Source: an uncultured delta proteobacterium (GTDB taxonomy: Bacteria; Desulfobacterota; Binatia; UBA9968). From it: DNA of 64,000 nucleotides. The stretch covers positions 1 to 64,000 of the forward strand of contig CAVTUQ010000008.1 in the NCBI GenBank assembly GCA_963737905.1, written 5' to 3'. Position 1 is the first letter of the stretch. Each line of letters opens with the position of its first letter. Position numbers and translations under genes: made by a program. Shown here piece after piece: positions 1 through 64,000 of this stretch. The notes below the pieces were generated by a model. It did no database searches and was not told the DNA's origin. It worked only from the letters and a program-made list of their open reading frames with translations.

Positions 1-9
1 CCCGTGTTT

Positions 10-20
10 CGGGTCGGACC
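10..20. repeat. Left 11-bp inverted repeat (CGGGTCGGACC) of the RAYT element
   Basis: Exact reverse complement of 933-943 (GGTCCGACCCG); the pair brackets the transposase ORF. Confidence 0.7.
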
Positions 21-24
21 CAGC

Positions 25-37
25 CAACGGCTTGATT
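25..37 (-). promoter_or_regulatory. IHF consensus site next to the left inverted repeat
   Basis: Minus strand reads AATCAAGCCGTTG, a match to WATCAANNNNTTR. Confidence 0.45.
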
Positions 38-125
38 TATCAACTTAAGGTAGGCATAAAGGGCGTCGGTTAGGAGCTTAGAAGCCGGTTTTTGATTGTG
101 AAAAGGGGCTTCTAAAGAAAAATCG

Positions 126-929
126 ATGCCGCGCGCGAACCGCTACGTCTTACCTGGTTACGTTTGGCACATTACGCACCGCTATCATCAAAGGAAATTT
201 CTACTAAAGTTTGCGCGCGACCGCCGCCGTTACCTGCATTGGGTTTTCGAAGCGCAGAAACGCTTCGGTCTGTGCGTGCTCGACTACGTGGTGACATCCA
301 ATCACGTCCACCTGTTGGTGAAGGATAGCGGCGGGGATGCTATCGCGCAAAGCATGCAGCTCATCGCAGGGCGAACGGCGCAAGAATATAATGAGCGGAA
401 AAATCGGCACGGGGCGTTCTGGGAGGACCGTTATCACGCCTCGGCCATCGAGATTGACGAGCACCTGCATCGCTGTCTGGTCTACATCGATCTCAACATG
501 GTTCGCGCCGGCGCGGTAGGCCATCCTGTCAACTGGGAGCAAAGCGGTTATCGCGAGATTCAGAAGCCTCCCAAGCGTTACGCTATAATCGACCTACCAA
601 TTTTGAGCGAGCTGAGCGGGTTTGCGGACGGGAGGGATTTTCAAACTGCACATCGCCAATGGGTCGAGCAAACGCTTGAGAGTGGTTGCACAGTGCGTGA
701 CGATCGCTGGTCGGAAGCAATTGCGGTCGGGAGTCTGGTGTTTGTCGAGAGCGTCAAGAGCGAGCGCGGCGGCAGAGCGATGCATCGCGGATTTGAGCAG
801 AAAGACGCAGCCTATGCGTTGCGTGAACGCGATGAGGCTTACAACGGTGATTTCAGCGGCAAAAGTGAGCCCCTAAGGCTAGAAAACACGGTCTTTTGGA
901 ACGAAAATACTGCAGCTACGGAGACATAG
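126..929 (+). mobile_element. REP-associated tyrosine transposase (RAYT / Y1 HUH, IS200-like fold)
   Basis: MPR...WHITHR N-terminus, NHVHLL HUH motif, FWEDRY, catalytic Tyr region YIDLNMVRAG, W-SGY motif. Confidence 0.9.
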
Positions 930-932
930 CAC

Positions 933-943
933 GGTCCGACCCG
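933..943. repeat. Right 11-bp inverted repeat (GGTCCGACCCG) of the RAYT element
   Basis: Starts 3 nt after the transposase stop and runs into hairpin CCCGGT-GCG-ACCGGG (940-954). Confidence 0.7.
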
Positions 944-1127
944 GTGCGACCGGGACGGTGGGGAACGTCGGTCGTCGGTCTCGCGGTACAACGCCCCGAC
1001 GGTAAATATTTCGGTTCGATAAGTGCGCCGGAGCCGGTATACGACCACGTCCTCGAGTTCCTAAAGCGTAACCACGGGCGCAAACTCCGCGAAGTCATGG
1101 ATTCCGAGATTGACACCGCTGACGTGA

Positions 1128-1340
1128 TTGAGTAGTTCCCGTGGCCAAGTACCTCCAACGCCTCCTGTCCGAAGTGTGATGGCTACCTGGGAATCGTGGT
1201 CCCCCGAACGGAAGGCCAAGATGCCCGTGCAGCCGATCAATGGACGGTGCCTAAAATGTGGTTATCGCCTTGCGTGGGTGTTGGTTCGAGGGAAGACGAC
1301 GCCCCCCGTCAGAGATGCTGTTCTCTCTAGTCGAGATTGA
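1128..1340 (+). CDS. Small hypothetical protein with CxxC (RCLKCGYRL)
   Basis: ORF track only; zinc-knuckle-like half motif; start uncertain. Confidence 0.3.
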   Translation: MSSSRGQVPPTPPVRSVMATWESWSPERKAKMPVQPINGRCLKCGYRLAWVLVRGKTTPPVRDAVLSSRD

Positions 1341-1442
1341 TTGACAACTTGTTGATTGAGGGGGTAGATCGATCTCGGGCCGCCATAATTTTCGATAACG
1401 GAAATTTACGGTCCTTATTTTCCTGGTCGGGTCTTATGTCTG

Positions 1443-2675
1443 GTGCAGACGATATGTTCATGCTTGCGATGGAATACAATCTCAACGAGATCTGTCACGT
1501 TAGAAGAACTTCTTGTCTCCAGCCTCGCACAAACTGACGCACTGGCGAAGCTCTTGATTGGTAAGGGGCTGATTACCCGAGAAGAGTTTATGCAGAAGAT
1601 TTCAGAGGAACCGGTCGGCGTATCAGAGAGGGCGCTCCTTAGTAACACCACAGGAGGCCAGAACACCGCTAACGGAGTCAACGCGCTCTTTAGCAACACC
1701 GAGGGCACCTTTAACACCGCCAGCGGATTCAATGCGCTTTTTACCAACACCATAGGCAGTAGCAACACTGCCAGCGGATTCCAGGCGCTCTTTAGCAACA
1801 CCGAGGGTACCTTTAACGCCGCCGTCGGACTCCGTGCGCTCTCTAACAACACTACGGGCTTCAACAATACTGCCATCGGAGCCGATGCCCTGTTTAGTAA
1901 CACTACGGGTAGATTCAACACTGCCATCGGACTCAATTCGCTCTCTAGTAACACCACGGGCAATAACAACGCCGCCAGCGGAGATCAGGCTCTCTTTATC
2001 AACACTACAGGCAATAACAACACCGCCAGTGGGGTCATTGCGCTCGGTAGCAACACCACAGGCAGCAACAACACTGCTATCGGATTCGGAGCCGATGTGT
2101 CTACCGGCAATCTGACCAACGCTACGGCCATCGGCTTTGGGGCCATCGTCGATGCCAACAATAAGATTCGCCTTGGAAACACTGCTGTTACGGTGATCCA
2201 AGGGCAGGTGGATTTTACTTTTAGTTCGGACAAGACCAAGAAGGAAAACTTCCAGCCGGTGGATAGCGAAGAGGTACTGGGAAAGATACGCGGCTTTGAG
2301 CTAACGAGCTGGAACTTCATTGGCCACGATCCTAAAGAGTTTCGCCATTATGGCCCGATGGCGCAAGACTTCTTTGCAGCGTTCGGCCACGACGGAGTGG
2401 GACAGATTGGCACGGAGACGACGATCAACTCCGGGGACATGGCGGGGATTTTGATGATCGCCGTGCAGGCGCTGGAGAAGCGCACGGCGGAGTTGAAACA
2501 GAAGGAGGCGCGGATTGCTGTGCTGGAATCGAAGGTCGAAGAGCTAAAAGCCAAACACGCCTACTTTGAGACTGTCTTGACGCGGCTGGAGGCGTTGGAG
2601 TTGCGACAGAACCCCTCTACCCAGATAAGCGCCGAGAAAAGCGTCGGCGGTAAGATGATCGACGTGATGCCGTAA
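1443..2675 (+). CDS. Tail-fibre-like repeat protein with C-terminal intramolecular chaperone (peptidase S74) domain
   Basis: 17-aa NTAxGxxALxxNTxG repeats, then SSDKTKKENF...YGPMAQDF...coiled coil typical of S74 autocleaving chaperones; start uncertain. Confidence 0.8.
   Translation: MQTICSCLRWNTISTRSVTLEELLVSSLAQTDALAKLLIGKGLITREEFMQKISEEPVGVSERALLSNTTGGQNTANGVNALFSNTEGTFNTASGFNALFTNTIGSSNTASGFQALFSNTEGTFNAAVGLRALSNNTTGFNNTAIGADALFSNTTGRFNTAIGLNSLSSNTTGNNNAASGDQALFINTTGNNNTASGVIALGSNTTGSNNTAIGFGADVSTGNLTNATAIGFGAIVDANNKIRLGNTAVTVIQGQVDFTFSSDKTKKENFQPVDSEEVLGKIRGFELTSWNFIGHDPKEFRHYGPMAQDFFAAFGHDGVGQIGTETTINSGDMAGILMIAVQALEKRTAELKQKEARIAVLESKVEELKAKHAYFETVLTRLEALELRQNPSTQISAEKSVGGKMIDVMP
1632..2093 (+). 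repeat. Coding tandem repeat, 51-bp (17-aa) unit, about 8-9 copies
   Basis: Units start at 1662 and recur every 51 nt to 2070 (NTANGVNALFSNTEGTF, NTASGFNALFTNTIGSS, ...). Confidence 0.85.
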
Positions 2676-2793
2676 GCTTAATAATAATGGTCAAAAGAAT
2701 AGTCTGACAGCAGCCGGCAGTGACCGGCAAATAGCGATTTGAAGGCCTTATTCTAAGGTAAAGGTAGAGCTGAGCAAGAGTTCTTTTACACTG

Positions 2794-2810
2794 TCTCGCT
2801 GCCTCCACCA
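2794..2810 (+). other. tmRNA-like (or tRNA-Ala-like) 3'-end remnant, candidate att site
   Basis: TCTCGCTGCCTCCACCA resembles the ssrA 3' end (TCCCGCCGCCTCCACCA) with CCA; no 5' part present; followed by a terminator. Confidence 0.5.
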
Positions 2811-2815
2811 ATTGG

Positions 2816-2852
2816 AAAAGGGCGGGTAACTTACCCACCCTTTTTCTTTTTT
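2816..2852 (+). terminator. Intrinsic terminator
   Basis: AAAAGGGCGGG-TAACTTA-CCCACCC-TTTTTCTTTT. Confidence 0.75.
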
Positions 2853-2925
2853 CTTTGTGGTATTGACATTAGTGCTTGTCTGTTGGAAATAAGGGAGCGG
2901 AAGACCACCCGGCAAGGGCGAATAT

Positions 2926-3624
2926 ATGGAATTCCTCGCAAATCCTGAGTTCTGGGTCCGTTGGTTCGGCATCGTGATCCTCGACCTTAGTTTGGCCGGC
3001 GACAATGCTCTGGTTATCGCCTTGGCAGTCAGGACCCTTCCTCCTCGCGAACAGTTTTTAGGACGAGTCGGCGGCACCTTCGGAGCAGTGGGGCTCCGGT
3101 TCGCATTTATTGCCATAATCACGCAGCTTCTCAGGATTCCTTATCTCCAGGCCGTCGGAGGCTTAATCCTGATCTGGATCGCCGTCAAGCTACTTCGTCA
3201 GGACGCGAGTGGGGAGGGACGGGAGGTACGCCATGGAACTACACTTTGGGAAGCTATCTGGGTTATCATCGTAGCCGATATAATCATGAGTCTCGATAAC
3301 GTCTTGGCGGTGGCGGCCGCCTCCCACGGCGACCTCGCTCTCGTGATCTTCGGCATTGGATTGTCGATCCCCATTGTTATCTGCGGGGCGGGTTTCTTGG
3401 CCACGCTAATGAACCGGTTTCAGTGGATTGTATGGCTTGGCGGAGGGATCCTCGGCTGGGTAGCCGGCGAGATGGTAGTCGAGGATAGAAACCTCGATGT
3501 TTGGCTCGAGCCTTGGGCGGGTTTTCTCCCATGGATACTACCAGCTGTGCTGGCGGCGGCTCTGATCTCACTGGGATGGTGGTTGGCGCGTCGGACCGAG
3601 CAGGGCGAACCCATGAATGTCTAA
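2926..3624 (+). CDS. TerC family (YjbE-type) membrane metal transporter
   Basis: DLSLAGDNALVIALA and ADIIMSLDNVLAVAA motifs; several TM helices. Confidence 0.9.
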   Translation: MEFLANPEFWVRWFGIVILDLSLAGDNALVIALAVRTLPPREQFLGRVGGTFGAVGLRFAFIAIITQLLRIPYLQAVGGLILIWIAVKLLRQDASGEGREVRHGTTLWEAIWVIIVADIIMSLDNVLAVAAASHGDLALVIFGIGLSIPIVICGAGFLATLMNRFQWIVWLGGGILGWVAGEMVVEDRNLDVWLEPWAGFLPWILPAVLAAALISLGWWLARRTEQGEPMNV

Positions 3625-3845
3625 CCAGAACGCTTCTTCGGCAATTCATTTTCAAATCGTGACCCGGCGCTAACCGGTTCGTCCGAAGGCGCCTTGAGGA
3701 CTCTCATCCTGCTAGGGACTCAGGGTGATTCGATTCCCACCGGCGTCAGCAGCTTTCCGCTTTCGACAAGCTCTCGGTCGGTGGTTCACCTGTGCGGCAA
3801 CCACCAATGAACGGTTTAAACCGTCTCAGTTCATTCCTTAGTTCC

Positions 3846-4901
3846 TTAAAAAATTGTTATCGGAAACGCAGCTTGCACAAGCACCACTGCCGCGAGAACC
3901 ACACCGACTATGGCCAACCATATCCAGAGCTTATTGGACGCGGCAAACAACCCACTGAAGGAAAATTGGAAACCGTCGGAGCCCCGGCTCTCGGGTTGGA
4001 CGCAAAGAGAAGCTACGATGGAAAGGGCTAAGATTCCCGCTACGACGGCGAGCGAGGTGCCGATGGGAATCTTGTAGATATCAACGAGCAGCATCTTGAT
4101 ACCCACGAACCCAAGCACCACGCCCAACCCGTATCGCAGGTAAACAAATAGATCGATGATTCCCGCCAATAAAAAATAGAGGGATCGAAGGCCCAGTATC
4201 GCAAAAACGTTAGAGGTATAAATAATGAATGGGTCGCGGCTCACGGCGAAAATGGCCGGAACCGAGTCTACGGCAAAGATCAGGTCGGTGCTTTCGACGA
4301 CCAAAAGGACGACGAACAGAGGCGTGGCCGCCCATCTTCGGTTCTGTTTTACAAAAAAGTTTGGACCTTCGTAGTTTGAAGAGAGCGGCATCAACCGACG
4401 CAGCAGCTTGATGACCGGGTTATCTTCTGGACGGACAGTGGTTTCCTCTTTCACGAGCATCTTGATTCCGGTGAAGACCAGGAAGGCGCCGAAGATGTAG
4501 ATGACCCAATGGAAATGTTGCAAAAGTAAGGCTCCCGTCCCGATAAATGCGCCGCGCATAACGAGCGCTCCCAGGATGCCCCAGAAAAGCACGCGATACT
4601 GGTATGAAGGTTGAACCGCAAAATAGGAGAAGATAAGGATGAAGACGAAAATGTTATCGACACTGAGTGAATATTCGATCAGGTATCCTGTGAAAAACTC
4701 AAGTGCCTTTTCCGATCCCAGCCAGATGTAGATCCCGGCGTTAAACAGAATCGCCAGCGCAACCCAGACAAGGCACCAAGTCGTGGCTTCCCGGGTCGTG
4801 ACCGCATGAGCCTTACGGTGAAACACCCCGAGGTCGATGGTCAGCATGCCCAGCACAAAGATGTTAAAGATGATCCATAAAAATAACCGGTCTGGTGTCA
4901 T
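3846..4901 (-). CDS. TerC/Alx family membrane protein (Mn-related) with C-terminal extension
   Basis: GYLIEYSLSVDNIFVF, DLIFAVDSVPAIFA and YTSNVFAILGLRSLYF motifs; start placed at ATG 4901. Confidence 0.9.
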   Translation of the reverse strand: MTPDRLFLWIIFNIFVLGMLTIDLGVFHRKAHAVTTREATTWCLVWVALAILFNAGIYIWLGSEKALEFFTGYLIEYSLSVDNIFVFILIFSYFAVQPSYQYRVLFWGILGALVMRGAFIGTGALLLQHFHWVIYIFGAFLVFTGIKMLVKEETTVRPEDNPVIKLLRRLMPLSSNYEGPNFFVKQNRRWAATPLFVVLLVVESTDLIFAVDSVPAIFAVSRDPFIIYTSNVFAILGLRSLYFLLAGIIDLFVYLRYGLGVVLGFVGIKMLLVDIYKIPIGTSLAVVAGILALSIVASLCVQPESRGSDGFQFSFSGLFAASNKLWIWLAIVGVVLAAVVLVQAAFPITIF

Positions 4902-4992
4902 AAATTTTCCTTCCCATAATTTCTGCGGCGCTATTTCGCAGTCCCCGTTCGGGGTCAATACGCTCAGGATGGTTTCGTTGCTGCGGTGTCCC

Positions 4993-5475
4993 TTATTTGC
5001 CGATGTTGACCAGTGCGGAAATGGCCCCGGTCACACTGGCTGTGAGTGTTCCGCCGAGCCGATCGCGATTCTTGAGGCGGGACAGTTCACGAGCCAGGAT
5101 GCTCTCAAGCTTGGCTTCATCTAGAGTTCGGATGCCTTCGTTAACCACCACCGCGGCATGCTTCTCGTCTCTGCCTGTGGCAAAGGCAGTAGCCGTCTGT
5201 CGAGGAAGCAAATATAATTTGGGCATGGGCATCTGTGCCCGGCACGTGAGATCTTGAACCGTGCGATAAAGCCGCGGCAAGCTATCGGGTTGAATTTCCT
5301 TTGCACCGTGCATGCGCAGAATGATTTTGTCGATGAACCAGTAGTTGATAGCGTGGACGACTAAAGCGATCATGAGGGCGATCAACGCGCCCTCTGCGCC
5401 GCCCAGCGCCCTACCGGCTTTGACCACAATCACGGTCAGAAACGTCATGAGAAAAGTCATTTTCAAAGTGTTCAT
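4993..5475 (-). CDS. Truncated HtpX/M48-like membrane protein with HEXXH replaced by RELSR
   Basis: MNTLKMTFLM N-terminus, PMPKLY, AFATGRD..HAAVVV, LESILARELSRLKNRD (canonical LAHELSHVKNRD); 160 aa; RBS AAGGAGA. Confidence 0.8.
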   Translation of the reverse strand: MNTLKMTFLMTFLTVIVVKAGRALGGAEGALIALMIALVVHAINYWFIDKIILRMHGAKEIQPDSLPRLYRTVQDLTCRAQMPMPKLYLLPRQTATAFATGRDEKHAAVVVNEGIRTLDEAKLESILARELSRLKNRDRLGGTLTASVTGAISALVNIGK

Positions 5476-5636
5476 TTGAATCTCCTTAGCTGTCCCAACC
5501 AGGCCGTTCTTTGGTTGCCGGCGCGGACTTTTCCTCGCGCTTCACGCCAAAGGGCCGGGACACGAAGAATCTGTTGGGACCGATCTTGAGCTAGCCCAGG
5601 TCCAATAAAAGAATAGAGCTTAAGGAGAGGGGAATT

Positions 5637-5948
5637 CTAAAGGCGATAAACTTGTTGAAGGCTATAGAGCTCTTGTTGCGAAAAAGTGGACGGTTTTTTT
5701 ATCCTGGCAGCGGAGAGAAAATTTTCTTTTCGGAAACCGAAGCCACCCGACAGCGCTGATAAGTTGGTTGTGGTCCGACGGCTGCGTAAACGCGCCGAAT
5801 CTTTGAACCTTAGCGAGATAACCAGGGTGTCGATCGAAGAAGCTTCTTCCTCGAGATCGTCATCGAAGTCGGCACGCACCTCGATGCCATCTGCAAAAAG
5901 GCAAAATGCTAAAAGGAGTGAGAGAAAGAGAGCGATCTTGGCTTTCAC
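5637..5948 (-). CDS. Small signal-peptide protein upstream of the htpX-like/terC operon
   Basis: Basic-hydrophobic signal-like N-terminus, acidic DFDDDLEEE, C-terminal LYSLQQVYRL. Confidence 0.55.
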   Translation of the reverse strand: MKAKIALFLSLLLAFCLFADGIEVRADFDDDLEEEASSIDTLVISLRFKDSARLRSRRTTTNLSALSGGFGFRKENFLSAARIKKPSTFSQQELYSLQQVYRL

Positions 5949-6135
5949 GTGAGAGTTGCCTATCAGACTGTGGCCCTTACGTCAAATTACAAAATTCCGG
6001 GATCAATGGCGCGCGCTTTGTAACTAGTGTGACAAACCCGGCCTCTTCTCTTTTCGGGTCTTGAAACTGTTCGTCAGTTATGACTAATAGCCACTGTTAG
6101 TTTAGCCCGCTGATAATCATCGTGGGGAGGCACGG

Positions 6136-7332
6136 ATGACAAATTGGCTTTGGATCGGCTCAGCTACTTTGCTTTGTCTTCAATGGATCGTTTTACATCT
6201 CTCGGGAGCACATCCTTCCCCGGAATGGCAGTCCTTGAGCGCTGGTCTGGCGATATTTGGCGCGGCGTTCCTGCTTTCCTGGGCCGCGGAGCTGGCCCAA
6301 TTAGAAATTCCGCAGTCGCTGGCCATTGCGCTTCTGGCTTTGATCGCCGTGCTCCCGGAATACGCCGTTGACATGTATTTCGCTTGGGTAGCCGGCAAAG
6401 ATCCCAAGTACACGGCGTTTGCCATGGCCAATATGACCGGCGCCAATCGTTTGCTGATCGGCGTCGGCTGGGCCGCCGTGGTGATTACCGTTTGGCTAAA
6501 ATCCGGCAGGCGAGGCATCGCGTTGGAACCGGAGCACAAGATCGAAATCTTTTACCTCGGGCTGGCGACCATTTATTCCTTTATCATTCCGTTCAAAGGC
6601 CGGCTCGACTTAATCGACGCGGCGGTGCTCGTTACCATTTTTGCTTTCTATATGCGGGCCGCGGCAAAAGCCTCGCATGTCGAGCCGGAGCTCGAGGGCC
6701 CAGCTGAATTGGTCGAGAGCTGGGGGCAAGGGCCGCGGCGCTTCTTTACGATCGCGTTTTTTCTCTACTCGGGATTCACCATCTTCATCGCCGCCGAGCC
6801 TTTTGCCGAAGGACTTCTGGCCACCGGTCGCACGTTTGGGATTGAAGAGTTCATCTTGGTCCAGTGGCTCGCGCCCCTGGCGTCGGAATCGCCGGAGTTC
6901 ATCGTCGCGATTTTATTCGCGCTGCGCATGCAGCCGGGAATAAGCATGGGCGCGTTGCTTTCATCGAAGGTCAACCAGTGGACTTTGCTTATTGGAATGT
7001 TGCCGGTGGTTTACGCGGTTTCCGCCGGCCGCTTTGGTGGAATGGAAATGGATAGCCGCCAGGTGGAAGAGTTGTTTCTAACGGCGGCGCAATCGCTGTT
7101 CGCCGTGGCGATCTTGGCTAATCTCTCTTTCACTCTCGGCGAGGCTACACTGATTTTCGTCCTTTTCTCGACGCAGCTCCTGGTTCCCGATCCGCGCTTT
7201 CGCTACTACTATTCGTTTATGTACATCGTGCTGGCGGTGGGTTGGATATTGTTTAACAAAGGGGCGCGGCAGGGGGTCGTTGGCCTCTTTTCTAGAGCTC
7301 CGAGCCCCCGGGCTGTAAAAATTACCGAGTGA
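6136..7332 (+). CDS. CaCA-superfamily cation antiporter (Na/Ca exchanger-like)
   Basis: Alpha-repeat-like motifs AVLPEYAVD...ANMTGANRLL and LASESPEF...LLSSKVNQW; about 10 TMs; RBS GGAGG. Confidence 0.85.
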   Translation: MTNWLWIGSATLLCLQWIVLHLSGAHPSPEWQSLSAGLAIFGAAFLLSWAAELAQLEIPQSLAIALLALIAVLPEYAVDMYFAWVAGKDPKYTAFAMANMTGANRLLIGVGWAAVVITVWLKSGRRGIALEPEHKIEIFYLGLATIYSFIIPFKGRLDLIDAAVLVTIFAFYMRAAAKASHVEPELEGPAELVESWGQGPRRFFTIAFFLYSGFTIFIAAEPFAEGLLATGRTFGIEEFILVQWLAPLASESPEFIVAILFALRMQPGISMGALLSSKVNQWTLLIGMLPVVYAVSAGRFGGMEMDSRQVEELFLTAAQSLFAVAILANLSFTLGEATLIFVLFSTQLLVPDPRFRYYYSFMYIVLAVGWILFNKGARQGVVGLFSRAPSPRAVKITE

Positions 7333-7429
7333 GCGCTTGCGGTATTAAGCTGGGAAAAAATTGAGGTCACGGCTCTGAACGATTCCGGCGAGGCTGCGGA
7401 TTTGCAGTGGAACCGAACCTCTAGGGACG

Positions 7430-7747
7430 ATGAGAATCACGCCCTTCGGAATAGCCGGGCAGCTTGGCGCGCGCGGCATCCTACAATTCATCTTACACCT
7501 GCCAAAATTCCTGAAACTCTTCTCGCGTTTGTTCAAGGATCCGCGGGTATCGCTGGCACCGAAATTGGTTCCGTTAGGCGTCCTGGGCTATCTGATTTTG
7601 CCGGTTGATTTGCTGCCCGACGTTGTCCTGGGCCTCGGACAGCTCGACGATCTTTTAGTGCTCCTGCTGGGGCTCAGATTATTTCTCCGGTTGTGCCCGC
7701 CTGAAGTCGTTCAAGAGCATGTAAAGACAATCGCCGCCGGACGCTAG
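7430..7747 (+). CDS. YkvA/DUF1232 family membrane protein
   Basis: DPRV...K...YLILPVDLLPD..LGLGQLDD motif. Confidence 0.85.
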   Translation: MRITPFGIAGQLGARGILQFILHLPKFLKLFSRLFKDPRVSLAPKLVPLGVLGYLILPVDLLPDVVLGLGQLDDLLVLLLGLRLFLRLCPPEVVQEHVKTIAAGR

Positions 7748-7769
7748 GGACGCCTATTTACTGTGGGGC

Positions 7770-7979
7770 TTAATGTTTAGCGGCGGCTTTTTCTTCCTTG
7801 ATCAGTTCATGAATGAGACGCGGTACACCGCCACAGCTGAAACAGCGCGGCGGCTGGTATTTTGTTTCCCCCTCTGGGTAACGCATGAAGCGTTTGTAGA
7901 AAGGCTTTTCAGTTCCGACAAAGTCATCGTAATAGAAAGCCAGCTTGCCGCACTCGCTGCATTGTAAATACTTCGCCAT
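7770..7979 (-). CDS. Small zinc-ribbon protein
   Basis: CSECG and CFSCG motifs in 69 aa; RBS GAGGA. Confidence 0.65.
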   Translation of the reverse strand: MAKYLQCSECGKLAFYYDDFVGTEKPFYKRFMRYPEGETKYQPPRCFSCGGVPRLIHELIKEEKAAAKH

Positions 7980-8084
7980 GGTCTTCCTCGTTAACGTTTA
8001 GTTCCCAAAAACGGTGGATGAGTGTGAAGTATTTCAAAACGGCGCTGCCTTTTCAATCTGCTTTTACGCTTCCCCCTATTTTTG

Positions 8085-8113
8085 TTGCAAGGGCTGCAAA
8101 TCCCCTCTAGAAT
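8085..8113 (+). promoter_or_regulatory. Candidate sigma70 promoter for the GST gene
   Basis: TTGCAA-N17-TAGAAT. Confidence 0.45.
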
Positions 8114-8243
8114 CGTGGGTACTGCTCGATCAGCAAGGGGGTATAAGTATTCATCAGCTGAGGGATGAGAGGCAACTCGATCAACGTGTTCAGCGCTAAT
8201 CAACCGCTAAATACCAAACGTTCAAAAGGAGGAGGAATAAACA

Positions 8244-8843
8244 ATGTCAATACGGCTTTTTCAGTCTCAGACTTCGATGTTTTGCGAGAAGATCAGGATC
8301 GTGCTGGCGATGAAAAAAGCGCCCTACGATATCGTCGATGTGCGGAAAGACGAGCGCAAATCGCTCGTCGAATACACGGGGCAAAGAAAAGTCCCGTCGA
8401 TGGACTACAACGGTGAGTGTGTTATTGACTCCACCGTGATCTCGGCCCGACTGGAGAAAGATCATCCGGGGAACAGTATCTATCCCGACGGCGCGTCGAA
8501 TAAGGGGCTCTGCTTGGCGCTCGAAGATTGGTCCGATGAGGTGGTGATTCACGCCAATCATGCCATTCGCCGGGCCGAGACTCCTGAAGCACGCAAGAAA
8601 GCCGAAGCGGAGTGGGATACTCATTTTAACACTTTGGATCAAATGTATTCCGGGAAGAAATTTATCTTTGATCGGATGACCATCGCGGACATTTCGATTT
8701 TTTCCCAGCTTCACTATCTTTACACAACGGTTAAGTACGAAATTCCGGCGAAATATAAGAACCTCAATAGTTTCATGGAAAACATGCGCCAGACGTTGAA
8801 ATTGAAATCTCTTGCCGAGAGCTTCGAGAGTCAATCCTTATAA
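8244..8843 (+). CDS. Glutathione S-transferase family protein
   Basis: SMFCEKIR, GQRKVP, DSTVISARLE, MTIADI; strong RBS AGGAGGAGG. Confidence 0.85.
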   Translation: MSIRLFQSQTSMFCEKIRIVLAMKKAPYDIVDVRKDERKSLVEYTGQRKVPSMDYNGECVIDSTVISARLEKDHPGNSIYPDGASNKGLCLALEDWSDEVVIHANHAIRRAETPEARKKAEAEWDTHFNTLDQMYSGKKFIFDRMTIADISIFSQLHYLYTTVKYEIPAKYKNLNSFMENMRQTLKLKSLAESFESQSL

Positions 8844-9052
8844 GATCCATGAGAATAAAGAAGTAGGTTGTGATCTCACAACTTGGCGATTGTTGCATGC
8901 CAGCCAGGGCTTGCCCGTAGAGCCCTGGCTGGACATGATAGTTTTGATGTTTTGATCTTTATTGCGGAAAATCCTGCAGACAGCGGCTGTTGTCACAAAG
9001 TCAGGAGATCTCCATTCCCTTCCATCAGATGGCAATTCAAACCGGGTAGGCG

Positions 9053-10843
9053 TTGGGCATGATGGACGATCGCTTCTCCGTCTTGCTGTTTCGTACTTGC
9101 TTAGTCGGTTTCCTGCTCGGTATCGTTGGAACGATTTACTTTTTGCTGGGACTGGCGGGATATGTTGTCAGTTCATTGCTGAATCTATTTGTAGCCGCTA
9201 GTCTTGTTGTCGCAACGGTCTTCTTCCTCGCAGCATTTGTGAGAATCCCACGGGAGACCAATTGGGTCGGATGGATCCTTTGGCTAGCCATTTTCGTCAT
9301 TCTTGGAACTGAGGTTATCCTCTGCCTTGTCCCGCCGACGGCTCGCGACGAGCTCACGCACCACCTTGCAATCCCTCAGCTCTATGTACGTGCCGGGAGG
9401 ATCATCGAGGTTCCAATGGCGCCGTATTCCTATTTCCCCATGCTGCTCGATATGCTTTACACGCCCTGGATCTACTGGGGGTATGACTCAGTTCCGAAAC
9501 TCATTCATGGCCTGTTCGGCTTTCTCACCGGTCTATCCCTGTACGCCTATCTGTCACGACGGATGAACGTCGTTTACGGTCTGCTAGGATTCTTCTTTTT
9601 CATCTCGGTGCCGTCGGTACTTCGCTTGAGTCACTGGGCCTACGTCGATCTCGGTACAACGTTCTACACGACAGCGGCGCTTTTGTGCATTCTTCGCTGG
9701 CGCGAAGAGACAGGGGGCGGGCAATGGTTGATTATGGCTGCCTTGTCGGCCGGATTCGCGTTAGCCACGAAGCCCAATGGATGGGTGGCAGGGTTACTAT
9801 TATTTTTTCTGTTCGTCTGGGTGTCGGTTGAACAAACTGAACGAGGCTTCGGTAAGATTCTGTCCAATTGCTTACTCTTCGTTGCCGTCGGCGCGTTGCC
9901 GTTCCTTCCCTGGTTGGCCAAGAATTGGCTTCAAACGGGCAACCCCTTTTTCCCACTGCTGGGCGGTTTCTTCCCCGGTAAGATTGGAGTCGAAGGCGAC
10001 AACGCGAGTTACGTTAGCCTGGGAGTTTTCGCCAAACGCCAGCTTCTCTACGGCGAGAGCTGGTGGCAAATCGTGGCACTGCCGCTCCGCCTATTCTTCT
10101 TTGGCCGCGACGACGACCCTCAATATTTCGATGGGGTGCTGGGGCCAAGTTTGATTCTCCTGCTGCCGTGGGCGTTCAAAGGCAAATGGCTCGAGGAAAA
10201 GAAGCTTCTGATGAGCTTCGCGCTTCTCTTCTTTCTGTATGCCTTGTTTCTCGTTGATCTTCGGGCTCGGTATATTCTGCCTATCGTACCGCCGATGGTG
10301 ATATTGTTCACGTACGGCATTTTTAATGTTTACTTGGGCATCAAACGACCCGCGTATCTTTTCGCGGCGTTATCTTGTTTCGCCGCCTTTAACGGGTACT
10401 ACCTCTGGCGCTATTTTCTGGACGTCGCACCGCTAGGCTACGTAACCGGGCAGGAGAGCCGAACGGCTTACTTGACTCGTACGTTGCCTGAATATGCCAC
10501 TTTCCAATACGTCAATCGGGAACTTTCACCGACAGCGAAAATTTATCTTCTCTTTGTCGGACGAAGGGGGTATTATTGCGAGCGAGAATATTTTCATGAC
10601 GGCGGAGAGCTTCCCGGTTTCCTTCTTGGGGCAGTCCGAGCATCGAAAGAGCCACGGGACCTCGCTCGCCAGTTCAAAGCGAAAAACTTGACCCATCTCT
10701 TGGTCAGAGACGAACTCCTCGTAAGATTTCTCCGCGATAACTTGGACGCGCCCCATAAACGGCTATGGGACGCCTTCGCTGCCCGCCATCTTAAAAGTCT
10801 GTTTCGTGAGCGCGGCTATTCGGTTTTCGAGCTCCATGGCTAG
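9053..10843 (+). CDS. GT-C fold (ArnT/PMT-like) lipid-carrier-dependent glycosyltransferase
   Basis: Polytopic; RDELTHHL, YVDLG, TKPNG, NWLQTGNPFFP and ARYILP motifs. Confidence 0.8.
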   Translation: MGMMDDRFSVLLFRTCLVGFLLGIVGTIYFLLGLAGYVVSSLLNLFVAASLVVATVFFLAAFVRIPRETNWVGWILWLAIFVILGTEVILCLVPPTARDELTHHLAIPQLYVRAGRIIEVPMAPYSYFPMLLDMLYTPWIYWGYDSVPKLIHGLFGFLTGLSLYAYLSRRMNVVYGLLGFFFFISVPSVLRLSHWAYVDLGTTFYTTAALLCILRWREETGGGQWLIMAALSAGFALATKPNGWVAGLLLFFLFVWVSVEQTERGFGKILSNCLLFVAVGALPFLPWLAKNWLQTGNPFFPLLGGFFPGKIGVEGDNASYVSLGVFAKRQLLYGESWWQIVALPLRLFFFGRDDDPQYFDGVLGPSLILLLPWAFKGKWLEEKKLLMSFALLFFLYALFLVDLRARYILPIVPPMVILFTYGIFNVYLGIKRPAYLFAALSCFAAFNGYYLWRYFLDVAPLGYVTGQESRTAYLTRTLPEYATFQYVNRELSPTAKIYLLFVGRRGYYCEREYFHDGGELPGFLLGAVRASKEPRDLARQFKAKNLTHLLVRDELLVRFLRDNLDAPHKRLWDAFAARHLKSLFRERGYSVFELHG

Positions 10844-11814
10844 TGCTTGTGAAATCTCGATCATCATTCCGGTCTTCAACGAAGCAGGAAAGCTTCTGGA
10901 TCTGTTGAATGATATCCGCGTCACTGGAACTGGCGGACTCGGAAATCATCGTAGTTGACGACGGTTCCACGGATAGAAGCGCGGACATAGCGATGGCCGG
11001 GAGCGCGAACGTAATCCGCCATCCGTATAATATCGGCAACGGCGCGGCCATCAAGAGCGGGATTCGTGCGGCTCGAGGAAGGCTTCTCGTCTTAATGGAC
11101 GGGGATGGCCAGCATCGGCCGGAGGATATCCCGAAGCTGGTAGCCGAATCGCACCATTACCACATGGTCGTCGGCGCGCGGGCGAAGGGATCCAAGCGGA
11201 GGTTTCATCGCTATGCCGCCAATATCGTTTATAATCTTTTGGCCTCCTATGTGACTCGGTTCAAAGTCAAGGATCTGACCTCGGGATTTCGGCTTCTCTC
11301 CCGGTTCGACGCCTTGCGGTTCATTGATCTGCTGCCCAACACTTTCTCCTACCCGACGACCCTGACGCTGGCATTCTTGCGGTCCGGATTCAGTGTCAAA
11401 TATGTCCCCATTCAGACCCTGTACCGCGCTGGACAAAGCAAGATCAGCTTGGTTACGGACGGTATCCGGTTCTTGTTGATCATCACAAAGATAGCGACGC
11501 TGTTTTCTCCGTTTCGTGTCTTTTTGCCGGTGAGCATCTTTTTCTTTCTTGGTGGTATGGCCAACTATATCTATAGTTATCTGACCACACATCGCTTCAC
11601 GAACATGTCAGTCTTCTTGCTGACTACTGCCGTCATCGTTTTCATGCTGGGTCTAATCTCCGAGCAGATAGCATTGCTGCGGATGGAGCGGCGCTCGCCC
11701 ACGTCGCAACCGTTTATCGGAGCAAAAGCGGTAAAAGACGACGGTCAGTTTTGTTGCCGCGAAAGGGATTACCGCCGTTGGATGCGCAGAGCGTCGAGAA
11801 CCAGAGGAATCTAG
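10836..11814 (+). CDS. GT2 polyprenol-phosphate glycosyltransferase (frameshifted near start)
   Basis: SIIIPVFNE from ATG 10836 in another frame, then VVDDGSTD, MDGDGQH, DLTSGFR. Confidence 0.8.
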
Positions 11815-12522
11815 ATTATTCGAAGGTCCGCGACTACTATGATCGCGTTCACCACAGCGCCGGCGACGGGCCAGCCAAGGTCTCCCATCATCTGCGTCGA
11901 CTGGCGCGTTTTTTCAGCCCTGGCAGGGCAAGCGGCTTCTGGACGTCGGTTGCGGACGGGGAATGTGGTTGCGCGCCGCGGCCGACGGCGCTGTTCCCGC
12001 CGGAGTGGACATTTCCCCAGTGGCGCTCGACCTCTGCAAGCGCGCCGTGCCTCGGGCGGATCTTCATTGCGGTCCAAAAAGCGGAGAGGCTCCCTTTCAC
12101 CGAAGACGAATTTGATTTCATTTCCTGCCTCGGCGCGGTCGAGCATTTTCTGGAAGCTCCTTAGGTCGCGCTTCGTGAGATGGTTCGCGTGGCCAAGCCA
12201 GAGGCGATAGTCCTGTTGCTTGTGCCGAATTCCGGTTTTCTTACCCAGCGATTGGGCCTTTACTCGGGCACGCAGCAGGCGAGTGTTTGTGAAGAGGTGC
12301 GATCGTTGCCGGGCTGGCACCAGCTGTTCGGATCCGTCGGGCTCCATATCTGCCAGCGCTGGAGGGATTTGCATGTGCTGTCGCTGTCGTGGATTTGCCG
12401 CGGGCCCTGGTACGGTTGGCCACTACGGGCAAGCCAAGCACTGGTATTGCCCTTGTGGCCGCTCACGTGGCAATACCAAGCCTATCATTTGTGCGTCGTC
12501 AAGAGGTCGCGCTCGCGCATGA
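11751..12522 (+). CDS. Class I SAM-dependent methyltransferase (frameshifted)
   Basis: LDVGCGRG across frames, AERLPF..EFD, EMVRVAKP; several indels. Confidence 0.65.
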
Positions 12523-13653
12523 GTATTTTAGTTGTCACTTGGAACTATCCGCCGCGCGGTGGCGGAATCGAATACCTGGTTAGTAAACTCTGTGCCGGTC
12601 TAAGGCAGCGCCATTCCTTGATAGTTGTCACCTCGCACGCTCCAACCCCGTACCGTTAGAAGAAGATGTGTTCGAGCCCCCCGGCCAGGTTTGATGCTAT
12701 TTTGTTTGTATGCGCTTTGGCGCGGCGCCGTGCTCCTGTGCCGCAATCCAAAAATAGAGGTGGTTTTCGGCGGGAGTGTTTTGGTTACACCGCTGGTGTT
12801 AATCCTTGCTCGGTTGTTCGGACGAAAGGCGATCGTGCAGGCCCATGGGTTGGACGTGATTTATTCAAATCGTCTTTATCAGGCGATGTGCGTTCGTTGG
12901 GTGACCTGGTGTGATCGCGTGGTCGCTAATAGCACCTATACGGGGTCCTTGATCGAAAAAAAGATGGTTGGCCCGGGCTCATCTCGGTTATTCCTCCGGG
13001 TGTGGATCCTGAGCGTTTCGCGTCGGGACGTACTCCGGAGTTGGTAAAGGAGAAGTTTGGTTTGGTCGGAAGGAGAATCATTCTTTTCGTCGGCCGACTC
13101 GCCAAGCGGAAAGGCGTCAAAGAGTTTATCAAAGAATCCTTCATGAGCATCGCGAAGGAGGTGCCCAACGTGTGCTTGGTAATTGTTGGTGATAATCCTT
13201 CCAGTCCCTAACTCACCGAGAAGATACGCTTAGTGAAATTAAGAGGGTAATCTCCGACATGAATTTGCAAAACCATATTCGGTTGGTTGGGGCCTTAAAC
13301 GATGATGAAGTAATCGGCTCTATCAGGCATGTGATGTCTTCGTTCTACCCGCGCTGGCCCGCACGGATGATATAGAAGGTTTTGGCATCGTTCTTTTGGA
13401 AGCTGCAGCGGCGGGAAAAGTGGTCGTCGCGACGCGCGTTGGCGGAATCCCCGATGCGGTGGAAGATGGTAAAACTGGGATTTTAGTGGAGGCCGGTGAC
13501 CATGCGGCGCTGCAACGAGCAATCATCGATCTGCTGCAAGATGATTGTCGGCGTCTCGACATGGCTGTTCATGCTCGGGAGCGAGTCATGAAACACTTTA
13601 ACTGGAACAGAATCTTCGAGCGTTACGCGCAGATTTTTAAGGGCTTCTGCTGA
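12519..13653 (+). CDS. GT4 glycosyltransferase (frameshifted)
   Basis: MSILVVTWNYPP, AHGLD, FVGRLAKRKG, EGFGIVLLEA, TRVGGIPDAV spread over frames. Confidence 0.8.
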
Positions 13654-13698
13654 CTCCTACAGCAAGTGAATAGATCCGTTGTCGCGCTTGCCTTAGCT

Positions 13699-14744
13699 GT
13701 GAAAATATTCGTACCCATCCTAAACAAAAGCTCCGGCAGTGTAGTCTACTTTCAAAGTCTCAAGAGTCAGCTAAGCGCGCAAGGGGTTTCCATGCAACTC
13801 GTTGAATTCCCACCCTACTTCGAATCGATGCCTTTTCTCGTGTGCGCGAGTTTGCGGTTGAGAGGTGAAATGGACGGATTCCAGCTCGTCCACGCTAACG
13901 CCGATTACGGAGTTACTTTCAAGGCTTCGAACAAGCCGATCGATTGTCACCGTGCATCACAATGTCGTCGATGAAAACTATCGTCCATCTACTGCCTTTG
14001 CGCAAAGGGTCTATCACTATGGCGTGATGCGGGGACGGCTTCAGCGGGCTCTCGAGGAAGCCGATAGAGTTGTGGCGGTCAGTTGCATACTAAAAACTCT
14101 CTTGAACGGAACTTCCGTGCGAAAAACGTCGAAGTCATTTATAATGGCATTGATACCCAGTTGTTTGCACCGAAGCGAGTTGTGGTTCCCGCGCGGTTCG
14201 CCGGCAAAACCCGGCTCTTATTTGTAGGCAACCTCATTAAACGAAAAGGCGCAGACTTGCTGCCGTTAATCATGGAAAGACTGGGCAACGATTATGTTTT
14301 GTTTTATACGGAGTGCTTAAAATCCAAGGCAGCTTTCAAAAAGACTCAAATATGATTCCGTGTGAGGTCAAGTCGAGGTGTGAATTGATTGACCTCTACA
14401 ACAGTTGTGACATTTTTTTGTTCCTTCGCGGCTCGAAGGATTCGGCTACGCGGTCGCGGAGGCCATCCTGTCGTGGCAAGCCGGTGGTTTGTACCAATGG
14501 GTCCTCATTGCCGGAATTGGTGATGGATGGGAGCGGTGGGCTGCTTTGCGAACAGGACAATGTTGACGATTTTGTTGACAAGGTGAAGGCTCTTGGCAGA
14601 AACGAGCAATTAGGGCAATCCATGGGACAATTCAACCGACAGAGAATCGTGAATAATTTTCGGTCGGCCAAATGGGCGCCCCCTATGCCCGGCTTTATCA
14701 GCAATTTTTCTAAGCCAAGGGCAGAAATAAGTACCGGGGAGTAG
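13699..14744 (+). CDS. GT4 glycosyltransferase (frameshifted)
   Basis: VIYNGIDT, LLFVGNLIKRKG, GKPVV..SSLPELV spread over frames. Confidence 0.75.
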
Positions 14745-14860
14745 GTGGCATCGGATAAGATTCGGATATGAAATTTACGGCTAACAAGCTTTCGGAAAGC
14801 ATCGAATCCTTTTAGCAAAGGGAACCGATGAACCAACGGGATCGTAAGGATAACATCTAA

Positions 14861-15707
14861 GTGACCGGTATGAGGGGAGTGAGTTCGCACTTTTCACCAA
14901 TCCTTATCCGCGCCTCGACGGGTTGGGTTTCGCTCAGCCTGGGAGATTTGTGGGATTACCGTGGGCTGGTCTATTTTCTGGCCTGGCGAGATCTAAAGAT
15001 TCGATATAAACAAACGGTCTTGGGCGTTGCCTGGGGTCGTTCTTCAACCATCATTTCTGACACTGCCTTCAGTATTTTTTCGGCGAGTTCGGCGGCATTC
15101 CGTCTGACGGAATTCCCTATCCGGTGTTTGTTTTCTGCGGCTTTCTTCCGTGGCAACTTTTCGTTAGCGCGCTAACCGGCTCGTCCAATAGTCTTGTCGC
15201 TAATCAGCGTCTTATCGCCAGGGTCTATTCTCCCCGGCTTGTCATTCCTGTTCAGCCGCGGTGGTAGCTTTGGTTGATTTTTTGTTCGCCTTTGGTCGCT
15301 TTCCTCGCGATCATGACTTATTACGGAATCGTTCCCACCTTGGCCGCTTCTGGACACTCCCTGGTTTTGTGCTCGTGGCGGTGGCTATCGCATCTGGCGC
15401 TGGTCTCTTTTTCGCGACTTAATGTAGAATACCGCGACATGCGTCTTCACACCATACCTTTTATCATCCAGCTTTGGTTTTTTCTTCACCGTCCGGTTGT
15501 CTATCCGAGCAGTTTGATGTCCCAGGCGTGGCGTGTATAGCCTCAACCCTACGGTCGGAGTTATAGAGGGTTTCCGTTGGGGCCTTGCTGGGCAAGACTG
15601 CGATGCCCGGTATTCCATTGACTATCTCGATCCTCGCCGCTTTGGCTCTCGTGATCGGCGGCATTTATTACTTCCGAATGGGAAAAACCTTTGCCGATAT
15701 GGGGTAA
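14861..15707 (+). CDS. wzm: ABC polysaccharide exporter permease (frameshifted)
   Basis: LWDYRGLVYFLAWRDLKIRYKQTVLG, VVYPSS, LNP..GVIEGFRW, EKTFAD terminus. Confidence 0.8.
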
Positions 15708-15710
15708 GGC

Positions 15711-17015
15711 ATGAGCGATGTTGCGATAAGCGTGCATAAGCTTGGTAAGCTCTATCGCGTCGGAGAACGCGAGCGTTACGACATGCTGCGAGAGGCGCTT
15801 GTCCGGTTATTAACGGTTCCTTTTGAATGGCGCCGCCATGGTCCCAAGCTGATTTCAAATGGAAACGATTCGTGTGTGACCTCAGGCTATGGGTCCGAAG
15901 ACCCTGATCCCCAATCGCAACAGGATATTTGGGCTCTCAGAGATGTGTCTTTTGAAATCAAGCGAGGAGACATTGTTGGGATGATCGGTTGCAATGGTGC
16001 TGGCAAGAGTACGCTTTTGAAGATCCTTTCTCGTATCACGGAGCCGACGGAAGGGGAGGCGCGAGTATATGGTCGAATCGGTTCGCTTCTTGAAGTAGGC
16101 ACTGGATTCCACGCCGAACTCACGGGGCGAGAAAATATCTATCTCAATGGGACTATCTTAGGAATGAAGAAGCGCGAAATCGACCGCAAGTTTGACGAGA
16201 TAGTGTCCTTTGCGGAAGTCGACAAATTTCTAGATACGCCCGTGAAGCGTACTCGAGTGGGATGTACACGCGCTTGGCGTTTTCTGTCGCCGCTCATCTT
16301 GATCCCGAGATATTGGTGGTCGACGAGGTGCTGGCCGTCGGCGACGCCGTGTTCCAAAAAAGTGTTTTGGAAAGATGGGAGAAGTAGCAAAAAAAGAAAG
16401 AACGGTTTTCCTTGTAAGCCATAACATGAGTGCGATTGCGCAGCTTTGCACCCGTGTGTTGTGGATCCACGAGGGGCGGCTAAGACTCATCGGGTCGCCT
16501 CCGGATGTTATTGGATCGTATTTGTCGTTTGGAACAAAGGCGAATGCTTGTTGGACAAATTCCTCCAGGAGTACTGGGGTTTCGGCTATCGACATTCGAG
16601 CGGCCCGATTGCTCACTGAAGCTGGCGAACCATCCGGAGCGATCCCTTTGGGCAGCCATTCAGAGTCGAAGTCGGCTATGAAGTTGTGACTCCCATTCAC
16701 AACCTCGCAATCCTGTGTAGACTGACAGATGCGCACGGAATCATTCTCTGGACATCCTGGGATACCGACACCTCGGATTGGAACGGGCGCGTCAGAGCAC
16801 CCGGGAGGTTCTCGTCTATATGCCACATACCGGGAGGTTGGCTTAGGCCTGGAAACTATTTGCTTTCGATAGGCACGATCAGCGCTGGAGCCGTTTTACT
16901 CGATTATCACGAAAACGTATTAGCCGTTGAAATTTCTGGAGTCGGTTACCGTCTGAACGCAAGTCGCCTGGGCGTCGTTACGCCTCTCTTCGACTGGGAG
17001 ATCAAGGTGGCATAG
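15711..17015 (+). CDS. wzt: ABC polysaccharide exporter ATPase with C-terminal Wzt domain (frameshifted)
   Basis: [51 protein letters not shown]. Confidence 0.85.
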
Positions 17016-17254
17016 CGGTAAGGTTCACGCGCGAGCGTGCTTAACTAAACTAGCGACCCCGAAATTTATGAGACTTATGATTCATTACGGGGTGGTTCGC
17101 TAAGGACTATTGGGAAGGCGATTGTAGTTTATCGCTTGCTTGAGGATCGAAACGCAACTCCCAATTTCAACGAGCTGGTTGCAATAGATTGGCAATTGAA
17201 CCTGAAAGTGAAAGCTATTAATTCATAGGAACCCGCGTCCACTATTTTCTGGAA

Positions 17255-18058
17255 ATGAAGCCGCCGGCTGAAGACTATAAAGGGCATGGTCTCATATTTA
17301 TCGTTGGTTGCCCGAGAAGTGGAACAACCTGGCTCCAAAGATTATTAGCGAGCCATCCTAAGGTTCACTCAGGAGAGGAATCCCACATCTTCAGCCTGTA
17401 CGTGGGCCCTCAACTTCGCGCGTGGAAATCTCAGCAGAGCGCTCAGTTACTCGGAGCTGAGAGGCATTTAGTCGGTCCACAAGCGTACGTTTGCGACCGC
17501 GAATTTGCTTCTATCTTGCGGGACTACGCATGCCGCCTGCTTTCCCCCGTGCTCAAGAAACTTGAGCCCGACGAGCTGTTTGTCGAAAAAACGCCCTCTC
17601 ATGCTTTGTTCATTTCTGAGATCAGAGAACTTTTACCCGAAGCGCGATTTATTCATCTCGTGCGCGATCCAAGAGACGTTGTGGCGTCGCTACTTGCCGC
17701 TGCGAAAACGTGGGGCGCCGATTGGGCTCCCAAGAGTGCCACTGCTGCGGCAGGGATGTGGGTGGAACACATCTGTGCGGTTCAGGAGGCTGCGCGGAAT
17801 TTGTCGAAGGACAAGTTTCATGAAGTGAGTTACGAAGAATTGTCGGACTTTCCGGAGGCAACGTTGAAAAGCCTATCGCACTTTCTCGGCTTGGATTGGA
17901 ATGATGAAAGCATTAGAGAAGCCATCGAGGCGAATCGTGCGGAGCGTATGCGAGACCAAGGTACACCCATTCCGGTATACGGGGAAATCGCCACCCGTAC
18001 AGGTGGCAAGTCGCAATTGCCGCGTGATTTCATTCGTCGAGCCCGTCCCGGCGGATGA
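17255..18058 (+). CDS. Sulfotransferase family protein
   Basis: PAPS-binding GCPRSGTTWL, EKTPSH, HLVRDPRDVVAS, SYEEL; C-terminus may be frameshifted. Confidence 0.85.
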   Translation: MKPPAEDYKGHGLIFIVGCPRSGTTWLQRLLASHPKVHSGEESHIFSLYVGPQLRAWKSQQSAQLLGAERHLVGPQAYVCDREFASILRDYACRLLSPVLKKLEPDELFVEKTPSHALFISEIRELLPEARFIHLVRDPRDVVASLLAAAKTWGADWAPKSATAAAGMWVEHICAVQEAARNLSKDKFHEVSYEELSDFPEATLKSLSHFLGLDWNDESIREAIEANRAERMRDQGTPIPVYGEIATRTGGKSQLPRDFIRRARPGG

Positions 18059-18208
18059 AAAGGGATCTCTCATTCCGGAGCAAGTTTCGAGTTTGGCGTA
18101 TTGTTTGGAAACGCGGCTACGAGACGAGTTACCGGTGGCGTTTCCTTGATTGGTTTTGAAACACGATCTTAGCTTTGAATAGTCTTATGACGCGACCCGA
18201 AAGGAAGT

Positions 18209-19555
18209 TTGTTGTTGAACGCATTCCGTCCAAGGCAGCACGCGTTTCGTCTAGACGTCGCAAGGTCAACTAGAATGACTCGCAAGAGAATTCTGTTATA
18301 CTCTCCTCACGTTCCATTTCCGCCCACGGATGGAGGGATGCTCAGAACCTACAGCCTCGTCAAAGCTTTCTCGCGTGATTGGGAGGTTCACTATATCGCG
18401 CTTAGAAATTCAGCCGATGTGGGATCTCAACCCAATGGCTTTAAGGCATCGGAGATGTTTCCGAGTGTGATTGTGAAGACCTGTTTGTTGGAGGCGGGTC
18501 CGAATCTAGTCGAGATGCTCCGACCGAACCAATGGGCTAACCGGTTTGTTGAACTTCGAGATGGCCTCAAGAGCAATAAGGTTGCAAATATTCTTTTTAA
18601 AATCCTCAATTGTCCCTATGCACTCGCGCTTATTTATCGCAAATACCAAAGGGCACGTCGTTTTGTCAGAGATTATTTGTCCCGGACAACTTTTGATGCT
18701 GTGCTCTTAGATTACACAAAAATGGCGCACTATTCGACGCTCATCGCCGACCGATCGGTGAGAACTATTCTAAATGCTCATAATGCTGAGTCTGATCTTT
18801 CCCGGCAGATTCTGAACTCTCTTTCAGGGTTTGAATGGATTCATGGTTGGCTTCGCTGGCAATTGCATCGGGGGTTCGAAAGATATTTTGTTCCAAAGTG
18901 CGACTTTGTATTGGCATCTTCGGATGCGGATGCGAAGTTTCATAAGAGTCTGAGCAAGAATATCCAAACAATTATTATACCCAATGCCGTCGATACGGAT
19001 GATCTGAAGCCGCTGCCCCCACCAGAGGAGCTTTTATCTCTGATTTATCCGGGAAGAATGGATTATCCGCCTAATAGTGAGGCTGTTGAGTATTTTTGCC
19101 GGGAGATGCTTCCGAAGGTGGCGCGAATCGTGCCTGGGGTAAGACTGTACGTGGTCGGAAAAAACCCGTCTCCGCGTCTTCGCTCACTACAATCCGACAT
19201 GGTAGAGATCACGGGTTACGTTGAAAACATGATTCCGTTTTGGCGGAAAGCAGCGATCCTAGTGGCGCCGCTTCAGGCAGGCAGTGGAACGCGTATCAAA
19301 ATCCTCGAAGCGATGGCGCTAGGAAGACCGGTCGTGAGCACGTGTAAGGGATGCCAAGGGCTGGATGTTACCCATGGGAAAGGCATCCTGATTGCGGATG
19401 ATGCCTCGACGTTTATTAGAGAGACTGTTCGCCTCCTGCAAGATCCGGGATTATATCGCCAGCTGATAATCGACACGCGAATGTTGGTGGAACAACGGTA
19501 TTCGTTTAAGGCCGTAGAGCAACTGATTGACAATGCATTTCATAGCAATTCCTAA
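18209..19555 (+). CDS. GT4 glycosyltransferase
   Basis: PFPPTDGG, HNAES, GRMDYPPN, GSGTRIKILEAMALGRPVV; true start probably MTRKRILL. Confidence 0.85.
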   Translation: MLLNAFRPRQHAFRLDVARSTRMTRKRILLYSPHVPFPPTDGGMLRTYSLVKAFSRDWEVHYIALRNSADVGSQPNGFKASEMFPSVIVKTCLLEAGPNLVEMLRPNQWANRFVELRDGLKSNKVANILFKILNCPYALALIYRKYQRARRFVRDYLSRTTFDAVLLDYTKMAHYSTLIADRSVRTILNAHNAESDLSRQILNSLSGFEWIHGWLRWQLHRGFERYFVPKCDFVLASSDADAKFHKSLSKNIQTIIIPNAVDTDDLKPLPPPEELLSLIYPGRMDYPPNSEAVEYFCREMLPKVARIVPGVRLYVVGKNPSPRLRSLQSDMVEITGYVENMIPFWRKAAILVAPLQAGSGTRIKILEAMALGRPVVSTCKGCQGLDVTHGKGILIADDASTFIRETVRLLQDPGLYRQLIIDTRMLVEQRYSFKAVEQLIDNAFHSNS

Positions 19556-19663
19556 CAGGAACCCTATACCGATTTGCGAGACAAACCTGCTGATTGCGCT
19601 AGTTTTTGGCAGGGATCTTTCCGGATAAAACGAAATGATTAACTTCTTGGTGACGAAATAACA

Positions 19664-20451
19664 ATGATCTCCTTGATTGCATTTGTTTTCGGCGCGATCA
19701 TCGGCAGTTTCTTAACGTTTGTATCGTCCGGATTCCTGAAGGTGATTCGATTATTCATCCTTCCTCGCACTGTCCGGAGCTGCAAGAACCGCCAATTCCA
19801 TTTTACGATAATATTCCTTTGGTCAGTTATGTCGTGCTACTGGGCCGATGTCGCTCGTGCAACGCGAAAATCTCTCCACGCTATTTCTTTGTGGAGCTAT
19901 TGATGGGGTCTCTGGCAGTGGCTCTCTACTATCAGTTCGGTTTCAGTCTTGCGTTTCTAGTCAGTTTTATCTTTGTGGCGGCTTTGATCGTGATCTCGTT
20001 TATCGACCTCGACGTTAGAATCGTGCCGGACGTGATCAGCCTGCCGGGGATCGTTGCCGGTCTATTGTTTTCGGTTGTGGCCCGCTATGTCATCAACGAT
20101 CCGTTTGAGCTTATTCCGTCGCCGCTCAGTGCGTTGATCGGGGTACTAGTCGGGGGCGGCTTCCTATTGGCGTTAGCGTGGGCTTACGAAGCTTTCACGG
20201 GTATTGAAGGTATGGGTGGTGGTGACATTAAACTTTTGGCCATGATCGGAGCTTTTCTCGGTTGGACATCGATTCCGTTTACTCTTTTTTTTGCTTCTCT
20301 TACTGGATCTGTCATCGGGCTTGGGTTCATGATTGGAAAAGGTGTTGGCAGGAGATTCGCCCTTCCCTTTGCCCCTTTTCTCTGCCTCGGAGCGCTCCTA
20401 TATCTATTCTTCGGCAGCGAACTCATGGAATTCTACTTTCCCCCGAGTTGA
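19664..20451 (+). CDS. pilD: Prepilin peptidase/methyltransferase (frameshifted N-terminus)
   Basis: FGAIIGSFL, SHC/CRSC Zn motifs, FIDL, GMGGGDIKL, PFAPFL. Confidence 0.88.
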
Positions 20452-20558
20452 GGCTTCTCTAAGGCGGACTCTCAATTTTGTCAATTTTACACGGTCTGGC
20501 GCGCATTTTGGTTTTCGCGCTGGCTCTTCTCATGCTGGGCACAGCGAAACGATTATTT

Positions 20559-20571
20559 TATCAATGAGTTA
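20559..20571 (+). promoter_or_regulatory. IHF site upstream of the sigma54 promoter
   Basis: TATCAATGAGTTA matches WATCAANNNNTTR. Confidence 0.6.
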
Positions 20572-20595
20572 GCAATCGATTCGCGACACCGCCAT

Positions 20596-20611
20596 TGGTA
20601 TGTTTCTTGCG
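20596..20611 (+). promoter_or_regulatory. sigma54 (-24/-12) promoter of minor-pilin cluster 1
   Basis: TGGTATGTTTCTTGCG, GG-N10-GC, with adjacent IHF site. Confidence 0.7.
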
Positions 20612-20673
20612 CATTACGTATCTGAACCTTCGAAGAATTGTCGCAGTCGGTGGCCGAAAATTAGAAGAGCTTA

Positions 20674-21144
20674 TTGTTGCAAAATGGCGGTTTTATGACT
20701 TTGCGGAAATTTGAAAGAGTCTTGTCGGACATTAAGGGATTCACTTTAGCGGAGCTGATGGCCACGGTTGGAGTATTTGCAGTCTTGGTGGCGGTCGCGG
20801 TCCCCAATTATCTTGCCTTCCAACCGAATATGCGTTTAAACGGTGCTTCCAGAGAGGTCTTGGGCAAGCTCATGTGGGCTCGCTCCAAGGCGGTGACTGA
20901 AAATATCACTTACGACGTGACTTTCCCGACAGATCACACACTCGAAATCCGCAAAGCCGGCGTGTTGATCCAATCCGTAGATATCCAAACGGACTATACC
21001 GAGGTTACCTTCAGCAAGAGCGGTGATGATCCGACCTTCAATTCCAGAGGAACCGCTGGGGGCGCTACGACCATAACCATTACTAACTCCAGTGGATCCA
21101 AAACGGTGACTGTGACCGCAACGGGAAACGTGAGGATCAGTTAG
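20674..21144 (+). CDS. FimT/FimU-like minor pilin
   Basis: Prepilin site KG|FTLAEL; GspH/FimT-like C-terminus FNSRG...TGNVRI. Confidence 0.85.
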   Translation: MLQNGGFMTLRKFERVLSDIKGFTLAELMATVGVFAVLVAVAVPNYLAFQPNMRLNGASREVLGKLMWARSKAVTENITYDVTFPTDHTLEIRKAGVLIQSVDIQTDYTEVTFSKSGDDPTFNSRGTAGGATTITITNSSGSKTVTVTATGNVRIS

Positions 21145-21146
21145 AT

Positions 21147-21560
21147 ATGGGCATCGAGGAAAAGACAGCAGACTGCAGAGAGGAGGATGGCTTTACCCTG
21201 TTGGAGTTGCTTGTTGCGCTTACGATTCTATCCGTCGGATTACTAGGAACGGCGATGCTCACGACCGGAACTATTCGCGGCAATTTCTTCAGCAAGAACA
21301 TCACCTCAGCCACGGCCGTTGCGCAAACGACGATTGAAGGAGCGCAAAGGGTCGGCTACACAGCTGTGAATACGTACGTCACTGACTCCAGTAAGGTGCC
21401 GCCCACTGTTTCCATGGGGGGAGTTTCTTTTTCTCAATCCGCGTCCGTAACGAATAACTCACCAGCGAGCAACATGAAAACGATTTCCATTACGGTGAGT
21501 TGGAACGAGGCGAATAACGCGGCTCGTTCCGTAACTTTGCAGACTATTCTTTCACAATAG
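21147..21560 (+). CDS. PilV-like minor pilin
   Basis: G|FTLLELLVALTILSVGLLG; ITVSW. Confidence 0.85.
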   Translation: MGIEEKTADCREEDGFTLLELLVALTILSVGLLGTAMLTTGTIRGNFFSKNITSATAVAQTTIEGAQRVGYTAVNTYVTDSSKVPPTVSMGGVSFSQSASVTNNSPASNMKTISITVSWNEANNAARSVTLQTILSQ

Positions 21561-21572
21561 GCAGAACTTTAA

Positions 21573-22169
21573 ATGCAGTATTGCAAGCTACGAAATGTTG
21601 CTGGGTTTACGCTTACTGAATTGATGGTTGCCATGGGCATCGGTATGGTTGTGCTAGCGGCAGTGACAACGACTTTCATGGCCCAGGCCAAATTCTACAA
21701 CGCCCAGGAACAAATCAATGAGATGCAACAGAACACCCGCGGTGCGCTCGACATCATAACCCGCGAGCTCAAAATGGCGGGATACAAGCCAAACGGTGGC
21801 ACGTTTGACGGCGTGACTTATAGCGTCTCGCAGCTAATGATTCAGGCTGACTTAGATGGCAACGGCGGGATTAGCACTAGTGGGAGTGCCAACGAACAAA
21901 TCAGCTACGCCTACGACAGCACAAATAAGCAGATAACGCGAAAGATAGGTACAGGGACGGTCGAAGTTCTGGCCGACAACATTACAGCTTTTACGTTCAG
22001 CTATCTTAATTCCAACGGGGCCACAACCACGACATCCTCGAGTATCCGCCAGGTCGCCATCAGCATCACTGCGATAGCAGCGAAGCCAGATCTAAACTAT
22101 TCACCCAACAATGGTTACCGAACCTACCAGATAACCGCGACGATCACTCCTCCCAATCTGGGACTGTAG
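21573..22169 (+). CDS. PilW-like minor pilin
   Basis: G|FTLTELMVA; QQN.R.ALD...RELKMAGY; PPN terminus. Confidence 0.85.
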   Translation: MQYCKLRNVAGFTLTELMVAMGIGMVVLAAVTTTFMAQAKFYNAQEQINEMQQNTRGALDIITRELKMAGYKPNGGTFDGVTYSVSQLMIQADLDGNGGISTSGSANEQISYAYDSTNKQITRKIGTGTVEVLADNITAFTFSYLNSNGATTTTSSSIRQVAISITAIAAKPDLNYSPNNGYRTYQITATITPPNLGL

Positions 22170-22170
22170 C

Positions 22171-23341
22171 GTGGATGTCGTGTTAACGATGATTCATCGA
22201 AAGTTAAAAATCCCTGCCATGCGTAATACTATAGGGAACGACAAGGGTTTTCTCCTCATAGCTGCCCTGACCTTGATGGCTACGCTAACATTGCTGGCGA
22301 CGACGGCCTTCATTCTCTCGTCGACGGACATCAAGATCGGTGGCAACTTCAGAAACAACCAGATGGTTCTGCAGGTGGCTATGGCGGGGGCGGAAAGGGC
22401 GCGAGAGGCTCTTAGAATAGAAAACCTCGCGAGCAGTAATAAAGCCTCGTTCAGCGATGAGCTAAACTCCGCGACGCGTAAAGGCGCTAACGGTGCTCTA
22501 AACGGCTACACGACCATAACCGACGATATGCCCTTGGTAAATGGGACTATGAACAACGTCACGTATGCTGCCTACCTGACGAATGACAATCTTAACGGGG
22601 ACACTTATCTGAGTACCACCGATAACAACGGTAAAGTGCTCGTAACATCCGTTGCAACGGGGCCCAATAACTCGAAGGCGAAGGTTGAAATCGTTGTGAC
22701 TTTATTTCCTCCACCTTCAACTCCGGCGACAATCTACTCCAAAGACAATGTTACTACTAATGGTTCTTCTATGAACATTAGCGGAAACGATGCCTGTAGC
22801 GCCGGCACTAATCTTGCTCCCATCTTTACCAAAGATCCTGCGACGACCAATTCGAACGGCAGCCCCACGTTTACCGGCAGTCCACCGACGCCTCAGCATG
22901 GCACTCTAGATATAGATATCCAAGGCTATGTCGATGCGCTCAAAGGCAGCGCGACAACGACATTAACCGCCGATCAATCAGGCGGAACTTACGGAAGCTC
23001 GAGCAACTATGTTACCGTTTACTCGGACGCCACCCTACAAGCGGATGGCGAGTTGAGGCTCAATAACGTTACCGGGTACGGTATCCTTCTAGTAAAGGGC
23101 GATTTGCAGATGGCCGGTAACTTTGAACTGGAACGGGCTGATTTTTGTGACCGGGGTAATAACCACGAGCGGTGGCGGTTCTAATGCCAAAAATATTCAG
23201 GGCTTGATATTTGCTGGTGCGTCTGCTCTGGGTGATACAGTCATTAACGGAAGTGTCACCGTCGGCTATGATAGCTGCAAAGTGAAGCAAGCTCTGGCTG
23301 GCCAACCGTTGAAGGTAGTCAATTGGAAGCAGGGCTACTGA
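22171..23341 (+). CDS. PilX-like minor pilin with large C-terminal domain (one frameshift near 23125)
   Basis: G|FLLIAAL without Glu5, AMAGAERA, GYGILLVKGDL/NWNGLIFV, VVNWKQ. Confidence 0.8.
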
Positions 23342-23982
23342 TCTCTGGATCTGAGAGCAGTTTCCGTCGCAGCTCCTAACTCTTGAGCGTCGTTGAATTC
23401 ACTGGCGTATTTGATGAATAGTTTGCTGTCCCTCGAGATCTTGTTCTTGAACGCGGTAATGTCCCTCAATAGGTCGCGAATCTCCGACGTCAACATCCCA
23501 CTTATACCTCTTGACGTTTCCTGTAGACGATTGAACTCTTGAGTGATCGGGTCATCTTGCCGCTCGGCCTCAGCCTTTGCCTCTGAAGGTGTCGTCGGTT
23601 TCTTTGTTTCTTTTGCTTCTTTGGCTTGTTCAGTTTGAAATTTATCCTTAGCATCTTCTTGCACGGCGACTTCTTGCATGGGTGCTTTATTCGACTTCTC
23701 AATTTTTGTTACGAAAGCTCTTTCGATACCGAATACCCCTCCATACACGTCGAACATGACCTGTGTTCCCTCGTGCCAATAGCGTCCCGTAATAAACTCA
23801 TTCCCGTTTCGGAGTTTAATAACGTAAGCCGCCTCTCCGATGCCAGAGCAGGTTAGGCAAAACACGAATACTAAACTCATCGCTGACAGCTGCATTAGCC
23901 GAAGTGTATCATTCTTCCTCTTTTCCGTCAAAAAACTCTCCCTCGAATCCCGGAATCCAGTACTACGGTCCTTAACACGCAA
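23335..23982 (-). CDS. Hypothetical exported protein
   Basis: Signal-like segment then YVIKLRNG; start probably at MQLSAMS. Confidence 0.6.
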   Translation of the reverse strand: MRVKDRSTGFRDSRESFLTEKRKNDTLRLMQLSAMSLVFVFCLTCSGIGEAAYVIKLRNGNEFITGRYWHEGTQVMFDVYGGVFGIERAFVTKIEKSNKAPMQEVAVQEDAKDKFQTEQAKEAKETKKPTTPSEAKAEAERQDDPITQEFNRLQETSRGISGMLTSEIRDLLRDITAFKNKISRDSKLFIKYASEFNDAQELGAATETALRSRDQ

Positions 23983-24023
23983 ATGCGAGCGGCAGTATTG
24001 GCCTCGGATACCGGGAGGGTGTC

Positions 24024-24200
24024 ACGGGCGCGAAGTCCATAGACGGCTTTTCTTCGGTCGGGCTCATTGTTGCATTGGGATTAATGGACATCGGGGCCGC
24101 GATCGCATTATCGGGCTGGAATAAGTTGCTACTCACCTACCACCTCGACAGTTCGGCACGTCAGGTTCAGTCTGAACTCTACAGCATCAAAATGTGCACG
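24024..24200 (+). pseudogene. Decayed copy of the fimT-like gene of cluster 2
   Basis: GFSSVGLIVALGLMDIGAAIALSGWNKLLLTYHLDSSARQVQSELYSIKM aligns with the 25051 ORF; ACG in place of ATG after GGAGG; Glu5 lost. Confidence 0.75.
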
Positions 24201-24201
24201 A

Positions 24202-24777
24202 CTGCTCGAACAAGACAAGACGGATGCCGCCATAGCCGAGTTTCAGCGGGCCCTCCGTCTGGATCCAAAGTACTTTCCCGCGCTTCTAAACCTGGCCTAT
24301 AGTTATGAGCGCGCCGAAAGAATTGAAGACGCGATCGCGGCCTATCGAGAAGCCACTAATTTGCAGCCACGAAATTTCTTTGCGCATAATAATTTGGGTG
24401 TTCTCTACGATAAAAAGGGGCTGCATGACGCGGCGATTCGTGAGTTTGAACTTGCTGTTGCAATCGAGCCGGACAACGCAATGGCGTTGAAGAATCTTGA
24501 AACCGCCAAGAAGAACCAAGCGGCGATAAAATCCCAGCAAGCAAAAATTCTTCAAGCAGAAAGACAAGCGCAAGCCAAGCCCAATGACCCGCAGGTGTCC
24601 TACAATCTGGCCCGAGTCTATGCCTTCTACGGTCAAAAAGAACTCGCCTACGAATGGCTCGCCAAGGCTCTCAAACAAGGTTACAAGGACATTAGTTATC
24701 TGAGATCCGATCCAGCTCTCCAGAGCATCCGGGAGGAACGAGACTTTCAACTGCTATTGAGACCGCACAGTCCTTAA
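24202..24777 (+). CDS. TPR-repeat protein without an in-frame start at its 5' end
   Basis: AIAEFQRALRLDP, AHNNLGVLY, YNLARVYA...DPALQSIR; frame open from 24202. Confidence 0.75.
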   Translation: MLEQDKTDAAIAEFQRALRLDPKYFPALLNLAYSYERAERIEDAIAAYREATNLQPRNFFAHNNLGVLYDKKGLHDAAIREFELAVAIEPDNAMALKNLETAKKNQAAIKSQQAKILQAERQAQAKPNDPQVSYNLARVYAFYGQKELAYEWLAKALKQGYKDISYLRSDPALQSIREERDFQLLLRPHSP

Positions 24778-25050
24778 GATCAAAGAAGCGCACAAGCGCT
24801 GCAGCAAACTTTTTTTACCACGGCCAGTGATCCACTGGGAAGCGGTTTCCTAGTGGAATTTGGAATTCGTCTGGGCGTTTCATGTCTGAAGCTGTGGGAC
24901 AAATAATGACAAAGAACGGCAAAAATGATTTTTAAGGGAAACTCCAGCTCACAAATCTGACGCCATTTCACGTCACGCAGAAAAACCCAACCCTATGTAT
25001 TGACACGCCCCTTGCTCGGACGTATTTTCCGCCAGCGCAGAAGGGGCGTC

Positions 25051-25497
25051 ATGAACTCTGGAGCCAAGCAGGGCTATTCTCTGATCGAGCTGATCGTTAC
25101 GATAGCGATGGCAGGCATTCTGGCCGCGATCGCTCTGCCGAGCTGGAACAAGCTGCTTCCTTCCTACCAGCTCGACAGTTCGGTGCGGCAAGTTCAATCC
25201 GAACTCCACAACATAAAAATGCGCGCGGCAACGGAGAATGTAGGTTTCCAACTTGTTTATTCCGATGGCGGGGCGAGCTATTCGATTAAGAGAGAGTCCG
25301 CCGTTCTGGTGACGAAGCCGTTGCCGGCGGGTGTGATCGTTACAAATACCGGTGCAATCTCTTTTTCTCCGAGGGGAACTGCGAGCGCCAACCGGATCCG
25401 GCTGCGAAGCTCAGATGGGGGGTGCAAACAAGTGGTGGTGAGTCCGACAGGCAGAGTTCGCATTTGCAAGCCGGGGGATTGCAGTGGAGATTGCTAG
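25051..25497 (+). CDS. FimT/FimU-like minor pilin (cluster 2)
   Basis: QG|YSLIEL; FSPRG...VSPTGRVR. Confidence 0.85.
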   Translation: MNSGAKQGYSLIELIVTIAMAGILAAIALPSWNKLLPSYQLDSSVRQVQSELHNIKMRAATENVGFQLVYSDGGASYSIKRESAVLVTKPLPAGVIVTNTGAISFSPRGTASANRIRLRSSDGGCKQVVVSPTGRVRICKPGDCSGDC

Positions 25498-25909
25498 ATC
25501 ATTTCTGAAATTACGACCCGGGGGTAAGCGCGAGACAGGGTTTACCTTCAACGAAGTTCTGGTTGCCATCAATGTTATCGTCATTGCCGTACTCGGCTAT
25601 TCATTGAGCACAATCGGAGTCATTCGCGGGAACCTGACGAACGATACTACAACTGTCGCGATCAACTTGGCGCAAGACAAGATGGAGCAGCTCAAAGCGC
25701 AAAAAAAGCTAGTCAATGATGACCGATGTCCTAGCTCGGGTGACCACGCAATGACGGCGACTGGCACCCCCAACGGAATATTTGACCGCTGTTGGAGGAT
25801 CATTGATTCACCCTTCGGCCCGCACCTGAAGCAAATTGATGTCACGGTATCGTGGCGAGATCGCGAGAAGCGAGAAATTATTGTTAGCACGCTTGTCTAC
25901 TCGGAATAA
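25484..25909 (+). CDS. PilV-like minor pilin (cluster 2)
   Basis: G|FTFNEVL; LAQDKMEQLK; VTVSW. Confidence 0.85.
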   Translation: MEIARSFLKLRPGGKRETGFTFNEVLVAINVIVIAVLGYSLSTIGVIRGNLTNDTTTVAINLAQDKMEQLKAQKKLVNDDRCPSSGDHAMTATGTPNGIFDRCWRIIDSPFGPHLKQIDVTVSWRDREKREIIVSTLVYSE

Positions 25910-25916
25910 GACCTTA

Positions 25917-26564
25917 ATGCAGCTGCGCCATAAGAGCTCTGGCGTTACCTTGATAGAACAGGTCGTTGCGCTGTTGCTAGGAACGGTTGTCATCACTTCC
26001 CTCTATGAGTTCTATCGCGCCGAGTTGTTTCGCGCAATTTCTCAAGAGGCTAAGACGGCAACATTGGAAGACGCCCGCGGTGCCTTGGACATCATCGTTC
26101 GGGATTTAAGGAATGCCGGATCCTGGGGTACAGGCACCGCTCCGCCGGAGAAAGGGGGCGCTGATGATCCCAACAACGATCCCGATACAGATTGTAATCG
26201 CATTTATGCTGCCTCCGGGGTAATGGTTCATGTCCAGATGGATCTTGATGGCAATGGTAGCTGCGCAGACACGGAACCCCGTGAGAACGTACGCTACGAA
26301 CTCACGGGTCCGACCTCGACCTGTCCAGGGCCGACCATTATCCGGCGCAACGGAGATTGTTTGGTAGCTAATGTCAAGACCGTAACGATCGGTAAACTGT
26401 TCACCTATTACGACGTTACGGGTGCCGACCTCGGTGACTCGCCTTCGCCGACAACAATAAAAAGGATCCGGATTGCGTTTGCGGTACAAGTCAAGAACCC
26501 GGATCCTCGAGTGGGTGGAAATATGACGTCGACACTCTCGACGAGCATTGAGCTACGAAACTAG
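25917..26564 (+). CDS. PilW-like minor pilin (cluster 2)
   Basis: G|VTLIEQV; ARGALD...RDLRNAG; LRN terminus. Confidence 0.8.
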   Translation: MQLRHKSSGVTLIEQVVALLLGTVVITSLYEFYRAELFRAISQEAKTATLEDARGALDIIVRDLRNAGSWGTGTAPPEKGGADDPNNDPDTDCNRIYAASGVMVHVQMDLDGNGSCADTEPRENVRYELTGPTSTCPGPTIIRRNGDCLVANVKTVTIGKLFTYYDVTGADLGDSPSPTTIKRIRIAFAVQVKNPDPRVGGNMTSTLSTSIELRN

Positions 26565-26571
26565 CAATCCG

Positions 26572-27744
26572 ATGGCCCCCAAGCGGAAACTTATATGCGA
26601 CAAAACGGGAATGGTCCTGTTCTCGTCGCTTCTTCTTGTGTCCCTTTTGATGGCCGCGAGCATGGCGGCGTGGATTGCGATACAAAATGATTTCAGAATT
26701 ACAACTAACTTGAGACAAGGAACTGCGGTTTTGTATCTGGCCGAGGCTGGAATTGAATGGGCTAAGCAGCAAATAAACCAAACCGCTATTCATCCGCCGA
26801 GGCCCGCAGATCGCGTGGAGAGTTTCTCGTCCGGAACATTCTCCGTTGTGGTTCTTTCTTCGACGCCGCTTACACCGTTGGTAGCCAAGATTGTCATTCG
26901 CTCGACTGGCGCGTCGGGTATTTCGTCGCAAACAGTCCAAGCACAAATTACTAAGGCTTACGACCTTACCGATGGCGCGATCGAACTCCGGGGAGCGGAA
27001 ACGAGTGTCAGTTTGAGCGGTAATTCATTCTTAGTCTCGGGTTTCGACTCGGATCCTATAAGTGGCGCGCCGGTTGCGGGCGCCAAGCCGCGCTTCGCAA
27101 TTTCAACTTCAAGTGCAACGCTACGAGCACAAATCGAGGGTGCATTGTCCACCCTAAAACCCGGCAATATCGTTGGTGGTGAAGACAACACTGCGGTTTC
27201 TCGGAGTGACCTTATTCCAAGCTCAGTCATGACTCAACTCGGAGACGACCTTTGTCATGCCCCGCATGCCCTAACGACGGCTATACCCGTTGCCGGGACG
27301 CTATCCCTTGCTGGAGAAACTTGGGGAAGCCGATCCGCACCCCAGCTTCACTGCATTGACGGACTTTCTGAGCCCGGCGACTCCGTAACGGTCGGCGGAA
27401 AATTCAGCGGCGTCGGGATTTTGGTGGTGCGAAATGCCGAGCTCATTGCCGATAGTTCCTTTCGATGGGAGGGGTTAATCATAGTAACGGGAAGCAGCGT
27501 TGGATTGCGGGTAGTAGGCGAAGAAAACAAGGAAGTCTATGGTGCCGTAGTGATCAATGAGACGACCTCCGCTGCGGCTACCATGCCGACTATTTTGGCA
27601 CTTCAAGGCGCTATCAAAGTATTTTACAGCCGATCGGCGCTTGACCGAGTCATAAGTCTGTTTCCATCGCAGACACTGGAAAATGTGTATGCATTCCTTC
27701 CCGCCACGATCACGCAGGATTACTGGCGAAGCGTGAATCCCTGA
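26572..27744 (+). CDS. PilX-like minor pilin with large C-terminal domain (cluster 2)
   Basis: G|MVLFSSL, YLAEAGIEWA, GVGILVV, WEGLIIV, YWR terminus. Confidence 0.8.
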   Translation: MAPKRKLICDKTGMVLFSSLLLVSLLMAASMAAWIAIQNDFRITTNLRQGTAVLYLAEAGIEWAKQQINQTAIHPPRPADRVESFSSGTFSVVVLSSTPLTPLVAKIVIRSTGASGISSQTVQAQITKAYDLTDGAIELRGAETSVSLSGNSFLVSGFDSDPISGAPVAGAKPRFAISTSSATLRAQIEGALSTLKPGNIVGGEDNTAVSRSDLIPSSVMTQLGDDLCHAPHALTTAIPVAGTLSLAGETWGSRSAPQLHCIDGLSEPGDSVTVGGKFSGVGILVVRNAELIADSSFRWEGLIIVTGSSVGLRVVGEENKEVYGAVVINETTSAAATMPTILALQGAIKVFYSRSALDRVISLFPSQTLENVYAFLPATITQDYWRSVNP

Positions 27745-27958
27745 TTCAAAGTCGAGTCGTACATGCCGTTTTCCAGGTTTACATCACAGCCGGAAGATGT
27801 TAAGCTCCTAACCCATAAGGCTTTTTTGTCGTGTCGTTATAGGAAATTTGGCAGCGGGAAGTGGTTCCCGTTAGAGCTTCCGTGTCGATTAGCAGACGCA
27901 AGGAGGCACCATAACCTGGAACGGCGTAGACAAGGACGGGGGCGTTAGGGGGGAAAGC

Positions 27959-28342
27959 ATGGATACCAAGAAGTCCATCATGGTGGTCGACGACAACCCG
28001 GATATTATCACCATCATCAAAACAATTTTAGAGGGCAAGGGGTATAATGTAATCAGTGCTTCTAGTGGCCAAGAGCTGTTAAATCTTCTAAAGAACCAAA
28101 AGCCTGATCTGATTATTTTGGATATTATGATGCCTGAAATGGATGGTCTTGAGGTATTGACCAAACTTAAAGGGGTTACGGATACAACGAGCATTCCGGT
28201 GATTCTATTGACCGCCAAGGTTCAATACGAGGATGTCTTAGGGGGATACAAACTCGGAGCTGACTATTATATCACGAAGCCCTTCACGAGCACTCAACTG
28301 ATCAACGGAATCAATCTGCTTTTGGGGGAGCGGAAAGGCTAG
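27959..28342 (+). CDS. Single-domain response regulator
   Basis: VVDD, DLIILDIMMP, LTA, KPF. Confidence 0.92.
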   Translation: MDTKKSIMVVDDNPDIITIIKTILEGKGYNVISASSGQELLNLLKNQKPDLIILDIMMPEMDGLEVLTKLKGVTDTTSIPVILLTAKVQYEDVLGGYKLGADYYITKPFTSTQLINGINLLLGERKG

Positions 28343-28437
28343 CTCTCCCTCGTTCCTGGTTTGAAATTTCTCCCATAGCGTGTGCCGTTCTGGGTTGAAT
28401 TTCTATTTCGACGAACCGGTGCAAGTTATTTCTTCTG

Positions 28438-29076
28438 ATGATTCGTTTCATCACTTTCGAGGGTGGTGACGGGAGCGGGAAAACCACTCAACTCAAAGTC
28501 CTCGAAAGTCATTTAACAACACGCGGTAAATCCTTTATATCGACCCGGGAGCCGGGCGGGACTTCGTTAGGAAAGCTTATCCGGCGAGTTCTGCTCGAAG
28601 TCGGCAGGCAACCCATCACGTCGCCAACGGAATTGTTCCTTTACTTGGCGGACCGCGCACAGCATATCGACGAAGTTGTCCTTCCAGCGCTTGAGCAGGG
28701 GAAGATCGTTCTTTGCGATCGGCACACGGACTCGACACTCGCCTACCAGGGCTATGGAAGGGGGACAGACCTCGGATTGTTACGAAGCCTCAACGATATC
28801 GCCAGCAGAGGAACTCGGCCGGACCTTACGCTCCTGTTTGACTGCCCCGTAGAAATCGGGTTGTCTAGAACTGCTCAGCGTCAGTCTCAAACGGTATCAG
28901 GCCGAAATGAAGATCGGTTTGAGAAGGAAAAAATCGACTTCCACGAAAGAGTTCGGAGAGGGTTTCTTGAGTTAGCGCGGGCCGAGCCACAGAGATTCCG
29001 TATTATCGATGCCACGCGGACCGTCGAAGAGATCGCGCAAGACATCAAGAACATCGTCGATCGAGAACTAACGTAA
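28438..29076 (+). CDS. tmk: Thymidylate kinase
   Basis: FITFEGGDGSGKTTQ, TREPGGT, CDR..DSTLAYQG. Confidence 0.95.
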   Translation: MIRFITFEGGDGSGKTTQLKVLESHLTTRGKSFISTREPGGTSLGKLIRRVLLEVGRQPITSPTELFLYLADRAQHIDEVVLPALEQGKIVLCDRHTDSTLAYQGYGRGTDLGLLRSLNDIASRGTRPDLTLLFDCPVEIGLSRTAQRQSQTVSGRNEDRFEKEKIDFHERVRRGFLELARAEPQRFRIIDATRTVEEIAQDIKNIVDRELT

Positions 29077-30063
29077 ATGAGTTTTTCGCAAATCATAGGA
29101 CATCAGAAACAGATAGAAATAGTGCGCCAGGCATTGAACCATGGGCGTCTGCATCATGCCTATCTTTTCGTAGGTTTGGAGGGAGTCGGCAAGAAAACGA
29201 TTGCACTCGGTCTCACAAAAGCGATTCATTGCTCGGCGGTCACTGGCGATTTCTGTGGCGAGTGCGCGGATTGCGCTCGCATCCAAGACGGTAACCACCC
29301 GGATGTCCGCATTTTAGGGCCACTGGTCGGGAAAAAAGAGATCGGTATTCAGCAGATTCGTGAGTTGGAAAAGGAACTGAATTTTCGATCCTTTTCCGGC
29401 AAGAAAAAAATCGCTATCTTAGATCCTGCCACCCTGATGAACGTAGCGGCGCAAAACGCGCTCTTGAAGACCCTTGAGGAACCTCCTCAAGAGTCTCTGT
29501 TGATATTAATTGCGTCCAACGGTGGTGCACTCTTGCCGACGTTACGATCGCGCTGTCTCCGGATGACTTTCGGTCCGCTGGCTCGAGACCTCGTTAGTGG
29601 TTTCTTGGTCTCCCGCAATGGAATTGAGAAGGAGGCGGCGGATTTCCTCGCGGCGATGAGCATGGGAAGTTTAGGTGCGGTCGTCAACATTGACACACAA
29701 GAGTTGATCGAGAGACGGCGAGACTGGATGCGGCTGGTTTGCTGTCTGCGAGCCGGAGATTACCGCGCTGCTACCGACGCCGCAGAGGTTCTTTCCGGTA
29801 GCAAAGAGGATTCCTTGAGGTTTCTCGAATGGGTTGAGAGTTGGTTTCGCGACCTGCTGGTATATGGCGTCACGCACAGCGGGCAAGATGTCGTCAACGT
29901 TGACCTATTATCCCAGATTCAGCAGCGATCAGCACCCAGTGACTTCGAGCGCCTGTTCTGTCTGATCGCTAAGGCTAAAGAAGCGGTTGGAGGAATACAA
30001 AGAAATCTGAACCGCCGCATGCTCCTCGAAGATTTGCTACTGAACGCGGTTGAGGCCAGTTGA
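29077..30063 (+). CDS. holB: DNA polymerase III delta' subunit
   Basis: HAYLF.G..GVGK, CGECADC, HPD, AQNALLKTLEEPP, TLRSRC. Confidence 0.93.
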   Translation: MSFSQIIGHQKQIEIVRQALNHGRLHHAYLFVGLEGVGKKTIALGLTKAIHCSAVTGDFCGECADCARIQDGNHPDVRILGPLVGKKEIGIQQIRELEKELNFRSFSGKKKIAILDPATLMNVAAQNALLKTLEEPPQESLLILIASNGGALLPTLRSRCLRMTFGPLARDLVSGFLVSRNGIEKEAADFLAAMSMGSLGAVVNIDTQELIERRRDWMRLVCCLRAGDYRAATDAAEVLSGSKEDSLRFLEWVESWFRDLLVYGVTHSGQDVVNVDLLSQIQQRSAPSDFERLFCLIAKAKEAVGGIQRNLNRRMLLEDLLLNAVEAS

Positions 30064-31601
30064 TGGACCACATTTACATTACAACACCGCTATACTACGT
30101 CAACGCCGAACCTCACTTGGGCAGCGCGTACACGATGATCATTACCGATACACTGACACGCTATTACCGAGCGAAAGGTTGGGAAGCTTTTTATCTCACC
30201 GGTACAGACGAGCATGGCGACAAGATTGCTCAGACCGCTGCACATGCCGGCGTGGATCCTAAGCCATTTACGGATCAAATCAGCGCGACCTTCCAGGCGG
30301 TTTGGGATAGTTGTGGCTTTTCATACGATCACTTTATTCGCACTACGGATGCCTATCATGTGCGTTATGTGCAAGAACTCCTGACGAAAGTTTACAACGC
30401 CGGAGATATCTACTTCGACCGCTATGGCGGACTCTATTGCTTCGGCTGCGAGCGCTTCTATACAGAAAAGGAACTCGTGGACGGTAAGTGCCCGGATCAC
30501 CGGACCGTGCCGGAGCTTATCGAGGAAGAAAACTACTTCTTTCGGATGAGTAAATACCAGGAACAACTATCGCGTCACTTGGAAGAGCATCCCGACTTCA
30601 TCCGACCCGAGGGCTTCAGGAATGAAGTGGTTGCGATGCTGCGCGAACCGATCGGCGATCTGTGCATCTCCCGTCCCAAGAGCCGTCTCACCTGGGGCAT
30701 CGAAATCCCCTTCGATCAGCGCTACGTGACTTACGTATGGTTCGATGCGCTCATCAACTATGTGAGTGCATTGAAACATAGGGGAGAAGAGTTCTTCGAG
30801 AAATTTTGGCCACAAGCCGAGCATTTCATCGGCAAAGACATCCTCAAACCCCACGGTGTCTTCTGGCCGACGATGCTGATGGCGGCTGGTTTGCCACTGT
30901 ACAAACATTTGAACGTGCATGGCTTCTGGACCAGCGAAGGTCAGAAGATGTCCAAGAGCCTGGGAAACACCGTCTCGCCGCTGGAGATGAGGGAAAGGAT
31001 CGGCATGGATGCCTTTCGCTACTTCGTATTGCGCGAGAGCGTCTTCGGACAAGACGCGGACTTTAGGGAGGATGCCCTGACGGCGCGTTACAATGCCGAT
31101 TTGGCCAACAATCTTGGAAATTTGATCAGCCGGGTACTCGCCATGCAGAACAAATATTTCGCCGGCGTCGTCCAGCCAATAAGCGGCCCATCACCAAAAG
31201 AAGATCAGGCGCTCCAAGATAAATTTGTTCAGGCAGAGTCAGAGCTGAATCGTCATATGGCGGAACTCCAGTTTCATCGTGCTCTGGAGTCGGTCTGGGC
31301 TGCCATCGATCACGCTAATCGTTATATTGTGCAGACCGCACCGTTTACATTGTTTAAGGATCCTGCGCAGCGAGCCCGGGTCGGCGAAGTTCTTCATCAT
31401 TTGCTCGAAGCCATTCGTCAGCTCGCGCGGTTACTTGCGCCGTTCATGCCCGACACCTCAAAGGAGCTTCAGCGTCTCCTTGGGCTCAAAGAAGGCGACG
31501 AAGCCTATCGCGCCCCTTGGGGCCAGTGTTTCTCGCCAGGTCATAAGATCGACGGTCCGACCGTTCTCTTCCCGCGTATCGAACCGCCAAGCGAAGCATA
31601 G
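30060..31601 (+). CDS. metG: Methionine--tRNA ligase (short form)
   Basis: YITTPLYYVN..PHLG, TGTDEHG, KMSKS, LFPRI terminus. Confidence 0.95.
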   Translation: MMDHIYITTPLYYVNAEPHLGSAYTMIITDTLTRYYRAKGWEAFYLTGTDEHGDKIAQTAAHAGVDPKPFTDQISATFQAVWDSCGFSYDHFIRTTDAYHVRYVQELLTKVYNAGDIYFDRYGGLYCFGCERFYTEKELVDGKCPDHRTVPELIEEENYFFRMSKYQEQLSRHLEEHPDFIRPEGFRNEVVAMLREPIGDLCISRPKSRLTWGIEIPFDQRYVTYVWFDALINYVSALKHRGEEFFEKFWPQAEHFIGKDILKPHGVFWPTMLMAAGLPLYKHLNVHGFWTSEGQKMSKSLGNTVSPLEMRERIGMDAFRYFVLRESVFGQDADFREDALTARYNADLANNLGNLISRVLAMQNKYFAGVVQPISGPSPKEDQALQDKFVQAESELNRHMAELQFHRALESVWAAIDHANRYIVQTAPFTLFKDPAQRARVGEVLHHLLEAIRQLARLLAPFMPDTSKELQRLLGLKEGDEAYRAPWGQCFSPGHKIDGPTVLFPRIEPPSEA

Positions 31602-31606
31602 GCGGT

Positions 31607-32404
31607 TTGCTCGTGGCTCAGCAAAATAGCTTGGGGTTGATCGATAGCCACGCACACATTCAGGGCAAGGAATATGTGGGTGAAACCACGGCGGTTATAC
31701 AACGGGCCGGTGAAGCAGGCGTAGAAAAAATTGTCGTTGTCGGCGGCGCCGGAGACATGTCTAGCAACAGCGCCGCGGTTGCCCTCGCTGAGTCGTGGGC
31801 CAATCTCTATGCCACCGTCGGCACGCATCCCCACGACGCAAAAGACGTCGGCGAAGAGGAACTCCAGGAGCTAAAAAAGCTCGCCGCCCACCCAAAGGTG
31901 ATCGCTGTAGGCGAAACCGGTCTAGACTATTATTACAACCATTCATCACGCGAAGTTCAACGCCGAGTCTTCGCGCAGTTCATCCGCCTGGCGGGGGAGA
32001 CCGAACTGCCGCTGGTCGTTCATGAGCGAGACGCTGCAAGCGAAGCCGTCGAGCTATTGCGCAATGAAGGCGCTGGCAAAATTCGCGGCGTGATCCACTG
32101 CTTCACGGGCGATTATGAGGCTGCTCGAGACTACCTTGACTTGGGATTCTATCTTTCCTTCACCGGTATCATCACATTTAAAAACGCCGAGCCGCTGCGG
32201 CAAGTTGTAAGTAAAGTGCCGCTGGATCGAATGTTCGTTGAAACCGATTCGCCCTACCTCACGCCGGTTCCTCATAGAGGAAAGCGCAACGAGCCGGCTT
32301 ACGTGAGGCTGGTCGCTGAAACCGTTGCACGTGTAAAAAGCATATCCCTGGAGGAAGTTGCTCACACGACGACCGGCAATGTTCAGCAGCTTTTTCGGAT
32401 CTAG
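31607..32404 (+). CDS. tatD: TatD family hydrolase (YcfH-like)
   Basis: IDSHAH, GTHPH, GETGLDY, HCF, ETDSPYL. Confidence 0.93.
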   Translation: MLVAQQNSLGLIDSHAHIQGKEYVGETTAVIQRAGEAGVEKIVVVGGAGDMSSNSAAVALAESWANLYATVGTHPHDAKDVGEEELQELKKLAAHPKVIAVGETGLDYYYNHSSREVQRRVFAQFIRLAGETELPLVVHERDAASEAVELLRNEGAGKIRGVIHCFTGDYEAARDYLDLGFYLSFTGIITFKNAEPLRQVVSKVPLDRMFVETDSPYLTPVPHRGKRNEPAYVRLVAETVARVKSISLEEVAHTTTGNVQQLFRI

Positions 32405-32571
32405 AAAATGGAGTGGCCCCGGTTTCATGATTGTCGCCCATAGGAGATCTACAAGAAGAGTTAGAATGCGCGGCTTTTCTTGGGTGTCTTGGACGCGGAC
32501 CGCACGACATGCCAGACGATCACTCCGACCGGTACCCTAAGCGCCAGCCACGACAAGAAATCCCAAGTACC

Positions 32572-32700
32572 ATAGTGATCGACCTGGGTGCCGGCTCCAA
32601 AGCCAATGCTTGTCATACGGTAGAGGAAGTGGCCGTTCGAATCGATGGAACCACCAAAATCGAAACCACCTTCGGCACGTCCATCAGTGCCGGTCTGCAG
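32572..32700 (-). pseudogene. Internal remnant of a FhuA-like TonB-dependent siderophore receptor
   Basis: Translates as LQTGTDGRAEGGFDFGGSIDSNGHFLYRMTSIGFGAGTQVDHY, like the first barrel strands of FhuA-type receptors. Confidence 0.6.
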
Positions 32701-32778
32701 CGCTTTAGGTGACCGTAAACAGCGAGAAATTCCTCGACGATGGGGTTAGGCATGATCTACTATGGCTGGAAAGCTGCT

Positions 32779-33606
32779 CTATCCTACATCCTGGCCCCGG
32801 TCATTGTCGGGGTGATTGACGGCACCTAATTTCCAGTAGCCTTGAGTGTGGGCGTGCGCCCGGTCCATTCCCCGCTCGTTCAGGAGATGGCGGCGGATAT
32901 CCCGCATGACGCCGGCCTCGCACCCGATCCAGATCTGGCCGTTGCCCTCAGGAAATCGAAACTCCCGCACCGCTTGCTCCAGCCTTCGCCCGACCCGTCC
33001 GACTTCCCCGCCGTGGTGTAGCCACGTCACCTGAAACCGCGCGGGTGACTCCAACTCTAGCTCTTCCGCTGCGTCCGCCACCTCGACCAAGACATGGGCG
33101 AAGCAGGATGGCGGCAGCGCCTCAAGGAGGGTCCCCACGGCAGGGAGCGCCGCTTCGTCGCCGCCTATCAGATACCAGTCCGCCTCACCGTCCACTTTAT
33201 ATGCTCCTCCGGGCTGATGAGACACCGCAACTATCTGTCCCGGTTGGGCCTGTTCCGCCCAGGTGGAGCCGGGCCCCTCGCCGTGCAACAGGAAATCAAT
33301 CGTTAGTTCCCCTGCTTCCACATCCCATCGTCGGGGAGTGTAAGTGCGGTTCAAGGGTCGCTGCTGACCGTCCCTGAGGATCGGTCCCTCGGGTCCCCAT
33401 TCAGGGAGGACCAATTTCGGCTCACCGGGTGGAGGAAAATTCACCTTCAGGTGCTCCGCCGGGCCCTTCGTCGCAAAGCCCTCCAGTTCCTTCCCGGCGA
33501 AAACTATCCGGACCATATGGGGAGTAAGACTCTCCACCCGGGCGACTTCTGCCAGGCGCGGCTTTGCACGAACGCGACGGGGTTTCTGGGATTCAATTTC
33601 GTTCAT
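32779..33606 (-). CDS. Siderophore-interacting protein (ViuB/YqjH-type FAD ferric reductase)
   Basis: TPHMVRI, RTYTPR, IDFLLHG.GPGSTWA, GDEAALPA, GYWK; RBS AAAGGAG. Confidence 0.92.
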   Translation of the reverse strand: MNEIESQKPRRVRAKPRLAEVARVESLTPHMVRIVFAGKELEGFATKGPAEHLKVNFPPPGEPKLVLPEWGPEGPILRDGQQRPLNRTYTPRRWDVEAGELTIDFLLHGEGPGSTWAEQAQPGQIVAVSHQPGGAYKVDGEADWYLIGGDEAALPAVGTLLEALPPSCFAHVLVEVADAAEELELESPARFQVTWLHHGGEVGRVGRRLEQAVREFRFPEGNGQIWIGCEAGVMRDIRRHLLNERGMDRAHAHTQGYWKLGAVNHPDNDRGQDVG

Positions 33607-33817
33607 CTCAACTCCTTTCACAAAACGTTAGCTTAACAAATCTTCTCTTCTTAGCTGCACCCGTTGAAAATGTCCAATCCTGTCTCTGGTCAGACAGGCA
33701 TCGGAAAACGCTGCAGCGCGGCCTCGTGGCCGCATCCGCTGGGGCGCCCCTATCCCCAAGGTCGTGTTTCGCGGTCCCGATATTAGCGGAGCCCGTCTCT
33801 GGCGTGCGCCAGAGTTG

Positions 33818-34003
33818 TTATGTTTGCTGCCGGGTCTTCGGAGCGATCGCTTCAATCTGGTCGGCGACCTCGCGAAGTTCTCGCGCCAAACCCTTGAAAC
33901 CTTCATTGATGACTTCCGTTGAGGCTGTTTCGTAGTGTACGTGTACCAGTGCTCCTTGACCAATAGTGACTTCCCATTTTTTTTCCGAAACACTGTCCTT
34001 CAT
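33818..34003 (-). CDS. Small hypothetical protein (WE...VHVHY), paralog of the 42297 ORF
   Basis: RBS TAAGGAGG; colinear similarity to the 42297 ORF. Confidence 0.75.
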   Translation of the reverse strand: MKDSVSEKKWEVTIGQGALVHVHYETASTEVINEGFKGLARELREVADQIEAIAPKTRQQT

Positions 34004-34152
34004 GATTTCCTCCTTAGTATCGAGTCATCTTGTGATCTGACTAGCACCTAAATTTTCCCAGCGGTCCACCCTTTGAGAACACGGTCGGGATCGATGATTG
34101 AAGTCATCAATCTTTTGTCCAATCTGTATGATAGCTATGGCTATTTGCTCTT

Positions 34153-34464
34153 TCATTTTTTACTGATCCTTGTTCGCGGATTCTTCTTGCACACGGCCGG
34201 TGAATTCCAGCACTGATCGCTCGTGGCCGCTTTCCACCAGTGCAGAGCGCGGGCGATATGTTCTTCAATGGCCTGGGGTTTTGTTCGGTACTCGCTTCTG
34301 ATCGCGAGCATCAAGTAATGCAGAGCGATCATCGCCGCAATTTTGCCGTTGGGAATGTCGCGGTACTTTTCTTCCATCCACAGTATGGCGTTGAGAATGA
34401 CCTCCACATTGCAGTGAGCGGTCTTTTCACCCAATTCGCATGCTTTGCGTATTAAAGAGTCCAT
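34153..34464 (-). CDS. Hypothetical protein
   Basis: 103 aa, RBS AAAGGA, directly downstream of attenuator copy B. Confidence 0.55.
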   Translation of the reverse strand: MDSLIRKACELGEKTAHCNVEVILNAILWMEEKYRDIPNGKIAAMIALHYLMLAIRSEYRTKPQAIEEHIARALHWWKAATSDQCWNSPAVCKKNPRTRISKK

Positions 34465-34500
34465 GTTTCATCATCCTTTCGTTGCTGTCTGTCCATTCGG

Positions 34501-34572
34501 AAAATCGAAAAGCCCGCGCTCCGCCATGGGTTGGCGAAGCCGCGGGCTCTGGATTAATCACCTCTGGCCGCT
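34501..34572 (-). promoter_or_regulatory. Conserved RNA attenuator, copy B (tandem CCAGAG plus intrinsic terminator)
   Basis: AGCGGCCAGAGGT-GATTAAT-CCAGAGCCCG...GGCGGAG-CG-CGGGCT-TTTCGATTTT; homologous to 42309-42380. Confidence 0.7.
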
Positions 34573-34706
34573 GGCTATCTAATCGATCAGAGTCAGCTTA
34601 TGATTCTTACGAGCCTCTTTTATTTTTTACTGCGGTGCGACTCATAAGCGACAACATGAGGATTGCGATAGACGTGAGTTGGAGCATCAACGTCGCCGTT
34701 CCTTCA

Positions 34707-36525
34707 TCATGCCGCTGCGGAAACGCCATGGTCCCGCTGCAGGCTGGCGATCACTCCCTCGGTCCAATGCTTGGCCGGCACGTCATAGTCCACGTCGCAA
34801 TCGACACGCGGGTAAAGACGCGTGGCGCCGTGGCGCTCCAATGCCGCATCGAGATCGCGGCCGCACTTGCAGAAGTGATCATAGGTGGAATTGCCCAGCG
34901 CAAGCACGGAAAATTTCATCCCGCGTAAATTCAAGCCGTCTCTTCGCACGACTGCTTCCCAAAACGGGGCGGCATCGTCTGGGGGCTCACCATTGCCGTA
35001 GGTGCTGGTGATGATAACCACGCAGCTTTCCCGGGACAGCGCATCGACGGTGTAATGGGCCATGTCTTTCAGGCGCACATTGAAGCCCCGCCGAGCGATA
35101 ACTTCGGCGGTGCGTTGCGCGAGCGATTCGGCGTTGCCGGTTACGGTGCCGAAGAGGATTAACAGCGAAATGCTTTCAGAGTAGTTTCCCATAGCCTCAT
35201 GCCGGTGCGCGGCTGTTCCGTTTCCGTCCGCTGAATGACCTGGCTGAGAAGATTCTCCAGGCAAAATCTCGAGCTCCATAGATGATTTTTCTCCTTCGAG
35301 TTGTAAGTCTTGTGAAATTTCAATCGATGGTGCGTTCTTTGACAGCGCCGGTTGGGTAACCGACGGCTCTTCTAGTTCTCGACCCCAGGAACGGAAGCGG
35401 CGCCAGGCCATGGCCAAACCGGTCCAGACCAAAAAGCAGCCGCCCAGGGAAGCCAGACCGGCGATGGTCTGGCCGAAAAACCCAAAGGCTTCACCGGTGT
35501 GAAGACCCCTGAACCAGCTCCTGAGCTTTCTCCCTGCGCTGTTTTCCGAATAAGGCTCCCACGTCACCACTTCGGCTGTGGCACGGTTGAGGGTCAACTG
35601 CGAGCGCGCAAAATTGTGCGGCGCGCCGGGCTCGGAAATAGAAACCGTGACGGGTCCGTCCGGACGGGGCGCGAAGCGCATCATGAGCATCGTCCAGCCG
35701 GGAACTTGCCGTTCTGCGCTGGCCAGCAGAGCATCGAGATTGGCCGTTGGCTTGGCAATCCGTTGTTCTTCAGCATTACCCGCACCTCGACGGGCGCGTT
35801 GGGGCGGGCCCACGGGTCCTTGGACTCTGGGCGGTGGCTCGCTTCCCGTAAGCGTGTAGAGCACATCATTAGCCCAGGGATAGGACATGACTGCCGCGGT
35901 TAAGAGTAAGAACCACCAATACGCTCGAAGACCAGAAGCCGATGACGTTATGCCAGTTCCAGTCCCGGGCCTTGCCGCTCAGCCGGCGGTTAAATATCAG
36001 GCTGGTCTTCAGACCGCGCCACTTCCAGCTGTTCGGCCACCAGAGATAAACGCCGGTGACGGCGAGCCAGAAGAACGCCAGGTTGCAGGCGCCCGTGATG
36101 GCTTTCCCGATGGCGCGGCCTTCGTCGTCCATTCCCAGCCAACGGTGCCAATCGACGATTTCATGAAGGAAGTTGTGCGTCGCCGACAACCCGCCCAGCA
36201 GTTCGCCGGTGTAAGGATTGATGAAAACGGTGTTCTCGCGGCCAAGATTGACGATGACCGAAGCGGTGGGGTCCGACTTCATCGTGATAAATGCCGGACG
36301 GCCTTCACGATTGGCTTCACGCACTTTCCCCACCAGTTCGTTCAAGCTCAGGCGTTTGGCTTCCGGACCGGGCGTGACCCAGCGCGCATTCCATTCCGAG
36401 TATTCGGAGATCTGAGGCTCGTACATAAGCACGACGCCGGTGAAGGACATGGTAAAAATCACCAGGCCGGCGATGACGCCGGCGAGGAGGTGGGTCCAAA
36501 AAATGATCTTGTGAAATAGTTTCAT
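34707..36525 (-). CDS. PepSY-associated TM helix protein fused to a flavodoxin domain (one frameshift near 35885)
   Basis: FWTHLLAG, WHRWL, WNWHNVIG, LHTGE; C-terminal FGTVTGNAE, TSTYGNGEPPDDA, LGNSTYDHFC. Confidence 0.85.
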
Positions 36526-36552
36526 GGCTTGGTTCTTCGAAAAGTTAATTCA

Positions 36553-37084
36553 TTACTTTTTTAGGTCGCTGAACTCTTGGATGAACCAGTGGCGCAAAAG
36601 ATCCTTCTCATAACGCAAGTAATCATCCATCGGATAAAAAGTCCGCAACTGATAATTAAGGTCGGTCAACTCCCGTTTGCCGCTCCGAACCACTTGACCG
36701 CTCGGGCCGATGACGCGAAACTCGAGGGCAATCCGCGGCGGATAGAGGCCGTTGGTGATCCGTACCTGATCTGATTGCGGTCCATGCCACGGCTCGAAAT
36801 TGCCGGCGAGATCAACGTCGGTGACTCTGATATCCAGATTCATATCCCGCGGGATTGTTTCGTCTCCCATTTCTTGCATGAACTTTGCGATGGTATCGAG
36901 GATGGAGTCAGAGTTGGGCTTGAAATCGGCACGTCTCGCATCGGTGAACTTTTCCGGCTTCACAAAGACGACGGCAATTCGCGAGACTGGTTCTGGTTCC
37001 TGAGACGCTGCCGCGTAACTCGAAGCCGAACAGAACGGTCACGATCAGCGCTTGGTAAAGAATCCGGCAAGAGGGTTGGTTCAT
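36553..37084 (-). CDS. DUF3016-like exported protein (frameshifted N-terminus)
   Basis: PEKFTD, VTDVDLAG.FEPW, YPPRI.LEF, LRYEK.LL..WF. Confidence 0.75.
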
Positions 37085-37089
37085 GACGT

Positions 37090-37772
37090 CTACACTTCCG
37101 CAAAGCGACGCAGCAAATTGTGATAACAATTTGTCAGGCTCACCACTCCAGCATGGTTGGGCAAAGCCTGGTTGACCTGGTTGATCGCCATATCGAGATC
37201 GAAAAGAAGCGTTCTTTGACCATCGTCGCGCACCATACTCTGCACCCAGAAGAATGCTGCCAACCGCACGCCCCTTGTCACTGGATTAACGTGATGCAAG
37301 CTGGTTGCTGGGTAGACGACCATGTCACCAGCCGATAATTTCAGCGGATGTGCGCCGTAGACATCGTCGACGACAAGCTCACCGCCGTCATATTCGTCCG
37401 GGCTGCTGACAAAAAGGGTCGCGGATATATCGGTGCGTATCCGGTAGGGCGTGCCGGGAATTTGCATGACCGAGTTATCCAAATGCGACGCCAAACGATT
37501 CGCCGCCTTCGTAACGGTTGAAGAGCGGCGGAAAGACCCGGAGCGGCAACGCCGCAGTGATAAAAAGCGGGTTGCGCTCCAGGGCTGCGACGATCATGTC
37601 GCCCAATTCCCGCGCCTCGGGGCTGTTCTCAGCCAGCTGACGATTGTTTTTAACGACCTTCGATTGGTAACCTGCGGTGACGCGCCCGTCCACCCAGACT
37701 CGCCCGGTGCATCACTTCCCGACAATGGGCGACCTGTTCCTGGCTAAGAACGTGGGGAATATGGACAATCAT
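37090..37772 (-). CDS. PKHD-type Fe(II)/2OG hydroxylase (PiuC/YbiX), frameshifted
   Basis: [59 protein letters not shown]. Confidence 0.88.
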
Positions 37773-37787
37773 CAGGCTTCTCTTCCG

Positions 37788-40009
37788 TTAGAATCTAAAG
37801 AAGGTGCTCGCGATGAAGGTTCTTCCTGCGCCGGGCACGACATGGGACGGATGTATGCTTTCAATAAAGGCAGCGTTGGTAAGATTTTGAGCGTTCAGAC
37901 GGCACTGAATCCTCTCGGTGACGTTGTAAGCTACCGTCGCATCCCAGCGAACATAACCCGGGACCTCATTGACATTTGAATTGTTCGCGAACCGGCTGCC
38001 GACGTAAGTTGGCCCGCCGCCGATCTGCCACTTGTCCAAAAAGTCGTAGGTGGTCCAGAGAGTCGCGCTGTATTTCGGTATGTTCTGCGGCACCTTGCCC
38101 TGGAGGGAATAGGTCACGCCTTCGACAGTCTGAACGTCCTTGGACTTGAGAATCTTCGCGTCGAGAAAAGTGTAGCCGGCCCATACGTTCCACCCGGGCA
38201 GAATCCGTCCGGCTGCGCTGAACTCGACGCCACGGGAGCGCTGCTTGCCGTCGAGCACTTGCACGCCAAGGATAGGGTCGTTGGTGCGGGCATTGGTCTT
38301 CTCGATCGTGAACAACGCGCCTTGGAGGGTCAGCGCTCCGCCCATCAATAAAAATTTGCTGCCGATTTCGAAGATCTCGTTCTTTTCCGGCGGTGTCGCC
38401 TGGTTGTTGGCCGCCAACGTCAACCCTTCGGCCGAGGGGTTGAAGGCGGTTGCATAGGAGAAATAGTAGCTCTGCTGCGGCGTCGGATGAAAAACCAGGC
38501 CGCCGCGGTAACTGAACATCTTGTCCAGGCTGTCGAAGTCCACTTGCCCGGGCAATTTGTTTTCTTGATCGGCGCTAAAATAGTCCCAGCGCACGCCCCC
38601 GATGATGTCGAACTATTCATGCAATGCGATCTGGTCCGCGGCATAAATACCGAATCCGGCTGCGTCGGTAAAAGCGCTTCACCCCTAAGGTTTTGGGATT
38701 CGGGGTTTGATTGTTATTTGGGTTGTTAAGGGTCGTGGCGGGACCGGCGCTGGCATACCGGAGGTTATCGAGTCGTATCCCAGGACAGCTCTATGCCGCT
38801 AGCGAGCGTGTGCCCGAAGCCAAAGGTGTTGAACCGCGCGGTAAGGTCGGTCTGGCTGTCCGCAGATGCCTTCCGTGGTGTGGCGTTCCGGCCGGCTTCT
38901 GGTGATCCAGTGATTGTTGCGCCGGGTCCGCAAGTAATGGGCGCTGCGCAAGGGTAGGGCCGGTATACTCAGATCCAGGTCGCGGCGGACATTGCTATAG
39001 CGAAATGCGCTGCGTAAATTCAGAGCGTCGCTGAATTGATGGTTCAGGCTGATGGTGCCGATATTGGTGTAAGTTTTTTCATAGTCGTGCTTGGTCAAGC
39101 CATACCAGGTACCCCGGTCGACCCGCACGGGTTCGCCGTGGAAAAAAGGAAAACCGTAGTCCGGAATGTTGTCTTCGTGCTGAAACAAATAACTGAAGTT
39201 CATCTGGGTCGGCGTGCCGAGGCCCAGGTGAGAGTTGGAGCGAAGCCCTGGCGGGTCACTTTGACATGATCTCGGTCGACGATATCGGCGTGGTGGGCCA
39301 TGGCGTTCAGACGAAGAGCCATTGTGGGGGAGAGTGGCTGATTGATGTCCGCGGTGCCGCGGAAGTAAGGGCCGCTACCGGCGCTGGCGGTCCCATCGTA
39401 GAAGCCCTCGAGTTGGGGAGCCTTGCTGACCTGGTTGATGATCCCGCCGGTGGAGCCGCGACCGAAGTAAATGGAAGCGGGTCCCTTGAGCACTTCAACG
39501 CTTTGGATATTGAAGGTGTCGCGGAAATAGGTCCCTTGATCGCGGACGCCGTCCAGATACATGTCGTTGCGCGCGCTGAAGCCGCGCAGGGTGAAGTTGT
39601 CGCCCTGAGCGCCGCCAGCTTCACTCGCGGCGATACCGATGCCGGTGACATTGCGCATCGCATCGCGCAAGGTTGTCGCCGCCTGTTCGTTCATGATTTC
39701 TCTTGGCACAATGGTGATGGACTGGGGGATGTCTTGCACCGGCTCGGGTAGACGCTGCAGCCCCAGGTTCGGCACGACATAAGGACTCTTTTCCTCGGTG
39801 ACTGTTACTTGGGGCAGCGTGAATTCTTCTTGCTTTTGTTGTTCCGCTGGTTTGGGTTCCGCCGCCTTTGGTTCCGCCGCGAAACCGTTAGTTGCCAAAG
39901 CGAACGTAAAGGCCACGGCTCGGCCGACACCCTCACCGGCGGCGAGGGTGATCTTGTGGAGGAGTTTGTTCCTCCGTCTTTCATTGGCACGTTTTTCTTG
40001 TCGACTCAT
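37788..40009 (-). CDS. TonB-dependent siderophore receptor (Fiu/PiuA-like), several frameshifts
   Basis: TonB-box-like TLPQVTV, DIPQSITIV, LRGF, VEVLKGPAS..FGRGSTGG.IN, PGAGRTF, terminal F; RBS GGAGG. Confidence 0.88.
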
Positions 40010-40038
40010 GGTTTCCTCCAAAGTGTGAATTTTTTGTT

Positions 40039-40077
40039 GCTGGCTGGCATGAGTCGCCTCATACACTGGCTGGCTGG
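40039..40077 (-). promoter_or_regulatory. CCAG-repeat/hairpin element between hemP and the receptor gene
   Basis: Sense strand CCAGCCAGCCAG-TGT-ATGAG-GCGA-CTCAT-GCCAGCCAGC. Confidence 0.5.
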
Positions 40078-40084
40078 TTACTGT

Positions 40085-40270
40085 TTATTTGGTCAAAATT
40101 AGTTTACCGTTCCGCGTGATTCGCAAGCTGTACTCTTTGGTCTGATGAACGATGACGATCTCCCGCTCGCCTTGAAACAAATGAGTGCTTTCAATCCTGG
40201 GCTTTCTATCCGCCGTCGGTCAACGGGAACTGGATCGTTCAGAGTCGAAAATCGTTGGTTTCCCTTCCAT
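40085..40270 (-). CDS. hemP: Hemin uptake protein HemP (not in ORF track; in-frame TGA at codon 17)
   Basis: Translates RIESTHLFQGEREIVIVHQTKEYSLRITRNGKLILTK*, with the hallmark LRITRNGKLILTK C-terminus. Confidence 0.85.
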
Positions 40271-40277
40271 CGTGTTT

Positions 40278-41081
40278 CTAATGGAGCTCAAATTTTACCG
40301 GCAGTAGCACCCATACCTGTACGGCTTCTTTACCCCTGCGCGCAGGTTCGAAGAGCCATTTTTTCACCGCTTCAGCGGCGGAAAAATCAAGGTCACGAAA
40401 GCCAGCGGACTTCTCAATGAGAACTTCACCAACACGCCCGTTTTCCAGCACTCTGACTCTCAATAACGGTAACGCCTTGCGCGCCGATTTTTCGCGCCGA
40501 TTCGGGATAGCGCGGCTTGACCTGATAGCCTCCGAGCGGACGAGCCACCGCCGCAAGCCCATTGCCATTGCCACCACCGCCGAAACCATCCCCTTTTTCA
40601 CCTCTGCCTAGCCCTGCGACTGCCGTGCCCCCGCCGCCTCCGCCCATGCCGCTGCCGCCCGCGACTTCTACGTCGCCGCCGGCAAATAGACCTCCCACAC
40701 CCGCTTCCCCTCCTGCTGCCTCGCCGGCGGGCGCTTTGCTAGCGACGCTGCCTTTCTCCGGACCTGAGGCCGTCAGCTCGGGTGGCGGAGGTAGTTCCTC
40801 GACTTTCGGCGGCGGTTCGTTGGGTCTCGACTCTGGCGATGTCGGTCTTTATGAATCAGCCTGGGTGCTTTTATCTTCTCGACTTTCTTGGGCTCGGGTT
40901 TGGGCGCGGGTGCCGGATCGGGCGTTTGCTTCACTTCGGGGATATCGGTCAGGGAAACCTCGATATTCTGCGTTGGTGTCGTCGGCCTAGTCCCAGCGAT
41001 AAGGAGCGAAGCCGTAGGGATCAGGGCAGCGTGGATCAATGCGGAGATGGCGAAACCGGAAAACAGCGAATCCTTCATCAC
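40278..41081 (-). CDS. tonB: Energy transducer TonB (frameshifted)
   Basis: SALIHA TM, Pro-rich and Gly-rich linker, PRYPESAR, GRV..V...SAG...LD..A..AVKKW.F.PA. Confidence 0.85.
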
Positions 41082-41491
41082 TTGGTCTCCTTGGGTTTAA
41101 CAGCGATGGACAACTTGGTGGCGCCGGTCTGGCGGGCCTCATCCAAGATTTCCACAACTTTGCCATGTTGGACCCCGTCATCTGCATTGATAACCACCAG
41201 CAATTCGGGAGTCTTCGCCAACTCCGCGCTCAACGATTGGCGCAGTAACTCCTCCGAAATCGCACTCTTATTGAAAAAGAGTTGGCCTTCCTTCGTGAGA
41301 GAAATCACAGCGGTTTCAGTAGGCGGTTGGCTTCCTGTAGCGGCCTTGGGCAGATTCACTTGCACGCCGGTAAAGCGTGCCATGGAGAGAGTTGAAATCA
41401 TGAAAAAGACCAGCAGAAAGAAAATCGTATCGATCATGGGAATGATTTCGATGCGAGCCTTTTTTAAGTTTCTCTTTCTTTGCAGCCGCAT
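41078..41491 (-). CDS. exbD: Biopolymer transport protein ExbD
   Basis: IEIIPMIDTIFFLLVFFM, VNLPKA, INAD. Confidence 0.92.
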   Translation of the reverse strand: MRLQRKRNLKKARIEIIPMIDTIFFLLVFFMISTLSMARFTGVQVNLPKAATGSQPPTETAVISLTKEGQLFFNKSAISEELLRQSLSAELAKTPELLVVINADDGVQHGKVVEILDEARQTGATKLSIAVKPKETK

Positions 41492-42099
41492 TAGCGGGCC
41501 TCCTGTTGGGCGAGCAGAGCCAGCTCCAGGCGCGAAGCGAAGTATTCGATATTCTCCATCTCCTTTTCCGCGCGTGAGGTAAAATAGTTGTAGGGAATGA
41601 GAGTCAGAATCGCGATGAGCAATCCGGTCGCGGTCGCGATCAGAGCCTCGGCGACTCCCCCTGTCACTGCGTGAGGCTGGCCCAGTCCGGCGTCGGACAT
41701 GATGCCGAAAGAGCTGATCATGCCGGTAATCGTGCCGAGAAGGCCCAAGAGCGGCGCCAAAGTGATGATCGTATCGAGAATCACCAGACGGCGCTTGAGA
41801 ATCGGCATCTCGCCCTGCGCCGCCACTTCCATGGCTTTCGAGTAGGAAGGATTGCGGTGCGCTAGGCCGGCGGTGAGAACCCGCGCGGCTGGCAATGGCG
41901 ACCCCTGACCGTCGGAGAGCGCTTCCTTCAATTTCCCTTGCTCAACCGATGCGAGCATCTGCTCTACCGGCTGCTTCGAGCTGATGCCGCGCCAGTAGAG
42001 AAGGCGTTCTATGGTTACCGCGAGTGAAATGATCGAGCACAAAACCAAGGGGATCATGACCAGCCCCCCTTTGACGACAATGGAAATGATGTCAGACAT
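41491..42099 (-). CDS. exbB: MotA/TolQ/ExbB proton channel
   Basis: KGG.VMIPL, TLAPLLGLLGTITGMI, GVAEALIATATGL; start at ATG 42099. Confidence 0.92.
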   Translation of the reverse strand: MSDIISIVVKGGLVMIPLVLCSIISLAVTIERLLYWRGISSKQPVEQMLASVEQGKLKEALSDGQGSPLPAARVLTAGLAHRNPSYSKAMEVAAQGEMPILKRRLVILDTIITLAPLLGLLGTITGMISSFGIMSDAGLGQPHAVTGGVAEALIATATGLLIAILTLIPYNYFTSRAEKEMENIEYFASRLELALLAQQEAR

Positions 42100-42101
42100 G
42101 G

Positions 42102-42297
42102 CTACTGCAAGAGTCCTTTCTTGTTTTGAATTTCGTGTTCCTGTAATGTCGACACCCAGCCGGTTAGCCAGTCGTTGAAGTTCCACCGCCAAATCAGGAA
42201 AATCATCCTTCAGAATGTGAAGAGAACCGGTGCCGTAGTGCAGATGGACGGTTCCTCTTTCGCAGAGCGCGATTTCCCATCTTCGGTTTTTTTTCAT
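42102..42297 (-). CDS. Small hypothetical protein (WE...GTVHLHY), paralog of the 34003 ORF; in frame with exbB in this assembly
   Basis: RBS GGAGG; MKKNRRWEIALCERGTVHLHYGTGSLHILKDDFPDLAVELQRLANRL; a shifted frame ends KGLLQ* just before exbB. Confidence 0.7.
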
Positions 42298-42308
42298 TCT
42301 GGTCCTCC

Positions 42309-42380
42309 AACAAAAGAGCCCGATACTCCGCCGTGTCTCGACAGGATATCGGGCTCTGGGTTTCAAAACCTCTGGCCGCT
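42309..42380 (-). promoter_or_regulatory. Conserved RNA attenuator, copy A (tandem CCAGAG plus intrinsic terminator)
   Basis: AGCGGCCAGAGGT-TTTGAAAC-CCAGAGCCCGATA...GGCGGAG-TATCGGGCTCT-TTTGTT, then RBS GGAGG. Confidence 0.7.
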
Positions 42381-42405
42381 CAAGATTCGAAATCAAACAT
42401 TTCGG

Positions 42406-42597
42406 CTAAATTTCATTTACCATCTTTGCCGCCCTATCCTTTTCCAGCGGGACGATGATTTGCCTTTTGCATCGCCGGCATTTCAACTCGACTCCTTCCG
42501 GTACCAAGCGCGCCAGCATGCTGCCGCACAGACAACGAAAGGGTTTTATTCCCGGATGATCGTGGCCGGGCTTATCTTGGCCGTGTTGCTTCAACAT
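42406..42597 (-). CDS. Com-family-like zinc-ribbon protein
   Basis: FRCLCGSMLARL...VELKCRRCKR pattern resembles phage Mu Com; His-containing N-terminus. Confidence 0.7.
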   Translation of the reverse strand: MLKQHGQDKPGHDHPGIKPFRCLCGSMLARLVPEGVELKCRRCKRQIIVPLEKDRAAKMVNEI

Positions 42598-44636
42598 AGC
42601 TTTCTTTGTCTCGTGCGGCCTTTTGGTTTTCTCTGGCCATCCAGAACGAAGTCGCTACAAATGCGAGCAGCATCAAACCTTGGGCCGCCAATGTTTCGAG
42701 CGTTGGATATATCCCCAAGAATGGCACCTGCGGAACAAAACCGACCGGCGTGCTCGGAACCCATCCGGCGGCCTGGAGCTCCTTGATCCCATTGCCGGCA
42801 AAAATGAAGGCCATAATATAAAGCAGAGTTCCGGTGGCGCCGAAAAAGTATTTCAGCGGTATGCGCACGCCGAGCTTGAGAATCGCGAAAGTCACTACGA
42901 GCAGAGCCGCCAGACCCGTCTACGAAGCCCCAGACCACCGCGCCACGGTTGCTTTCGTTCTGTAGCCAGAGCGCTTGATAGAACAGCACGACCTCAAAAG
43001 CTTCTCGATACACGGCGAAGAACGAGATGCCCACGAGGCCGAGAATTTTTTTGCCGGAGAGAACGCTTCTTGACTTTATTTTGAATAAACGCCTGCCAGC
43101 GTTTGGCTTCGGTTCGGGTATGAAGCCAATAGCCGACATAAAATAGTGCAACCGCCGCGAACACGGAAATGAAGCCCTCCATGCTCTCGCGATGTTGGCC
43201 GCTAAAAGTCAGTACGGTTTGAGTGGCGATCCAGGTCAGGCCGCCAGCAATCAGCGCGAGGATCCAACCCAGGTGGATATAACGGATCGCCTCACTTGCA
43301 CCCATGACTCTAAGCATCGCCAGAATTGCGGCAAGGATCAGAGCCGCTTCGAGACCTTCTCGTAGAATGATCAGCGCGGAGTTAGTGAAGGAATAATAGT
43401 AGCCGGAAAGACTGTCGTCACGGGCCAGTATCTCGTGACGCCTGATCTAAATTGGCTTCGAGTTCCAGATGGCGTTTCTGAATTTCCTCGGCAGGAAGTC
43501 CTCGTCGGATGGCGTTGCGAAATTCGGTGAATTTTCCCTCGATGCTTCGACCAAAAGAAAGATCTTTCGCAAATAAGGCCGGTTCCGCCAGATCAAACCC
43601 GTCGATATAGGCTTCTACCGATTTTTGATATGCCTTTTCCCTTTCTCCCTTGTTATAGAGCTCGGAGGCTTCACGAAGCAGCGTGCGGGCGACTAGCAGC
43701 GGATCGTTGGGTTTTGTTTCTAGAAGTCCGCGCCGAAGGTAGGCGAGGGCAGCGTTGGCTTGCGACTCTTTGCTCAGCGTAGGGCTTTAGTTTTTCGACA
43801 AGCTGTTCGTCGGAGCTTGTCGCGAGGGTAGGTACGGTTGTTAGATCACTGGTGACATTCTTCGACTGAAGCAGGGAGGCGCCTGCCTTAGCCGAATCCG
43901 CTGAGAAACGAAGGGAAAGAACATAAAAAGCTACTTGCCAGCGCTGATCTTCGCTGAGGGCAGCGAAGGAAGCCATCGCGGTGTTCTCCACCCCGAAGCT
44001 AGCCACGTTGAAAGCCTTGAAAGGAGAGAGCCCGGCCATAAATTCCGCATCGGTAAAATTGGCCGGCGCGGGATTTTTAGGATTCATCGTGGCGCGACTG
44101 GGACCGTCGCCTTTGCCAGTCTCGCCGTGGCACTGCGCGCAGTTCTCCAAATAAATTGCTTTCCCGCTCGCCAGAGACGGAAGCTGTTTGGGGTAGGGAA
44201 CGATATTATAAGTGGCGATCAGTTTTTGTTTGGCACTATTGGCAAGCTCCGCCACCGTTTTTGGGTCGCCCTTGTTGTCAATCTGATTGGCAAGAGACTT
44301 GAGGCTCGGCTCAATGCTGGCCTTATCCGCTTTGTCCGCGGCTTTGAGCTGGTTGAGAAGCTCGACGATCCGCTTGGAGAATTCCTGCATCTCCCCGTAT
44401 TCATCCTGGTTGACGATCTTCCCGTCTTGGACAGCGTTTTTGTAATCGCTGCCCAGGTAATCGAGCAAGGCCACGAGTCTTCTTGCCTCGTCGTCGGCGA
44501 AGGCCATGGAGGCGCCGAATAAAAAAGTCAGAAAAATCACCACCGCTGATCTATGCGTTACGGCCGGCTCGCGTGAGACGTAACGAACGATTTGATTTGC
44601 TTCGGTTCACAGGCAGTGGTGTCAAAAAAGATCTCA
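42572..44636 (-). CDS. FTR1 iron permease with N-terminal cytochrome c domain (PbrT-like), frameshifted
   Basis: LLDYLGSDY..AV.DG, CAQCHG heme motif, REGLE and REAFE motifs, GIKELQAAG; start approximate. Confidence 0.85.
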
Positions 44637-44880
44637 TAGAGATTAAGCCTGAGCCGTCAGGAGAAATCGTTTCCTCCTAATCCACGCGCTTAGGCCGTCC
44701 ATGGCGAGCACGACACCAGCATCAACAACGAGATACTGTCCAAACGGCGATATTCGAGCGTTTGAGTCGTGACCTGTCTTGCAGTATTTTCATAGCTTGT
44801 CCTTCTCGCTGCTTGAACTTTTCATCGGCCGGCGTTATAGGGCGAAGAAGAGTCAAGCCGGTTGATGTATCGTCGCTAAA

Positions 44881-44900
44881 AAGTTAGTATCATCTAACTT
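44881..44900. promoter_or_regulatory. Palindromic operator for the DtxR-family repressor
   Basis: AAGTTAG-TATCAT-CTAACTT with perfect 7-bp arms; TTAG-N6-CTAA core as in SirR/MntR-type boxes. Confidence 0.75.
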
Positions 44901-44908
44901 GAGAAGTT

Positions 44909-44937
44909 CCTATATTGAAATAAATTTACTTTGTCAA
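44909..44937 (-). promoter_or_regulatory. sigma70 promoter of the iron-uptake operon
   Basis: TTGACA-N17-TATAGG; the operator lies just downstream of the predicted start site. Confidence 0.6.
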
Positions 44938-44941
44938 CCCC

Positions 44942-45613
44942 ATGTCAAGCTCTAAGGTTACTCAAGCTATCGAGGACTATCTCCGGACCATTTATGCTCT
45001 TGAAGAAGAGGTCCAGCCGGTGATTGCCGCGCGGGTCGCGGAGGAAGTAGGCGTTACGCCGTCGACGATGGTGAGTACGCTACGCCGATTGGAAGGCGAG
45101 GGTTATCTAAAGGTCATTCGGCGCAAGGAGATTCATTTGACCGCCGAGGGCAAACAAGTCGCAGAAAGGATTCTGCGCCGCCATTTTCTTCTGGAGCGCT
45201 TCTTGACAGATCTGTTGGGATTGGATTGGGTGAAAGCGCACCAAGAAGCCCATCGCCTCGAACACGCTCTATCGCAGGAAGTGGAGGACCGACTGGCCAA
45301 ACTGCTCGGCTATCCGACGACCTGCCCGCACGGCAATCCCATTCCAAGCAAAGACTCACAGAAGCCGCCGAAGAGCAGAGGGACTCCCTTGCATAGTATC
45401 GCGGCTGGGAAAGAGGTCGAGTTGGATTACATCACCGAGGGTGGGGAGCGAGATGCGCGACTTTTGGGTTTCATGCAAGAGCACGGGCTCGTCCCGGGCA
45501 CCAAGGTTCGCGTGCTCGACGTAGCGCCGTCAATGGGAGTGATGAGCCTAAAAGTCGGCCAAGACGAATTTTCCCTCGGCATCGAAGCCGCCAAAAAGAT
45601 TCGTGTCCATTAA
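44942..45613 (+). CDS. DtxR/IdeR/MntR family metal-dependent repressor with FeoA domain
   Basis: EDYLRTIY, HTH, RRHFLLERFL, EAHRLEH, TCPHGNPIP, GLVPG. Confidence 0.92.
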   Translation: MSSSKVTQAIEDYLRTIYALEEEVQPVIAARVAEEVGVTPSTMVSTLRRLEGEGYLKVIRRKEIHLTAEGKQVAERILRRHFLLERFLTDLLGLDWVKAHQEAHRLEHALSQEVEDRLAKLLGYPTTCPHGNPIPSKDSQKPPKSRGTPLHSIAAGKEVELDYITEGGERDARLLGFMQEHGLVPGTKVRVLDVAPSMGVMSLKVGQDEFSLGIEAAKKIRVH

Positions 45614-45657
45614 ATAAACAAAGTAAATGACTCAGCCCGACGGTGATCCGTCGTCGA

Positions 45658-45924
45658 TCAGGCCTCGGCAGGATTGTCGGGGTTTCGATCGGAGTCAGGG
45701 TTTTCGCGCTGACGCTGAGCCAACTCAGCCGAAAGAAAATCGATCTGGTCGCTAATCGGCGCGTCGCGGTCGATCAAGATCAGCTCCTGCCCGTTAACAC
45801 GGCAACGCCCGCTTCGAGCCCGATAGCCAACCTCCCGCAGTAATTTTTCCGTGCGAACCTCGATGTTCATTTGTCTGGCGGCGCTAATCAACTCGCTCAA
45901 CCGCGACTCGTGCTTTTGTCCCAT
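45658..45924 (-). CDS. Hypothetical protein
   Basis: 88 aa, EVR.E....SGRCRVNG...ILID; RBS GAGG. Confidence 0.65.
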   Translation of the reverse strand: MGQKHESRLSELISAARQMNIEVRTEKLLREVGYRARSGRCRVNGQELILIDRDAPISDQIDFLSAELAQRQRENPDSDRNPDNPAEA

Positions 45925-46080
45925 TGCTCAACCTCGAGTAGGATATTTCCAGTATCTCTTATCGAAGCGTGTTTGTAAATCGGCGCGGCGCTGATTAGCT
46001 TGCAAAATCATCGCATGTTGCTATCGTAGCGACGGCTTCCACAAAGGCTTACCCTGCGGGCAATCGTTTCAGGAGGGGCG

Positions 46081-46916
46081 ATGATCAAAAACATTTTGAT
46101 TCCTCTCGACGGTTCGGAGCACTCCACGGCCGCGCTCGATTATGGCATGTGGATGGCGGAAAAGTTTAACGGCACGCTCTTTGGACAGCACGTCATCGAC
46201 ACGATCTCAATTGAGGGCACCTTTTTTCACGATATTTCGGGCTCTCTCGGATTCGAACCCTACCTCGACTTTTCGACGAAGATGCGTGAGGTGTTGGAAG
46301 AGCGGGGCAAAGTCATCCTCGAAGATTTTTCCGAGCGATGCCGCAATCGGAAGATCAAACATCAGACCTTTCTGGATATGGGCCTCATTGCCAACGAGAT
46401 CTGCGAGCGTTCCAAAGTTGCCGACCTTGTCATTATCGGCCATCGCGGAATCAACGAGGAATTCTCCACCGGCCTGCTCGGTACAACTGCTGAAAGCATA
46501 ACGCGGAAGTGTCCCCGTCCCGTCTTCGTTTCGACGAAAAAGTTTACCGCCATCGCGCGTCCTTTGTTGCTTATGATGGCAGTCAGCGGGCGAGTTCGGC
46601 CATGGAGTCGGCGGCGGAGTTTTGCACGGTGCTTGGTCTCCCCTTGACCGTTCTCACCATCGCCAAAGAGGAGCAGTTGGCGGGAGCCATCGTCCAGCAA
46701 GCGAAGTCCTATCTGAGTTCTTACGCGATCGAAAGCCGTTATGAGATTGACCGTGGCTATCCAGAGCAGAAGATCATCGATTATCTGACCAAGTTCGATT
46801 ACGATATCCTGTTTATCGGCGCCTATGGGCACCGACGCATTATCGAAATGGTCTTGGGCAGCACAACCGAGTACGTCCTCAGAAAAAGCCCCTGCCCGGT
46901 TTTCTTGAATCGATAA
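46081..46916 (+). CDS. Tandem-domain universal stress protein (one frameshift near 46560)
   Basis: ILIPLDGS, DLVIIG.RG, LGTTAE; AYDGS, GAYGH, LGSTTE.VLR. Confidence 0.88.
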
Positions 46917-46941
46917 ACGGCCAGTCACTGAGAGTGAGGAA

Positions 46942-47748
46942 ATGAAATTTCTGGCGGCCGCGGTGCAAATGGTAGCGTCCAGCGACAAAGCGAACAATCT
47001 GGATGAAGCCAGGCGCTGGGTCTGTGCCGCGGCATCCAAGGGGGCCCGGGTCATCGCGCTTCCTGAAGTCTTCATTTGGCGCGGTCACAAGAGCGATGAG
47101 AGAAAGTCCGCAGAACCGATTCCCGGACCCACCTCTCAGGAATTGGCCAGCCTTGCCCGAGAGCTCGGTATTTATCTAGTCGGGGGCTCGATCCTCGAGG
47201 AAATCCCCGGCAACGAGAAGGTTTACAACACAAGCCTTCTGTTTGGACCCAAGGGAGAGCGGCTGGCAAGTTATCGAAAGATTCATCTGTTCGACGTCGA
47301 TCTGGCGCAAGGAGTTTCGGTCCGGGAATCCGACACCCGCGCGTTCGGTAATACCATCGTCGTTGCCGAAACCGAATTATGCCGGATGGGCCTGACCGTA
47401 TGTTACGATCTTCGTTTTCCTGAACTCTACCGCGGGCTCGCGACGCGCGGCGCGCAGTTAATCTTTGTCCCGTCCGCCTTTACCGCCTATACAGGTCGAG
47501 CACATTGGGAGCCCCTGCTGCGCGCGCGCGCCATCGAAAATCAAGTCTACGTCATCGCCCCGGCTCAGTTCGGGAAAAGTGCGAGGAGCTTCGAGACCTA
47601 CGGCCATTCAATGATCGTCGATCCCTGGGGAAAGATCTTGGCCGAACTCCCCGACGGTCCGGGCTTCGTCACAGCCGAAGTCGATCTGGATTATCTCGGC
47701 AAGGTGCGCCGAGAATTACCGGCGCTCTCCCACCGCAAGCTGGTGTAA
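46942..47748 (+). CDS. Carbon-nitrogen hydrolase (Nit1-like)
   Basis: LPE, YRKIHLFD, CYDLRFPE, RARAIEN, GHSMIVDPWG. Confidence 0.92.
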   Translation: MKFLAAAVQMVASSDKANNLDEARRWVCAAASKGARVIALPEVFIWRGHKSDERKSAEPIPGPTSQELASLARELGIYLVGGSILEEIPGNEKVYNTSLLFGPKGERLASYRKIHLFDVDLAQGVSVRESDTRAFGNTIVVAETELCRMGLTVCYDLRFPELYRGLATRGAQLIFVPSAFTAYTGRAHWEPLLRARAIENQVYVIAPAQFGKSARSFETYGHSMIVDPWGKILAELPDGPGFVTAEVDLDYLGKVRRELPALSHRKLV

Positions 47749-47890
47749 CTCACGCTTCAGAAGTTTCTCGCAATGAAACCAAGGGGGCTTACTGTAATCT
47801 TGAATAATATATTAAACCCAAAGCTCCTTCCTAACTAACGTCCGGCGATCTTCGGTGGGTGGGCTTCTCGCCTCCAAGCAGTGATTGGGT

Positions 47891-49366
47891 TCAGGGCGCG
47901 TGGGCGCGATGGTGGTGTCGCATTGTGCGCAGGCGTTCCTTGTCGACCTTTCCGCCTACGAAGAGTATGGCGACCACCACCCCGCAGACCGCGAGCACGG
48001 CGTCCACCAAAAACGCCCTGTGGATTCCTTCCACTAACGACCCGGCCGTCACAACCAGCGCCGTATTCAAGCCGAGGCCGATGGAACCGCCGGCGATCTG
48101 AAACATGTAGATGATCCCTCCGGCGAGGCTCGAGCGCGACGGATCCAGGGCTGTCACCGCCGCGGTGGTGATCGAGGAGTAAAAGAGGCCGACCCCGATG
48201 CCGAGGACAATCATGCCTGCAACGAGGCCTTCATACGTTGTCGTTGACCGGACCAATGACAGCATAAAGATACCGACGGCAAGGAAAACGGCACCCAGCG
48301 ACACAATCAATTTCGGCCCCATTCGTTCGTAAAGCGGGCCGGCCACGAAGGACGTCACGGCAAACGTACCCATCATCGGCAACAAGCCCGCCCCCGATGC
48401 CGCGGCGGAGTAGCCGAGCACTTTGGTCATGAACTGTGGCAAGTAGAGTAACGCGGCAAAGAAAATCGCCGACATCAGCAGTACCGCTATACACGCGGCG
48501 AGAAAGGCGCGATTCTTGAGCACATCGTTGGGCACAAGCGCCATCGCGCCGGCGCGTCGCTCGATCACTATGAACAATAAAAGCGCTACGGCGGAGACTA
48601 CGAAGAGGGCAACGATCAGCGGGTCGCTCCACCCCAGGTCGATTCCCTCGTCGAGTGCGAATAGAAGCGCGAGGAGGCCAATAGAGAGCGAAACGACCCC
48701 GCCGTAGTCTATGCGGTGATCGGAGAGCGTGCCTTGATCCGCGTGGACGACGCGCCAGGTGACTAGCATGGCGAACGCGGCGATGGGAAGGTTTAGGTAA
48801 AAGATCCAGCGCCAACTGAGCGCGTCGGTCAGGGCGCCTCCGATAAGAGGTCCAATCGCATTCCCGAAACCCGCCGCACCCAGAATTAGGCCGCCGGCTA
48901 GGCCCGCTTTGCTCTGGGGCAAGATCGCATAGGTCATGCCTAGTATGGCCGGCCACATCATGGCGCCGCCCACTCCCATCAGCGCACGGCAGGCCAGAAG
49001 TATTCCGACGTTCGGCGCGAAGCCGCCGATCATTGAGAAGACGGCAAAGAGGCCAGCACCGAGCAAAAATATCCGCCGCCGGCCGAACATGTCGGCGAGG
49101 CGGCCGCCGGTGACGATCAGCACGCCGAACACCAACGCGTAGCCGTTGATAATCCACTGCACCGTTGTAACATCGGCCCCGAAATCCTGTTCCATTGCCG
49201 GGAGCGCGACGCTCAAGGCGGTGAAGTCGTTGGCGACGACAAGGACGGCCAATGCCATTGCGGCGAGGCCCAGTATTGTCGATTTGTTGAGCCGATCTTC
49301 AGTCTGCGTCATATGCCCTTGTGCGTGTCTTGAGCTGATCGCTGGTGCCAAAAGAGTGGAGTTCAA
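47891..49366 (-). CDS. MFS transporter, DHA2-like
   Basis: VALP, QWIINGY, GRLADMFGRRR, GPLIGG.L....WRWIFYLNLP; start may be MTQTED. Confidence 0.9.
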   Translation of the reverse strand: MNSTLLAPAISSRHAQGHMTQTEDRLNKSTILGLAAMALAVLVVANDFTALSVALPAMEQDFGADVTTVQWIINGYALVFGVLIVTGGRLADMFGRRRIFLLGAGLFAVFSMIGGFAPNVGILLACRALMGVGGAMMWPAILGMTYAILPQSKAGLAGGLILGAAGFGNAIGPLIGGALTDALSWRWIFYLNLPIAAFAMLVTWRVVHADQGTLSDHRIDYGGVVSLSIGLLALLFALDEGIDLGWSDPLIVALFVVSAVALLLFIVIERRAGAMALVPNDVLKNRAFLAACIAVLLMSAIFFAALLYLPQFMTKVLGYSAAASGAGLLPMMGTFAVTSFVAGPLYERMGPKLIVSLGAVFLAVGIFMLSLVRSTTTYEGLVAGMIVLGIGVGLFYSSITTAAVTALDPSRSSLAGGIIYMFQIAGGSIGLGLNTALVVTAGSLVEGIHRAFLVDAVLAVCGVVVAILFVGGKVDKERLRTMRHHHRAHAP

Positions 49367-49471
49367 ACGCCCAGAATTGGACGAGGCGAGGTTTCGTCCG
49401 CAGCGGCTACCATTCCGAGATCGCTTAACTTGTCCGCTGTCCTTGGCTCTCCTGTCATTTTACTAACCGAA

Positions 49472-49948
49472 CTACCCTACGGCATTCAGGACCTTCCCCC
49501 CAACTTCGACCGGCTTGGAGTCGATAAGGATGAAAGCGATCACACAAGGCTGGGTGCCGCGGTTGACCCAATTATGGATCGTTCCGCGCTGCACGAGCAC
49601 ATCGCCCGCCTTCAGATGGACCACCGAGTCCGTGAGCTCCATGTCGATCTCGCCCGACACGACGACGGCATAGTCGATTGAATCCGTCCTGTGGTTTCGC
49701 GGCGCCACACCCGGCGCGAACTCGACGACGCGAAAAACCGTTCCGTTCTTCAGGGTCGTGCCGACCCGCCTCAGTCCCTCGTCGGCATCGCCGCTGTTGT
49801 TTACCGGAAAAGACTCCGTGGTCCAGACGACACAGGCCGTCTGTGCCGGCCGGCTCGAGGTGATGTTCTTGGAAACTTCGTCAATCTTGACGACCGCGCG
49901 GCCGTTTGCATCGTGTCCGGTCACTACTCGTCGTACTTGAACTGGCAT
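49472..49948 (-). CDS. Cupin domain protein
   Basis: RRVVTGHD..G, HRTDSIDY.VV.SGE, GD.LVQRGT.HNW.N. Confidence 0.9.
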   Translation of the reverse strand: MPVQVRRVVTGHDANGRAVVKIDEVSKNITSSRPAQTACVVWTTESFPVNNSGDADEGLRRVGTTLKNGTVFRVVEFAPGVAPRNHRTDSIDYAVVVSGEIDMELTDSVVHLKAGDVLVQRGTIHNWVNRGTQPCVIAFILIDSKPVEVGGKVLNAVG

Positions 49949-50158
49949 CGTTTTCTACCTCCCTGACCTTGGTTAGTATAACGCTGTGGGGTTATGGTCT
50001 CGGCCTGGATGTCATGATACTCGTGCAGCAGCATGACTCGGCTGCCTAACTTGCGATTGGCAGGAGCCTATTTCGTCCGCATTCTCACGTCAAGCTAGCG
50101 CACTACGAGGCTCAAAATGGTCATGAGATCTTCTAGGAGAGCCGGAGCCCAAAACCTC

Positions 50159-51166
50159 TTAACGCAGGAGCACCAAGGCGACTGCCACAAGCGCGGCAAT
50201 GAGGGCAGTGCAGGCTAGCCCGAGCGCCGTCAGTATTGCGGTCCGCCACCGCGCCTCCACCTTTCGCCACACATTAACGGGATCGGGTGCTGCAACACCG
50301 TCCTCGGCGAAGAGCGACTGCCGCATGATGGCCTTTGCCGAGAGTACCTCTTCCGTGGCACATTCGAAATGCCGCTGGCTTATACGCTTGCCTAGGTCGG
50401 GGCCTGGTTCGGCCGCAGCTGCGGCGGCGGCTTTGATGACCGCATTCTTGATATTGCCGCCGCTCATAACGTACTGCTCAGCGAGCCGGCGGAAATCCAC
50501 GTCCGGTGCCAGCGGCGTCTTTTTCGGATGAACCTGCAGCTCCCAGATCCGCTCACGCTCTTCCACTCCCGGCATCTCAAACAGCACATGGGTTCGGATA
50601 CGACGCTCAAATGCCGGGTCAAAGTTCGCCGCTAGATTGGTTGCAAAGATCACAATGCCGTTAAACGCCTCCAACTCGCGGAGGAGAATGTTGACGGTCA
50701 AGTTGGCTTCACGGTCAGAGCGCAAGGGAGCGCCAGCTGAGCGTCGCGTCGCGATCGCATCAGCTTCGTCAAAGAAGAGGACGGCGTTTTGCTCGACCGC
50801 CGCCCGAAATGCAGCGACTATGTTTTTTGGAGTCTCGCCTATCCACATCGACTCTGCCTCGGCATAGTCGACCACGAGAAGCTTCATGCCGAGCTCATGC
50901 GCGATAGCCTCGGCGCAGATCGTCTTTCCAGTCCCCGGCGGCCCCGCAAAGTTAAATGCTAACCCGAGTCCTGACGTGTGCCGCTCGCCTAGACCCCAGC
51001 GGGAAAAAATCAGGGTGTGATTGCGAACTTGGGCCAACGCCTGCTCCAAGGTGCGCCGGGTTTGAGGCGGGAGAACAACTTCCGCCAATGTGCGCTCCGG
51101 CGTGACGGTTTCCAGTACTCGTCGCGAAGCGAGACTCGTAAAGAACGAAATTAGAGGACTCGTCAT
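50159..51166 (-). CDS. AAA+ ATPase with C-terminal hydrophobic anchor
   Basis: GPPGTGKT, WIGET.KN, FFDEAD, ATN....D.AFERR; C-terminal ILTALGLACTALIAALVAVALVLLR. Confidence 0.88.
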   Translation of the reverse strand: MTSPLISFFTSLASRRVLETVTPERTLAEVVLPPQTRRTLEQALAQVRNHTLIFSRWGLGERHTSGLGLAFNFAGPPGTGKTICAEAIAHELGMKLLVVDYAEAESMWIGETPKNIVAAFRAAVEQNAVLFFDEADAIATRRSAGAPLRSDREANLTVNILLRELEAFNGIVIFATNLAANFDPAFERRIRTHVLFEMPGVEERERIWELQVHPKKTPLAPDVDFRRLAEQYVMSGGNIKNAVIKAAAAAAAEPGPDLGKRISQRHFECATEEVLSAKAIMRQSLFAEDGVAAPDPVNVWRKVEARWRTAILTALGLACTALIAALVAVALVLLR

Positions 51167-51651
51167 ACCTGGTTCCGATCAGATCGGTCGGCCGGCTGCA
51201 TATTCAGATCCGGGCTTCCAAGATTCTCTACGCGGTTTGTAGAGAATTTCCAGTATTCCGCCAATTTGTTGTGACTTGAAGATTCTCCATGCAGGGCGTA
51301 GGGAATCTCTGCGCACTAAAAAGCCTGTGGTATTTCAGGGTTTTTGGCCAACCGCAATGTATTCTTCATCATAGTCACCATAACATCGGTGACAGCCTTT
51401 GCGAAACTCCTCGGCCGTAACGGCGCATAGAGCGGCATCTATAAAATCGACGCTTCGAGATTATGGGTAACGTAGCCCGGCTCACCAGAGCGCGCGACGG
51501 AATTTTGCGCTGCCTCTCTCGGCCATTGGCAAACGATTGCGTGGGGAAAGTTCTCGATGCCGATTAAGCTATAATGTCCGCTCCGTCGGGTAAACAGGCG
51601 ACGTTATCTACATCGGCCAATCTTTCACGACTCAATGCAGGCAAGCTGTTT

Positions 51652-51688
51652 TGCTTAGGATTTGGGCACGTTGCGTAAATCCTGAGCA
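51652..51688. promoter_or_regulatory. Tandem TGC-N11-GCA enhancer boxes (NtrC-like)
   Basis: TGCTTAGGATTTGGGCA (51652) and TGCGTAAATCCTGAGCA (51672), 20 bp apart. Confidence 0.7.
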
Positions 51689-51810
51689 CTCGTTTTGAGC
51701 ATTCGAATCACACAAGACCGTCAACAAGCATCAGGCATAGCGATAAAAAACTCATAAAAATAAATGTTTAAGCGTGGAAAAAAGCTAAAAATAATTGTCT
51801 CGATAAGTCA

Positions 51811-51826
51811 CGGCATATGCGTTGCT
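51811..51826 (+). promoter_or_regulatory. sigma54 promoter of PII-amtB operon 1
   Basis: CGGCATATGCGTTGCT, GG-N10-GC. Confidence 0.75.
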
Positions 51827-51835
51827 AAGGGTTAA

Positions 51836-52219
<384 letters not shown>

Positions 52220-52246
52220 CAAAATAAAGATAGAGGAGGACGAATA

Positions 52247-53719
52247 ATGAAACGTGATTTTTGCAAGCGCTTTGGCGGGTTTTTGCTGCCAGGAATTCTC
52301 GCCTTGATTCTGATTCCCGCATTGGCTTACGCGCTGGACGGCAAGATTTTCAATGCCGAAGCCAAGAAATTGGAAGCCGTACCGGAAGCCAAGTTTTGGG
52401 TGGACACGATATGGACGGTCATCACGGCGATGCTGGTCTTTTTCATGCAGGCCGGCTTTGCCATGGTGGAAGGCGGATTCACGCGAGCCAAGAATACGGC
52501 GAATATCATGATGAAAAATTTCATGGACTTCGCCATGGGATCACTCGCCTTTTGGCTGATCGGCTTTGGCATCATGTTCGGCAACGGCAACGCCCTCTTC
52601 GGCACCACGGGATTTTTTGTGACGGCCGGTACCGGCGCGCTTTATGATGCCCTCAACTGGACAAGCGTACCGACTTTGACCGCGTGGTTCTTCCAACTCG
52701 TCTTTGCGGCGACGGCAGCGACTATTGTCTCCGGGGCGATGGCCGAACGAACAAAATTTGTCTCGTATCTGATCTATAGTTTTTTTATTTCTTTAATTTT
52801 CTATCCGATCGTCGGTCACTGGATTTGGGGTGGTGGCTGGCTCGCCAGCATGGGCATGCTCGACTTTGCCGGCTCAACTGTCGTTCACTCGGTGGGAGGA
52901 TGGTTTGCGCTGGTCGGGGCCATCATGTTGGGTCCCAGGTTGGGAAAATACGACAAGTCGGGAAAGCCTCTCGCTATACCTGGCCACAGTCTCTCACTGG
53001 CCACCTTGGGGACTTTCATCTTGTGGTTTGGTTGGTTTGGTTTCAATCCCGGTAGCACCATGGGGGCCGATGTGGAAGCGATCTCGCTCACGGCCACCAA
53101 CACCAATCTCGCGGCGGCGGCAGGCGGAATTTCAGCGATGCTTGTGTCATGGGTCCTGTTTAAAAAGCCTGATCTTTCTATGGCACTTAACGGTGCCCTC
53201 GCTGGTCTCGTGGCCATCACGTGCGCCTGTGCTTTTGTCGATCCGTGGGCATCGATTGTATTCTTTGGTGTCGTCCCCGGGGCCGTCGTCGTGCTGTCCG
53301 TTATAATGTTCGACAAGATCAAAGTTGACGATCCGGTCGGGGCCATTTCCGTACACGGCGTTTGCGGTTCATTGGGAACGCTTCTTCTAGGGTTCTTTCA
53401 TACCAAACTAGGGTTTTTGTACACCGGTGCAACAGACTTCCTGTTCACACAGGCAGTGGGAGTAGCGAGTGTCTTTGCGTTTTGTGTGGTTGGTGCGTTG
53501 CTTCTTTTCGGATCGATCAAAGCTATTGTCGGATTACGTGTTTCGGAAGAAGAAGAAATCGAAGGCCTTGATATCAATGAACACGGCAACATCGCATATC
53601 CGGACTTTGTATCGACGATGTCAGGACTGTCCAGGTCGTTCGCTTCCCCTGCAACCGGAATGGGGCAGCAGGCTGCTCATCCTTCGGCAGTGGTATTGAC
53701 TCAGGAAACGGGCAAATAA
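52247..53719 (+). CDS. amtB: Ammonium transporter
   Basis: FMQAGF, FQLVFAATAATIVSGAMAER, DFAGSTVVH, WFGWFGFN, DDPVGAISVHG. Confidence 0.95.
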   Translation: MKRDFCKRFGGFLLPGILALILIPALAYALDGKIFNAEAKKLEAVPEAKFWVDTIWTVITAMLVFFMQAGFAMVEGGFTRAKNTANIMMKNFMDFAMGSLAFWLIGFGIMFGNGNALFGTTGFFVTAGTGALYDALNWTSVPTLTAWFFQLVFAATAATIVSGAMAERTKFVSYLIYSFFISLIFYPIVGHWIWGGGWLASMGMLDFAGSTVVHSVGGWFALVGAIMLGPRLGKYDKSGKPLAIPGHSLSLATLGTFILWFGWFGFNPGSTMGADVEAISLTATNTNLAAAAGGISAMLVSWVLFKKPDLSMALNGALAGLVAITCACAFVDPWASIVFFGVVPGAVVVLSVIMFDKIKVDDPVGAISVHGVCGSLGTLLLGFFHTKLGFLYTGATDFLFTQAVGVASVFAFCVVGALLLFGSIKAIVGLRVSEEEEIEGLDINEHGNIAYPDFVSTMSGLSRSFASPATGMGQQAAHPSAVVLTQETGK

Positions 53720-53739
53720 TAAAAGAAGAGAGCCGTTTC

Positions 53740-53775
53740 CCGTCGGCTGGCTCCATAATCGGAGCCAGCCGACGG
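53740..53775. terminator. 15-bp perfect hairpin after amtB1 (terminator or 3' stabiliser)
   Basis: CCGTCGGCTGGCTCC-ATAATC-GGAGCCAGCCGACGG; no clear U-tract. Confidence 0.5.
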
Positions 53776-54195
53776 AAGGAAAGCCTACCCAGAGTTCTTT
53801 GCAATGATGATTCAGTGCCGGCCCAGTTTGGTTTCCCGTCTCAAAGGCGTCGTTTCTTAGGCACGATTGCTTCTCCTTCAAATCGCGGCGACTGCCGAAT
53901 CTCCAGTGGGCAATCATGCCGCGGTCGGCGATTCTAAAGTGCGGCAAAGTGCGCTTAACTCGTTGGCAGCTCATGCCAAGGGCGTGAAATCGCGCAATTT
54001 GATTATCCGTTCTAAATCGGCTAAACCGTCGATCGGACTCGCGACAGGTTTGCGCCGCGATTACCGGAGTTCGATGTGAAAATCCGGTTTATTGATTGAT
54101 CGAATTCGGCACCAAATCTTCTTGAGCGGTTACAGTGGCTCAGATCGTAAATCGATCGAAGACGCGATTGTCGCGAACGGTTAGAGCGAGCTTAC

Positions 54196-55758
54196 ATGAA
54201 GCCTTCGATTACGATCAAAAAGCGCCGGTTGGCGCCCGGACCATCAGGCGAGTATGATGCCTCGTTTAAAGAGTACGTCATCGCGATCGTTCTCCCTTTG
54301 CTCGTAACCGCTGGGTCATTGGTTCTCGAGTCGGTCGCCGGCCACAGCGCGGTTCCTTCCCTGTATCTCCTGTTGGTCGTTGTTCTCGGACTTAGATTGA
54401 GTCGAGGTCCGGTATTAGTCGCGGCCGTGAGCAGCGCGCTGGCGTGGTATACGGTGTTCATCCCACCGCGTTTTGCTTTTCATATCGGCACTCTCGAGGA
54501 GATGCTGATCTTTAGCACCTTCTTCGCGGTGGCGATGGCGATGGGACACTTGACGAGCCGGCTACGTTTGAGCGAGATGGGCGAACGAAGGCGACAGCAG
54601 CGTACGGCCGCGCTTTACCAGCTTGTGCATCAAGCGGGCCTGGCACCCGATCTTAACAGCGGACTCAGCGCGGCGATCAGGCTCATCGAGACGCTCTTCG
54701 ATGTGCGCGCCGCCCTTTTACTGCGTCGCTCAGATCATACACTGGCTGCGGAAACGCATACGGCCAGTTCTTTTGCACTTTGCGAAAGGGAATACAGCGC
54801 GGCAATATGGGCCTTCAGCCATGGGACGCCGGCAGGAAAGTTTACCGACACCTTTCGGGATTCGGAGGCCCTGCATCTACCGCTTCAAGCGGGCACCACT
54901 GCTGTGGGCATCCTGTCAATCCTTCCCTCTCCTGGAACAAATCTCGATCTTCCAGAAAGGGAGTTGCTGGAAACATTCGCCGTGCTCATCGGGACAATCC
55001 TGGAGAAAGACCATCTGCTCCAAGACCTCAAGCACGCGGAAATCCTTGAGGCCTCGGAGCGCCTGCACCGCGCGCTTCTGCAAAGCGTTTCGCACGAGCT
55101 CAAGACTCCTTTATCGGCGATCCAAACCGGCATTGACGCTCTCGGGAAGCAAGTGGGCAGCGGCGAAGAACGACGACAGATGACCCTTCGGGAGATCCAG
55201 CAGGCGCTGCGGCGCCTTCACCGCGTAATCAACAATTTGCTGAATATGACCCGCATCGAATCAGACGTGATTTATCCAAAGTTGGACTGGTGCGAAGTTG
55301 GCGAACTTATTCAAGCTGCCATCGATCTCGCTGCCGACGGCATCGGCGATGATCCGATCGTAGTGGAAATAGACGGAGATCTGCCGATGGTCCGGGTGGA
55401 TCAACCCCTCCTGGAACAATGTCTCTGCAATCTTTTGCTTAACGCCGCTTCCAATAGCCAACCGAGAACAAAGGTAATTATTCGCGCGGGAGTCGCCGAT
55501 AACCGGTTGATCCTCTCGGTGCTCGACGAGGGCAAAGGAATCCCTGAGTCGGATTTGCCGCGCATCTTTGAAACCTTTCACCGTGGAGTAGAGGCCCCTC
55601 CCGGTGGCACCGGGCTCGGCCTTGCAATCGTGGACGGCTTCGTGCGGGCGCACGGTGGAAGTGTGGCCGCAACTAATAGACAGCCGCGGGGGGCAGAATT
55701 CGTGATAACGATTCCGGTTGAGACTCTGCGATTGGATGCACTGGAGAGCTTGGCGTGA
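54196..55758 (+). CDS. KdpD-like sensor kinase lacking the N-terminal KdpD/Usp domains
   Basis: DUF4118-like TMs (FIPPRFAF), GAF-like region, SVSHELKTPL, NLLLNA, GGTGLGLAIV. Confidence 0.88.
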   Translation: MKPSITIKKRRLAPGPSGEYDASFKEYVIAIVLPLLVTAGSLVLESVAGHSAVPSLYLLLVVVLGLRLSRGPVLVAAVSSALAWYTVFIPPRFAFHIGTLEEMLIFSTFFAVAMAMGHLTSRLRLSEMGERRRQQRTAALYQLVHQAGLAPDLNSGLSAAIRLIETLFDVRAALLLRRSDHTLAAETHTASSFALCEREYSAAIWAFSHGTPAGKFTDTFRDSEALHLPLQAGTTAVGILSILPSPGTNLDLPERELLETFAVLIGTILEKDHLLQDLKHAEILEASERLHRALLQSVSHELKTPLSAIQTGIDALGKQVGSGEERRQMTLREIQQALRRLHRVINNLLNMTRIESDVIYPKLDWCEVGELIQAAIDLAADGIGDDPIVVEIDGDLPMVRVDQPLLEQCLCNLLLNAASNSQPRTKVIIRAGVADNRLILSVLDEGKGIPESDLPRIFETFHRGVEAPPGGTGLGLAIVDGFVRAHGGSVAATNRQPRGAEFVITIPVETLRLDALESLA

Positions 55759-56459
55759 ACGAAAAGGCAACCGCACTGATCATAGACGACGAGCCGCAGA
55801 TTCGCAGGCTGCTCCGCATTGTTCTGGAGCAAGAGCATTACCGTGCGCTGGAATCCGATAGCGGCCGCCACGGCCTTTCTGAGGTAGCGCTTCGTAGACC
55901 GGATGTCGTGCTATTGGATTTGGGGTTGCCGGACATGGACGGGTTGGAGGTGCTTAAACGGGTGCGCCAGTGGAGCCAGGTACCGGTGCTGATTCTCTCC
56001 GTAAAAGACAGCCCGGAGGATAAAGTTGCCGCTTTAGACGCCGGGGCGGACGACTATGTGACCAAGCCCTTCGAAGCCACCGAACTTCTAGCGCGGCTGC
56101 GGGCGATCCAACGGCGCGCTCCTGCCGGTACCGAGAACGCCCACTTCGAAGCTGGCCATCTCGCCATCGACTTCAGCAGTCACACTGTGACGGTCGAGGG
56201 CCGGGAGGTCAAACTGACTGCGACCGAGTATGCGTTGCTAAAGCTGCTGGCGCTGCACGCCGGAAAAGTTGTTACCCACAAGCAGCTGCTACGTGAGGTG
56301 TGGGGACCAAACGCGGAAGAGCAGTCGCAATATTTACGAGTTTATATGATGCATCTACGCAAGAAGATCGAAATTTCCGCAGGACCCGAAAGACTCTTAA
56401 GAACGGAAAGCGGGATCGGTTATCGTCTTGTAGCTCCACCGCACACGCCTCAGGGCTGA
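55755..56459 (+). CDS. KdpE-like OmpR-family response regulator
   Basis: LDLGLPDMDG, ALDAGADDYVTKPF, QLLREVWG, YLRVYM..LRKK.E, TESGIGYR. Confidence 0.9.
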   Translation: MNEKATALIIDDEPQIRRLLRIVLEQEHYRALESDSGRHGLSEVALRRPDVVLLDLGLPDMDGLEVLKRVRQWSQVPVLILSVKDSPEDKVAALDAGADDYVTKPFEATELLARLRAIQRRAPAGTENAHFEAGHLAIDFSSHTVTVEGREVKLTATEYALLKLLALHAGKVVTHKQLLREVWGPNAEEQSQYLRVYMMHLRKKIEISAGPERLLRTESGIGYRLVAPPHTPQG

Positions 56460-56589
56460 AGAGCTAAGCCGCTATTGTAGTGCCCCTAAGGCTTCTTTGC
56501 GTATAAATGCTTCGAGAGGGGCGGGCCTTCAGTCACATAGATAACTCTCCTGATTGGTTATTTCACGAACCTTTTCGGTGAGGTTTTGC

Positions 56590-56626
56590 TGCTTAGGATT
56601 TGCGCAGCTTGCTTAAAGCGTGGGCA
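56590..56626. promoter_or_regulatory. Tandem TGC-N11-GCA enhancer boxes
   Basis: TGCTTAGGATTTGCGCA (56590) and TGCTTAAAGCGTGGGCA (56610), 20 bp apart. Confidence 0.7.
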
Positions 56627-56759
56627 ATTCATTTTGAACTGTCTGATGTTGTCCAAGGGGTATTAGCGCAAGTGATGTCATAAAAAATTAATAAAAATTT
56701 ACTTTACTAAAATTAAATAAAAATAAAAATTACTTGTCACCGCTGATATTAACCTACTA

Positions 56760-56775
56760 TGGTATATCTGTTGCT
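56760..56775 (+). promoter_or_regulatory. sigma54 promoter of PII-amtB operon 2
   Basis: TGGTATATCTGTTGCT; AT-rich tract between enhancer and promoter. Confidence 0.72.
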
Positions 56776-56983
56776 TGCTCAGCGACGAAATTTTCATCCA
56801 CCAATCGGTCAACGACCGGCTCAATCATTAAGCAACTCAGCATGAGTGCGCGGATCACGTTTTTTTGCGTGATCTGAAAAAAATCCTCAATCATTTCCAG
56901 CTTTATTATCCCGCGTCCCGCGACGAGCGATGGTGGCATCGCGCTTGCTCCTAGCAGCGCAAGGGTTGGCCGGTTCGCCGTAG

Positions 56984-57352
<369 letters not shown>

Positions 57353-57381
57353 GAGAACAGACTAGGAAAAGGGGAGGAAAA

Positions 57382-59145
57382 ATGGAACGAGGAAAATATA
57401 GGACTATCTTTGCGTCCTTGGTCGGAGGGCTTTGGATGTTATTGTTTATGGGGTTTTCATTTGCTGCCGAGGAAGCTCCGCCACCGGCGGGTGGAGAACC
57501 GCCAAAAGCCGAGGCTCCAGCGGCTGCACCCGCGGTGCCCGCGCCAAAGCTGCCGCCGTATTTTACGGCCACGAGCCCGGACCCCAAGACGACGTTGTGG
57601 CCGGATCCGACAGGTGCAAACTCCGGTGTCTGGGCGGCGCCGGCCGGAGACGGCAAAGGAGATCTCCCGGAGAAGCTGTCCGTTCAAGACGTCTACGACC
57701 GGATGGCGCACAACCTGTTCGCGATCAATTTTGTCTGGGCGCTTGTCACCGGCTTTCTCGTCATGTTTATGCAGGCGGGCTTTATGATGGTCGAGACCGG
57801 TCTATGTCGCGCGAAGAACAGCTCCCACACCGCAGCGATGAATCTGATGATTTACCCACTAGGTGGACTCGGGTTTTGGATCTATGGCTTTGCGATCGGC
57901 TGGGGCAACTGGTGGAACGGACCGGTGCCCCCAGGTTGGTTTGCCTCTCTCGGTCCCGGTCTGTCGATGTTGAATGGCGGTTGGGGGTTGGGTGCGGCGG
58001 TGGACGCTGCCGGGAAAGCTACGGGGGCATTCACGTATGGCATCATTGGAACGACGGGTTGGTTTCTCACGGGCGTCGCCAATGACGTTGCCGTCATGGT
58101 GCTTTTCTTTTTTATGATGGTCTTCATGGATACGACGGCGACGATTCCCACTGGAGCGATGGCCGAGCGCTGGTCATGGAAGAATTTCCTTCTCTACGGC
58201 TTTTGGGTAGCACTTCCCTATTGTATCTATGCGAATTGGCTCTGGGGTGGCGGTTGGCTAGCGCAAGGTGGCATCAATTGGGGTCTTGGGCATGGAGCGG
58301 TGGACTTTGCCGGTTCGGGTGTTGTTCACGCGATGGGGGGGATCATTGGGCTGGCTGGCGCGATGGTCATCGGTCCCCGTATTGGCAAATACGATTCGCA
58401 AGGCCGGCCGAAGGCCATGCCTGGCCATAGCGTACCGATGGTTGTAGCAGGTACCTTTATCCTAGCTTTTGGCTGGTTTGGGTTTAACCCGGGTTCTACC
58501 CTTGCCGGTACAGATCTACGCATCAGCTTCATCGTGGTGAACACGATGCTCGCCAGCTTTACCGGATCTCTCTTCGCTATGTTTACGCTCATGGCCAAGG
58601 GGCTCAAGCCAGATACGACAATGATGTGCAACGGTATGCTCGCGGGGCTCGTGGCAATCACCGCGCCTTGTGCATTCGTCAATCCCGTGGGGGCGGTGAT
58701 CATCGGTGCAGTTGCCGGTATCCTTGTCGTGCTCAGTGTTTTCTTCTTCGAAGCGCGTGGCATTGACGATCCGGTCGGCGCCATCTCCGTGCACGGTACA
58801 AACGGTCTCTGGGGCGTGTTGTCCGTAGGTATTTTTGCGACCGGCGAGTACGGCGCAGGCTGGAATAGCGTGGTGCGCGACGAGATGGTGAAGGTCTATG
58901 GTTCAGACGGCGTCCGCGGTCTCCTATACGGTGATTTCTCCCAGTTCATAATGCAGATCATAGACTGCGCGGTCGTTGCGGTGTTTGGCTTTGTCATGGC
59001 CTACATCTGGTTCAAAATCAGCGACCTGATTACGCCGATCCGCGTCAGCGTAGAAACCGAGACGGAGGGGCTCGACGGCCCAGAGATGGGCGTCCTCGGT
59101 TACCCGGACTTCCAGCTCCATCAGGGATCGAGGATTGTGGAATAG
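57382..59145 (+). CDS. amtB: Ammonium transporter with long N-terminal extension
   Basis: FMQAGF, DFAGSGVVH, FGWFGFN, DDPVGAISVHG; signal peptide plus Pro/Ala-rich extension. Confidence 0.93.
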   Translation: MERGKYRTIFASLVGGLWMLLFMGFSFAAEEAPPPAGGEPPKAEAPAAAPAVPAPKLPPYFTATSPDPKTTLWPDPTGANSGVWAAPAGDGKGDLPEKLSVQDVYDRMAHNLFAINFVWALVTGFLVMFMQAGFMMVETGLCRAKNSSHTAAMNLMIYPLGGLGFWIYGFAIGWGNWWNGPVPPGWFASLGPGLSMLNGGWGLGAAVDAAGKATGAFTYGIIGTTGWFLTGVANDVAVMVLFFFMMVFMDTTATIPTGAMAERWSWKNFLLYGFWVALPYCIYANWLWGGGWLAQGGINWGLGHGAVDFAGSGVVHAMGGIIGLAGAMVIGPRIGKYDSQGRPKAMPGHSVPMVVAGTFILAFGWFGFNPGSTLAGTDLRISFIVVNTMLASFTGSLFAMFTLMAKGLKPDTTMMCNGMLAGLVAITAPCAFVNPVGAVIIGAVAGILVVLSVFFFEARGIDDPVGAISVHGTNGLWGVLSVGIFATGEYGAGWNSVVRDEMVKVYGSDGVRGLLYGDFSQFIMQIIDCAVVAVFGFVMAYIWFKISDLITPIRVSVETETEGLDGPEMGVLGYPDFQLHQGSRIVE

Positions 59146-59250
59146 CAACGCCGAGAGCCGCGTTTCGCCCAAAATACGACTCTCACTGGTCCGTTGCATG
59201 ACAGCGAATTTTCCGATTCGGCTGAAACAATCTACTCGTGTTCATTTCGT

Positions 59251-59287
59251 TGGCTAGCATTTGGGCATGACGCTTAGTGTTTGGGCA
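59251..59287. promoter_or_regulatory. Tandem degenerate TGC-N11-GCA enhancer boxes
   Basis: TGGCTAGCATTTGGGCA (59251) and CGCTTAGTGTTTGGGCA (59271), 20 bp apart. Confidence 0.65.
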
Positions 59288-59380
59288 GTTTTCATGTGAA
59301 TCATCATCCCAGCACGTTCTCTACGACAGGAAAGTGGTGATTTTCAATAAGAAAAAGATTTGCTGATCCATGAAAGGCTG

Positions 59381-59396
59381 TGGCATGCGAGTTGCT
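59381..59396 (+). promoter_or_regulatory. sigma54 promoter of the glnB-glnA operon
   Basis: TGGCATGCGAGTTGCT. Confidence 0.78.
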
Positions 59397-59468
59397 GATT
59401 CAGGACTTATTTTCTCGAGAAAAGTTTCAGTCGAAAGTCTTCGCTCCCGGCTTCCATTTTTAGATTAA

Positions 59469-59825
<357 letters not shown>

Positions 59826-59941
59826 AACGACATCATGAGATCGATGGATATCTGGCAAGAAACAATGACCTAGAATCCTTGGCAGGCAAGGGACGAACAA
59901 CATTCCCAACGAGCAATAGTCAATTAGGAGGCAAATGTAAC

Positions 59942-61357
59942 ATGGCAGCCAAAGACGTACTGGAGCTAGTCAAGAAGAACAAAATAGAATTTGTGGATTT
60001 CAAATTTGTGGACGTGCCCGGGTTATGGCAGCACTTTTCGATTCCGGCGGCAGAGTTGACGGCGGACTTATTTGAAGACGGGATTGGCTTTGACGGCTCC
60101 AGCATACGGGGATTTCAGTCGATCAACGAGTCCGACATGCTCCTTATCCCCGACCCCGACAGCGCCATGATGGACCCGTTCACCGAGCATGTGACGTTGA
60201 GCTTAACCTGCAACGTCATCGACGCCGTGACCCGAGAGTCCTACAGTAGAGATCCCCGTTACGTAGCCCAAAAAGCGGAGAAATACCTAAAATCGACAGG
60301 AATAGCCGACATAAGTTACTGGGGGCCCGAGATCGAGTTCTTCATCTTTGACAACATTAGATTCAACCAAAGCACCAACGAAGGGTATTACTTTATCGAC
60401 TCCGAAGAAGCGTTTTGGAACTCGGGGAGCAATGACAAACAGAACCTGGGCTACAAGATCCGCTATAAAGAAGGCTATTTCCCCGTGCCACCCATGGACC
60501 AATACCAGGATCTGCGCTCCGAGATGGTCAAGAACCTAGAGAAATGCGGCATCAAGGTCGAGGTGCACCATCACGAAGTGGCCACCGGGGGACAGACCGA
60601 AATCGACATGCGCTATGGGACGCTCACGCGGATGGCCGACCAGGTTTTGCTGTACAAGTACGTGGTCAAGAACACCGCTCGAAAGCGCGGCAAAGTGGTC
60701 ACCGTGATGCCCAAGCCCCTATTCCAAGACAACGGTTCCGGCATGCACGTCCACCAGAGTCTGTGGAAGGCCGGCAAGAACATCTTCTACGACAAGAAGG
60801 GTTATGGATTAATCAGCGAGACCGCCAGATACTATATTGGCGGCTTAATTAAACATGCCCACGCGCTGTGCGGCTTTATCGCGCCGACAACCAACTCCTA
60901 CCGAAGGCTGGTTCCCGGCTACGAAGCGCCGATCAACCTTGTCTATTCAGCCCGTAACCGAAGTGCCTGTGTTCGAATCCCCATGTACTCGACCAGCGAG
61001 AAGGCCAAGCGGCTCGAATTCCGTACTCCTGATCCGAGCTGCAATCCTTATTTTGCCTTTCCGGCGATGCTGATGGCGGGCCTCGATGGGATACGAAACA
61101 AGATCGAGCCGCCCAAGCCCATCGACAAAGACTTATATGATCTGGAGCCGGAAGAGGCTGCCAAGATCAAATCGATGCCCGGGTCCTTGGATCAAGCCCT
61201 GGATGCGCTTGAGAAAGACCATGAATTCCTACTTCGAGGGGATGTGTTTACCAAGGATGTGATTGAGACCTGGCTTGACTACAAGCGTAAGAAGGAGGTC
61301 GATGCCATCCGGCTCAGACCCCATCCCCATGAATTCGCCCTGTACTTCGATATCTAA
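59942..61357 (+). CDS. glnA: Glutamine synthetase type I
   Basis: FDGSSIRG, HHHEVA, MPKP..DNGSGMHVH, NSYRRLVPGYEAP, RNRSA, adenylylation-site DLYDL; RBS AGGAGG. Confidence 0.96.
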   Translation: MAAKDVLELVKKNKIEFVDFKFVDVPGLWQHFSIPAAELTADLFEDGIGFDGSSIRGFQSINESDMLLIPDPDSAMMDPFTEHVTLSLTCNVIDAVTRESYSRDPRYVAQKAEKYLKSTGIADISYWGPEIEFFIFDNIRFNQSTNEGYYFIDSEEAFWNSGSNDKQNLGYKIRYKEGYFPVPPMDQYQDLRSEMVKNLEKCGIKVEVHHHEVATGGQTEIDMRYGTLTRMADQVLLYKYVVKNTARKRGKVVTVMPKPLFQDNGSGMHVHQSLWKAGKNIFYDKKGYGLISETARYYIGGLIKHAHALCGFIAPTTNSYRRLVPGYEAPINLVYSARNRSACVRIPMYSTSEKAKRLEFRTPDPSCNPYFAFPAMLMAGLDGIRNKIEPPKPIDKDLYDLEPEEAAKIKSMPGSLDQALDALEKDHEFLLRGDVFTKDVIETWLDYKRKKEVDAIRLRPHPHEFALYFDI

Positions 61358-61384
61358 ACCACACGCTAACGGACAGGGGGCCCG

Positions 61385-62131
61385 ATGGACGAGGTCCTAG
61401 TTTTTCAGCACGACCCGTTTGAGGGTCTGGGTTTTTTTGCGGAGGTATTGGAAAAGCAGGGAGCGAGTTTTCGAACGATCCGGCTTTTTCATGGCGAGGT
61501 GCCTGCCGAGGATTGGGAGGAAACCAGCGCTCTCATCATTCTTGGTGGGCCGATGAGCGTGTCTGACGAGGAACAATATCCGTTCCTTCGTTGGGAAAAG
61601 ACGATTATCCGCGCGGCCATAGACGACGCAGTGCCCCTCTTGGGAGTCTGTTTGGGTGCGCAGCTTATCGCGGCCGCTCTTGGTGCGGAGGTTCATCACG
61701 GACCGGTGAAAGAAATCGGTTGGTATCCGATTTCAATCACACCGCATGGGCAGGTGGATTCATCGCTTGGGTACCTTCCCGAAAACGCGGTGGTGTTTCA
61801 ATGGCACGGCGACGGTTTTGGTATGCCTGCCGGCGCGCAACGCTTAGCGTCGTCCACCTATTATGAAAATCAGGCGTTTCGCCTGGGCAAAAACATCTAT
61901 GGTCTCCAGTTCCATCTTGAGATGACGTCGGAAATGATTGAGCGATGGATCGATGAACGTTCCAAAGACCTCGCCCAGGTTCCTTACATTCATCCGGACA
62001 AAATAGTCAGTGATACCCAAAACTACCTGCCCACCTTGAAATATTACGCGGAAAAGTTTCTGTCAGAATTCATCCGTCGCGCGACCAAACCGAAAAACAT
62101 AAGAACAAAAAAAGGCCACGCAAAAGTATGA
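61385..62131 (+). CDS. Class I glutamine amidotransferase-like protein
   Basis: LGGPMSV, GVCLGAQ (Cys), FQWHGD, QFHLE (His-Glu). Confidence 0.9.
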   Translation: MDEVLVFQHDPFEGLGFFAEVLEKQGASFRTIRLFHGEVPAEDWEETSALIILGGPMSVSDEEQYPFLRWEKTIIRAAIDDAVPLLGVCLGAQLIAAALGAEVHHGPVKEIGWYPISITPHGQVDSSLGYLPENAVVFQWHGDGFGMPAGAQRLASSTYYENQAFRLGKNIYGLQFHLEMTSEMIERWIDERSKDLAQVPYIHPDKIVSDTQNYLPTLKYYAEKFLSEFIRRATKPKNIRTKKGHAKV

Positions 62132-62715
62132 GGAGGGTCCTGGTCATAGACGACCATGTTCCCTCCCGCGACAATCTAAAACGGGCTCTGGCTGCCAGTG
62201 GTTGTCAGATTGTCGGCGAGGGAATGAGCGGCAAGGGAGCGGCCCAGTTAGCTTCGGCCACGGTCCCTGATGTAATTTTGATGGCGGTGGGCCTGTCTGA
62301 TCTGGATGGGATACGCGCTGCGCGGAAGATCATGCAGGCAAAGCCCGTTCCGGTTATTCTTGTCAGCAGCCACTACGACCCCGAAACTGTCGAGCGCGCT
62401 AAACGTGCCGGCGTGATGGGTTATCTTCTCAAACCTCTGCGAGACGGCGAGCTGCTACCCACAATCGAAATTGCAGTGTCTCATTTCCAAGAGTTTGTTG
62501 CCCTCCAAAAAGAAAACGAGAATCTCAAGAAGACCCTCGAAGCACGGAAGATCATTGAGCGCGCGAAAGGGATTTTGATGAAGAGCCAAGGACTTTCGGA
62601 GGGGGAGGCATTTTCCTTAATTCAGAAAAAGAGCATGGACTTACGTAAACCGATGGGTGAAATCGCGGAAGCGGTGATCTTGAGCGCAGAGCTCTCTAAA
62701 GGGAAGAGCGATTAA
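62128..62715 (+). CDS. ANTAR-domain regulator with a pseudo-receiver domain
   Basis: VIDD...DVILMAV (phospho-Asp replaced by Ala)...YLLKP; ANTAR RKIIERAKGILM...E.EAF..IQKKSM. Confidence 0.92.
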   Translation: MRRVLVIDDHVPSRDNLKRALAASGCQIVGEGMSGKGAAQLASATVPDVILMAVGLSDLDGIRAARKIMQAKPVPVILVSSHYDPETVERAKRAGVMGYLLKPLRDGELLPTIEIAVSHFQEFVALQKENENLKKTLEARKIIERAKGILMKSQGLSEGEAFSLIQKKSMDLRKPMGEIAEAVILSAELSKGKSD

Positions 62716-62741
62716 AGCTCCGTGGTGCGCCAACGATTCGG

Positions 62742-62758
62742 TGCTGAATTCCCGGGCA
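62742..62758. promoter_or_regulatory. TGC-N11-GCA enhancer box
   Basis: TGCTGAATTCCCGGGCA, about 80 bp upstream of a sigma54 promoter. Confidence 0.5.
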
Positions 62759-62840
62759 GGGAGTGATTCTTTGATACGCAATCCACTTGTGAGGCGATGA
62801 AATAACACCGTAGGCAAGAACTTTTTTCCCAAGATAGCGC

Positions 62841-62856
62841 TGGCATAACCGTTGCT
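62841..62856 (+). promoter_or_regulatory. sigma54 promoter
   Basis: TGGCATAACCGTTGCT. Confidence 0.78.
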
Positions 62857-62871
62857 ACTCAGCGAGTCAAG

Positions 62872-62936
62872 GGCAACGTTGCCATCGGTCGAGCAAAGGC
62901 GCTCATCGTGCAAGCGGTGGAGCGCTTTTGTTTTTT
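62872..62936 (+). ncRNA. ANTAR-binding dual-hexaloop RNA with overlapping intrinsic terminator
   Basis: P1 GGC-AACGTT-GCC, 7-nt linker, P2 GAGC-AAAGGC-GCTC (A1/G4 in both loops); P2 overlaps terminator AAAGGCGCTC...GAGCGCTTTT-GTTTTTT. Confidence 0.88.
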
Positions 62937-62955
62937 GGTTGATAAGGAGGTCTTT

Positions 62956-63156
62956 ATGGCTCGGCGTCACGAGAAAACAATCACCGGAAAAATATTCGAG
63001 AATATCCTCTTTTTGGAAGAGGTCTTTGGTGACAAGGCCGATACGGATATCCCGGATGTACCGGTTCTCGAATTAGCAAAATGCTTTGAATTGTCTCATC
63101 GAAGAACGTTGCATCCCACCAGAGGACGCCAGAAGCCCTGGCCGCTTTGGAAATAG
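62956..63156 (+). CDS. Unknown 66-aa protein under sigma54 and ANTAR control
   Basis: RBS TAAGGAGG then ATG; MARRHEKTITGKIFENILFLEEVFGDKAD...WPLWK. Confidence 0.7.
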   Translation: MARRHEKTITGKIFENILFLEEVFGDKADTDIPDVPVLELAKCFELSHRRTLHPTRGRQKPWPLWK

Positions 63157-63640
63157 AGCGGGCGAATTACCGAATCACCGAGGTGAATGATTGGGTTGTC
63201 GTCCACCCCTCGGGCAAAGCCCAAAACAGCGAACCCCTTTCACGGCCTAAGATTGACCAAGATCGCGGAGTGTACAAACTACAAGTTCGAGCATTGTCCA
63301 GCCGAGCCGAGCTTAAAGTCTAAACGACGTCAGCTCAGGCAATCAATTCACTTTGAAGGGCAAACCAAAAAACGAGCGCCATAAAACCATTCACCCAATA
63401 TCTGTCCACGCTTTGGGTCAAGAATTGCATTGGTTCAGCGAGACTGTAGTTGATGACCAGTCGGGCATCATGAAAGCGCCGGAAAACTAAGTGGAACTTA
63501 GGATTTCTAGGCCCCATCGGCTGGCTTTGAGAAAAGCGTTGCCTAAATCTTAGTCCTGGCTGTGGTTAATGTTTGAGCGTTTGCTTAATTTCGTAACACT
63601 TAATTTTCGATTCCAGTCGATACTTGGTTGGCTCATTGGG

Positions 63641-63656
63641 CGGTATCTAAGTTGCT
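63641..63656 (+). promoter_or_regulatory. sigma54 promoter
   Basis: CGGTATCTAAGTTGCT; degenerate TGC-N11-GCA-like boxes at 63540-63598. Confidence 0.6.
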
Positions 63657-63723
63657 TATCTAGAAAAGACTTTTTGACTGTGTCATATCACGCGTAGTCT
63701 CAATTTTTAGGAGGTGCACGACG

Positions 63724-64000
63724 ATGAAAAAAGGTGTGGTGGGTTTGTGGATTTTCAGCTTGTTTTTCTTGCTCAGCACGGTATACGCGGCTGAGCCGGA
63801 ACAGAAACCAGCTGCGCCGGAACAGAAACCGGCCGAGCCGGCGGAAAAACCTTTAGAACCAGGGTGGCTAAGCTTAGATAGCAGTGTGGGCGTTGCGGAC
63901 AATTGGATCGCACTTAATAAGTCAGCTGTGGAAAACGCTTTAGGGTTCAGCATTGGCGGGTACTTGGACACGAGTTACACTTGGAGTTCACGTCATCCGA
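63724..64000 (+). CDS. Exported protein, probable outer-membrane beta-barrel/porin (runs off the window)
   Basis: RBS AGGAGG; signal peptide MKKGVVGLW...VYA, PEQKPA repeats, then IGGYLDTSYTW beta-strand. Confidence 0.6.
   Translation, partial: MKKGVVGLWIFSLFFLLSTVYAAEPEQKPAAPEQKPAEPAEKPLEPGWLSLDSSVGVADNWIALNKSAVENALGFSIGGYLDTSYTWSSRHP

Follow-up and report, generated by a model that had tools for sequence, protein, structure and literature searches.

RNA-binding antiterminators include BglG, LicT and SacY, which act with the RAT element, as well as HutP and the ANTAR proteins; TRAP and PyrR act with the opposite sign. The Com protein of phage Mu, as presented in PMC6483171, is a translational activator; SELEX with this protein yielded the core GAG(N)2CC, two copies of which flank a stem of 3-4 bp with a C-G closing pair, and Com was proposed to bind a hairpin adjoining the inhibitory structure. 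Chromosomal com-like genes of Pseudomonas precede llpA, encoding a lectin-like bacteriocin, tailocin cargo and levansucrase genes, and their regulatory role 'remains to be explored' (PMC6240691). The proteins HmuP and ChuP act post-transcriptionally on GCCAGCC-rich elements of the 5'-UTR, according to bioRxiv 10.1101/2022.02.10.479982.

The locus described here lies in the window, i.e., the whole analysed stretch of DNA, 64,000 nucleotides long. As in the com-mom system of Mu, the gene of a small Cys4 zinc-finger protein directly precedes its putative target, the RNA site is situated between com and the next gene, beside an inhibitory hairpin or overlapping it, and a positive effect is proposed; the arrangement of the GAG and CC elements, in two copies around a short stem, is similar in kind. 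The differences are that the present system is cellular and not phage-borne, with 1-4 leaders per genome instead of a single gene, that an intrinsic terminator and its U-tract take the place of the start-codon trap as the inhibitory hairpin, that the box is CC-N-G(A/C)G, with a CC/GAG spacing other than that of the SELEX core, and that the first knuckle of the protein is CxC and the Pfam model does not match it. The com-like genes of Pseudomonas share the position of a non-phage Com homologue just upstream of varied cargo, but they match PF10122, have other cargo, and no RNA element or terminator is described for them in the accessible part of PMC6240691. As with BglG and the other antiterminators, the protein's putative site extends into the 5' arm of the leader's intrinsic terminator, with a predicted default state of off; the fold, a zinc ribbon of ~35 residues with no evident sensory domain, is unrelated to that of the BglG type, and the site consists of two short single-stranded elements with a 3-bp hairpin between them. 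The HemP/HmuP/ChuP-HPRE system is likewise based on a small iron-cluster protein with a positive, post-transcriptional effect, subordinate to Fur, on the leaders of TonB-dependent uptake genes, but belongs to another protein family, and no terminator is reported for HPRE elements.

Two elements were found on the minus strand of the window, at the positions and with the structure claimed for them by the sequence-only reading. Leader RNA copy A occupies 42309..42385 (the whole covariance-model match, 64.7 bits, E 3.5e-14) and comprises the first CC-N-GAG (42375-42370), mini-hairpin P1 (42370-42359), the second CC-N-GAG (42359-42354), a terminator stem (42357-42315) and a U-tract (42314-42311). 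Copy B occupies 34503..34577 (67.6 bits, E 6.5e-15), with the first CC-N-GAG at 34567-34562, the second at 34552-34547, and a terminator hairpin and U-tract extending to about 34508. In both, the second CCAGAG lies within the 5' arm of the hairpin, which is GC-rich and runs into the U-tract, and the stem differences between the copies are compensatory, as had been proposed. The whole leader folds with a minimum free energy of -31.4 kcal/mol in copy A and -35.9 kcal/mol in copy B, the hairpin by itself with -27.4 and -32.1 kcal/mol, respectively.

The pattern GCGGCCAGAGGT-N5-10-CCAGAGCCCG has exactly two matches in the window, 42350-42379 and 34543-34571, and none in 100 shuffles; CCAGAG-N8-20-CCAGAG occurs in the same two places only, with a shuffle mean of 0.05. 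A search of the genome (6.7 Mb, 46 contigs, 87% complete) with 1 mismatch allowed recovered both elements and one match within a coding region on another contig, while the reversed-pattern control gave 0 matches in the whole genome. Copies A and B are thus the sole two copies in the 6.7-Mb genome, beyond chance, and the motif is not a scattered generic repeat: across the family, 1-4 copies per genome were found.

Copy A starts 25 nt past the stop codon of a 63-aa ORF (42597-42406, minus strand), the com-like gene. The first unit after it, at 41491..42297 on the minus strand, encodes a small 'RRWEI...GTVHLHY' protein (about 42297-42097) that runs on in frame into ExbB; the RRWEI profile match is G000:C8:42109-42294, and Pfam family MotA_ExbB covers residues 137-251 of the fused ORF. 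The two parts match in different frames (tblastn) in the sister genome G002, where RRWEI and exbB appear to be separate genes, and DNA contigs of relatives differ by 1 nt at 42149/42150. Frameshifts are present in several genes of the region from ExbB to the siderophore-interacting protein in this assembly.

Further genes on the minus strand, identified by Pfam unless stated otherwise, are exbD (41078-41491), tonB (40278-41081, split), and a gene of the TonB-dependent receptor (37788-40066, split into three ORFs). A hemP gene (40088-40213, tblastn and PF10636) is also present in the window, between the latter two. The last genes ahead of copy B, all at 34707..37693 on the same strand, are an ORF known from the ORF list only (37475-37693) and genes encoding a PKHD-type 2OG-Fe(II) oxygenase (37090-37494), DUF3016 (36553-36963), PepSY_TM (35869-36525) and PepSY_TM-flavodoxin (34707-35888) proteins. 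Copy B is followed on this strand by genes of a 103-aa protein without a known family (34153-34464), another member of the RRWEI family, 61 aa long (33818-34003), and the siderophore-interacting protein (32779-33621, Pfam). The Pfam order thus agrees with the claim that copy A stands before exbB-exbD-tonB-hemP-receptor and copy B before the siderophore-interacting protein.

Upstream in the com operon, on the minus strand, are genes of a cytochrome c protein (43671-44543, Pfam) and an FTR1-type iron permease (42572-43317, Pfam, in frameshifted pieces); the FTR1 reading frame runs into the start of the com-like gene, and in G002 an intact FTR1 of 407 aa is encoded directly ahead of com. A gene of a DtxR-type repressor (44942-45613, plus strand, Pfam domains) is divergent from this operon. 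The promoter region between them contains a perfect inverted repeat, AGTTAG-N6-CTAACT, at 44882..44899, a candidate operator; with up to 3 mismatches allowed, no second site was found in the window.

The com-like gene (42406..42597, minus strand) encodes 63 aa with the Cys4 zinc-ribbon core FRCLCGSMLARLVPEGVELKCRRCKRQIIVPLE. At E<=0.01, 444 homologues were found, many of them JGI-named 'phage FluMu protein Com'; some bear the UniRef name 'Com family DNA-binding transcriptional regulator'. In 46 aligned homologues, R21 C22 C24 ... C40 R41 R42 C43 R45 show no variation, and the cysteines form two knuckles about 15-16 residues apart, the first being CxC and in Mu Com CxxC. Comparison of the 46-sequence profile with Mu Com (AF083977, CDS Mu_52) by hhalign gave a probability of 89.6% and E 1.9e-6 over 32 columns, including both knuckles and the KCxRCKRxII strand. 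On these alignments, the protein is judged to be a real gene product and a distant homologue of phage Mu Com, in line with the likeness first suggested for it. Pfam, including the Com model PF10122 (Zn_ribbon_Com), gave no match to the protein at E<=10, an NCBIfam search with 8 family members at a permissive threshold gave none, and neither did a tblastn search of 50,697 phage records (E<=1). The idea that the Cys4 site senses metal received nothing in support; the four cysteines are conserved and form the structural knuckles of the Com fold.

The leader was aligned and modelled from 66 instances. It is ~70 nt long and consists of single-stranded AGMGGCC-N-G(A/C)G, a 3-bp mini-hairpin, CC-N-GAGCCCG, which is the 5' arm of the terminator, and the U-tract. 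The CCAGAG repeat of the sequence-only reading is retained as two copies, while the repeated unit proves to be CC-N-G(A/C)G on both sides of the 3-bp hairpin. The terminator helix is paired in 97.6% across the 66 instances, with compensatory changes, and the mini-hairpin (columns 16-18/25-27) in 99.5%; its closing pair is an invariant G-C, and pair 17-26 is GC in 41 instances, GU in 14, AU in 10 and other in 1. None of 500 shuffles matched the observed covariation score, and pairing with partners slid reached 64% at most. Positions C27 C28. G30 A31 G32 C33 C34 C35 are invariant (66/66), the 5' arm being columns 29-37 and the U-rich tail columns 82-88. Pair 30-81 is G-U in 43 of the 66 instances; such frequent G-U pairs are sensible on the transcribed strand only. 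In 52/66 instances, the model match is followed within about 90 nt by an SD-like site and a start codon that opens an ORF of at least 40 aa.

Forcing CC-N-GAGCCC to be unpaired changes the median fold energy of the 66 instances from -30.6 to -16.8 kcal/mol and frees the 3' arm beside the U-tract. Blocking the six bases CC-N-GAG alone leaves a hairpin of about -23 kcal/mol, so the footprint of a bound protein would need to extend into GCCC.

In a census of 90 genomes of the family, with E<1e-6 for a strong motif and E<1e-9 for a strong Com, the motif was found in 51 genomes and Com in 53; both were present in 51, Com alone in 2, the motif alone in none and neither in 37. All motif-bearing genomes (51/51) accordingly encode Com, which bears out the expected co-occurrence, and this is in part co-inheritance, since com adjoins the first motif copy and related genomes are not independent. 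Genome G100 contains com without the motif, and G077 has a degenerate motif only; decayed com remnants stand alone in three family genomes, none of which has the motif. The com gene ends at most 400 nt upstream on the same strand in 39/66 instances by script and 3 more by eye (42 in all), and 77 of 80 metagenome contigs picked by Com homology have a covariance-model match downstream on the same strand.

One motif copy is nearly always located just 3' of the com gene, and others head operons of iron homeostasis. Copies with no com upstream were seen by eye 10-45 nt behind promoter-like sequences, TTGACA-N17-TATACG or sigma-54-type TGGCAC-N5-TGCT, which argues that they are 5' leaders, off by default. 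In relatives, the same leader precedes genes of ferritin-like proteins and catalase-peroxidase with sigma-54-type promoters, cargo that is hard to reconcile with a plain activator in iron starvation.

A pattern scan of 185,579 species genomes gave 119 loci, 13 of them covariance-model positive, and 9 of these 13 had com upstream on the same strand; com was found at 0/106 of the covariance-model-negative loci. The nine loci include records titled Dehalococcoidia, Chloroflexia, Myxococcota, Myxococcales and Nitrospira. The cargo is represented by an acyl-CoA dehydrogenase gene in the order TetR-com-box-acyl-CoA dehydrogenase (Chloroflexota-type records) and by a gene of an unassigned secreted-type protein of ~270 aa after fur-com-box. 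In a sample of 151 Myxococcota genomes, the 5' box is located 11-107 nt downstream in 17/25 com loci, against 1 box match elsewhere in 152 kb; many of these boxes precede, in the place of the terminator, a hairpin pairing with the ribosome-binding site and having no U-tract. The box was absent from 8/25 com loci of this sample and from 2/5 com loci elsewhere in the phylum, and in the MAG G510 the motif is present and com was not found. The proposed combination of a Com-like protein with repeat and terminator RNA, as a post-transcriptional layer on iron genes, is supported by every comparative test run. The com-box module is not iron-specific.

The reading preferred here, with a probability of roughly 60%, is that the elements are a conserved cis-acting leader, composed of a 'Com box' and an intrinsic terminator, with the Com-like protein as the trans partner in antitermination. 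The protein would bind the RNA, its effect would be positive, and termination, as opposed to translation or stability, would be the controlled step. A tentative and rather unlikely alternative is that the bound protein mainly controls translation or mRNA stability, the hairpin being the terminator of com or a stabilising 3' end. This would follow the translational activation by Mu Com and the Myxococcota hairpins, and in the window the ribosome-binding site lies just a few bases past the U-tract; in the window's family, however, the predicted structures leave this site unpaired, the GC-rich hairpins have U-rich tails, and a role as plain 3' ends would make no sense for copies right behind promoters of their own.

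It is improbable that the box is read by the RRWEI protein, HemP/HmuP or an XRE-type regulator, with Com a mere neighbour. Although the first gene behind the motif is most often RRWEI, the family occurs in 25/51 motif genomes and at none of the cross-phylum loci, compared with 51/51 for Com. The action of HmuP/ChuP on 5'-UTR elements offers a precedent, but HemP (PF10636) was found in 20/51 motif-bearing family genomes, being missing from 31, and in 0/11 motif-bearing genomes of genus g18; XRE genes, immediately upstream of four motif copies, also speak for a factor of this kind.

The distinctly improbable opposite sign, with the Com-like protein stabilising the terminator as a repressor or attenuator that limits read-through, has to account for terminators already strong unaided, with the median energy given above, for the locus L352, where the box overlaps the arm sequestering the ribosome-binding site, as in activating systems, and for Mu Com being an activator. 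In its favour, the box spans the terminator base and the adjacent mini-hairpin, so the folded form could be clamped, and the ferritin-like/KatG operons behind the leader would fit repression in iron starvation.

A protein-independent riboswitch, in which the 5' half would bind a metal or metabolite and control the terminator, is very improbable. No Rfam 15 match was found by cmscan of 30000-47000 at either element at E<=5 (two chance matches lie elsewhere), the conserved part of about 30 nt has a single 3-bp helix, an alternative antiterminator pairing was not found, the cargo varies (iron uptake, acyl-CoA dehydrogenase, ferritin/KatG), and the strict tie to com would be left unexplained, even though the layout of a conserved 5' domain, variable terminator, ribosome-binding site and gene is riboswitch-like and expression platforms are interchangeable. 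A direct-repeat DNA operator for a transcription factor such as a DtxR- or Fur-type repressor is hardly credible: the repeat is near iron-gene promoters and some homologues bear the DNA-binding name, but the spacing varies from 13 to 17 nt, start to start, the orientation is always that of the downstream gene, covariation keeps the pairing via G-U, and the element is downstream of the promoter-like hexamers.

According to the antitermination reading, the strong hairpin and U-tract would by default halt transcription before the first gene. The Com-like protein, produced from the presumably iron-regulated cytochrome c-FTR1-com operon, would bind both CC-N-G(A/C)G elements around the 3-bp mini-hairpin; since the second element, CC-N-GAGCCCG, makes up the base and 5' arm of the terminator, the bound protein would stop the terminator from forming beside the U-tract. 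RNA polymerase would then read through copy A into RRWEI-exbBD-tonB-hemP-receptor and through copy B into the distal genes, that of the siderophore-interacting protein among them, and the outcome would be a feed-forward layer under the DtxR/Fur-type repressor. The close association of the com-like gene with the leader RNA ahead of iron-uptake genes points to an undescribed protein-operated RNA switch, with the gene-plus-box pair present in several bacterial phyla.

The two shared elements claimed in the sequence-only reading were both found, on the minus strand at 42385-42309 (copy A) and 34577-34503 (copy B). They share AGCGGCCAGAGGT-N7/8-CCAGAGCCCG, followed by a GC-rich hairpin and a U-tract. 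The strict pattern has exactly 2 matches in the window, versus 0 in 100 shuffles, and the window matches to a looser tandem CCAGAG pattern are restricted to the same two elements. The elements are not copies of a generic genome-wide repeat: a search of the whole assembly (6.7 Mb, 46 contigs, 87% complete) allowing 1 mismatch added a single match, located within a coding region on another contig. No Rfam family was matched by the element region.

The gene com, encoding a 63-aa protein (42597-42406, minus strand), ends with its stop codon 25 nt before the start of copy A. Copy A is followed by a ribosome-binding site and by genes for a small protein fused in frame to ExbB, ExbD, TonB, HemP and a TonB-dependent receptor. 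Genes for a 2OG-Fe(II) oxygenase, a DUF3016 protein, a PepSY_TM protein and a PepSY_TM-flavodoxin fusion lie between the receptor gene and copy B. Copy B is followed by genes for a 103-aa protein, another protein of the small-protein family and a siderophore-interacting protein. On the 5′ side of com are a cytochrome c gene and the gene of the iron permease FTR1, from which the gene of a DtxR-type repressor is divergently oriented. A perfect inverted repeat, AGTTAG-N6-CTAACT (44882-44899), unique in the window, lies between the repressor gene and the cytochrome c-FTR1-com operon and represents a candidate operator.

Several genes of the window are split in the assembly and intact in the sister genome G002. 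Frameshifts at 37788-43317 affect the genes for the TonB-dependent receptor, TonB, FTR1, PepSY_TM protein and oxygenase, and the junction of the small protein with ExbB; at 42149/42150, 42921 and further positions, DNA contigs of relatives differ from the window by a single base. The split genes are more likely to result from assembly indel errors than to be pseudogenes, and the in-frame fusion to ExbB is probably an error of the same kind. No single sequencing run contained more than 0.30 of the sampled words. The com ORF is covered by RNA-library contigs of relatives, two from one study (X16 and X17) and one from another (X18). Two RNA-library contigs stop at 42382 and 42405 and none spans 42176-42343, where a DNA run continues, though contigs cannot show RNA ends and the pattern comes from a single study. 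A search for the copy B region in genome G001 gave no match and was uninformative.

The small proteins of the window belong to a family, designated RRWEI, of about 60-70 aa with invariant W, H and Y and the motif (R)RWEIxxCxxGTVHLHYG, the genes of which are the commonest first genes after the leader. Its members in the window are encoded at 42297-42097 and 34003-33818 (minus strand), with relatives in loci L034, L035, L037 and L038. No Pfam or NCBIfam model matched the family, and homology searches, including the ESM Atlas, returned unnamed clusters only; the ESM Atlas clusters come mainly from Binatota, Myxococcota and Acidobacteriota. Another unnamed family, with members of about 95-110 aa containing ILKAALWLEEKH, is recurrently encoded by the gene that comes first behind a leader copy or behind a promoter of the same type, often before ExbB (window 34464-34153, minus strand; L036:14718-15053, L228:9869-10156, L234:4577-4855 and L247); it also had no family match. 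In several relatives, a small gene of an XRE-family helix-turn-helix protein lies directly 5′ of the second leader copy (L036:8870-9130, L038:13202-13444, and upstream of L204:1501 and L209:457); two of these relatives are genomes flagged as unpublished.

The 63-aa protein was not matched by Pfam (E ≤ 10) or NCBIfam models, tblastn against phage records found nothing, and a profile search of PDB sequences returned only weak zinc-finger look-alikes (PKC C1 domain and uS14; E 0.24 or worse). A profile-to-sequence comparison with Com of phage Mu (AF083977) gave a probability of 89.6% (E 1.9e-6) over 32 columns including both zinc knuckles. On account of this match, and despite the silence of curated models, the protein is regarded as distantly homologous to Com, with CxC as its first knuckle and a zinc-ribbon fold predicted from the sequence. 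The database search with the protein yielded 444 homologues at E ≤ 0.01, many of them named ‘phage FluMu protein Com’ (JGI), with several NCBI records labelled Candidatus Binatia or Myxococcota; homologues named by NCBI include proteins of Pyxidicoccus, Myxococcus and Vulgatibacter. Among 46 aligned homologues the N-terminus varies freely, and the core RCxCGxxLARxVPxGVELKCRRCKR, including four cysteines, is nearly invariant. Sensing of metal through the Cys4 site, suggested in the sequence-only reading, has no evidence in its favour, the cysteines being invariant structural knuckles and the module also serving non-iron genes; the bolder extension that occupancy by Zn or Fe tunes the activity of Com-like proteins is less likely.

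A covariance model built from 18 instances in 10 genomes found 66 strong instances in the fetched loci. The consensus begins with single-stranded A-G-M-G-G-C-C-N-G-(A/C)-G, followed by a 3-bp mini-hairpin (G-R-U / A-Y-C) with a loop of 5-7 nt, then by C and N-G-A-G-C-C-C-G-G, the latter forming the 5′ arm of a long hairpin with an upper part free to vary, and ends with a U-tract. The first repeat is CCAGAG in 48/66 instances and CCAGCG in 18/66, and the residue between CC and G is variable in both repeats. In the alignment, which was fitted to the structure of the model so that pairing counts are somewhat inflated, the terminator helix is 97.6% paired, with compensatory changes, and the mini-hairpin, itself not part of the model, is 99.5% paired (middle pair GC 41, GU 14, AU 10, other 1). 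The observed covariation was reached by 0/500 shuffles, and slid registers were at most 64% paired. The structure is assigned to the transcribed strand by its many G-U pairs. A ribosome-binding site, start codon and ORF follow within about 90 nt in 52/66 instances.

An RNA-only antiterminator, formed by the first repeat and the 3′ arm, would have 4 bp at most and is lost when the repeat is CCAGCG, as judged by eye. The alternative 5′ hairpin proposed by RNAalifold (GGCC/GGUY with an AGA loop) was rejected: its pair 11-17 is broken in 11/66 instances, and the mini-hairpin that competes with it covaries. Within the 5′ half, mutual information peaks at loop positions 19/23 of the mini-hairpin (alignment A3; C-G 38, U-A 9), which may form an additional pair, leaving a bulged A and a sterically odd loop of 2-3 nt.

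The distribution of the leader element, which includes the Com box of two CC-N-G(A/C)G repeats around the mini-hairpin, follows that of com. In seven of the loci initially fetched from relatives, tblastn found the com ORF, each time just 5′ of a motif copy. Among 90 genomes of the family to which the window belongs, a strong motif (E < 1e-6) was found in 51 and strong Com (E < 1e-9) in 53, namely, in 51/51 genomes with the strong motif and 2/39 without it. The strong motif is present in 0/37 genomes without strong Com; with G012, G048 and G068, flagged as unpublished, left out, Com is present in 48/48 strong-motif genomes. Genes of the RRWEI family occur in 28/90 genomes (25/51 with and 3/39 without the strong motif), and those of HemP (PF10636) in 26/90 (20/51 and 6/39). 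The motif is present in 1-4 copies per genome. The two genomes with Com and without the strong motif contain a degenerate motif (G077) or none (G100); G001, G008 and G009 contain only decayed com remnants and no motif, and six more weak matches, in genomes without Com, resemble bare terminators. The end of com lies at most 400 nt upstream, on the same strand, in 42/66 instances (39 by script and 3 by eye). Metagenome contigs chosen by Com homology alone (80 contigs, 70 distinct sequences, all fairly close relatives) contain a covariance-model match downstream of com on the same strand in 77/80 cases; in the other three, the motif start is cut by the contig end, the contig is not assessable, or the motif is absent.

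Since the genomes of one family are not independent and adjacency alone would lead to co-inheritance, comparison across lineages weighs more. When one genome per species was scanned for the exact pattern, at least 119 loci matched; among the matches listed (119 loci), 13 were positive by the covariance model and 106 negative, so most of these loose loci are chance matches. Among the same matches listed, com lies upstream on the same strand in 9/13 positive versus 0/106 negative loci. Record titles of the cross-lineage loci include Dehalococcoidia, Chloroflexia, Myxococcota, Myxococcales, Nitrospira and Candidatus Binatia. Two Nitrospira genomes have the motif locus without com, but encode com elsewhere; in one MAG with the motif, a search for com found none. 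Neighbouring genes differ between lineages: one arrangement is TetR-com-box-acyl-CoA dehydrogenase, and another is fur-com-box followed by the gene of a signal-peptide protein of about 270 aa with no Pfam family above threshold.

Com is encoded by 25/151 Myxococcota genomes of an even sample, and the 5′ box lies 11-107 nt downstream of com in 17/25, versus one match elsewhere in 152 kb. Only 3/17 of these boxes have the terminator form; in a group with large genomes the box is followed by a hairpin pairing with the ribosome-binding site. At locus L352, pairing with the ribosome-binding site involves the second repeat itself. Of 5 com loci from elsewhere in the phylum to which the window belongs, 3 retain the box or a variant form of it. 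The locus L214 of the high-GC genome G181, from the class of the window genome, has a box after com without a U-tract; an 8-bp helix, CGAGCGGC...GCCGCUCG, encloses the entire element and ends just before the ribosome-binding site, possibly representing a third type of expression platform. The constancy of the box beside com, against changing cargo and platform, argues most strongly for a protein that reads the box and acts by opening an inhibitory hairpin.

In the proposed mechanism, the leader would fold by default, and transcription would terminate before the downstream gene. The median fold energy of the leader is -30.6 kcal/mol (-31.4 and -35.9 kcal/mol for the window copies). With the invariant CC-N-GAGCCC forced single-stranded, the median is -16.8 kcal/mol and the 3′ arm beside the U-tract is unpaired, a state that should abolish intrinsic termination. 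Blocking CC-N-GAG alone leaves about -23 kcal/mol; therefore, the Com footprint would have to reach into GCCC.

Copies without com upstream lie 10-45 nt 3′ of promoter-like sequences and are accordingly regarded as 5′ leaders; among these sequences, presumed promoters recognized by eye from their resemblance to consensus sequences, eight correspond to TTGACA-N17-TATACG and five to the sigma-54-type element TGGCAC-N5-TGCT. Five leader copies (L229:14465, L216:5001, L231:5019, L232:5029 and L233:11900) lie about 10-15 nt after a -24/-12 element, TGGCAC-N5-TGCT, which is taken to be of the sigma-54 type.

The setting of com is iron-regulated: it follows FTR1 in the window's family and fur in two records, and in the window it is downstream of a promoter region with the perfect palindrome, beside the DtxR-type repressor gene. 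Two further com loci lie behind what are presumably Fur boxes. A two-tier cascade can be proposed, in which release of the repressor would lead to synthesis of Com, and Com would open the leaders of costlier uptake systems. Cargo in the family is represented by genes for RRWEI-ExbBD-TonB-HemP-receptor; a porin-like protein with FMN_bind and ApbE proteins; cupredoxin and a haem-binding protein; DUF4198, receptor and PepSY proteins; flavodoxin; an ECF sigma factor and FecR; and ferritin-like protein and catalase-peroxidase. The last of these is awkward, fitting poorly with a pure starvation activator. The ferritin-like gene follows the leader in L216, L229, L231 and L233 (identified by Pfam in two and by N-terminal sequence in two), and in both scanned loci (L216 and L229) the catalase-peroxidase gene is next.

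Com has for decades been a one-gene phage curiosity, and, to our knowledge, the many chromosomal Com homologues have no assigned function. In a SELEX study of a Com zinc finger (PMC6483171), the selected core is GAG(N)2CC, mostly in two copies, which are predicted to flank a 3-4-bp stem with a closing C-G pair; its authors propose that Com binds a hairpin next to the translation-inhibition structure of mom and exposes the start signals, and they suggest use of more than one Com site. Similarly, the two CC-N-G(A/C)G repeats of the leader flank a 3-bp stem with an invariant closing G-C pair and abut an inhibitory hairpin. The kind of site and the logic agree, whereas the exact spacing of CC and GAG differs. 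Chromosomal com-like genes upstream of varied cargo are described for Pseudomonas in a 2018 review, according to which their regulatory role ‘remains to be explored’ (PMC6240691). A literature search, with subscription journals largely outside its scope, found no description of a Com-linked RNA box, terminator control or iron regulon.

The core of the antitermination interpretation is supported by the comparative evidence from sequences, and control of the Com-mom kind with a new mechanism, zinc-finger antitermination, is plausible. More broadly, it is about an even chance that Com-like proteins and the Com box are widespread, undescribed cellular protein-operated RNA switches, in which a box of about 30 nt is combined with interchangeable platforms, a terminator or a hairpin hiding the ribosome-binding site, in Binatia-type, Myxococcota, Nitrospira and Chloroflexota-type records, and which here provide the first zinc-finger antiterminator, with an iron-homeostasis regulon under its control, one level beneath the DtxR/Fur repressor. 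The locus supplies the missing partner for chromosomal Com, a sharply defined covarying RNA with a regulon, as well as a clear prediction, that the Com-like protein opens a terminator. With the covariance model, com genes that lack annotation can be located in genomes and metagenomes, together with their targets. If the interpretation is true, a new protein fold would join the few bacterial antiterminators, protein-binding RNA boxes would use modular expression platforms in the manner of riboswitches, and iron acquisition in abundant, uncultured soil bacteria would have a second regulatory tier.

Follow-up and report, generated by a model that had tools for sequence, protein, structure and literature searches.

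The last gene of a glnB-glnA-GATase-ANTAR cluster encodes a regulator that we think is probably a phosphorylation-independent REC-ANTAR antiterminator of nitrogen genes, controlled by its abundance through a sigma54-driven glnA operon, with the neighboring GATase as a co-expressed companion. The receiver domain of this protein lacks the phospho-acceptor aspartate, a loss that is conserved among its orthologues, and the gene is followed by a leader with the anatomy of an ANTAR target RNA and with covariation in its two hairpins. The window referred to below is the whole 64,000-nucleotide stretch analyzed.

Organization of the nitrogen locus

The locus contains the following predicted promoter and genes, all on the + strand.

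59381..59395, + strand: sigma54-type -24/-12 match TGGCATGCGAGTTGC, an exact TGGCAYN5TTGC, ~105 nt before glnB
59487..59825, + strand: glnB (PII; PF00543, 118 bits)
59942..61357, + strand: glnA, glutamine synthetase type I (PF00120, Gln-synt_C, 454 bits; PF03951, Gln-synt_N, 110 bits)
61385..62131, + strand: stand-alone class-I GATase-like protein of the TM1158 type, with Cys89-His177-Glu179 (PF00117, 68 bits)
62128..62715, + strand: aspartate-less receiver plus ANTAR antiterminator, 195 aa (PF00072, 78 bits; PF03861, 76 bits)
62284..62286, + strand: codon GCG for Ala53, the phospho-acceptor position (sequence; alignment to Rv1626 and EutV)
62956..63156, + strand: 66-aa conserved protein with no assigned function, the first gene after the leader (tblastn)
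63724..64000, + strand: beginning of a BBP2/OmpL-like gene for an outer-membrane porin (PF07642, 132 bits for the full protein)

A preliminary description of this DNA gave the order glnB-glnA-GATase-ANTAR with all four genes co-oriented, an ATGA overlap between the last two, and no adjacent cognate kinase, and each of these points holds. The order and + strand orientation follow from the open reading frames and Pfam matches, the overlap consists of the ATG at 62128-62130 and the TGA at 62129-62131, and the sole histidine kinase nearby (54196-55755) lies ~6 kb upstream and overlaps its own OmpR-type regulator gene (55755-56456). Phosphotransfer of the GnfK/GnfR type from a dedicated kinase is thus not indicated at this locus, because there is no acceptor aspartate and the nearest kinase is otherwise partnered. 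The genome encodes a single ANTAR domain; its source lineage is uncultivated and comes from sediment. Downstream, the porin gene runs on to contig position 64770, and the 66-aa protein (sORF) was matched by tblastn in 19 loci, with identities of 51-88%, but gave no match in Pfam or NCBIfam and none that was usable in the protein atlas.

Exact matches to TGGCAYN5TTGC occur three times in the window, all upstream of nitrogen genes: before glnB at 57014, before glnB at 59487, and before the sORF. Allowing one mismatch brings the number of matches to 15, where 8.5 would be expected and 3 of 100 shuffles reach 15, and the genome contains rpoN together with 31 matches to enhancer-binding proteins. 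The element at 59381..59395 is presumed to be the promoter of the glnB-glnA-GATase-ANTAR operon, this and the other promoters being putative assignments from consensus matches only.

A conserved receiver without the phospho-acceptor aspartate

The regulator has the domain composition of a REC-ANTAR protein, with a CheY-like receiver at its N terminus and a C-terminal ANTAR domain that scores above the Pfam cut-off (76 against 27.3 bits), and it aligns over its full length by phmmer with Rv1626 (1s8n; E 9.6e-39) and EutV (6wsh; E 2.1e-35). It departs from this family at the end of beta3, where A53, directly preceded by M52 (ATG 62281-62283), faces the aspartate of 'vimDVkm' in Rv1626 and of 'vlmDIqm' in EutV. 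The alanine that the preliminary description read at this position from the codon GCG is therefore correctly placed, and its view of the receiver as non-phosphorylatable gains from the finding that the loss is conserved and not accidental: Ala or Ser stands here in each of the 33 order-level orthologues analyzed (30 plus three more), and 118 of 120 database homologues carry the Ala-type motif. More distant homologues retain the aspartate, as do 116 of 150 representatives. The protein is thus an aspartate-less receiver (ALR), having the receiver fold without the phospho-Asp and being conserved as such, and from its sequence it is predicted to be incapable of phosphorylation at the canonical site.

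Elsewhere in the pocket, residues D8, D9, S/T80, and K102 are retained in the Ala clade, while six pocket-rim positions have changed along with the aspartate and are conserved within the clade: where the Asp-bearing forms have E, I, K, M, A, and Y/F, the clade has H10, S13, G55, L56, S81, and H82. We take positions 10 and 82 to lie on the rim from the general CheY fold. Conservation of the protein runs at 54-91% identity across more than 20 genera.

An ANTAR-type leader behind the regulator gene

The region between the regulator gene and the sORF contains four elements.

62841..62855, + strand: match to a sigma54-type promoter for the sORF leader, TGGCATAACCGTTGC (consensus match)
62872..62883, + strand: hairpin P1, GGC[AACGTT]GCC, a hexaloop with A1 and G4 (compensatory stem changes)
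62891..62904, + strand: hairpin P2, GAGC[AAAGGC]GCTC, its 3' half forming the 5' arm of the terminator (compensatory stem changes)
62895..62937, + strand: intrinsic terminator, stem 62895-62929 followed by a T-run, mutually exclusive with P2

ANTAR target RNAs are defined by two hexaloop hairpins (with A1 and G4), the second of which overlaps a terminator (PMC3369931), and this is the arrangement found here; the segment 62867-62940, singled out in the preliminary description for an antitermination reporter, does contain the dual hairpin and the terminator. The P2 core GCAAAGGCGC at 62893-62902 matches the recognition motif CAGGCAANGGCGCC described for GnfR (PMC2995071), and, as in GnfR targets, the CAGGCAANGGCGCC-like site overlaps a terminator behind a sigma54-type match, here the one at 62841. 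No Rfam family matches anywhere in the window at gathering thresholds.

We gathered 34 leaders from related loci, of which 32 could be parsed for loop positions. All 32 have G at loop position 4 in both hairpins and a P2 loop of the form AA[A/G/C]GGC; in P1 the loop opens with A in 22 leaders and with G in the other 10, so that A1 is relaxed there. A sigma54-type element lies upstream of most of the sORF-type leaders collected. Base pairing was evaluated on a 20-row alignment (A3) that leaves out 12 of the 34 leaders, for reasons of register or long linkers, as well as the near-duplicates L007 and L030; in two other alignments (A1 and A2) P1 of the two leader classes is out of register by 3 columns. 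In A3 the predicted partners pair in 87.6% of cells, compared with 34-50% when the partners are slid, and compensatory changes are present at six pairs as against 2.0 +/- 0.9 in shuffles, with none of 500 shuffles reaching the observed value.

A putative regulon

A covariance-model search of the genome, in which scoring covered 150 of 5635 first-look candidates, returned leaders at C8:62869 (53.5 bits), at C25:30541 (45 bits, a member of the training set), and, weakly, at C30:93897 (19.1 bits, E 0.16); a pattern scan added C35:36243, which is absent among the covariance-model matches listed. Behind leaders similar to that of the sORF lie a cyanate/nitrate ABC-cyanase operon, a NirD-like gene, and a gene for a secreted protein without assigned function. 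Among the downstream genes NMT1_2 (NrtA-like), Rieske_2, and siroheme synthase are identified by Pfam, and the cyanase, ABC permease, and ATPase were assigned by reading the translations. Weak covariance-model matches at C25:145080 and on C34, C27, C13, C2, and C38 were rejected as leaders for want of a following terminator, the first of them also lying inside a coding region. Neither glnA nor amtB nor the GATase gene was found to have a leader in front of it, suggesting that the regulon is small and partly of unassigned function, which counts against our reading.

The NrtA-like proteins encoded downstream of ANTAR in some relatives were considered as NasS counterparts and discarded: their translations have a twin-arginine-like signal sequence, and because they head ABC transporter operons behind leaders they are presumably targets and not partners. 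The sole NrtA-like protein found in this genome, the NMT1_2 protein on C35, is likewise a transporter component in the ABC operon behind the leader. No gene for a NasS- or AmiC-type partner adjoins the regulator gene, whose neighbors are glnA, GATase, the sORF, and the porin.

The GATase and its association with the regulator

The GATase has the features of a class-I enzyme, with C89, H177, and E179 in GxCxGxQ and HxE motifs, and scores 228.4 bits against NCBIfam NF005458 (the PRK07053 glutamine amidotransferase equivalog), below its cut-off of 250. It resembles the TM1158-type GATases of known structure (1o1y, 9xfs, 3l7n, and 3m3p; E 1.3e-38 to 1.4e-27, 1o1y being the nearest at E 1.3e-38) in length and in having Cys-His-Glu in the same motifs. 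The titles of these structures give no function, and searches of the YfeJ and TM1158 literature returned only papers on plant gamma-glutamyl peptidase structures and unrelated mentions; in the present case the gene has a fixed place in a nitrogen locus, next to those for an antiterminator and a porin. In a full-text search we found no report joining an ANTAR domain with a glutamine amidotransferase, as judged by titles and the openings of abstracts. The gene product is a conserved companion of the regulator-porin module with its catalytic triad intact. Its most probable role is that of a co-expressed amide or gamma-glutamyl hydrolase, and a role as the regulator's sensor is less probable.

The preliminary description took the GATase, as a glutamine-binding fold, or else PII, to be the partner that gates ANTAR activity by nitrogen status, so that the GATase would stand in for a kinase. 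In such a scheme glutamine occupancy of the GATase would hold or release the REC-ANTAR protein, as in AmiC-AmiR and NasS-NasT, and glutamine level would gate antitermination; we regard this as distinctly less probable than abundance control. The pairing itself is conserved. GATase and ANTAR genes are paired in 19 of 35 genomes of the order, the ATGA overlap is kept in 14 of the 16 loci holding both genes in addition to the window, and among 28 loci that represent other families of the phylum 10 have a pair as well, with the gene order reversed and a GATase from a different clade. Every arrangement seen has the two genes upstream of the sigma54 promoter and its leader, the usual sensor slot of ANTAR regulators. 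The catalytic Cys is replaced by Gly in L016 and L017 (genomes G044 and G032) and in 2 of 121 database homologues, with the gene otherwise whole. In genome G080 GATase and REC-ANTAR form a single 442-aa open frame. Against these points, the triad is kept in the other 119 homologues, and an Ala/Ser-type regulator occurs without an orthologous GATase in 14 of the 35 genomes, 11 of which have only a ~40% identical paralogue class (no GATase match at E <= 1e-20 was found in G011, G075, and G079). Conversely, five genomes (G097, G058, G016, G064, and G020) have the GATase orthologue, still sitting between glnA or amtB and the porin gene, with no ANTAR gene adjacent. The paired regulators of the other families keep the aspartate in 10 of 10 cases; the presence of the GATase thus does not hinge on the phospho-site being lost. 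As for the G080 frame, none of its 120 best database matches is fused or covers more than 56% of it, a relative with 96% identity stands alone as a 248-aa protein, and among 23 longer-than-usual ANTAR representatives none has a GATase domain, their extra segments being kinase pieces or lacking a Pfam match; the fusion may therefore be a singleton or an assembly indel. Complex prediction with GATase (A4, 16 rows) and REC-ANTAR (A5, 16 rows), run without controls, scored 0.00 in both runs, and speaks neither for nor against binding. Of the earlier interpretation, then, the conserved loss of the phospho-site and the conserved pairing stand, but replacement of a kinase by the GATase is not supported.

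The remodeled pocket raises the prospect of some other input, either a small molecule or metal bound at D8, D9, H10, and H82, or another protein, for instance PII or feedback-inhibited glutamine synthetase, the latter by analogy with TnrA/GlnR in Bacillus. The concerted rim changes around a retained D8, D9, S/T80, and K102 would suit such a role, as would the position of the regulator gene directly after glnA in 6 loci and after the PII gene in one (L031), and GATase-less regulators must draw any signal from elsewhere. We nonetheless consider it unlikely, as no candidate partner is adjacent in all loci and the rim placement of positions 10 and 82 derives from the general fold and not from a model. 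Loss of a key catalytic residue could also mean a receiver that has decayed to a relic, in a protein that is inactive or only a weak, unregulated binder of RNA. This is very improbable given the conservation of the protein across genera, an ANTAR domain scoring above its cut-off, and target leaders that are conserved with covariation.

We return to abundance control, in which the regulator gene is the last of an operon that is probably sigma54-driven, and its product would accordingly rise together with glutamine synthetase on nitrogen limitation. The regulator would bind P1 and P2 in nascent leaders that start from further sigma54 promoters, and by holding P2 closed would keep the overlapping terminator from forming, so that transcription continues into the downstream genes. 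The predicted read-through targets are the sORF and porin, the cyanate/nitrate ABC transporter and cyanase, the NirD-like gene and siroheme synthase, and the secreted protein. This would constitute a feed-forward cascade like that from GnfL/GnfM to GnfR in Geobacter, minus the kinase step. Abundance control by itself leaves unaccounted for the conserved remodeling of the rim with D8, D9, S/T80, and K102 kept, the 4-nt coupling of the GATase gene in 14 of 16 loci, and the persistence of the GATase with Gly for its catalytic Cys in two genomes.

Relationship to known antiterminators

The closest parallel is GnfR of Geobacter sulfurreducens, a REC-ANTAR nitrogen regulator that is phosphorylated by GnfK in vitro and acts on terminators located behind RpoN promoters (Ueki and Lovley 2010, PMC2995071). 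As described there, the GnfR gene is itself under the master sigma54 system, as would be the gene here. The two differ in that the residue phosphorylated by GnfK is Ala here, that GnfR targets nif genes whereas the leaders reported here precede porin, small ORF, cyanate/nitrate, and nitrite genes, and that the gene shares a glnA operon with a GATase gene. NitR of Clostridium saccharobutylicum, which induces nitrogen-assimilation genes under nitrogen limitation (Stutz et al. 2007, via the review PMC6316151), is also an ANTAR regulator encoded with glnA, but belongs to a different phylum, and the passages on NitR in that review mention no GATase. In NasS-NasT of Paracoccus and Pseudomonas (PMC3795266, PMC10783516) and in AmiC-AmiR (PMC2995071, PMC4395418) the antiterminator is governed by a ligand-binding partner and not by a kinase. 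AmiR shares with the present protein an aspartate-less receiver, but as described in these sources differs from it in the pocket, where D8, D9, S/T80, and K102 are kept here. A survey of ALRs found them enriched among ANTAR proteins (Maule et al. 2015, PMC4395418), and its ALR domains, like ours, lack the phospho-Asp and keep the first acidic residue and the Lys; the available part of the survey names neither a nitrogen-linked Ala clade nor a GATase companion. The switch thus appears to be of the known GnfR/NasT/NitR kind, with the Ala clade and its GATase companion a variant of it.

Discussion

Antitermination of nitrogen genes by ANTAR proteins is already established, as for GnfR, NasT, NasR, NitR, and AmiR. 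To our knowledge the input signal is not known for most ANTAR proteins. The regulators described here form a well-delimited clade in which the phospho-site is lost, the rest of the pocket is kept, and six rim residues have changed together. An amidotransferase gene of the same kind is present in the regulator operon both in the Ala clade and in Asp-bearing relatives from other families, adjoined by a sigma54 promoter, leader, and porin gene. The GATase and regulator provide a concrete pair with which to ask how cells without a glutamine sensor of the GlnD/NtrB type feed nitrogen status into control at the RNA level. A broader proposal, to which we give slightly less credence than to GATase sensing at this locus, is that TM1158-type GATases are the glutamine-reading partners of nitrogen antiterminators throughout the phylum, occupying the sensor slot of the regulator operon with either of two gene orders and with GATases of two clades; in the taxonomic order studied here the regulator would have abandoned phosphorylation and rebuilt its receiver pocket, leaving the GATase, or a ligand in the new His-lined pocket, as its sole input. 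If true, this would be a glutamine sensor of an undescribed kind coupled directly to RNA antitermination. Should the GATase prove to be no more than an enzyme, the locus would nonetheless delineate a compact feed-forward circuit with a small regulon, one that would include a conserved 66-aa protein and a porin with no assigned substrate.

Organization of the locus

The source genome is metagenome-assembled (6.7 Mb in 46 contigs), and the window is positions 1-64000 of its contig C8. ORF calls, Pfam matches and the sequence itself bear out the gene order, co-orientation, ATGA overlap and alanine codon given in the preliminary description; the ATGA is shared by the ANTAR start and the GATase stop, and a genome search finds only one ANTAR domain.

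Features of the nitrogen locus and leader
51881-52216, + strand, PII (ORF call and Pfam)
52247-53716, + strand, amtB (ORF call and Pfam)
54196-55755, + strand, DUF4118-GAF-HisKA-HATPase kinase
55755-56456, + strand, OmpR-type regulator, one-base overlap with the kinase gene
57014-57352, + strand, PII (glnB)
57382-59145, + strand, amtB (AmtB of 587 aa)
59487-59825, + strand, PII (glnB)
59942-61357, + strand, glnA
61385-62131, + strand, class-I glutamine amidotransferase-like protein (GATase)
62128-62715, + strand, REC-ANTAR regulator
62841-62855, + strand, sigma54-type -24/-12 match TGGCATAACCGTTGC, preceding the 66-aa ORF
62872-62883, + strand, hairpin P1, GGC[AACGTT]GCC
62891-62904, + strand, hairpin P2, GAGC[AAAGGC]GCTC
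62895-62929, + strand, stem of a strong terminator, followed by a T-run; the 3' half of P2 serves as its 5' arm
62956-63156, + strand, 66-aa ORF
from 63724, + strand, BBP2-type porin

Three PII and two amtB genes lie inside 8 kb (51881-59825), and the second AmtB carries a long N-terminal extension rich in Pro and Ala. The kinase and OmpR-type pair (54196-56456) sits between two PII-amtB modules and could add another signalling pair, of nitrogen or potassium type, to the locus. In 19 related loci the first gene after the ANTAR leader encodes the conserved 66-aa protein, which has the core KIF[ED]NI[LI]FL..VFGD...[DE][IL]P..PVLE[LM]A..F[ED]L and a C-terminal WPLWK, with no match in Pfam, NCBIfam or the protein atlas.

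Exact matches to TGGCAYN5TTGC occur at three places in the 64-kb window, at 56934 (80 nt upstream of the glnB at 57014), 59381 (about 105 nt upstream of the glnB at 59487) and 62841, and a copy with one mismatch at 51811 lies 70 nt ahead of the first PII gene. Allowing one mismatch gives 15 matches against 8.5 expected, and because 15 is reached in 3 of 100 shuffles, the sigma54 argument is drawn from the position of the exact matches and not from their count. The source genome has rpoN (on contig C37) and 31 enhancer-binding-protein matches, one of them near the NtrC cut-off (546 vs 558.6 bits). Because the intergenic gaps are short (27 nt for glnA-GATase and -4 nt for GATase-ANTAR) and the + strand between the genes has no T-run terminator-like site, only weak consensus matches within coding sequence, we infer that glnB-glnA-GATase-ANTAR form a single sigma54-driven operon.

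A clade of receivers lacking the phospho-acceptor aspartate

Ala53 of the regulator (GCG at 62284-62286) falls opposite the phospho-acceptor aspartates of Rv1626 (1s8n, E 9.6e-39) and EutV (6wsh, E 2.1e-35) in phmmer alignments, and the absence of this residue, first noticed in the window, recurs in the host's order, where all 33 loci examined have Ala or Ser. Full-length orthologues were found in about 35 of the 101 genomes searched; the translated loci, among them L011 from the unpublished genome G075, have Ala in 26 of 30 and Ser in four (L006-L009), and Ala is also present in L038, L040 and L041. The motif [LM/LI]A[VI]GL occurs in 118 of the 120 closest database clusters, and of the top 150 representatives of clusters made at 50% identity, 116 have Asp and 16 have Ala, the latter concentrated at the top ranks. 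The Ala forms share pocket changes (H10, S13, G55, L56, S81 and H82, where the Asp forms have E, I, K, M, A, and Y or F, respectively) and retain D8, D9, S/T80 and K102, which argues that their receiver is remodelled, not decayed. Receivers without the aspartate have been described as a class, with AmiR as the classic case, and their enrichment among ANTAR proteins has been reported (PMC4395418).

The leader RNA and its putative regulon

All of the elements at 62841-62929 are located between the ANTAR gene and the 66-aa ORF, and their anatomy corresponds to the ANTAR substrate as defined by Ramesh et al., two short stems whose hexaloops carry A1 and G4, with formation of the second in competition with a terminator (PMC3369931). 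We gathered 34 leaders from related loci and the window's own genome. A simple parser folded 32 of them; in these, both hairpins have G as the fourth loop base and the P2 loop reads AA[A/G/C]GGC, whereas the first base of the P1 loop is A in 22 leaders and G in 10. Covariation was counted over 20 rows in MAFFT register (14 leaders were omitted, 12 for register or long linkers and two as near-duplicates): 87.6% of cells pair, versus 34-50% with the 3' partners slid, and six of 11 pairs are changed on both sides, versus 2.0 +/- 0.9 in shuffles, with 0 of 500 shuffles reaching the observed value. The P2 core, GCAAAGGCGC, is identical to the GnfR-bound CAGGCAANGGCGCC of Geobacter sulfurreducens (PMC2995071). 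Judged by sequence, regulator and RNA targets alike are genuine and belong to a known kind.

A covariance model trained on these 20 rows and run on the source genome scores the window leader at 53.5 bits, C25:30541 (a member of the training set) at 45 bits and C30:93897 (outside the training set) at 19.1 bits, E 0.16; a leader at C35:36243 was added by pattern scan. They precede, respectively, the 66-aa ORF; a 275-aa protein without a Pfam match; a Rieske_2 (NirD-like) gene with a siroheme-synthase-like gene behind it; and the gene of an NMT1_2 (NrtA-like) binding protein, after which come genes whose translations read as ABC permease, ATPase and cyanase. In C25:30541-31490 (L044 663-1487) a strong ANTAR leader with its own sigma54-type promoter precedes the 275-aa protein, a putative regulon member with a predicted signal-like N-terminus and no family match. 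Among the matches listed by model and pattern scan, none is upstream of glnA, amtB or GATase. The other weak model matches were rejected, having no terminator downstream, as was C25:145080, which also lies within a coding region. The regulated leaders would be transcribed from their own sigma54 promoters, following the GnfL/GnfM-GnfR logic. A recurring AGGCA-N5-TGATT-like element just upstream of the leaders' sigma54-type promoters (62748-62764 and equivalents in loci L047, L051 and L054) may be an enhancer-binding-protein site.

Linkage of the GATase within the order

The GATase belongs to the TM1158-type stand-alone class-I amidotransferases (1o1y, E 1.3e-38; also 9xfs, 3l7n and 3m3p); it has the triad Cys89, His177 and Glu179 and scores under the NF005458 cut-off. 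The order holds two classes, orthologues of at least 62% identity, present in 23 genomes and, as a frameshifted copy, in G073, and paralogues of about 40% identity in nearly every genome, that of the source genome being located among housekeeping genes. The orthologous GATase is directly upstream of an Ala/Ser regulator in 19 of 35 genomes (the window, G024, the L003 MAG, G026, G044, G032, G062, G085, G067, G088, G083, G042, G068, G080, G089, G084 and G073, with G100 and G034 by coordinates only), and 14 of the 16 loci with adjoining genes keep the ATGA overlap. G002 has a porin gene between the two, and G020 has them on separate contigs. Fourteen of the 35 genomes have no orthologous GATase, eleven having the paralogue class only and three (G011, G075, G079) no match at E <= 1e-20, and in six of the 14 the regulator directly follows glnA. 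Five genomes have an orthologous GATase without an adjoining ANTAR gene, arranged as glnA-GATase-sORF-porin (G097; sORF, the 66-aa protein), glnA-GATase-porin (G058, G016) or PII-amtB-GATase-porin (G064, G020).

The nucleophile Cys is replaced by Gly in L016 and L017 (G044, G032) and in two of 121 database homologues (P0301, P0304), giving GIGLGAQ or GVGLGAQ, while His, Glu and the remaining protein are conserved, as in pseudo-enzymes that seem to have arisen naturally. In L029 (G080:C15, locus coordinates 1492-2817, minus strand) the GATase and REC-ANTAR form one 442-aa frame through a one-base difference from neighbours at the usual ATGA junction. The database shows no relatives with such a fusion, so the single frame reflects either a fusion in nature or an indel in the assembly. 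The GATase match of G100 (C12:118799-119521) lies inside a 747-aa open frame. Window glnA and GATase share a reading frame, with 30 nt between stop and start codon, and loss of the glnA stop would therefore fuse the two products.

ANTAR-GATase pairs elsewhere in the phylum

A sample of 401 genomes from across the phylum yields 28 loci beyond the order with a REC-ANTAR homologue at E <= 1e-35. In ten of these, all among the 14 closest (42-53% identity), a TM1158-type GATase comes directly after the regulator, about 10-40 nt away. Beyond it lie a sigma54-type promoter, a leader with P1, P2 and terminator, and a gene for a porin-like protein (BBP2, Gcw_chp or Porin_4 in the cases that Pfam scores). 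The phospho-Asp is present in every one of the ten regulators, and the catalytic triad in every one of the ten GATases. In an unrooted maximum-likelihood tree (split support 99/96, leaving aside L050, whose row was badly extracted) these GATases fall with the unlinked paralogue clade of the order, apart from the window's glnA-linked clade. It follows that the link of this GATase family to REC-ANTAR regulators and a porin is either old or recurrent, and that loss of the Asp is no precondition for it. In six of the ten loci (L051, L054, L055, L057, L060 and L050) the pair follows a glycogen synthase gene (glgA), with a gap of about 50 nt in L051, which hints that carbon storage and nitrogen scavenging are expressed jointly.

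Role of the GATase and relation to known systems

It had been proposed that the GATase, or PII, gates the regulator in place of a kinase. That the GATase is a glutamine-sensing partner is suggested by the conserved coupling, by its place upstream of the regulated promoter, the slot of the sensors NasS, AmiC and EutW, by the pairing of two GATase clades with the regulator in two gene orders, and by Cys-to-Gly forms in otherwise intact genes. However, the regulator often occurs without the GATase and the GATase at times without the regulator, the triad is intact in 119 of 121 homologues, and the tie of the GATase to the porin is no looser than its tie to the regulator, so that a sensing role is rather unlikely. 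A co-expressed enzyme has a better prospect, though short of an even one, and the porin linkage would suit scavenging of an imported amide or gamma-glutamyl compound. The remaining probability is shared between some other input to the remodelled pocket and control by PII or GS.

The system resembles that of GnfR in RNA site, promoter class and cascade, for the last of which GnfL/GnfM and GnfR provide the experimental precedent (PMC2995071), but the window regulator lacks the defining phosphotransfer feature. It is like NitR in that its gene is located with glnA (review, PMC6316151), and like AmiR and NasT in being kinase-independent, although no AmiC- or NasS-type gene adjoins it. No description of an ANTAR-glutamine amidotransferase pairing was found in the main texts of open-access papers. 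By analogy, the antitermination mechanism would work like that of GnfR; what makes this a new variant is the aspartate-less clade with its pocket signature, together with the phylum-wide GATase-ANTAR-porin module.
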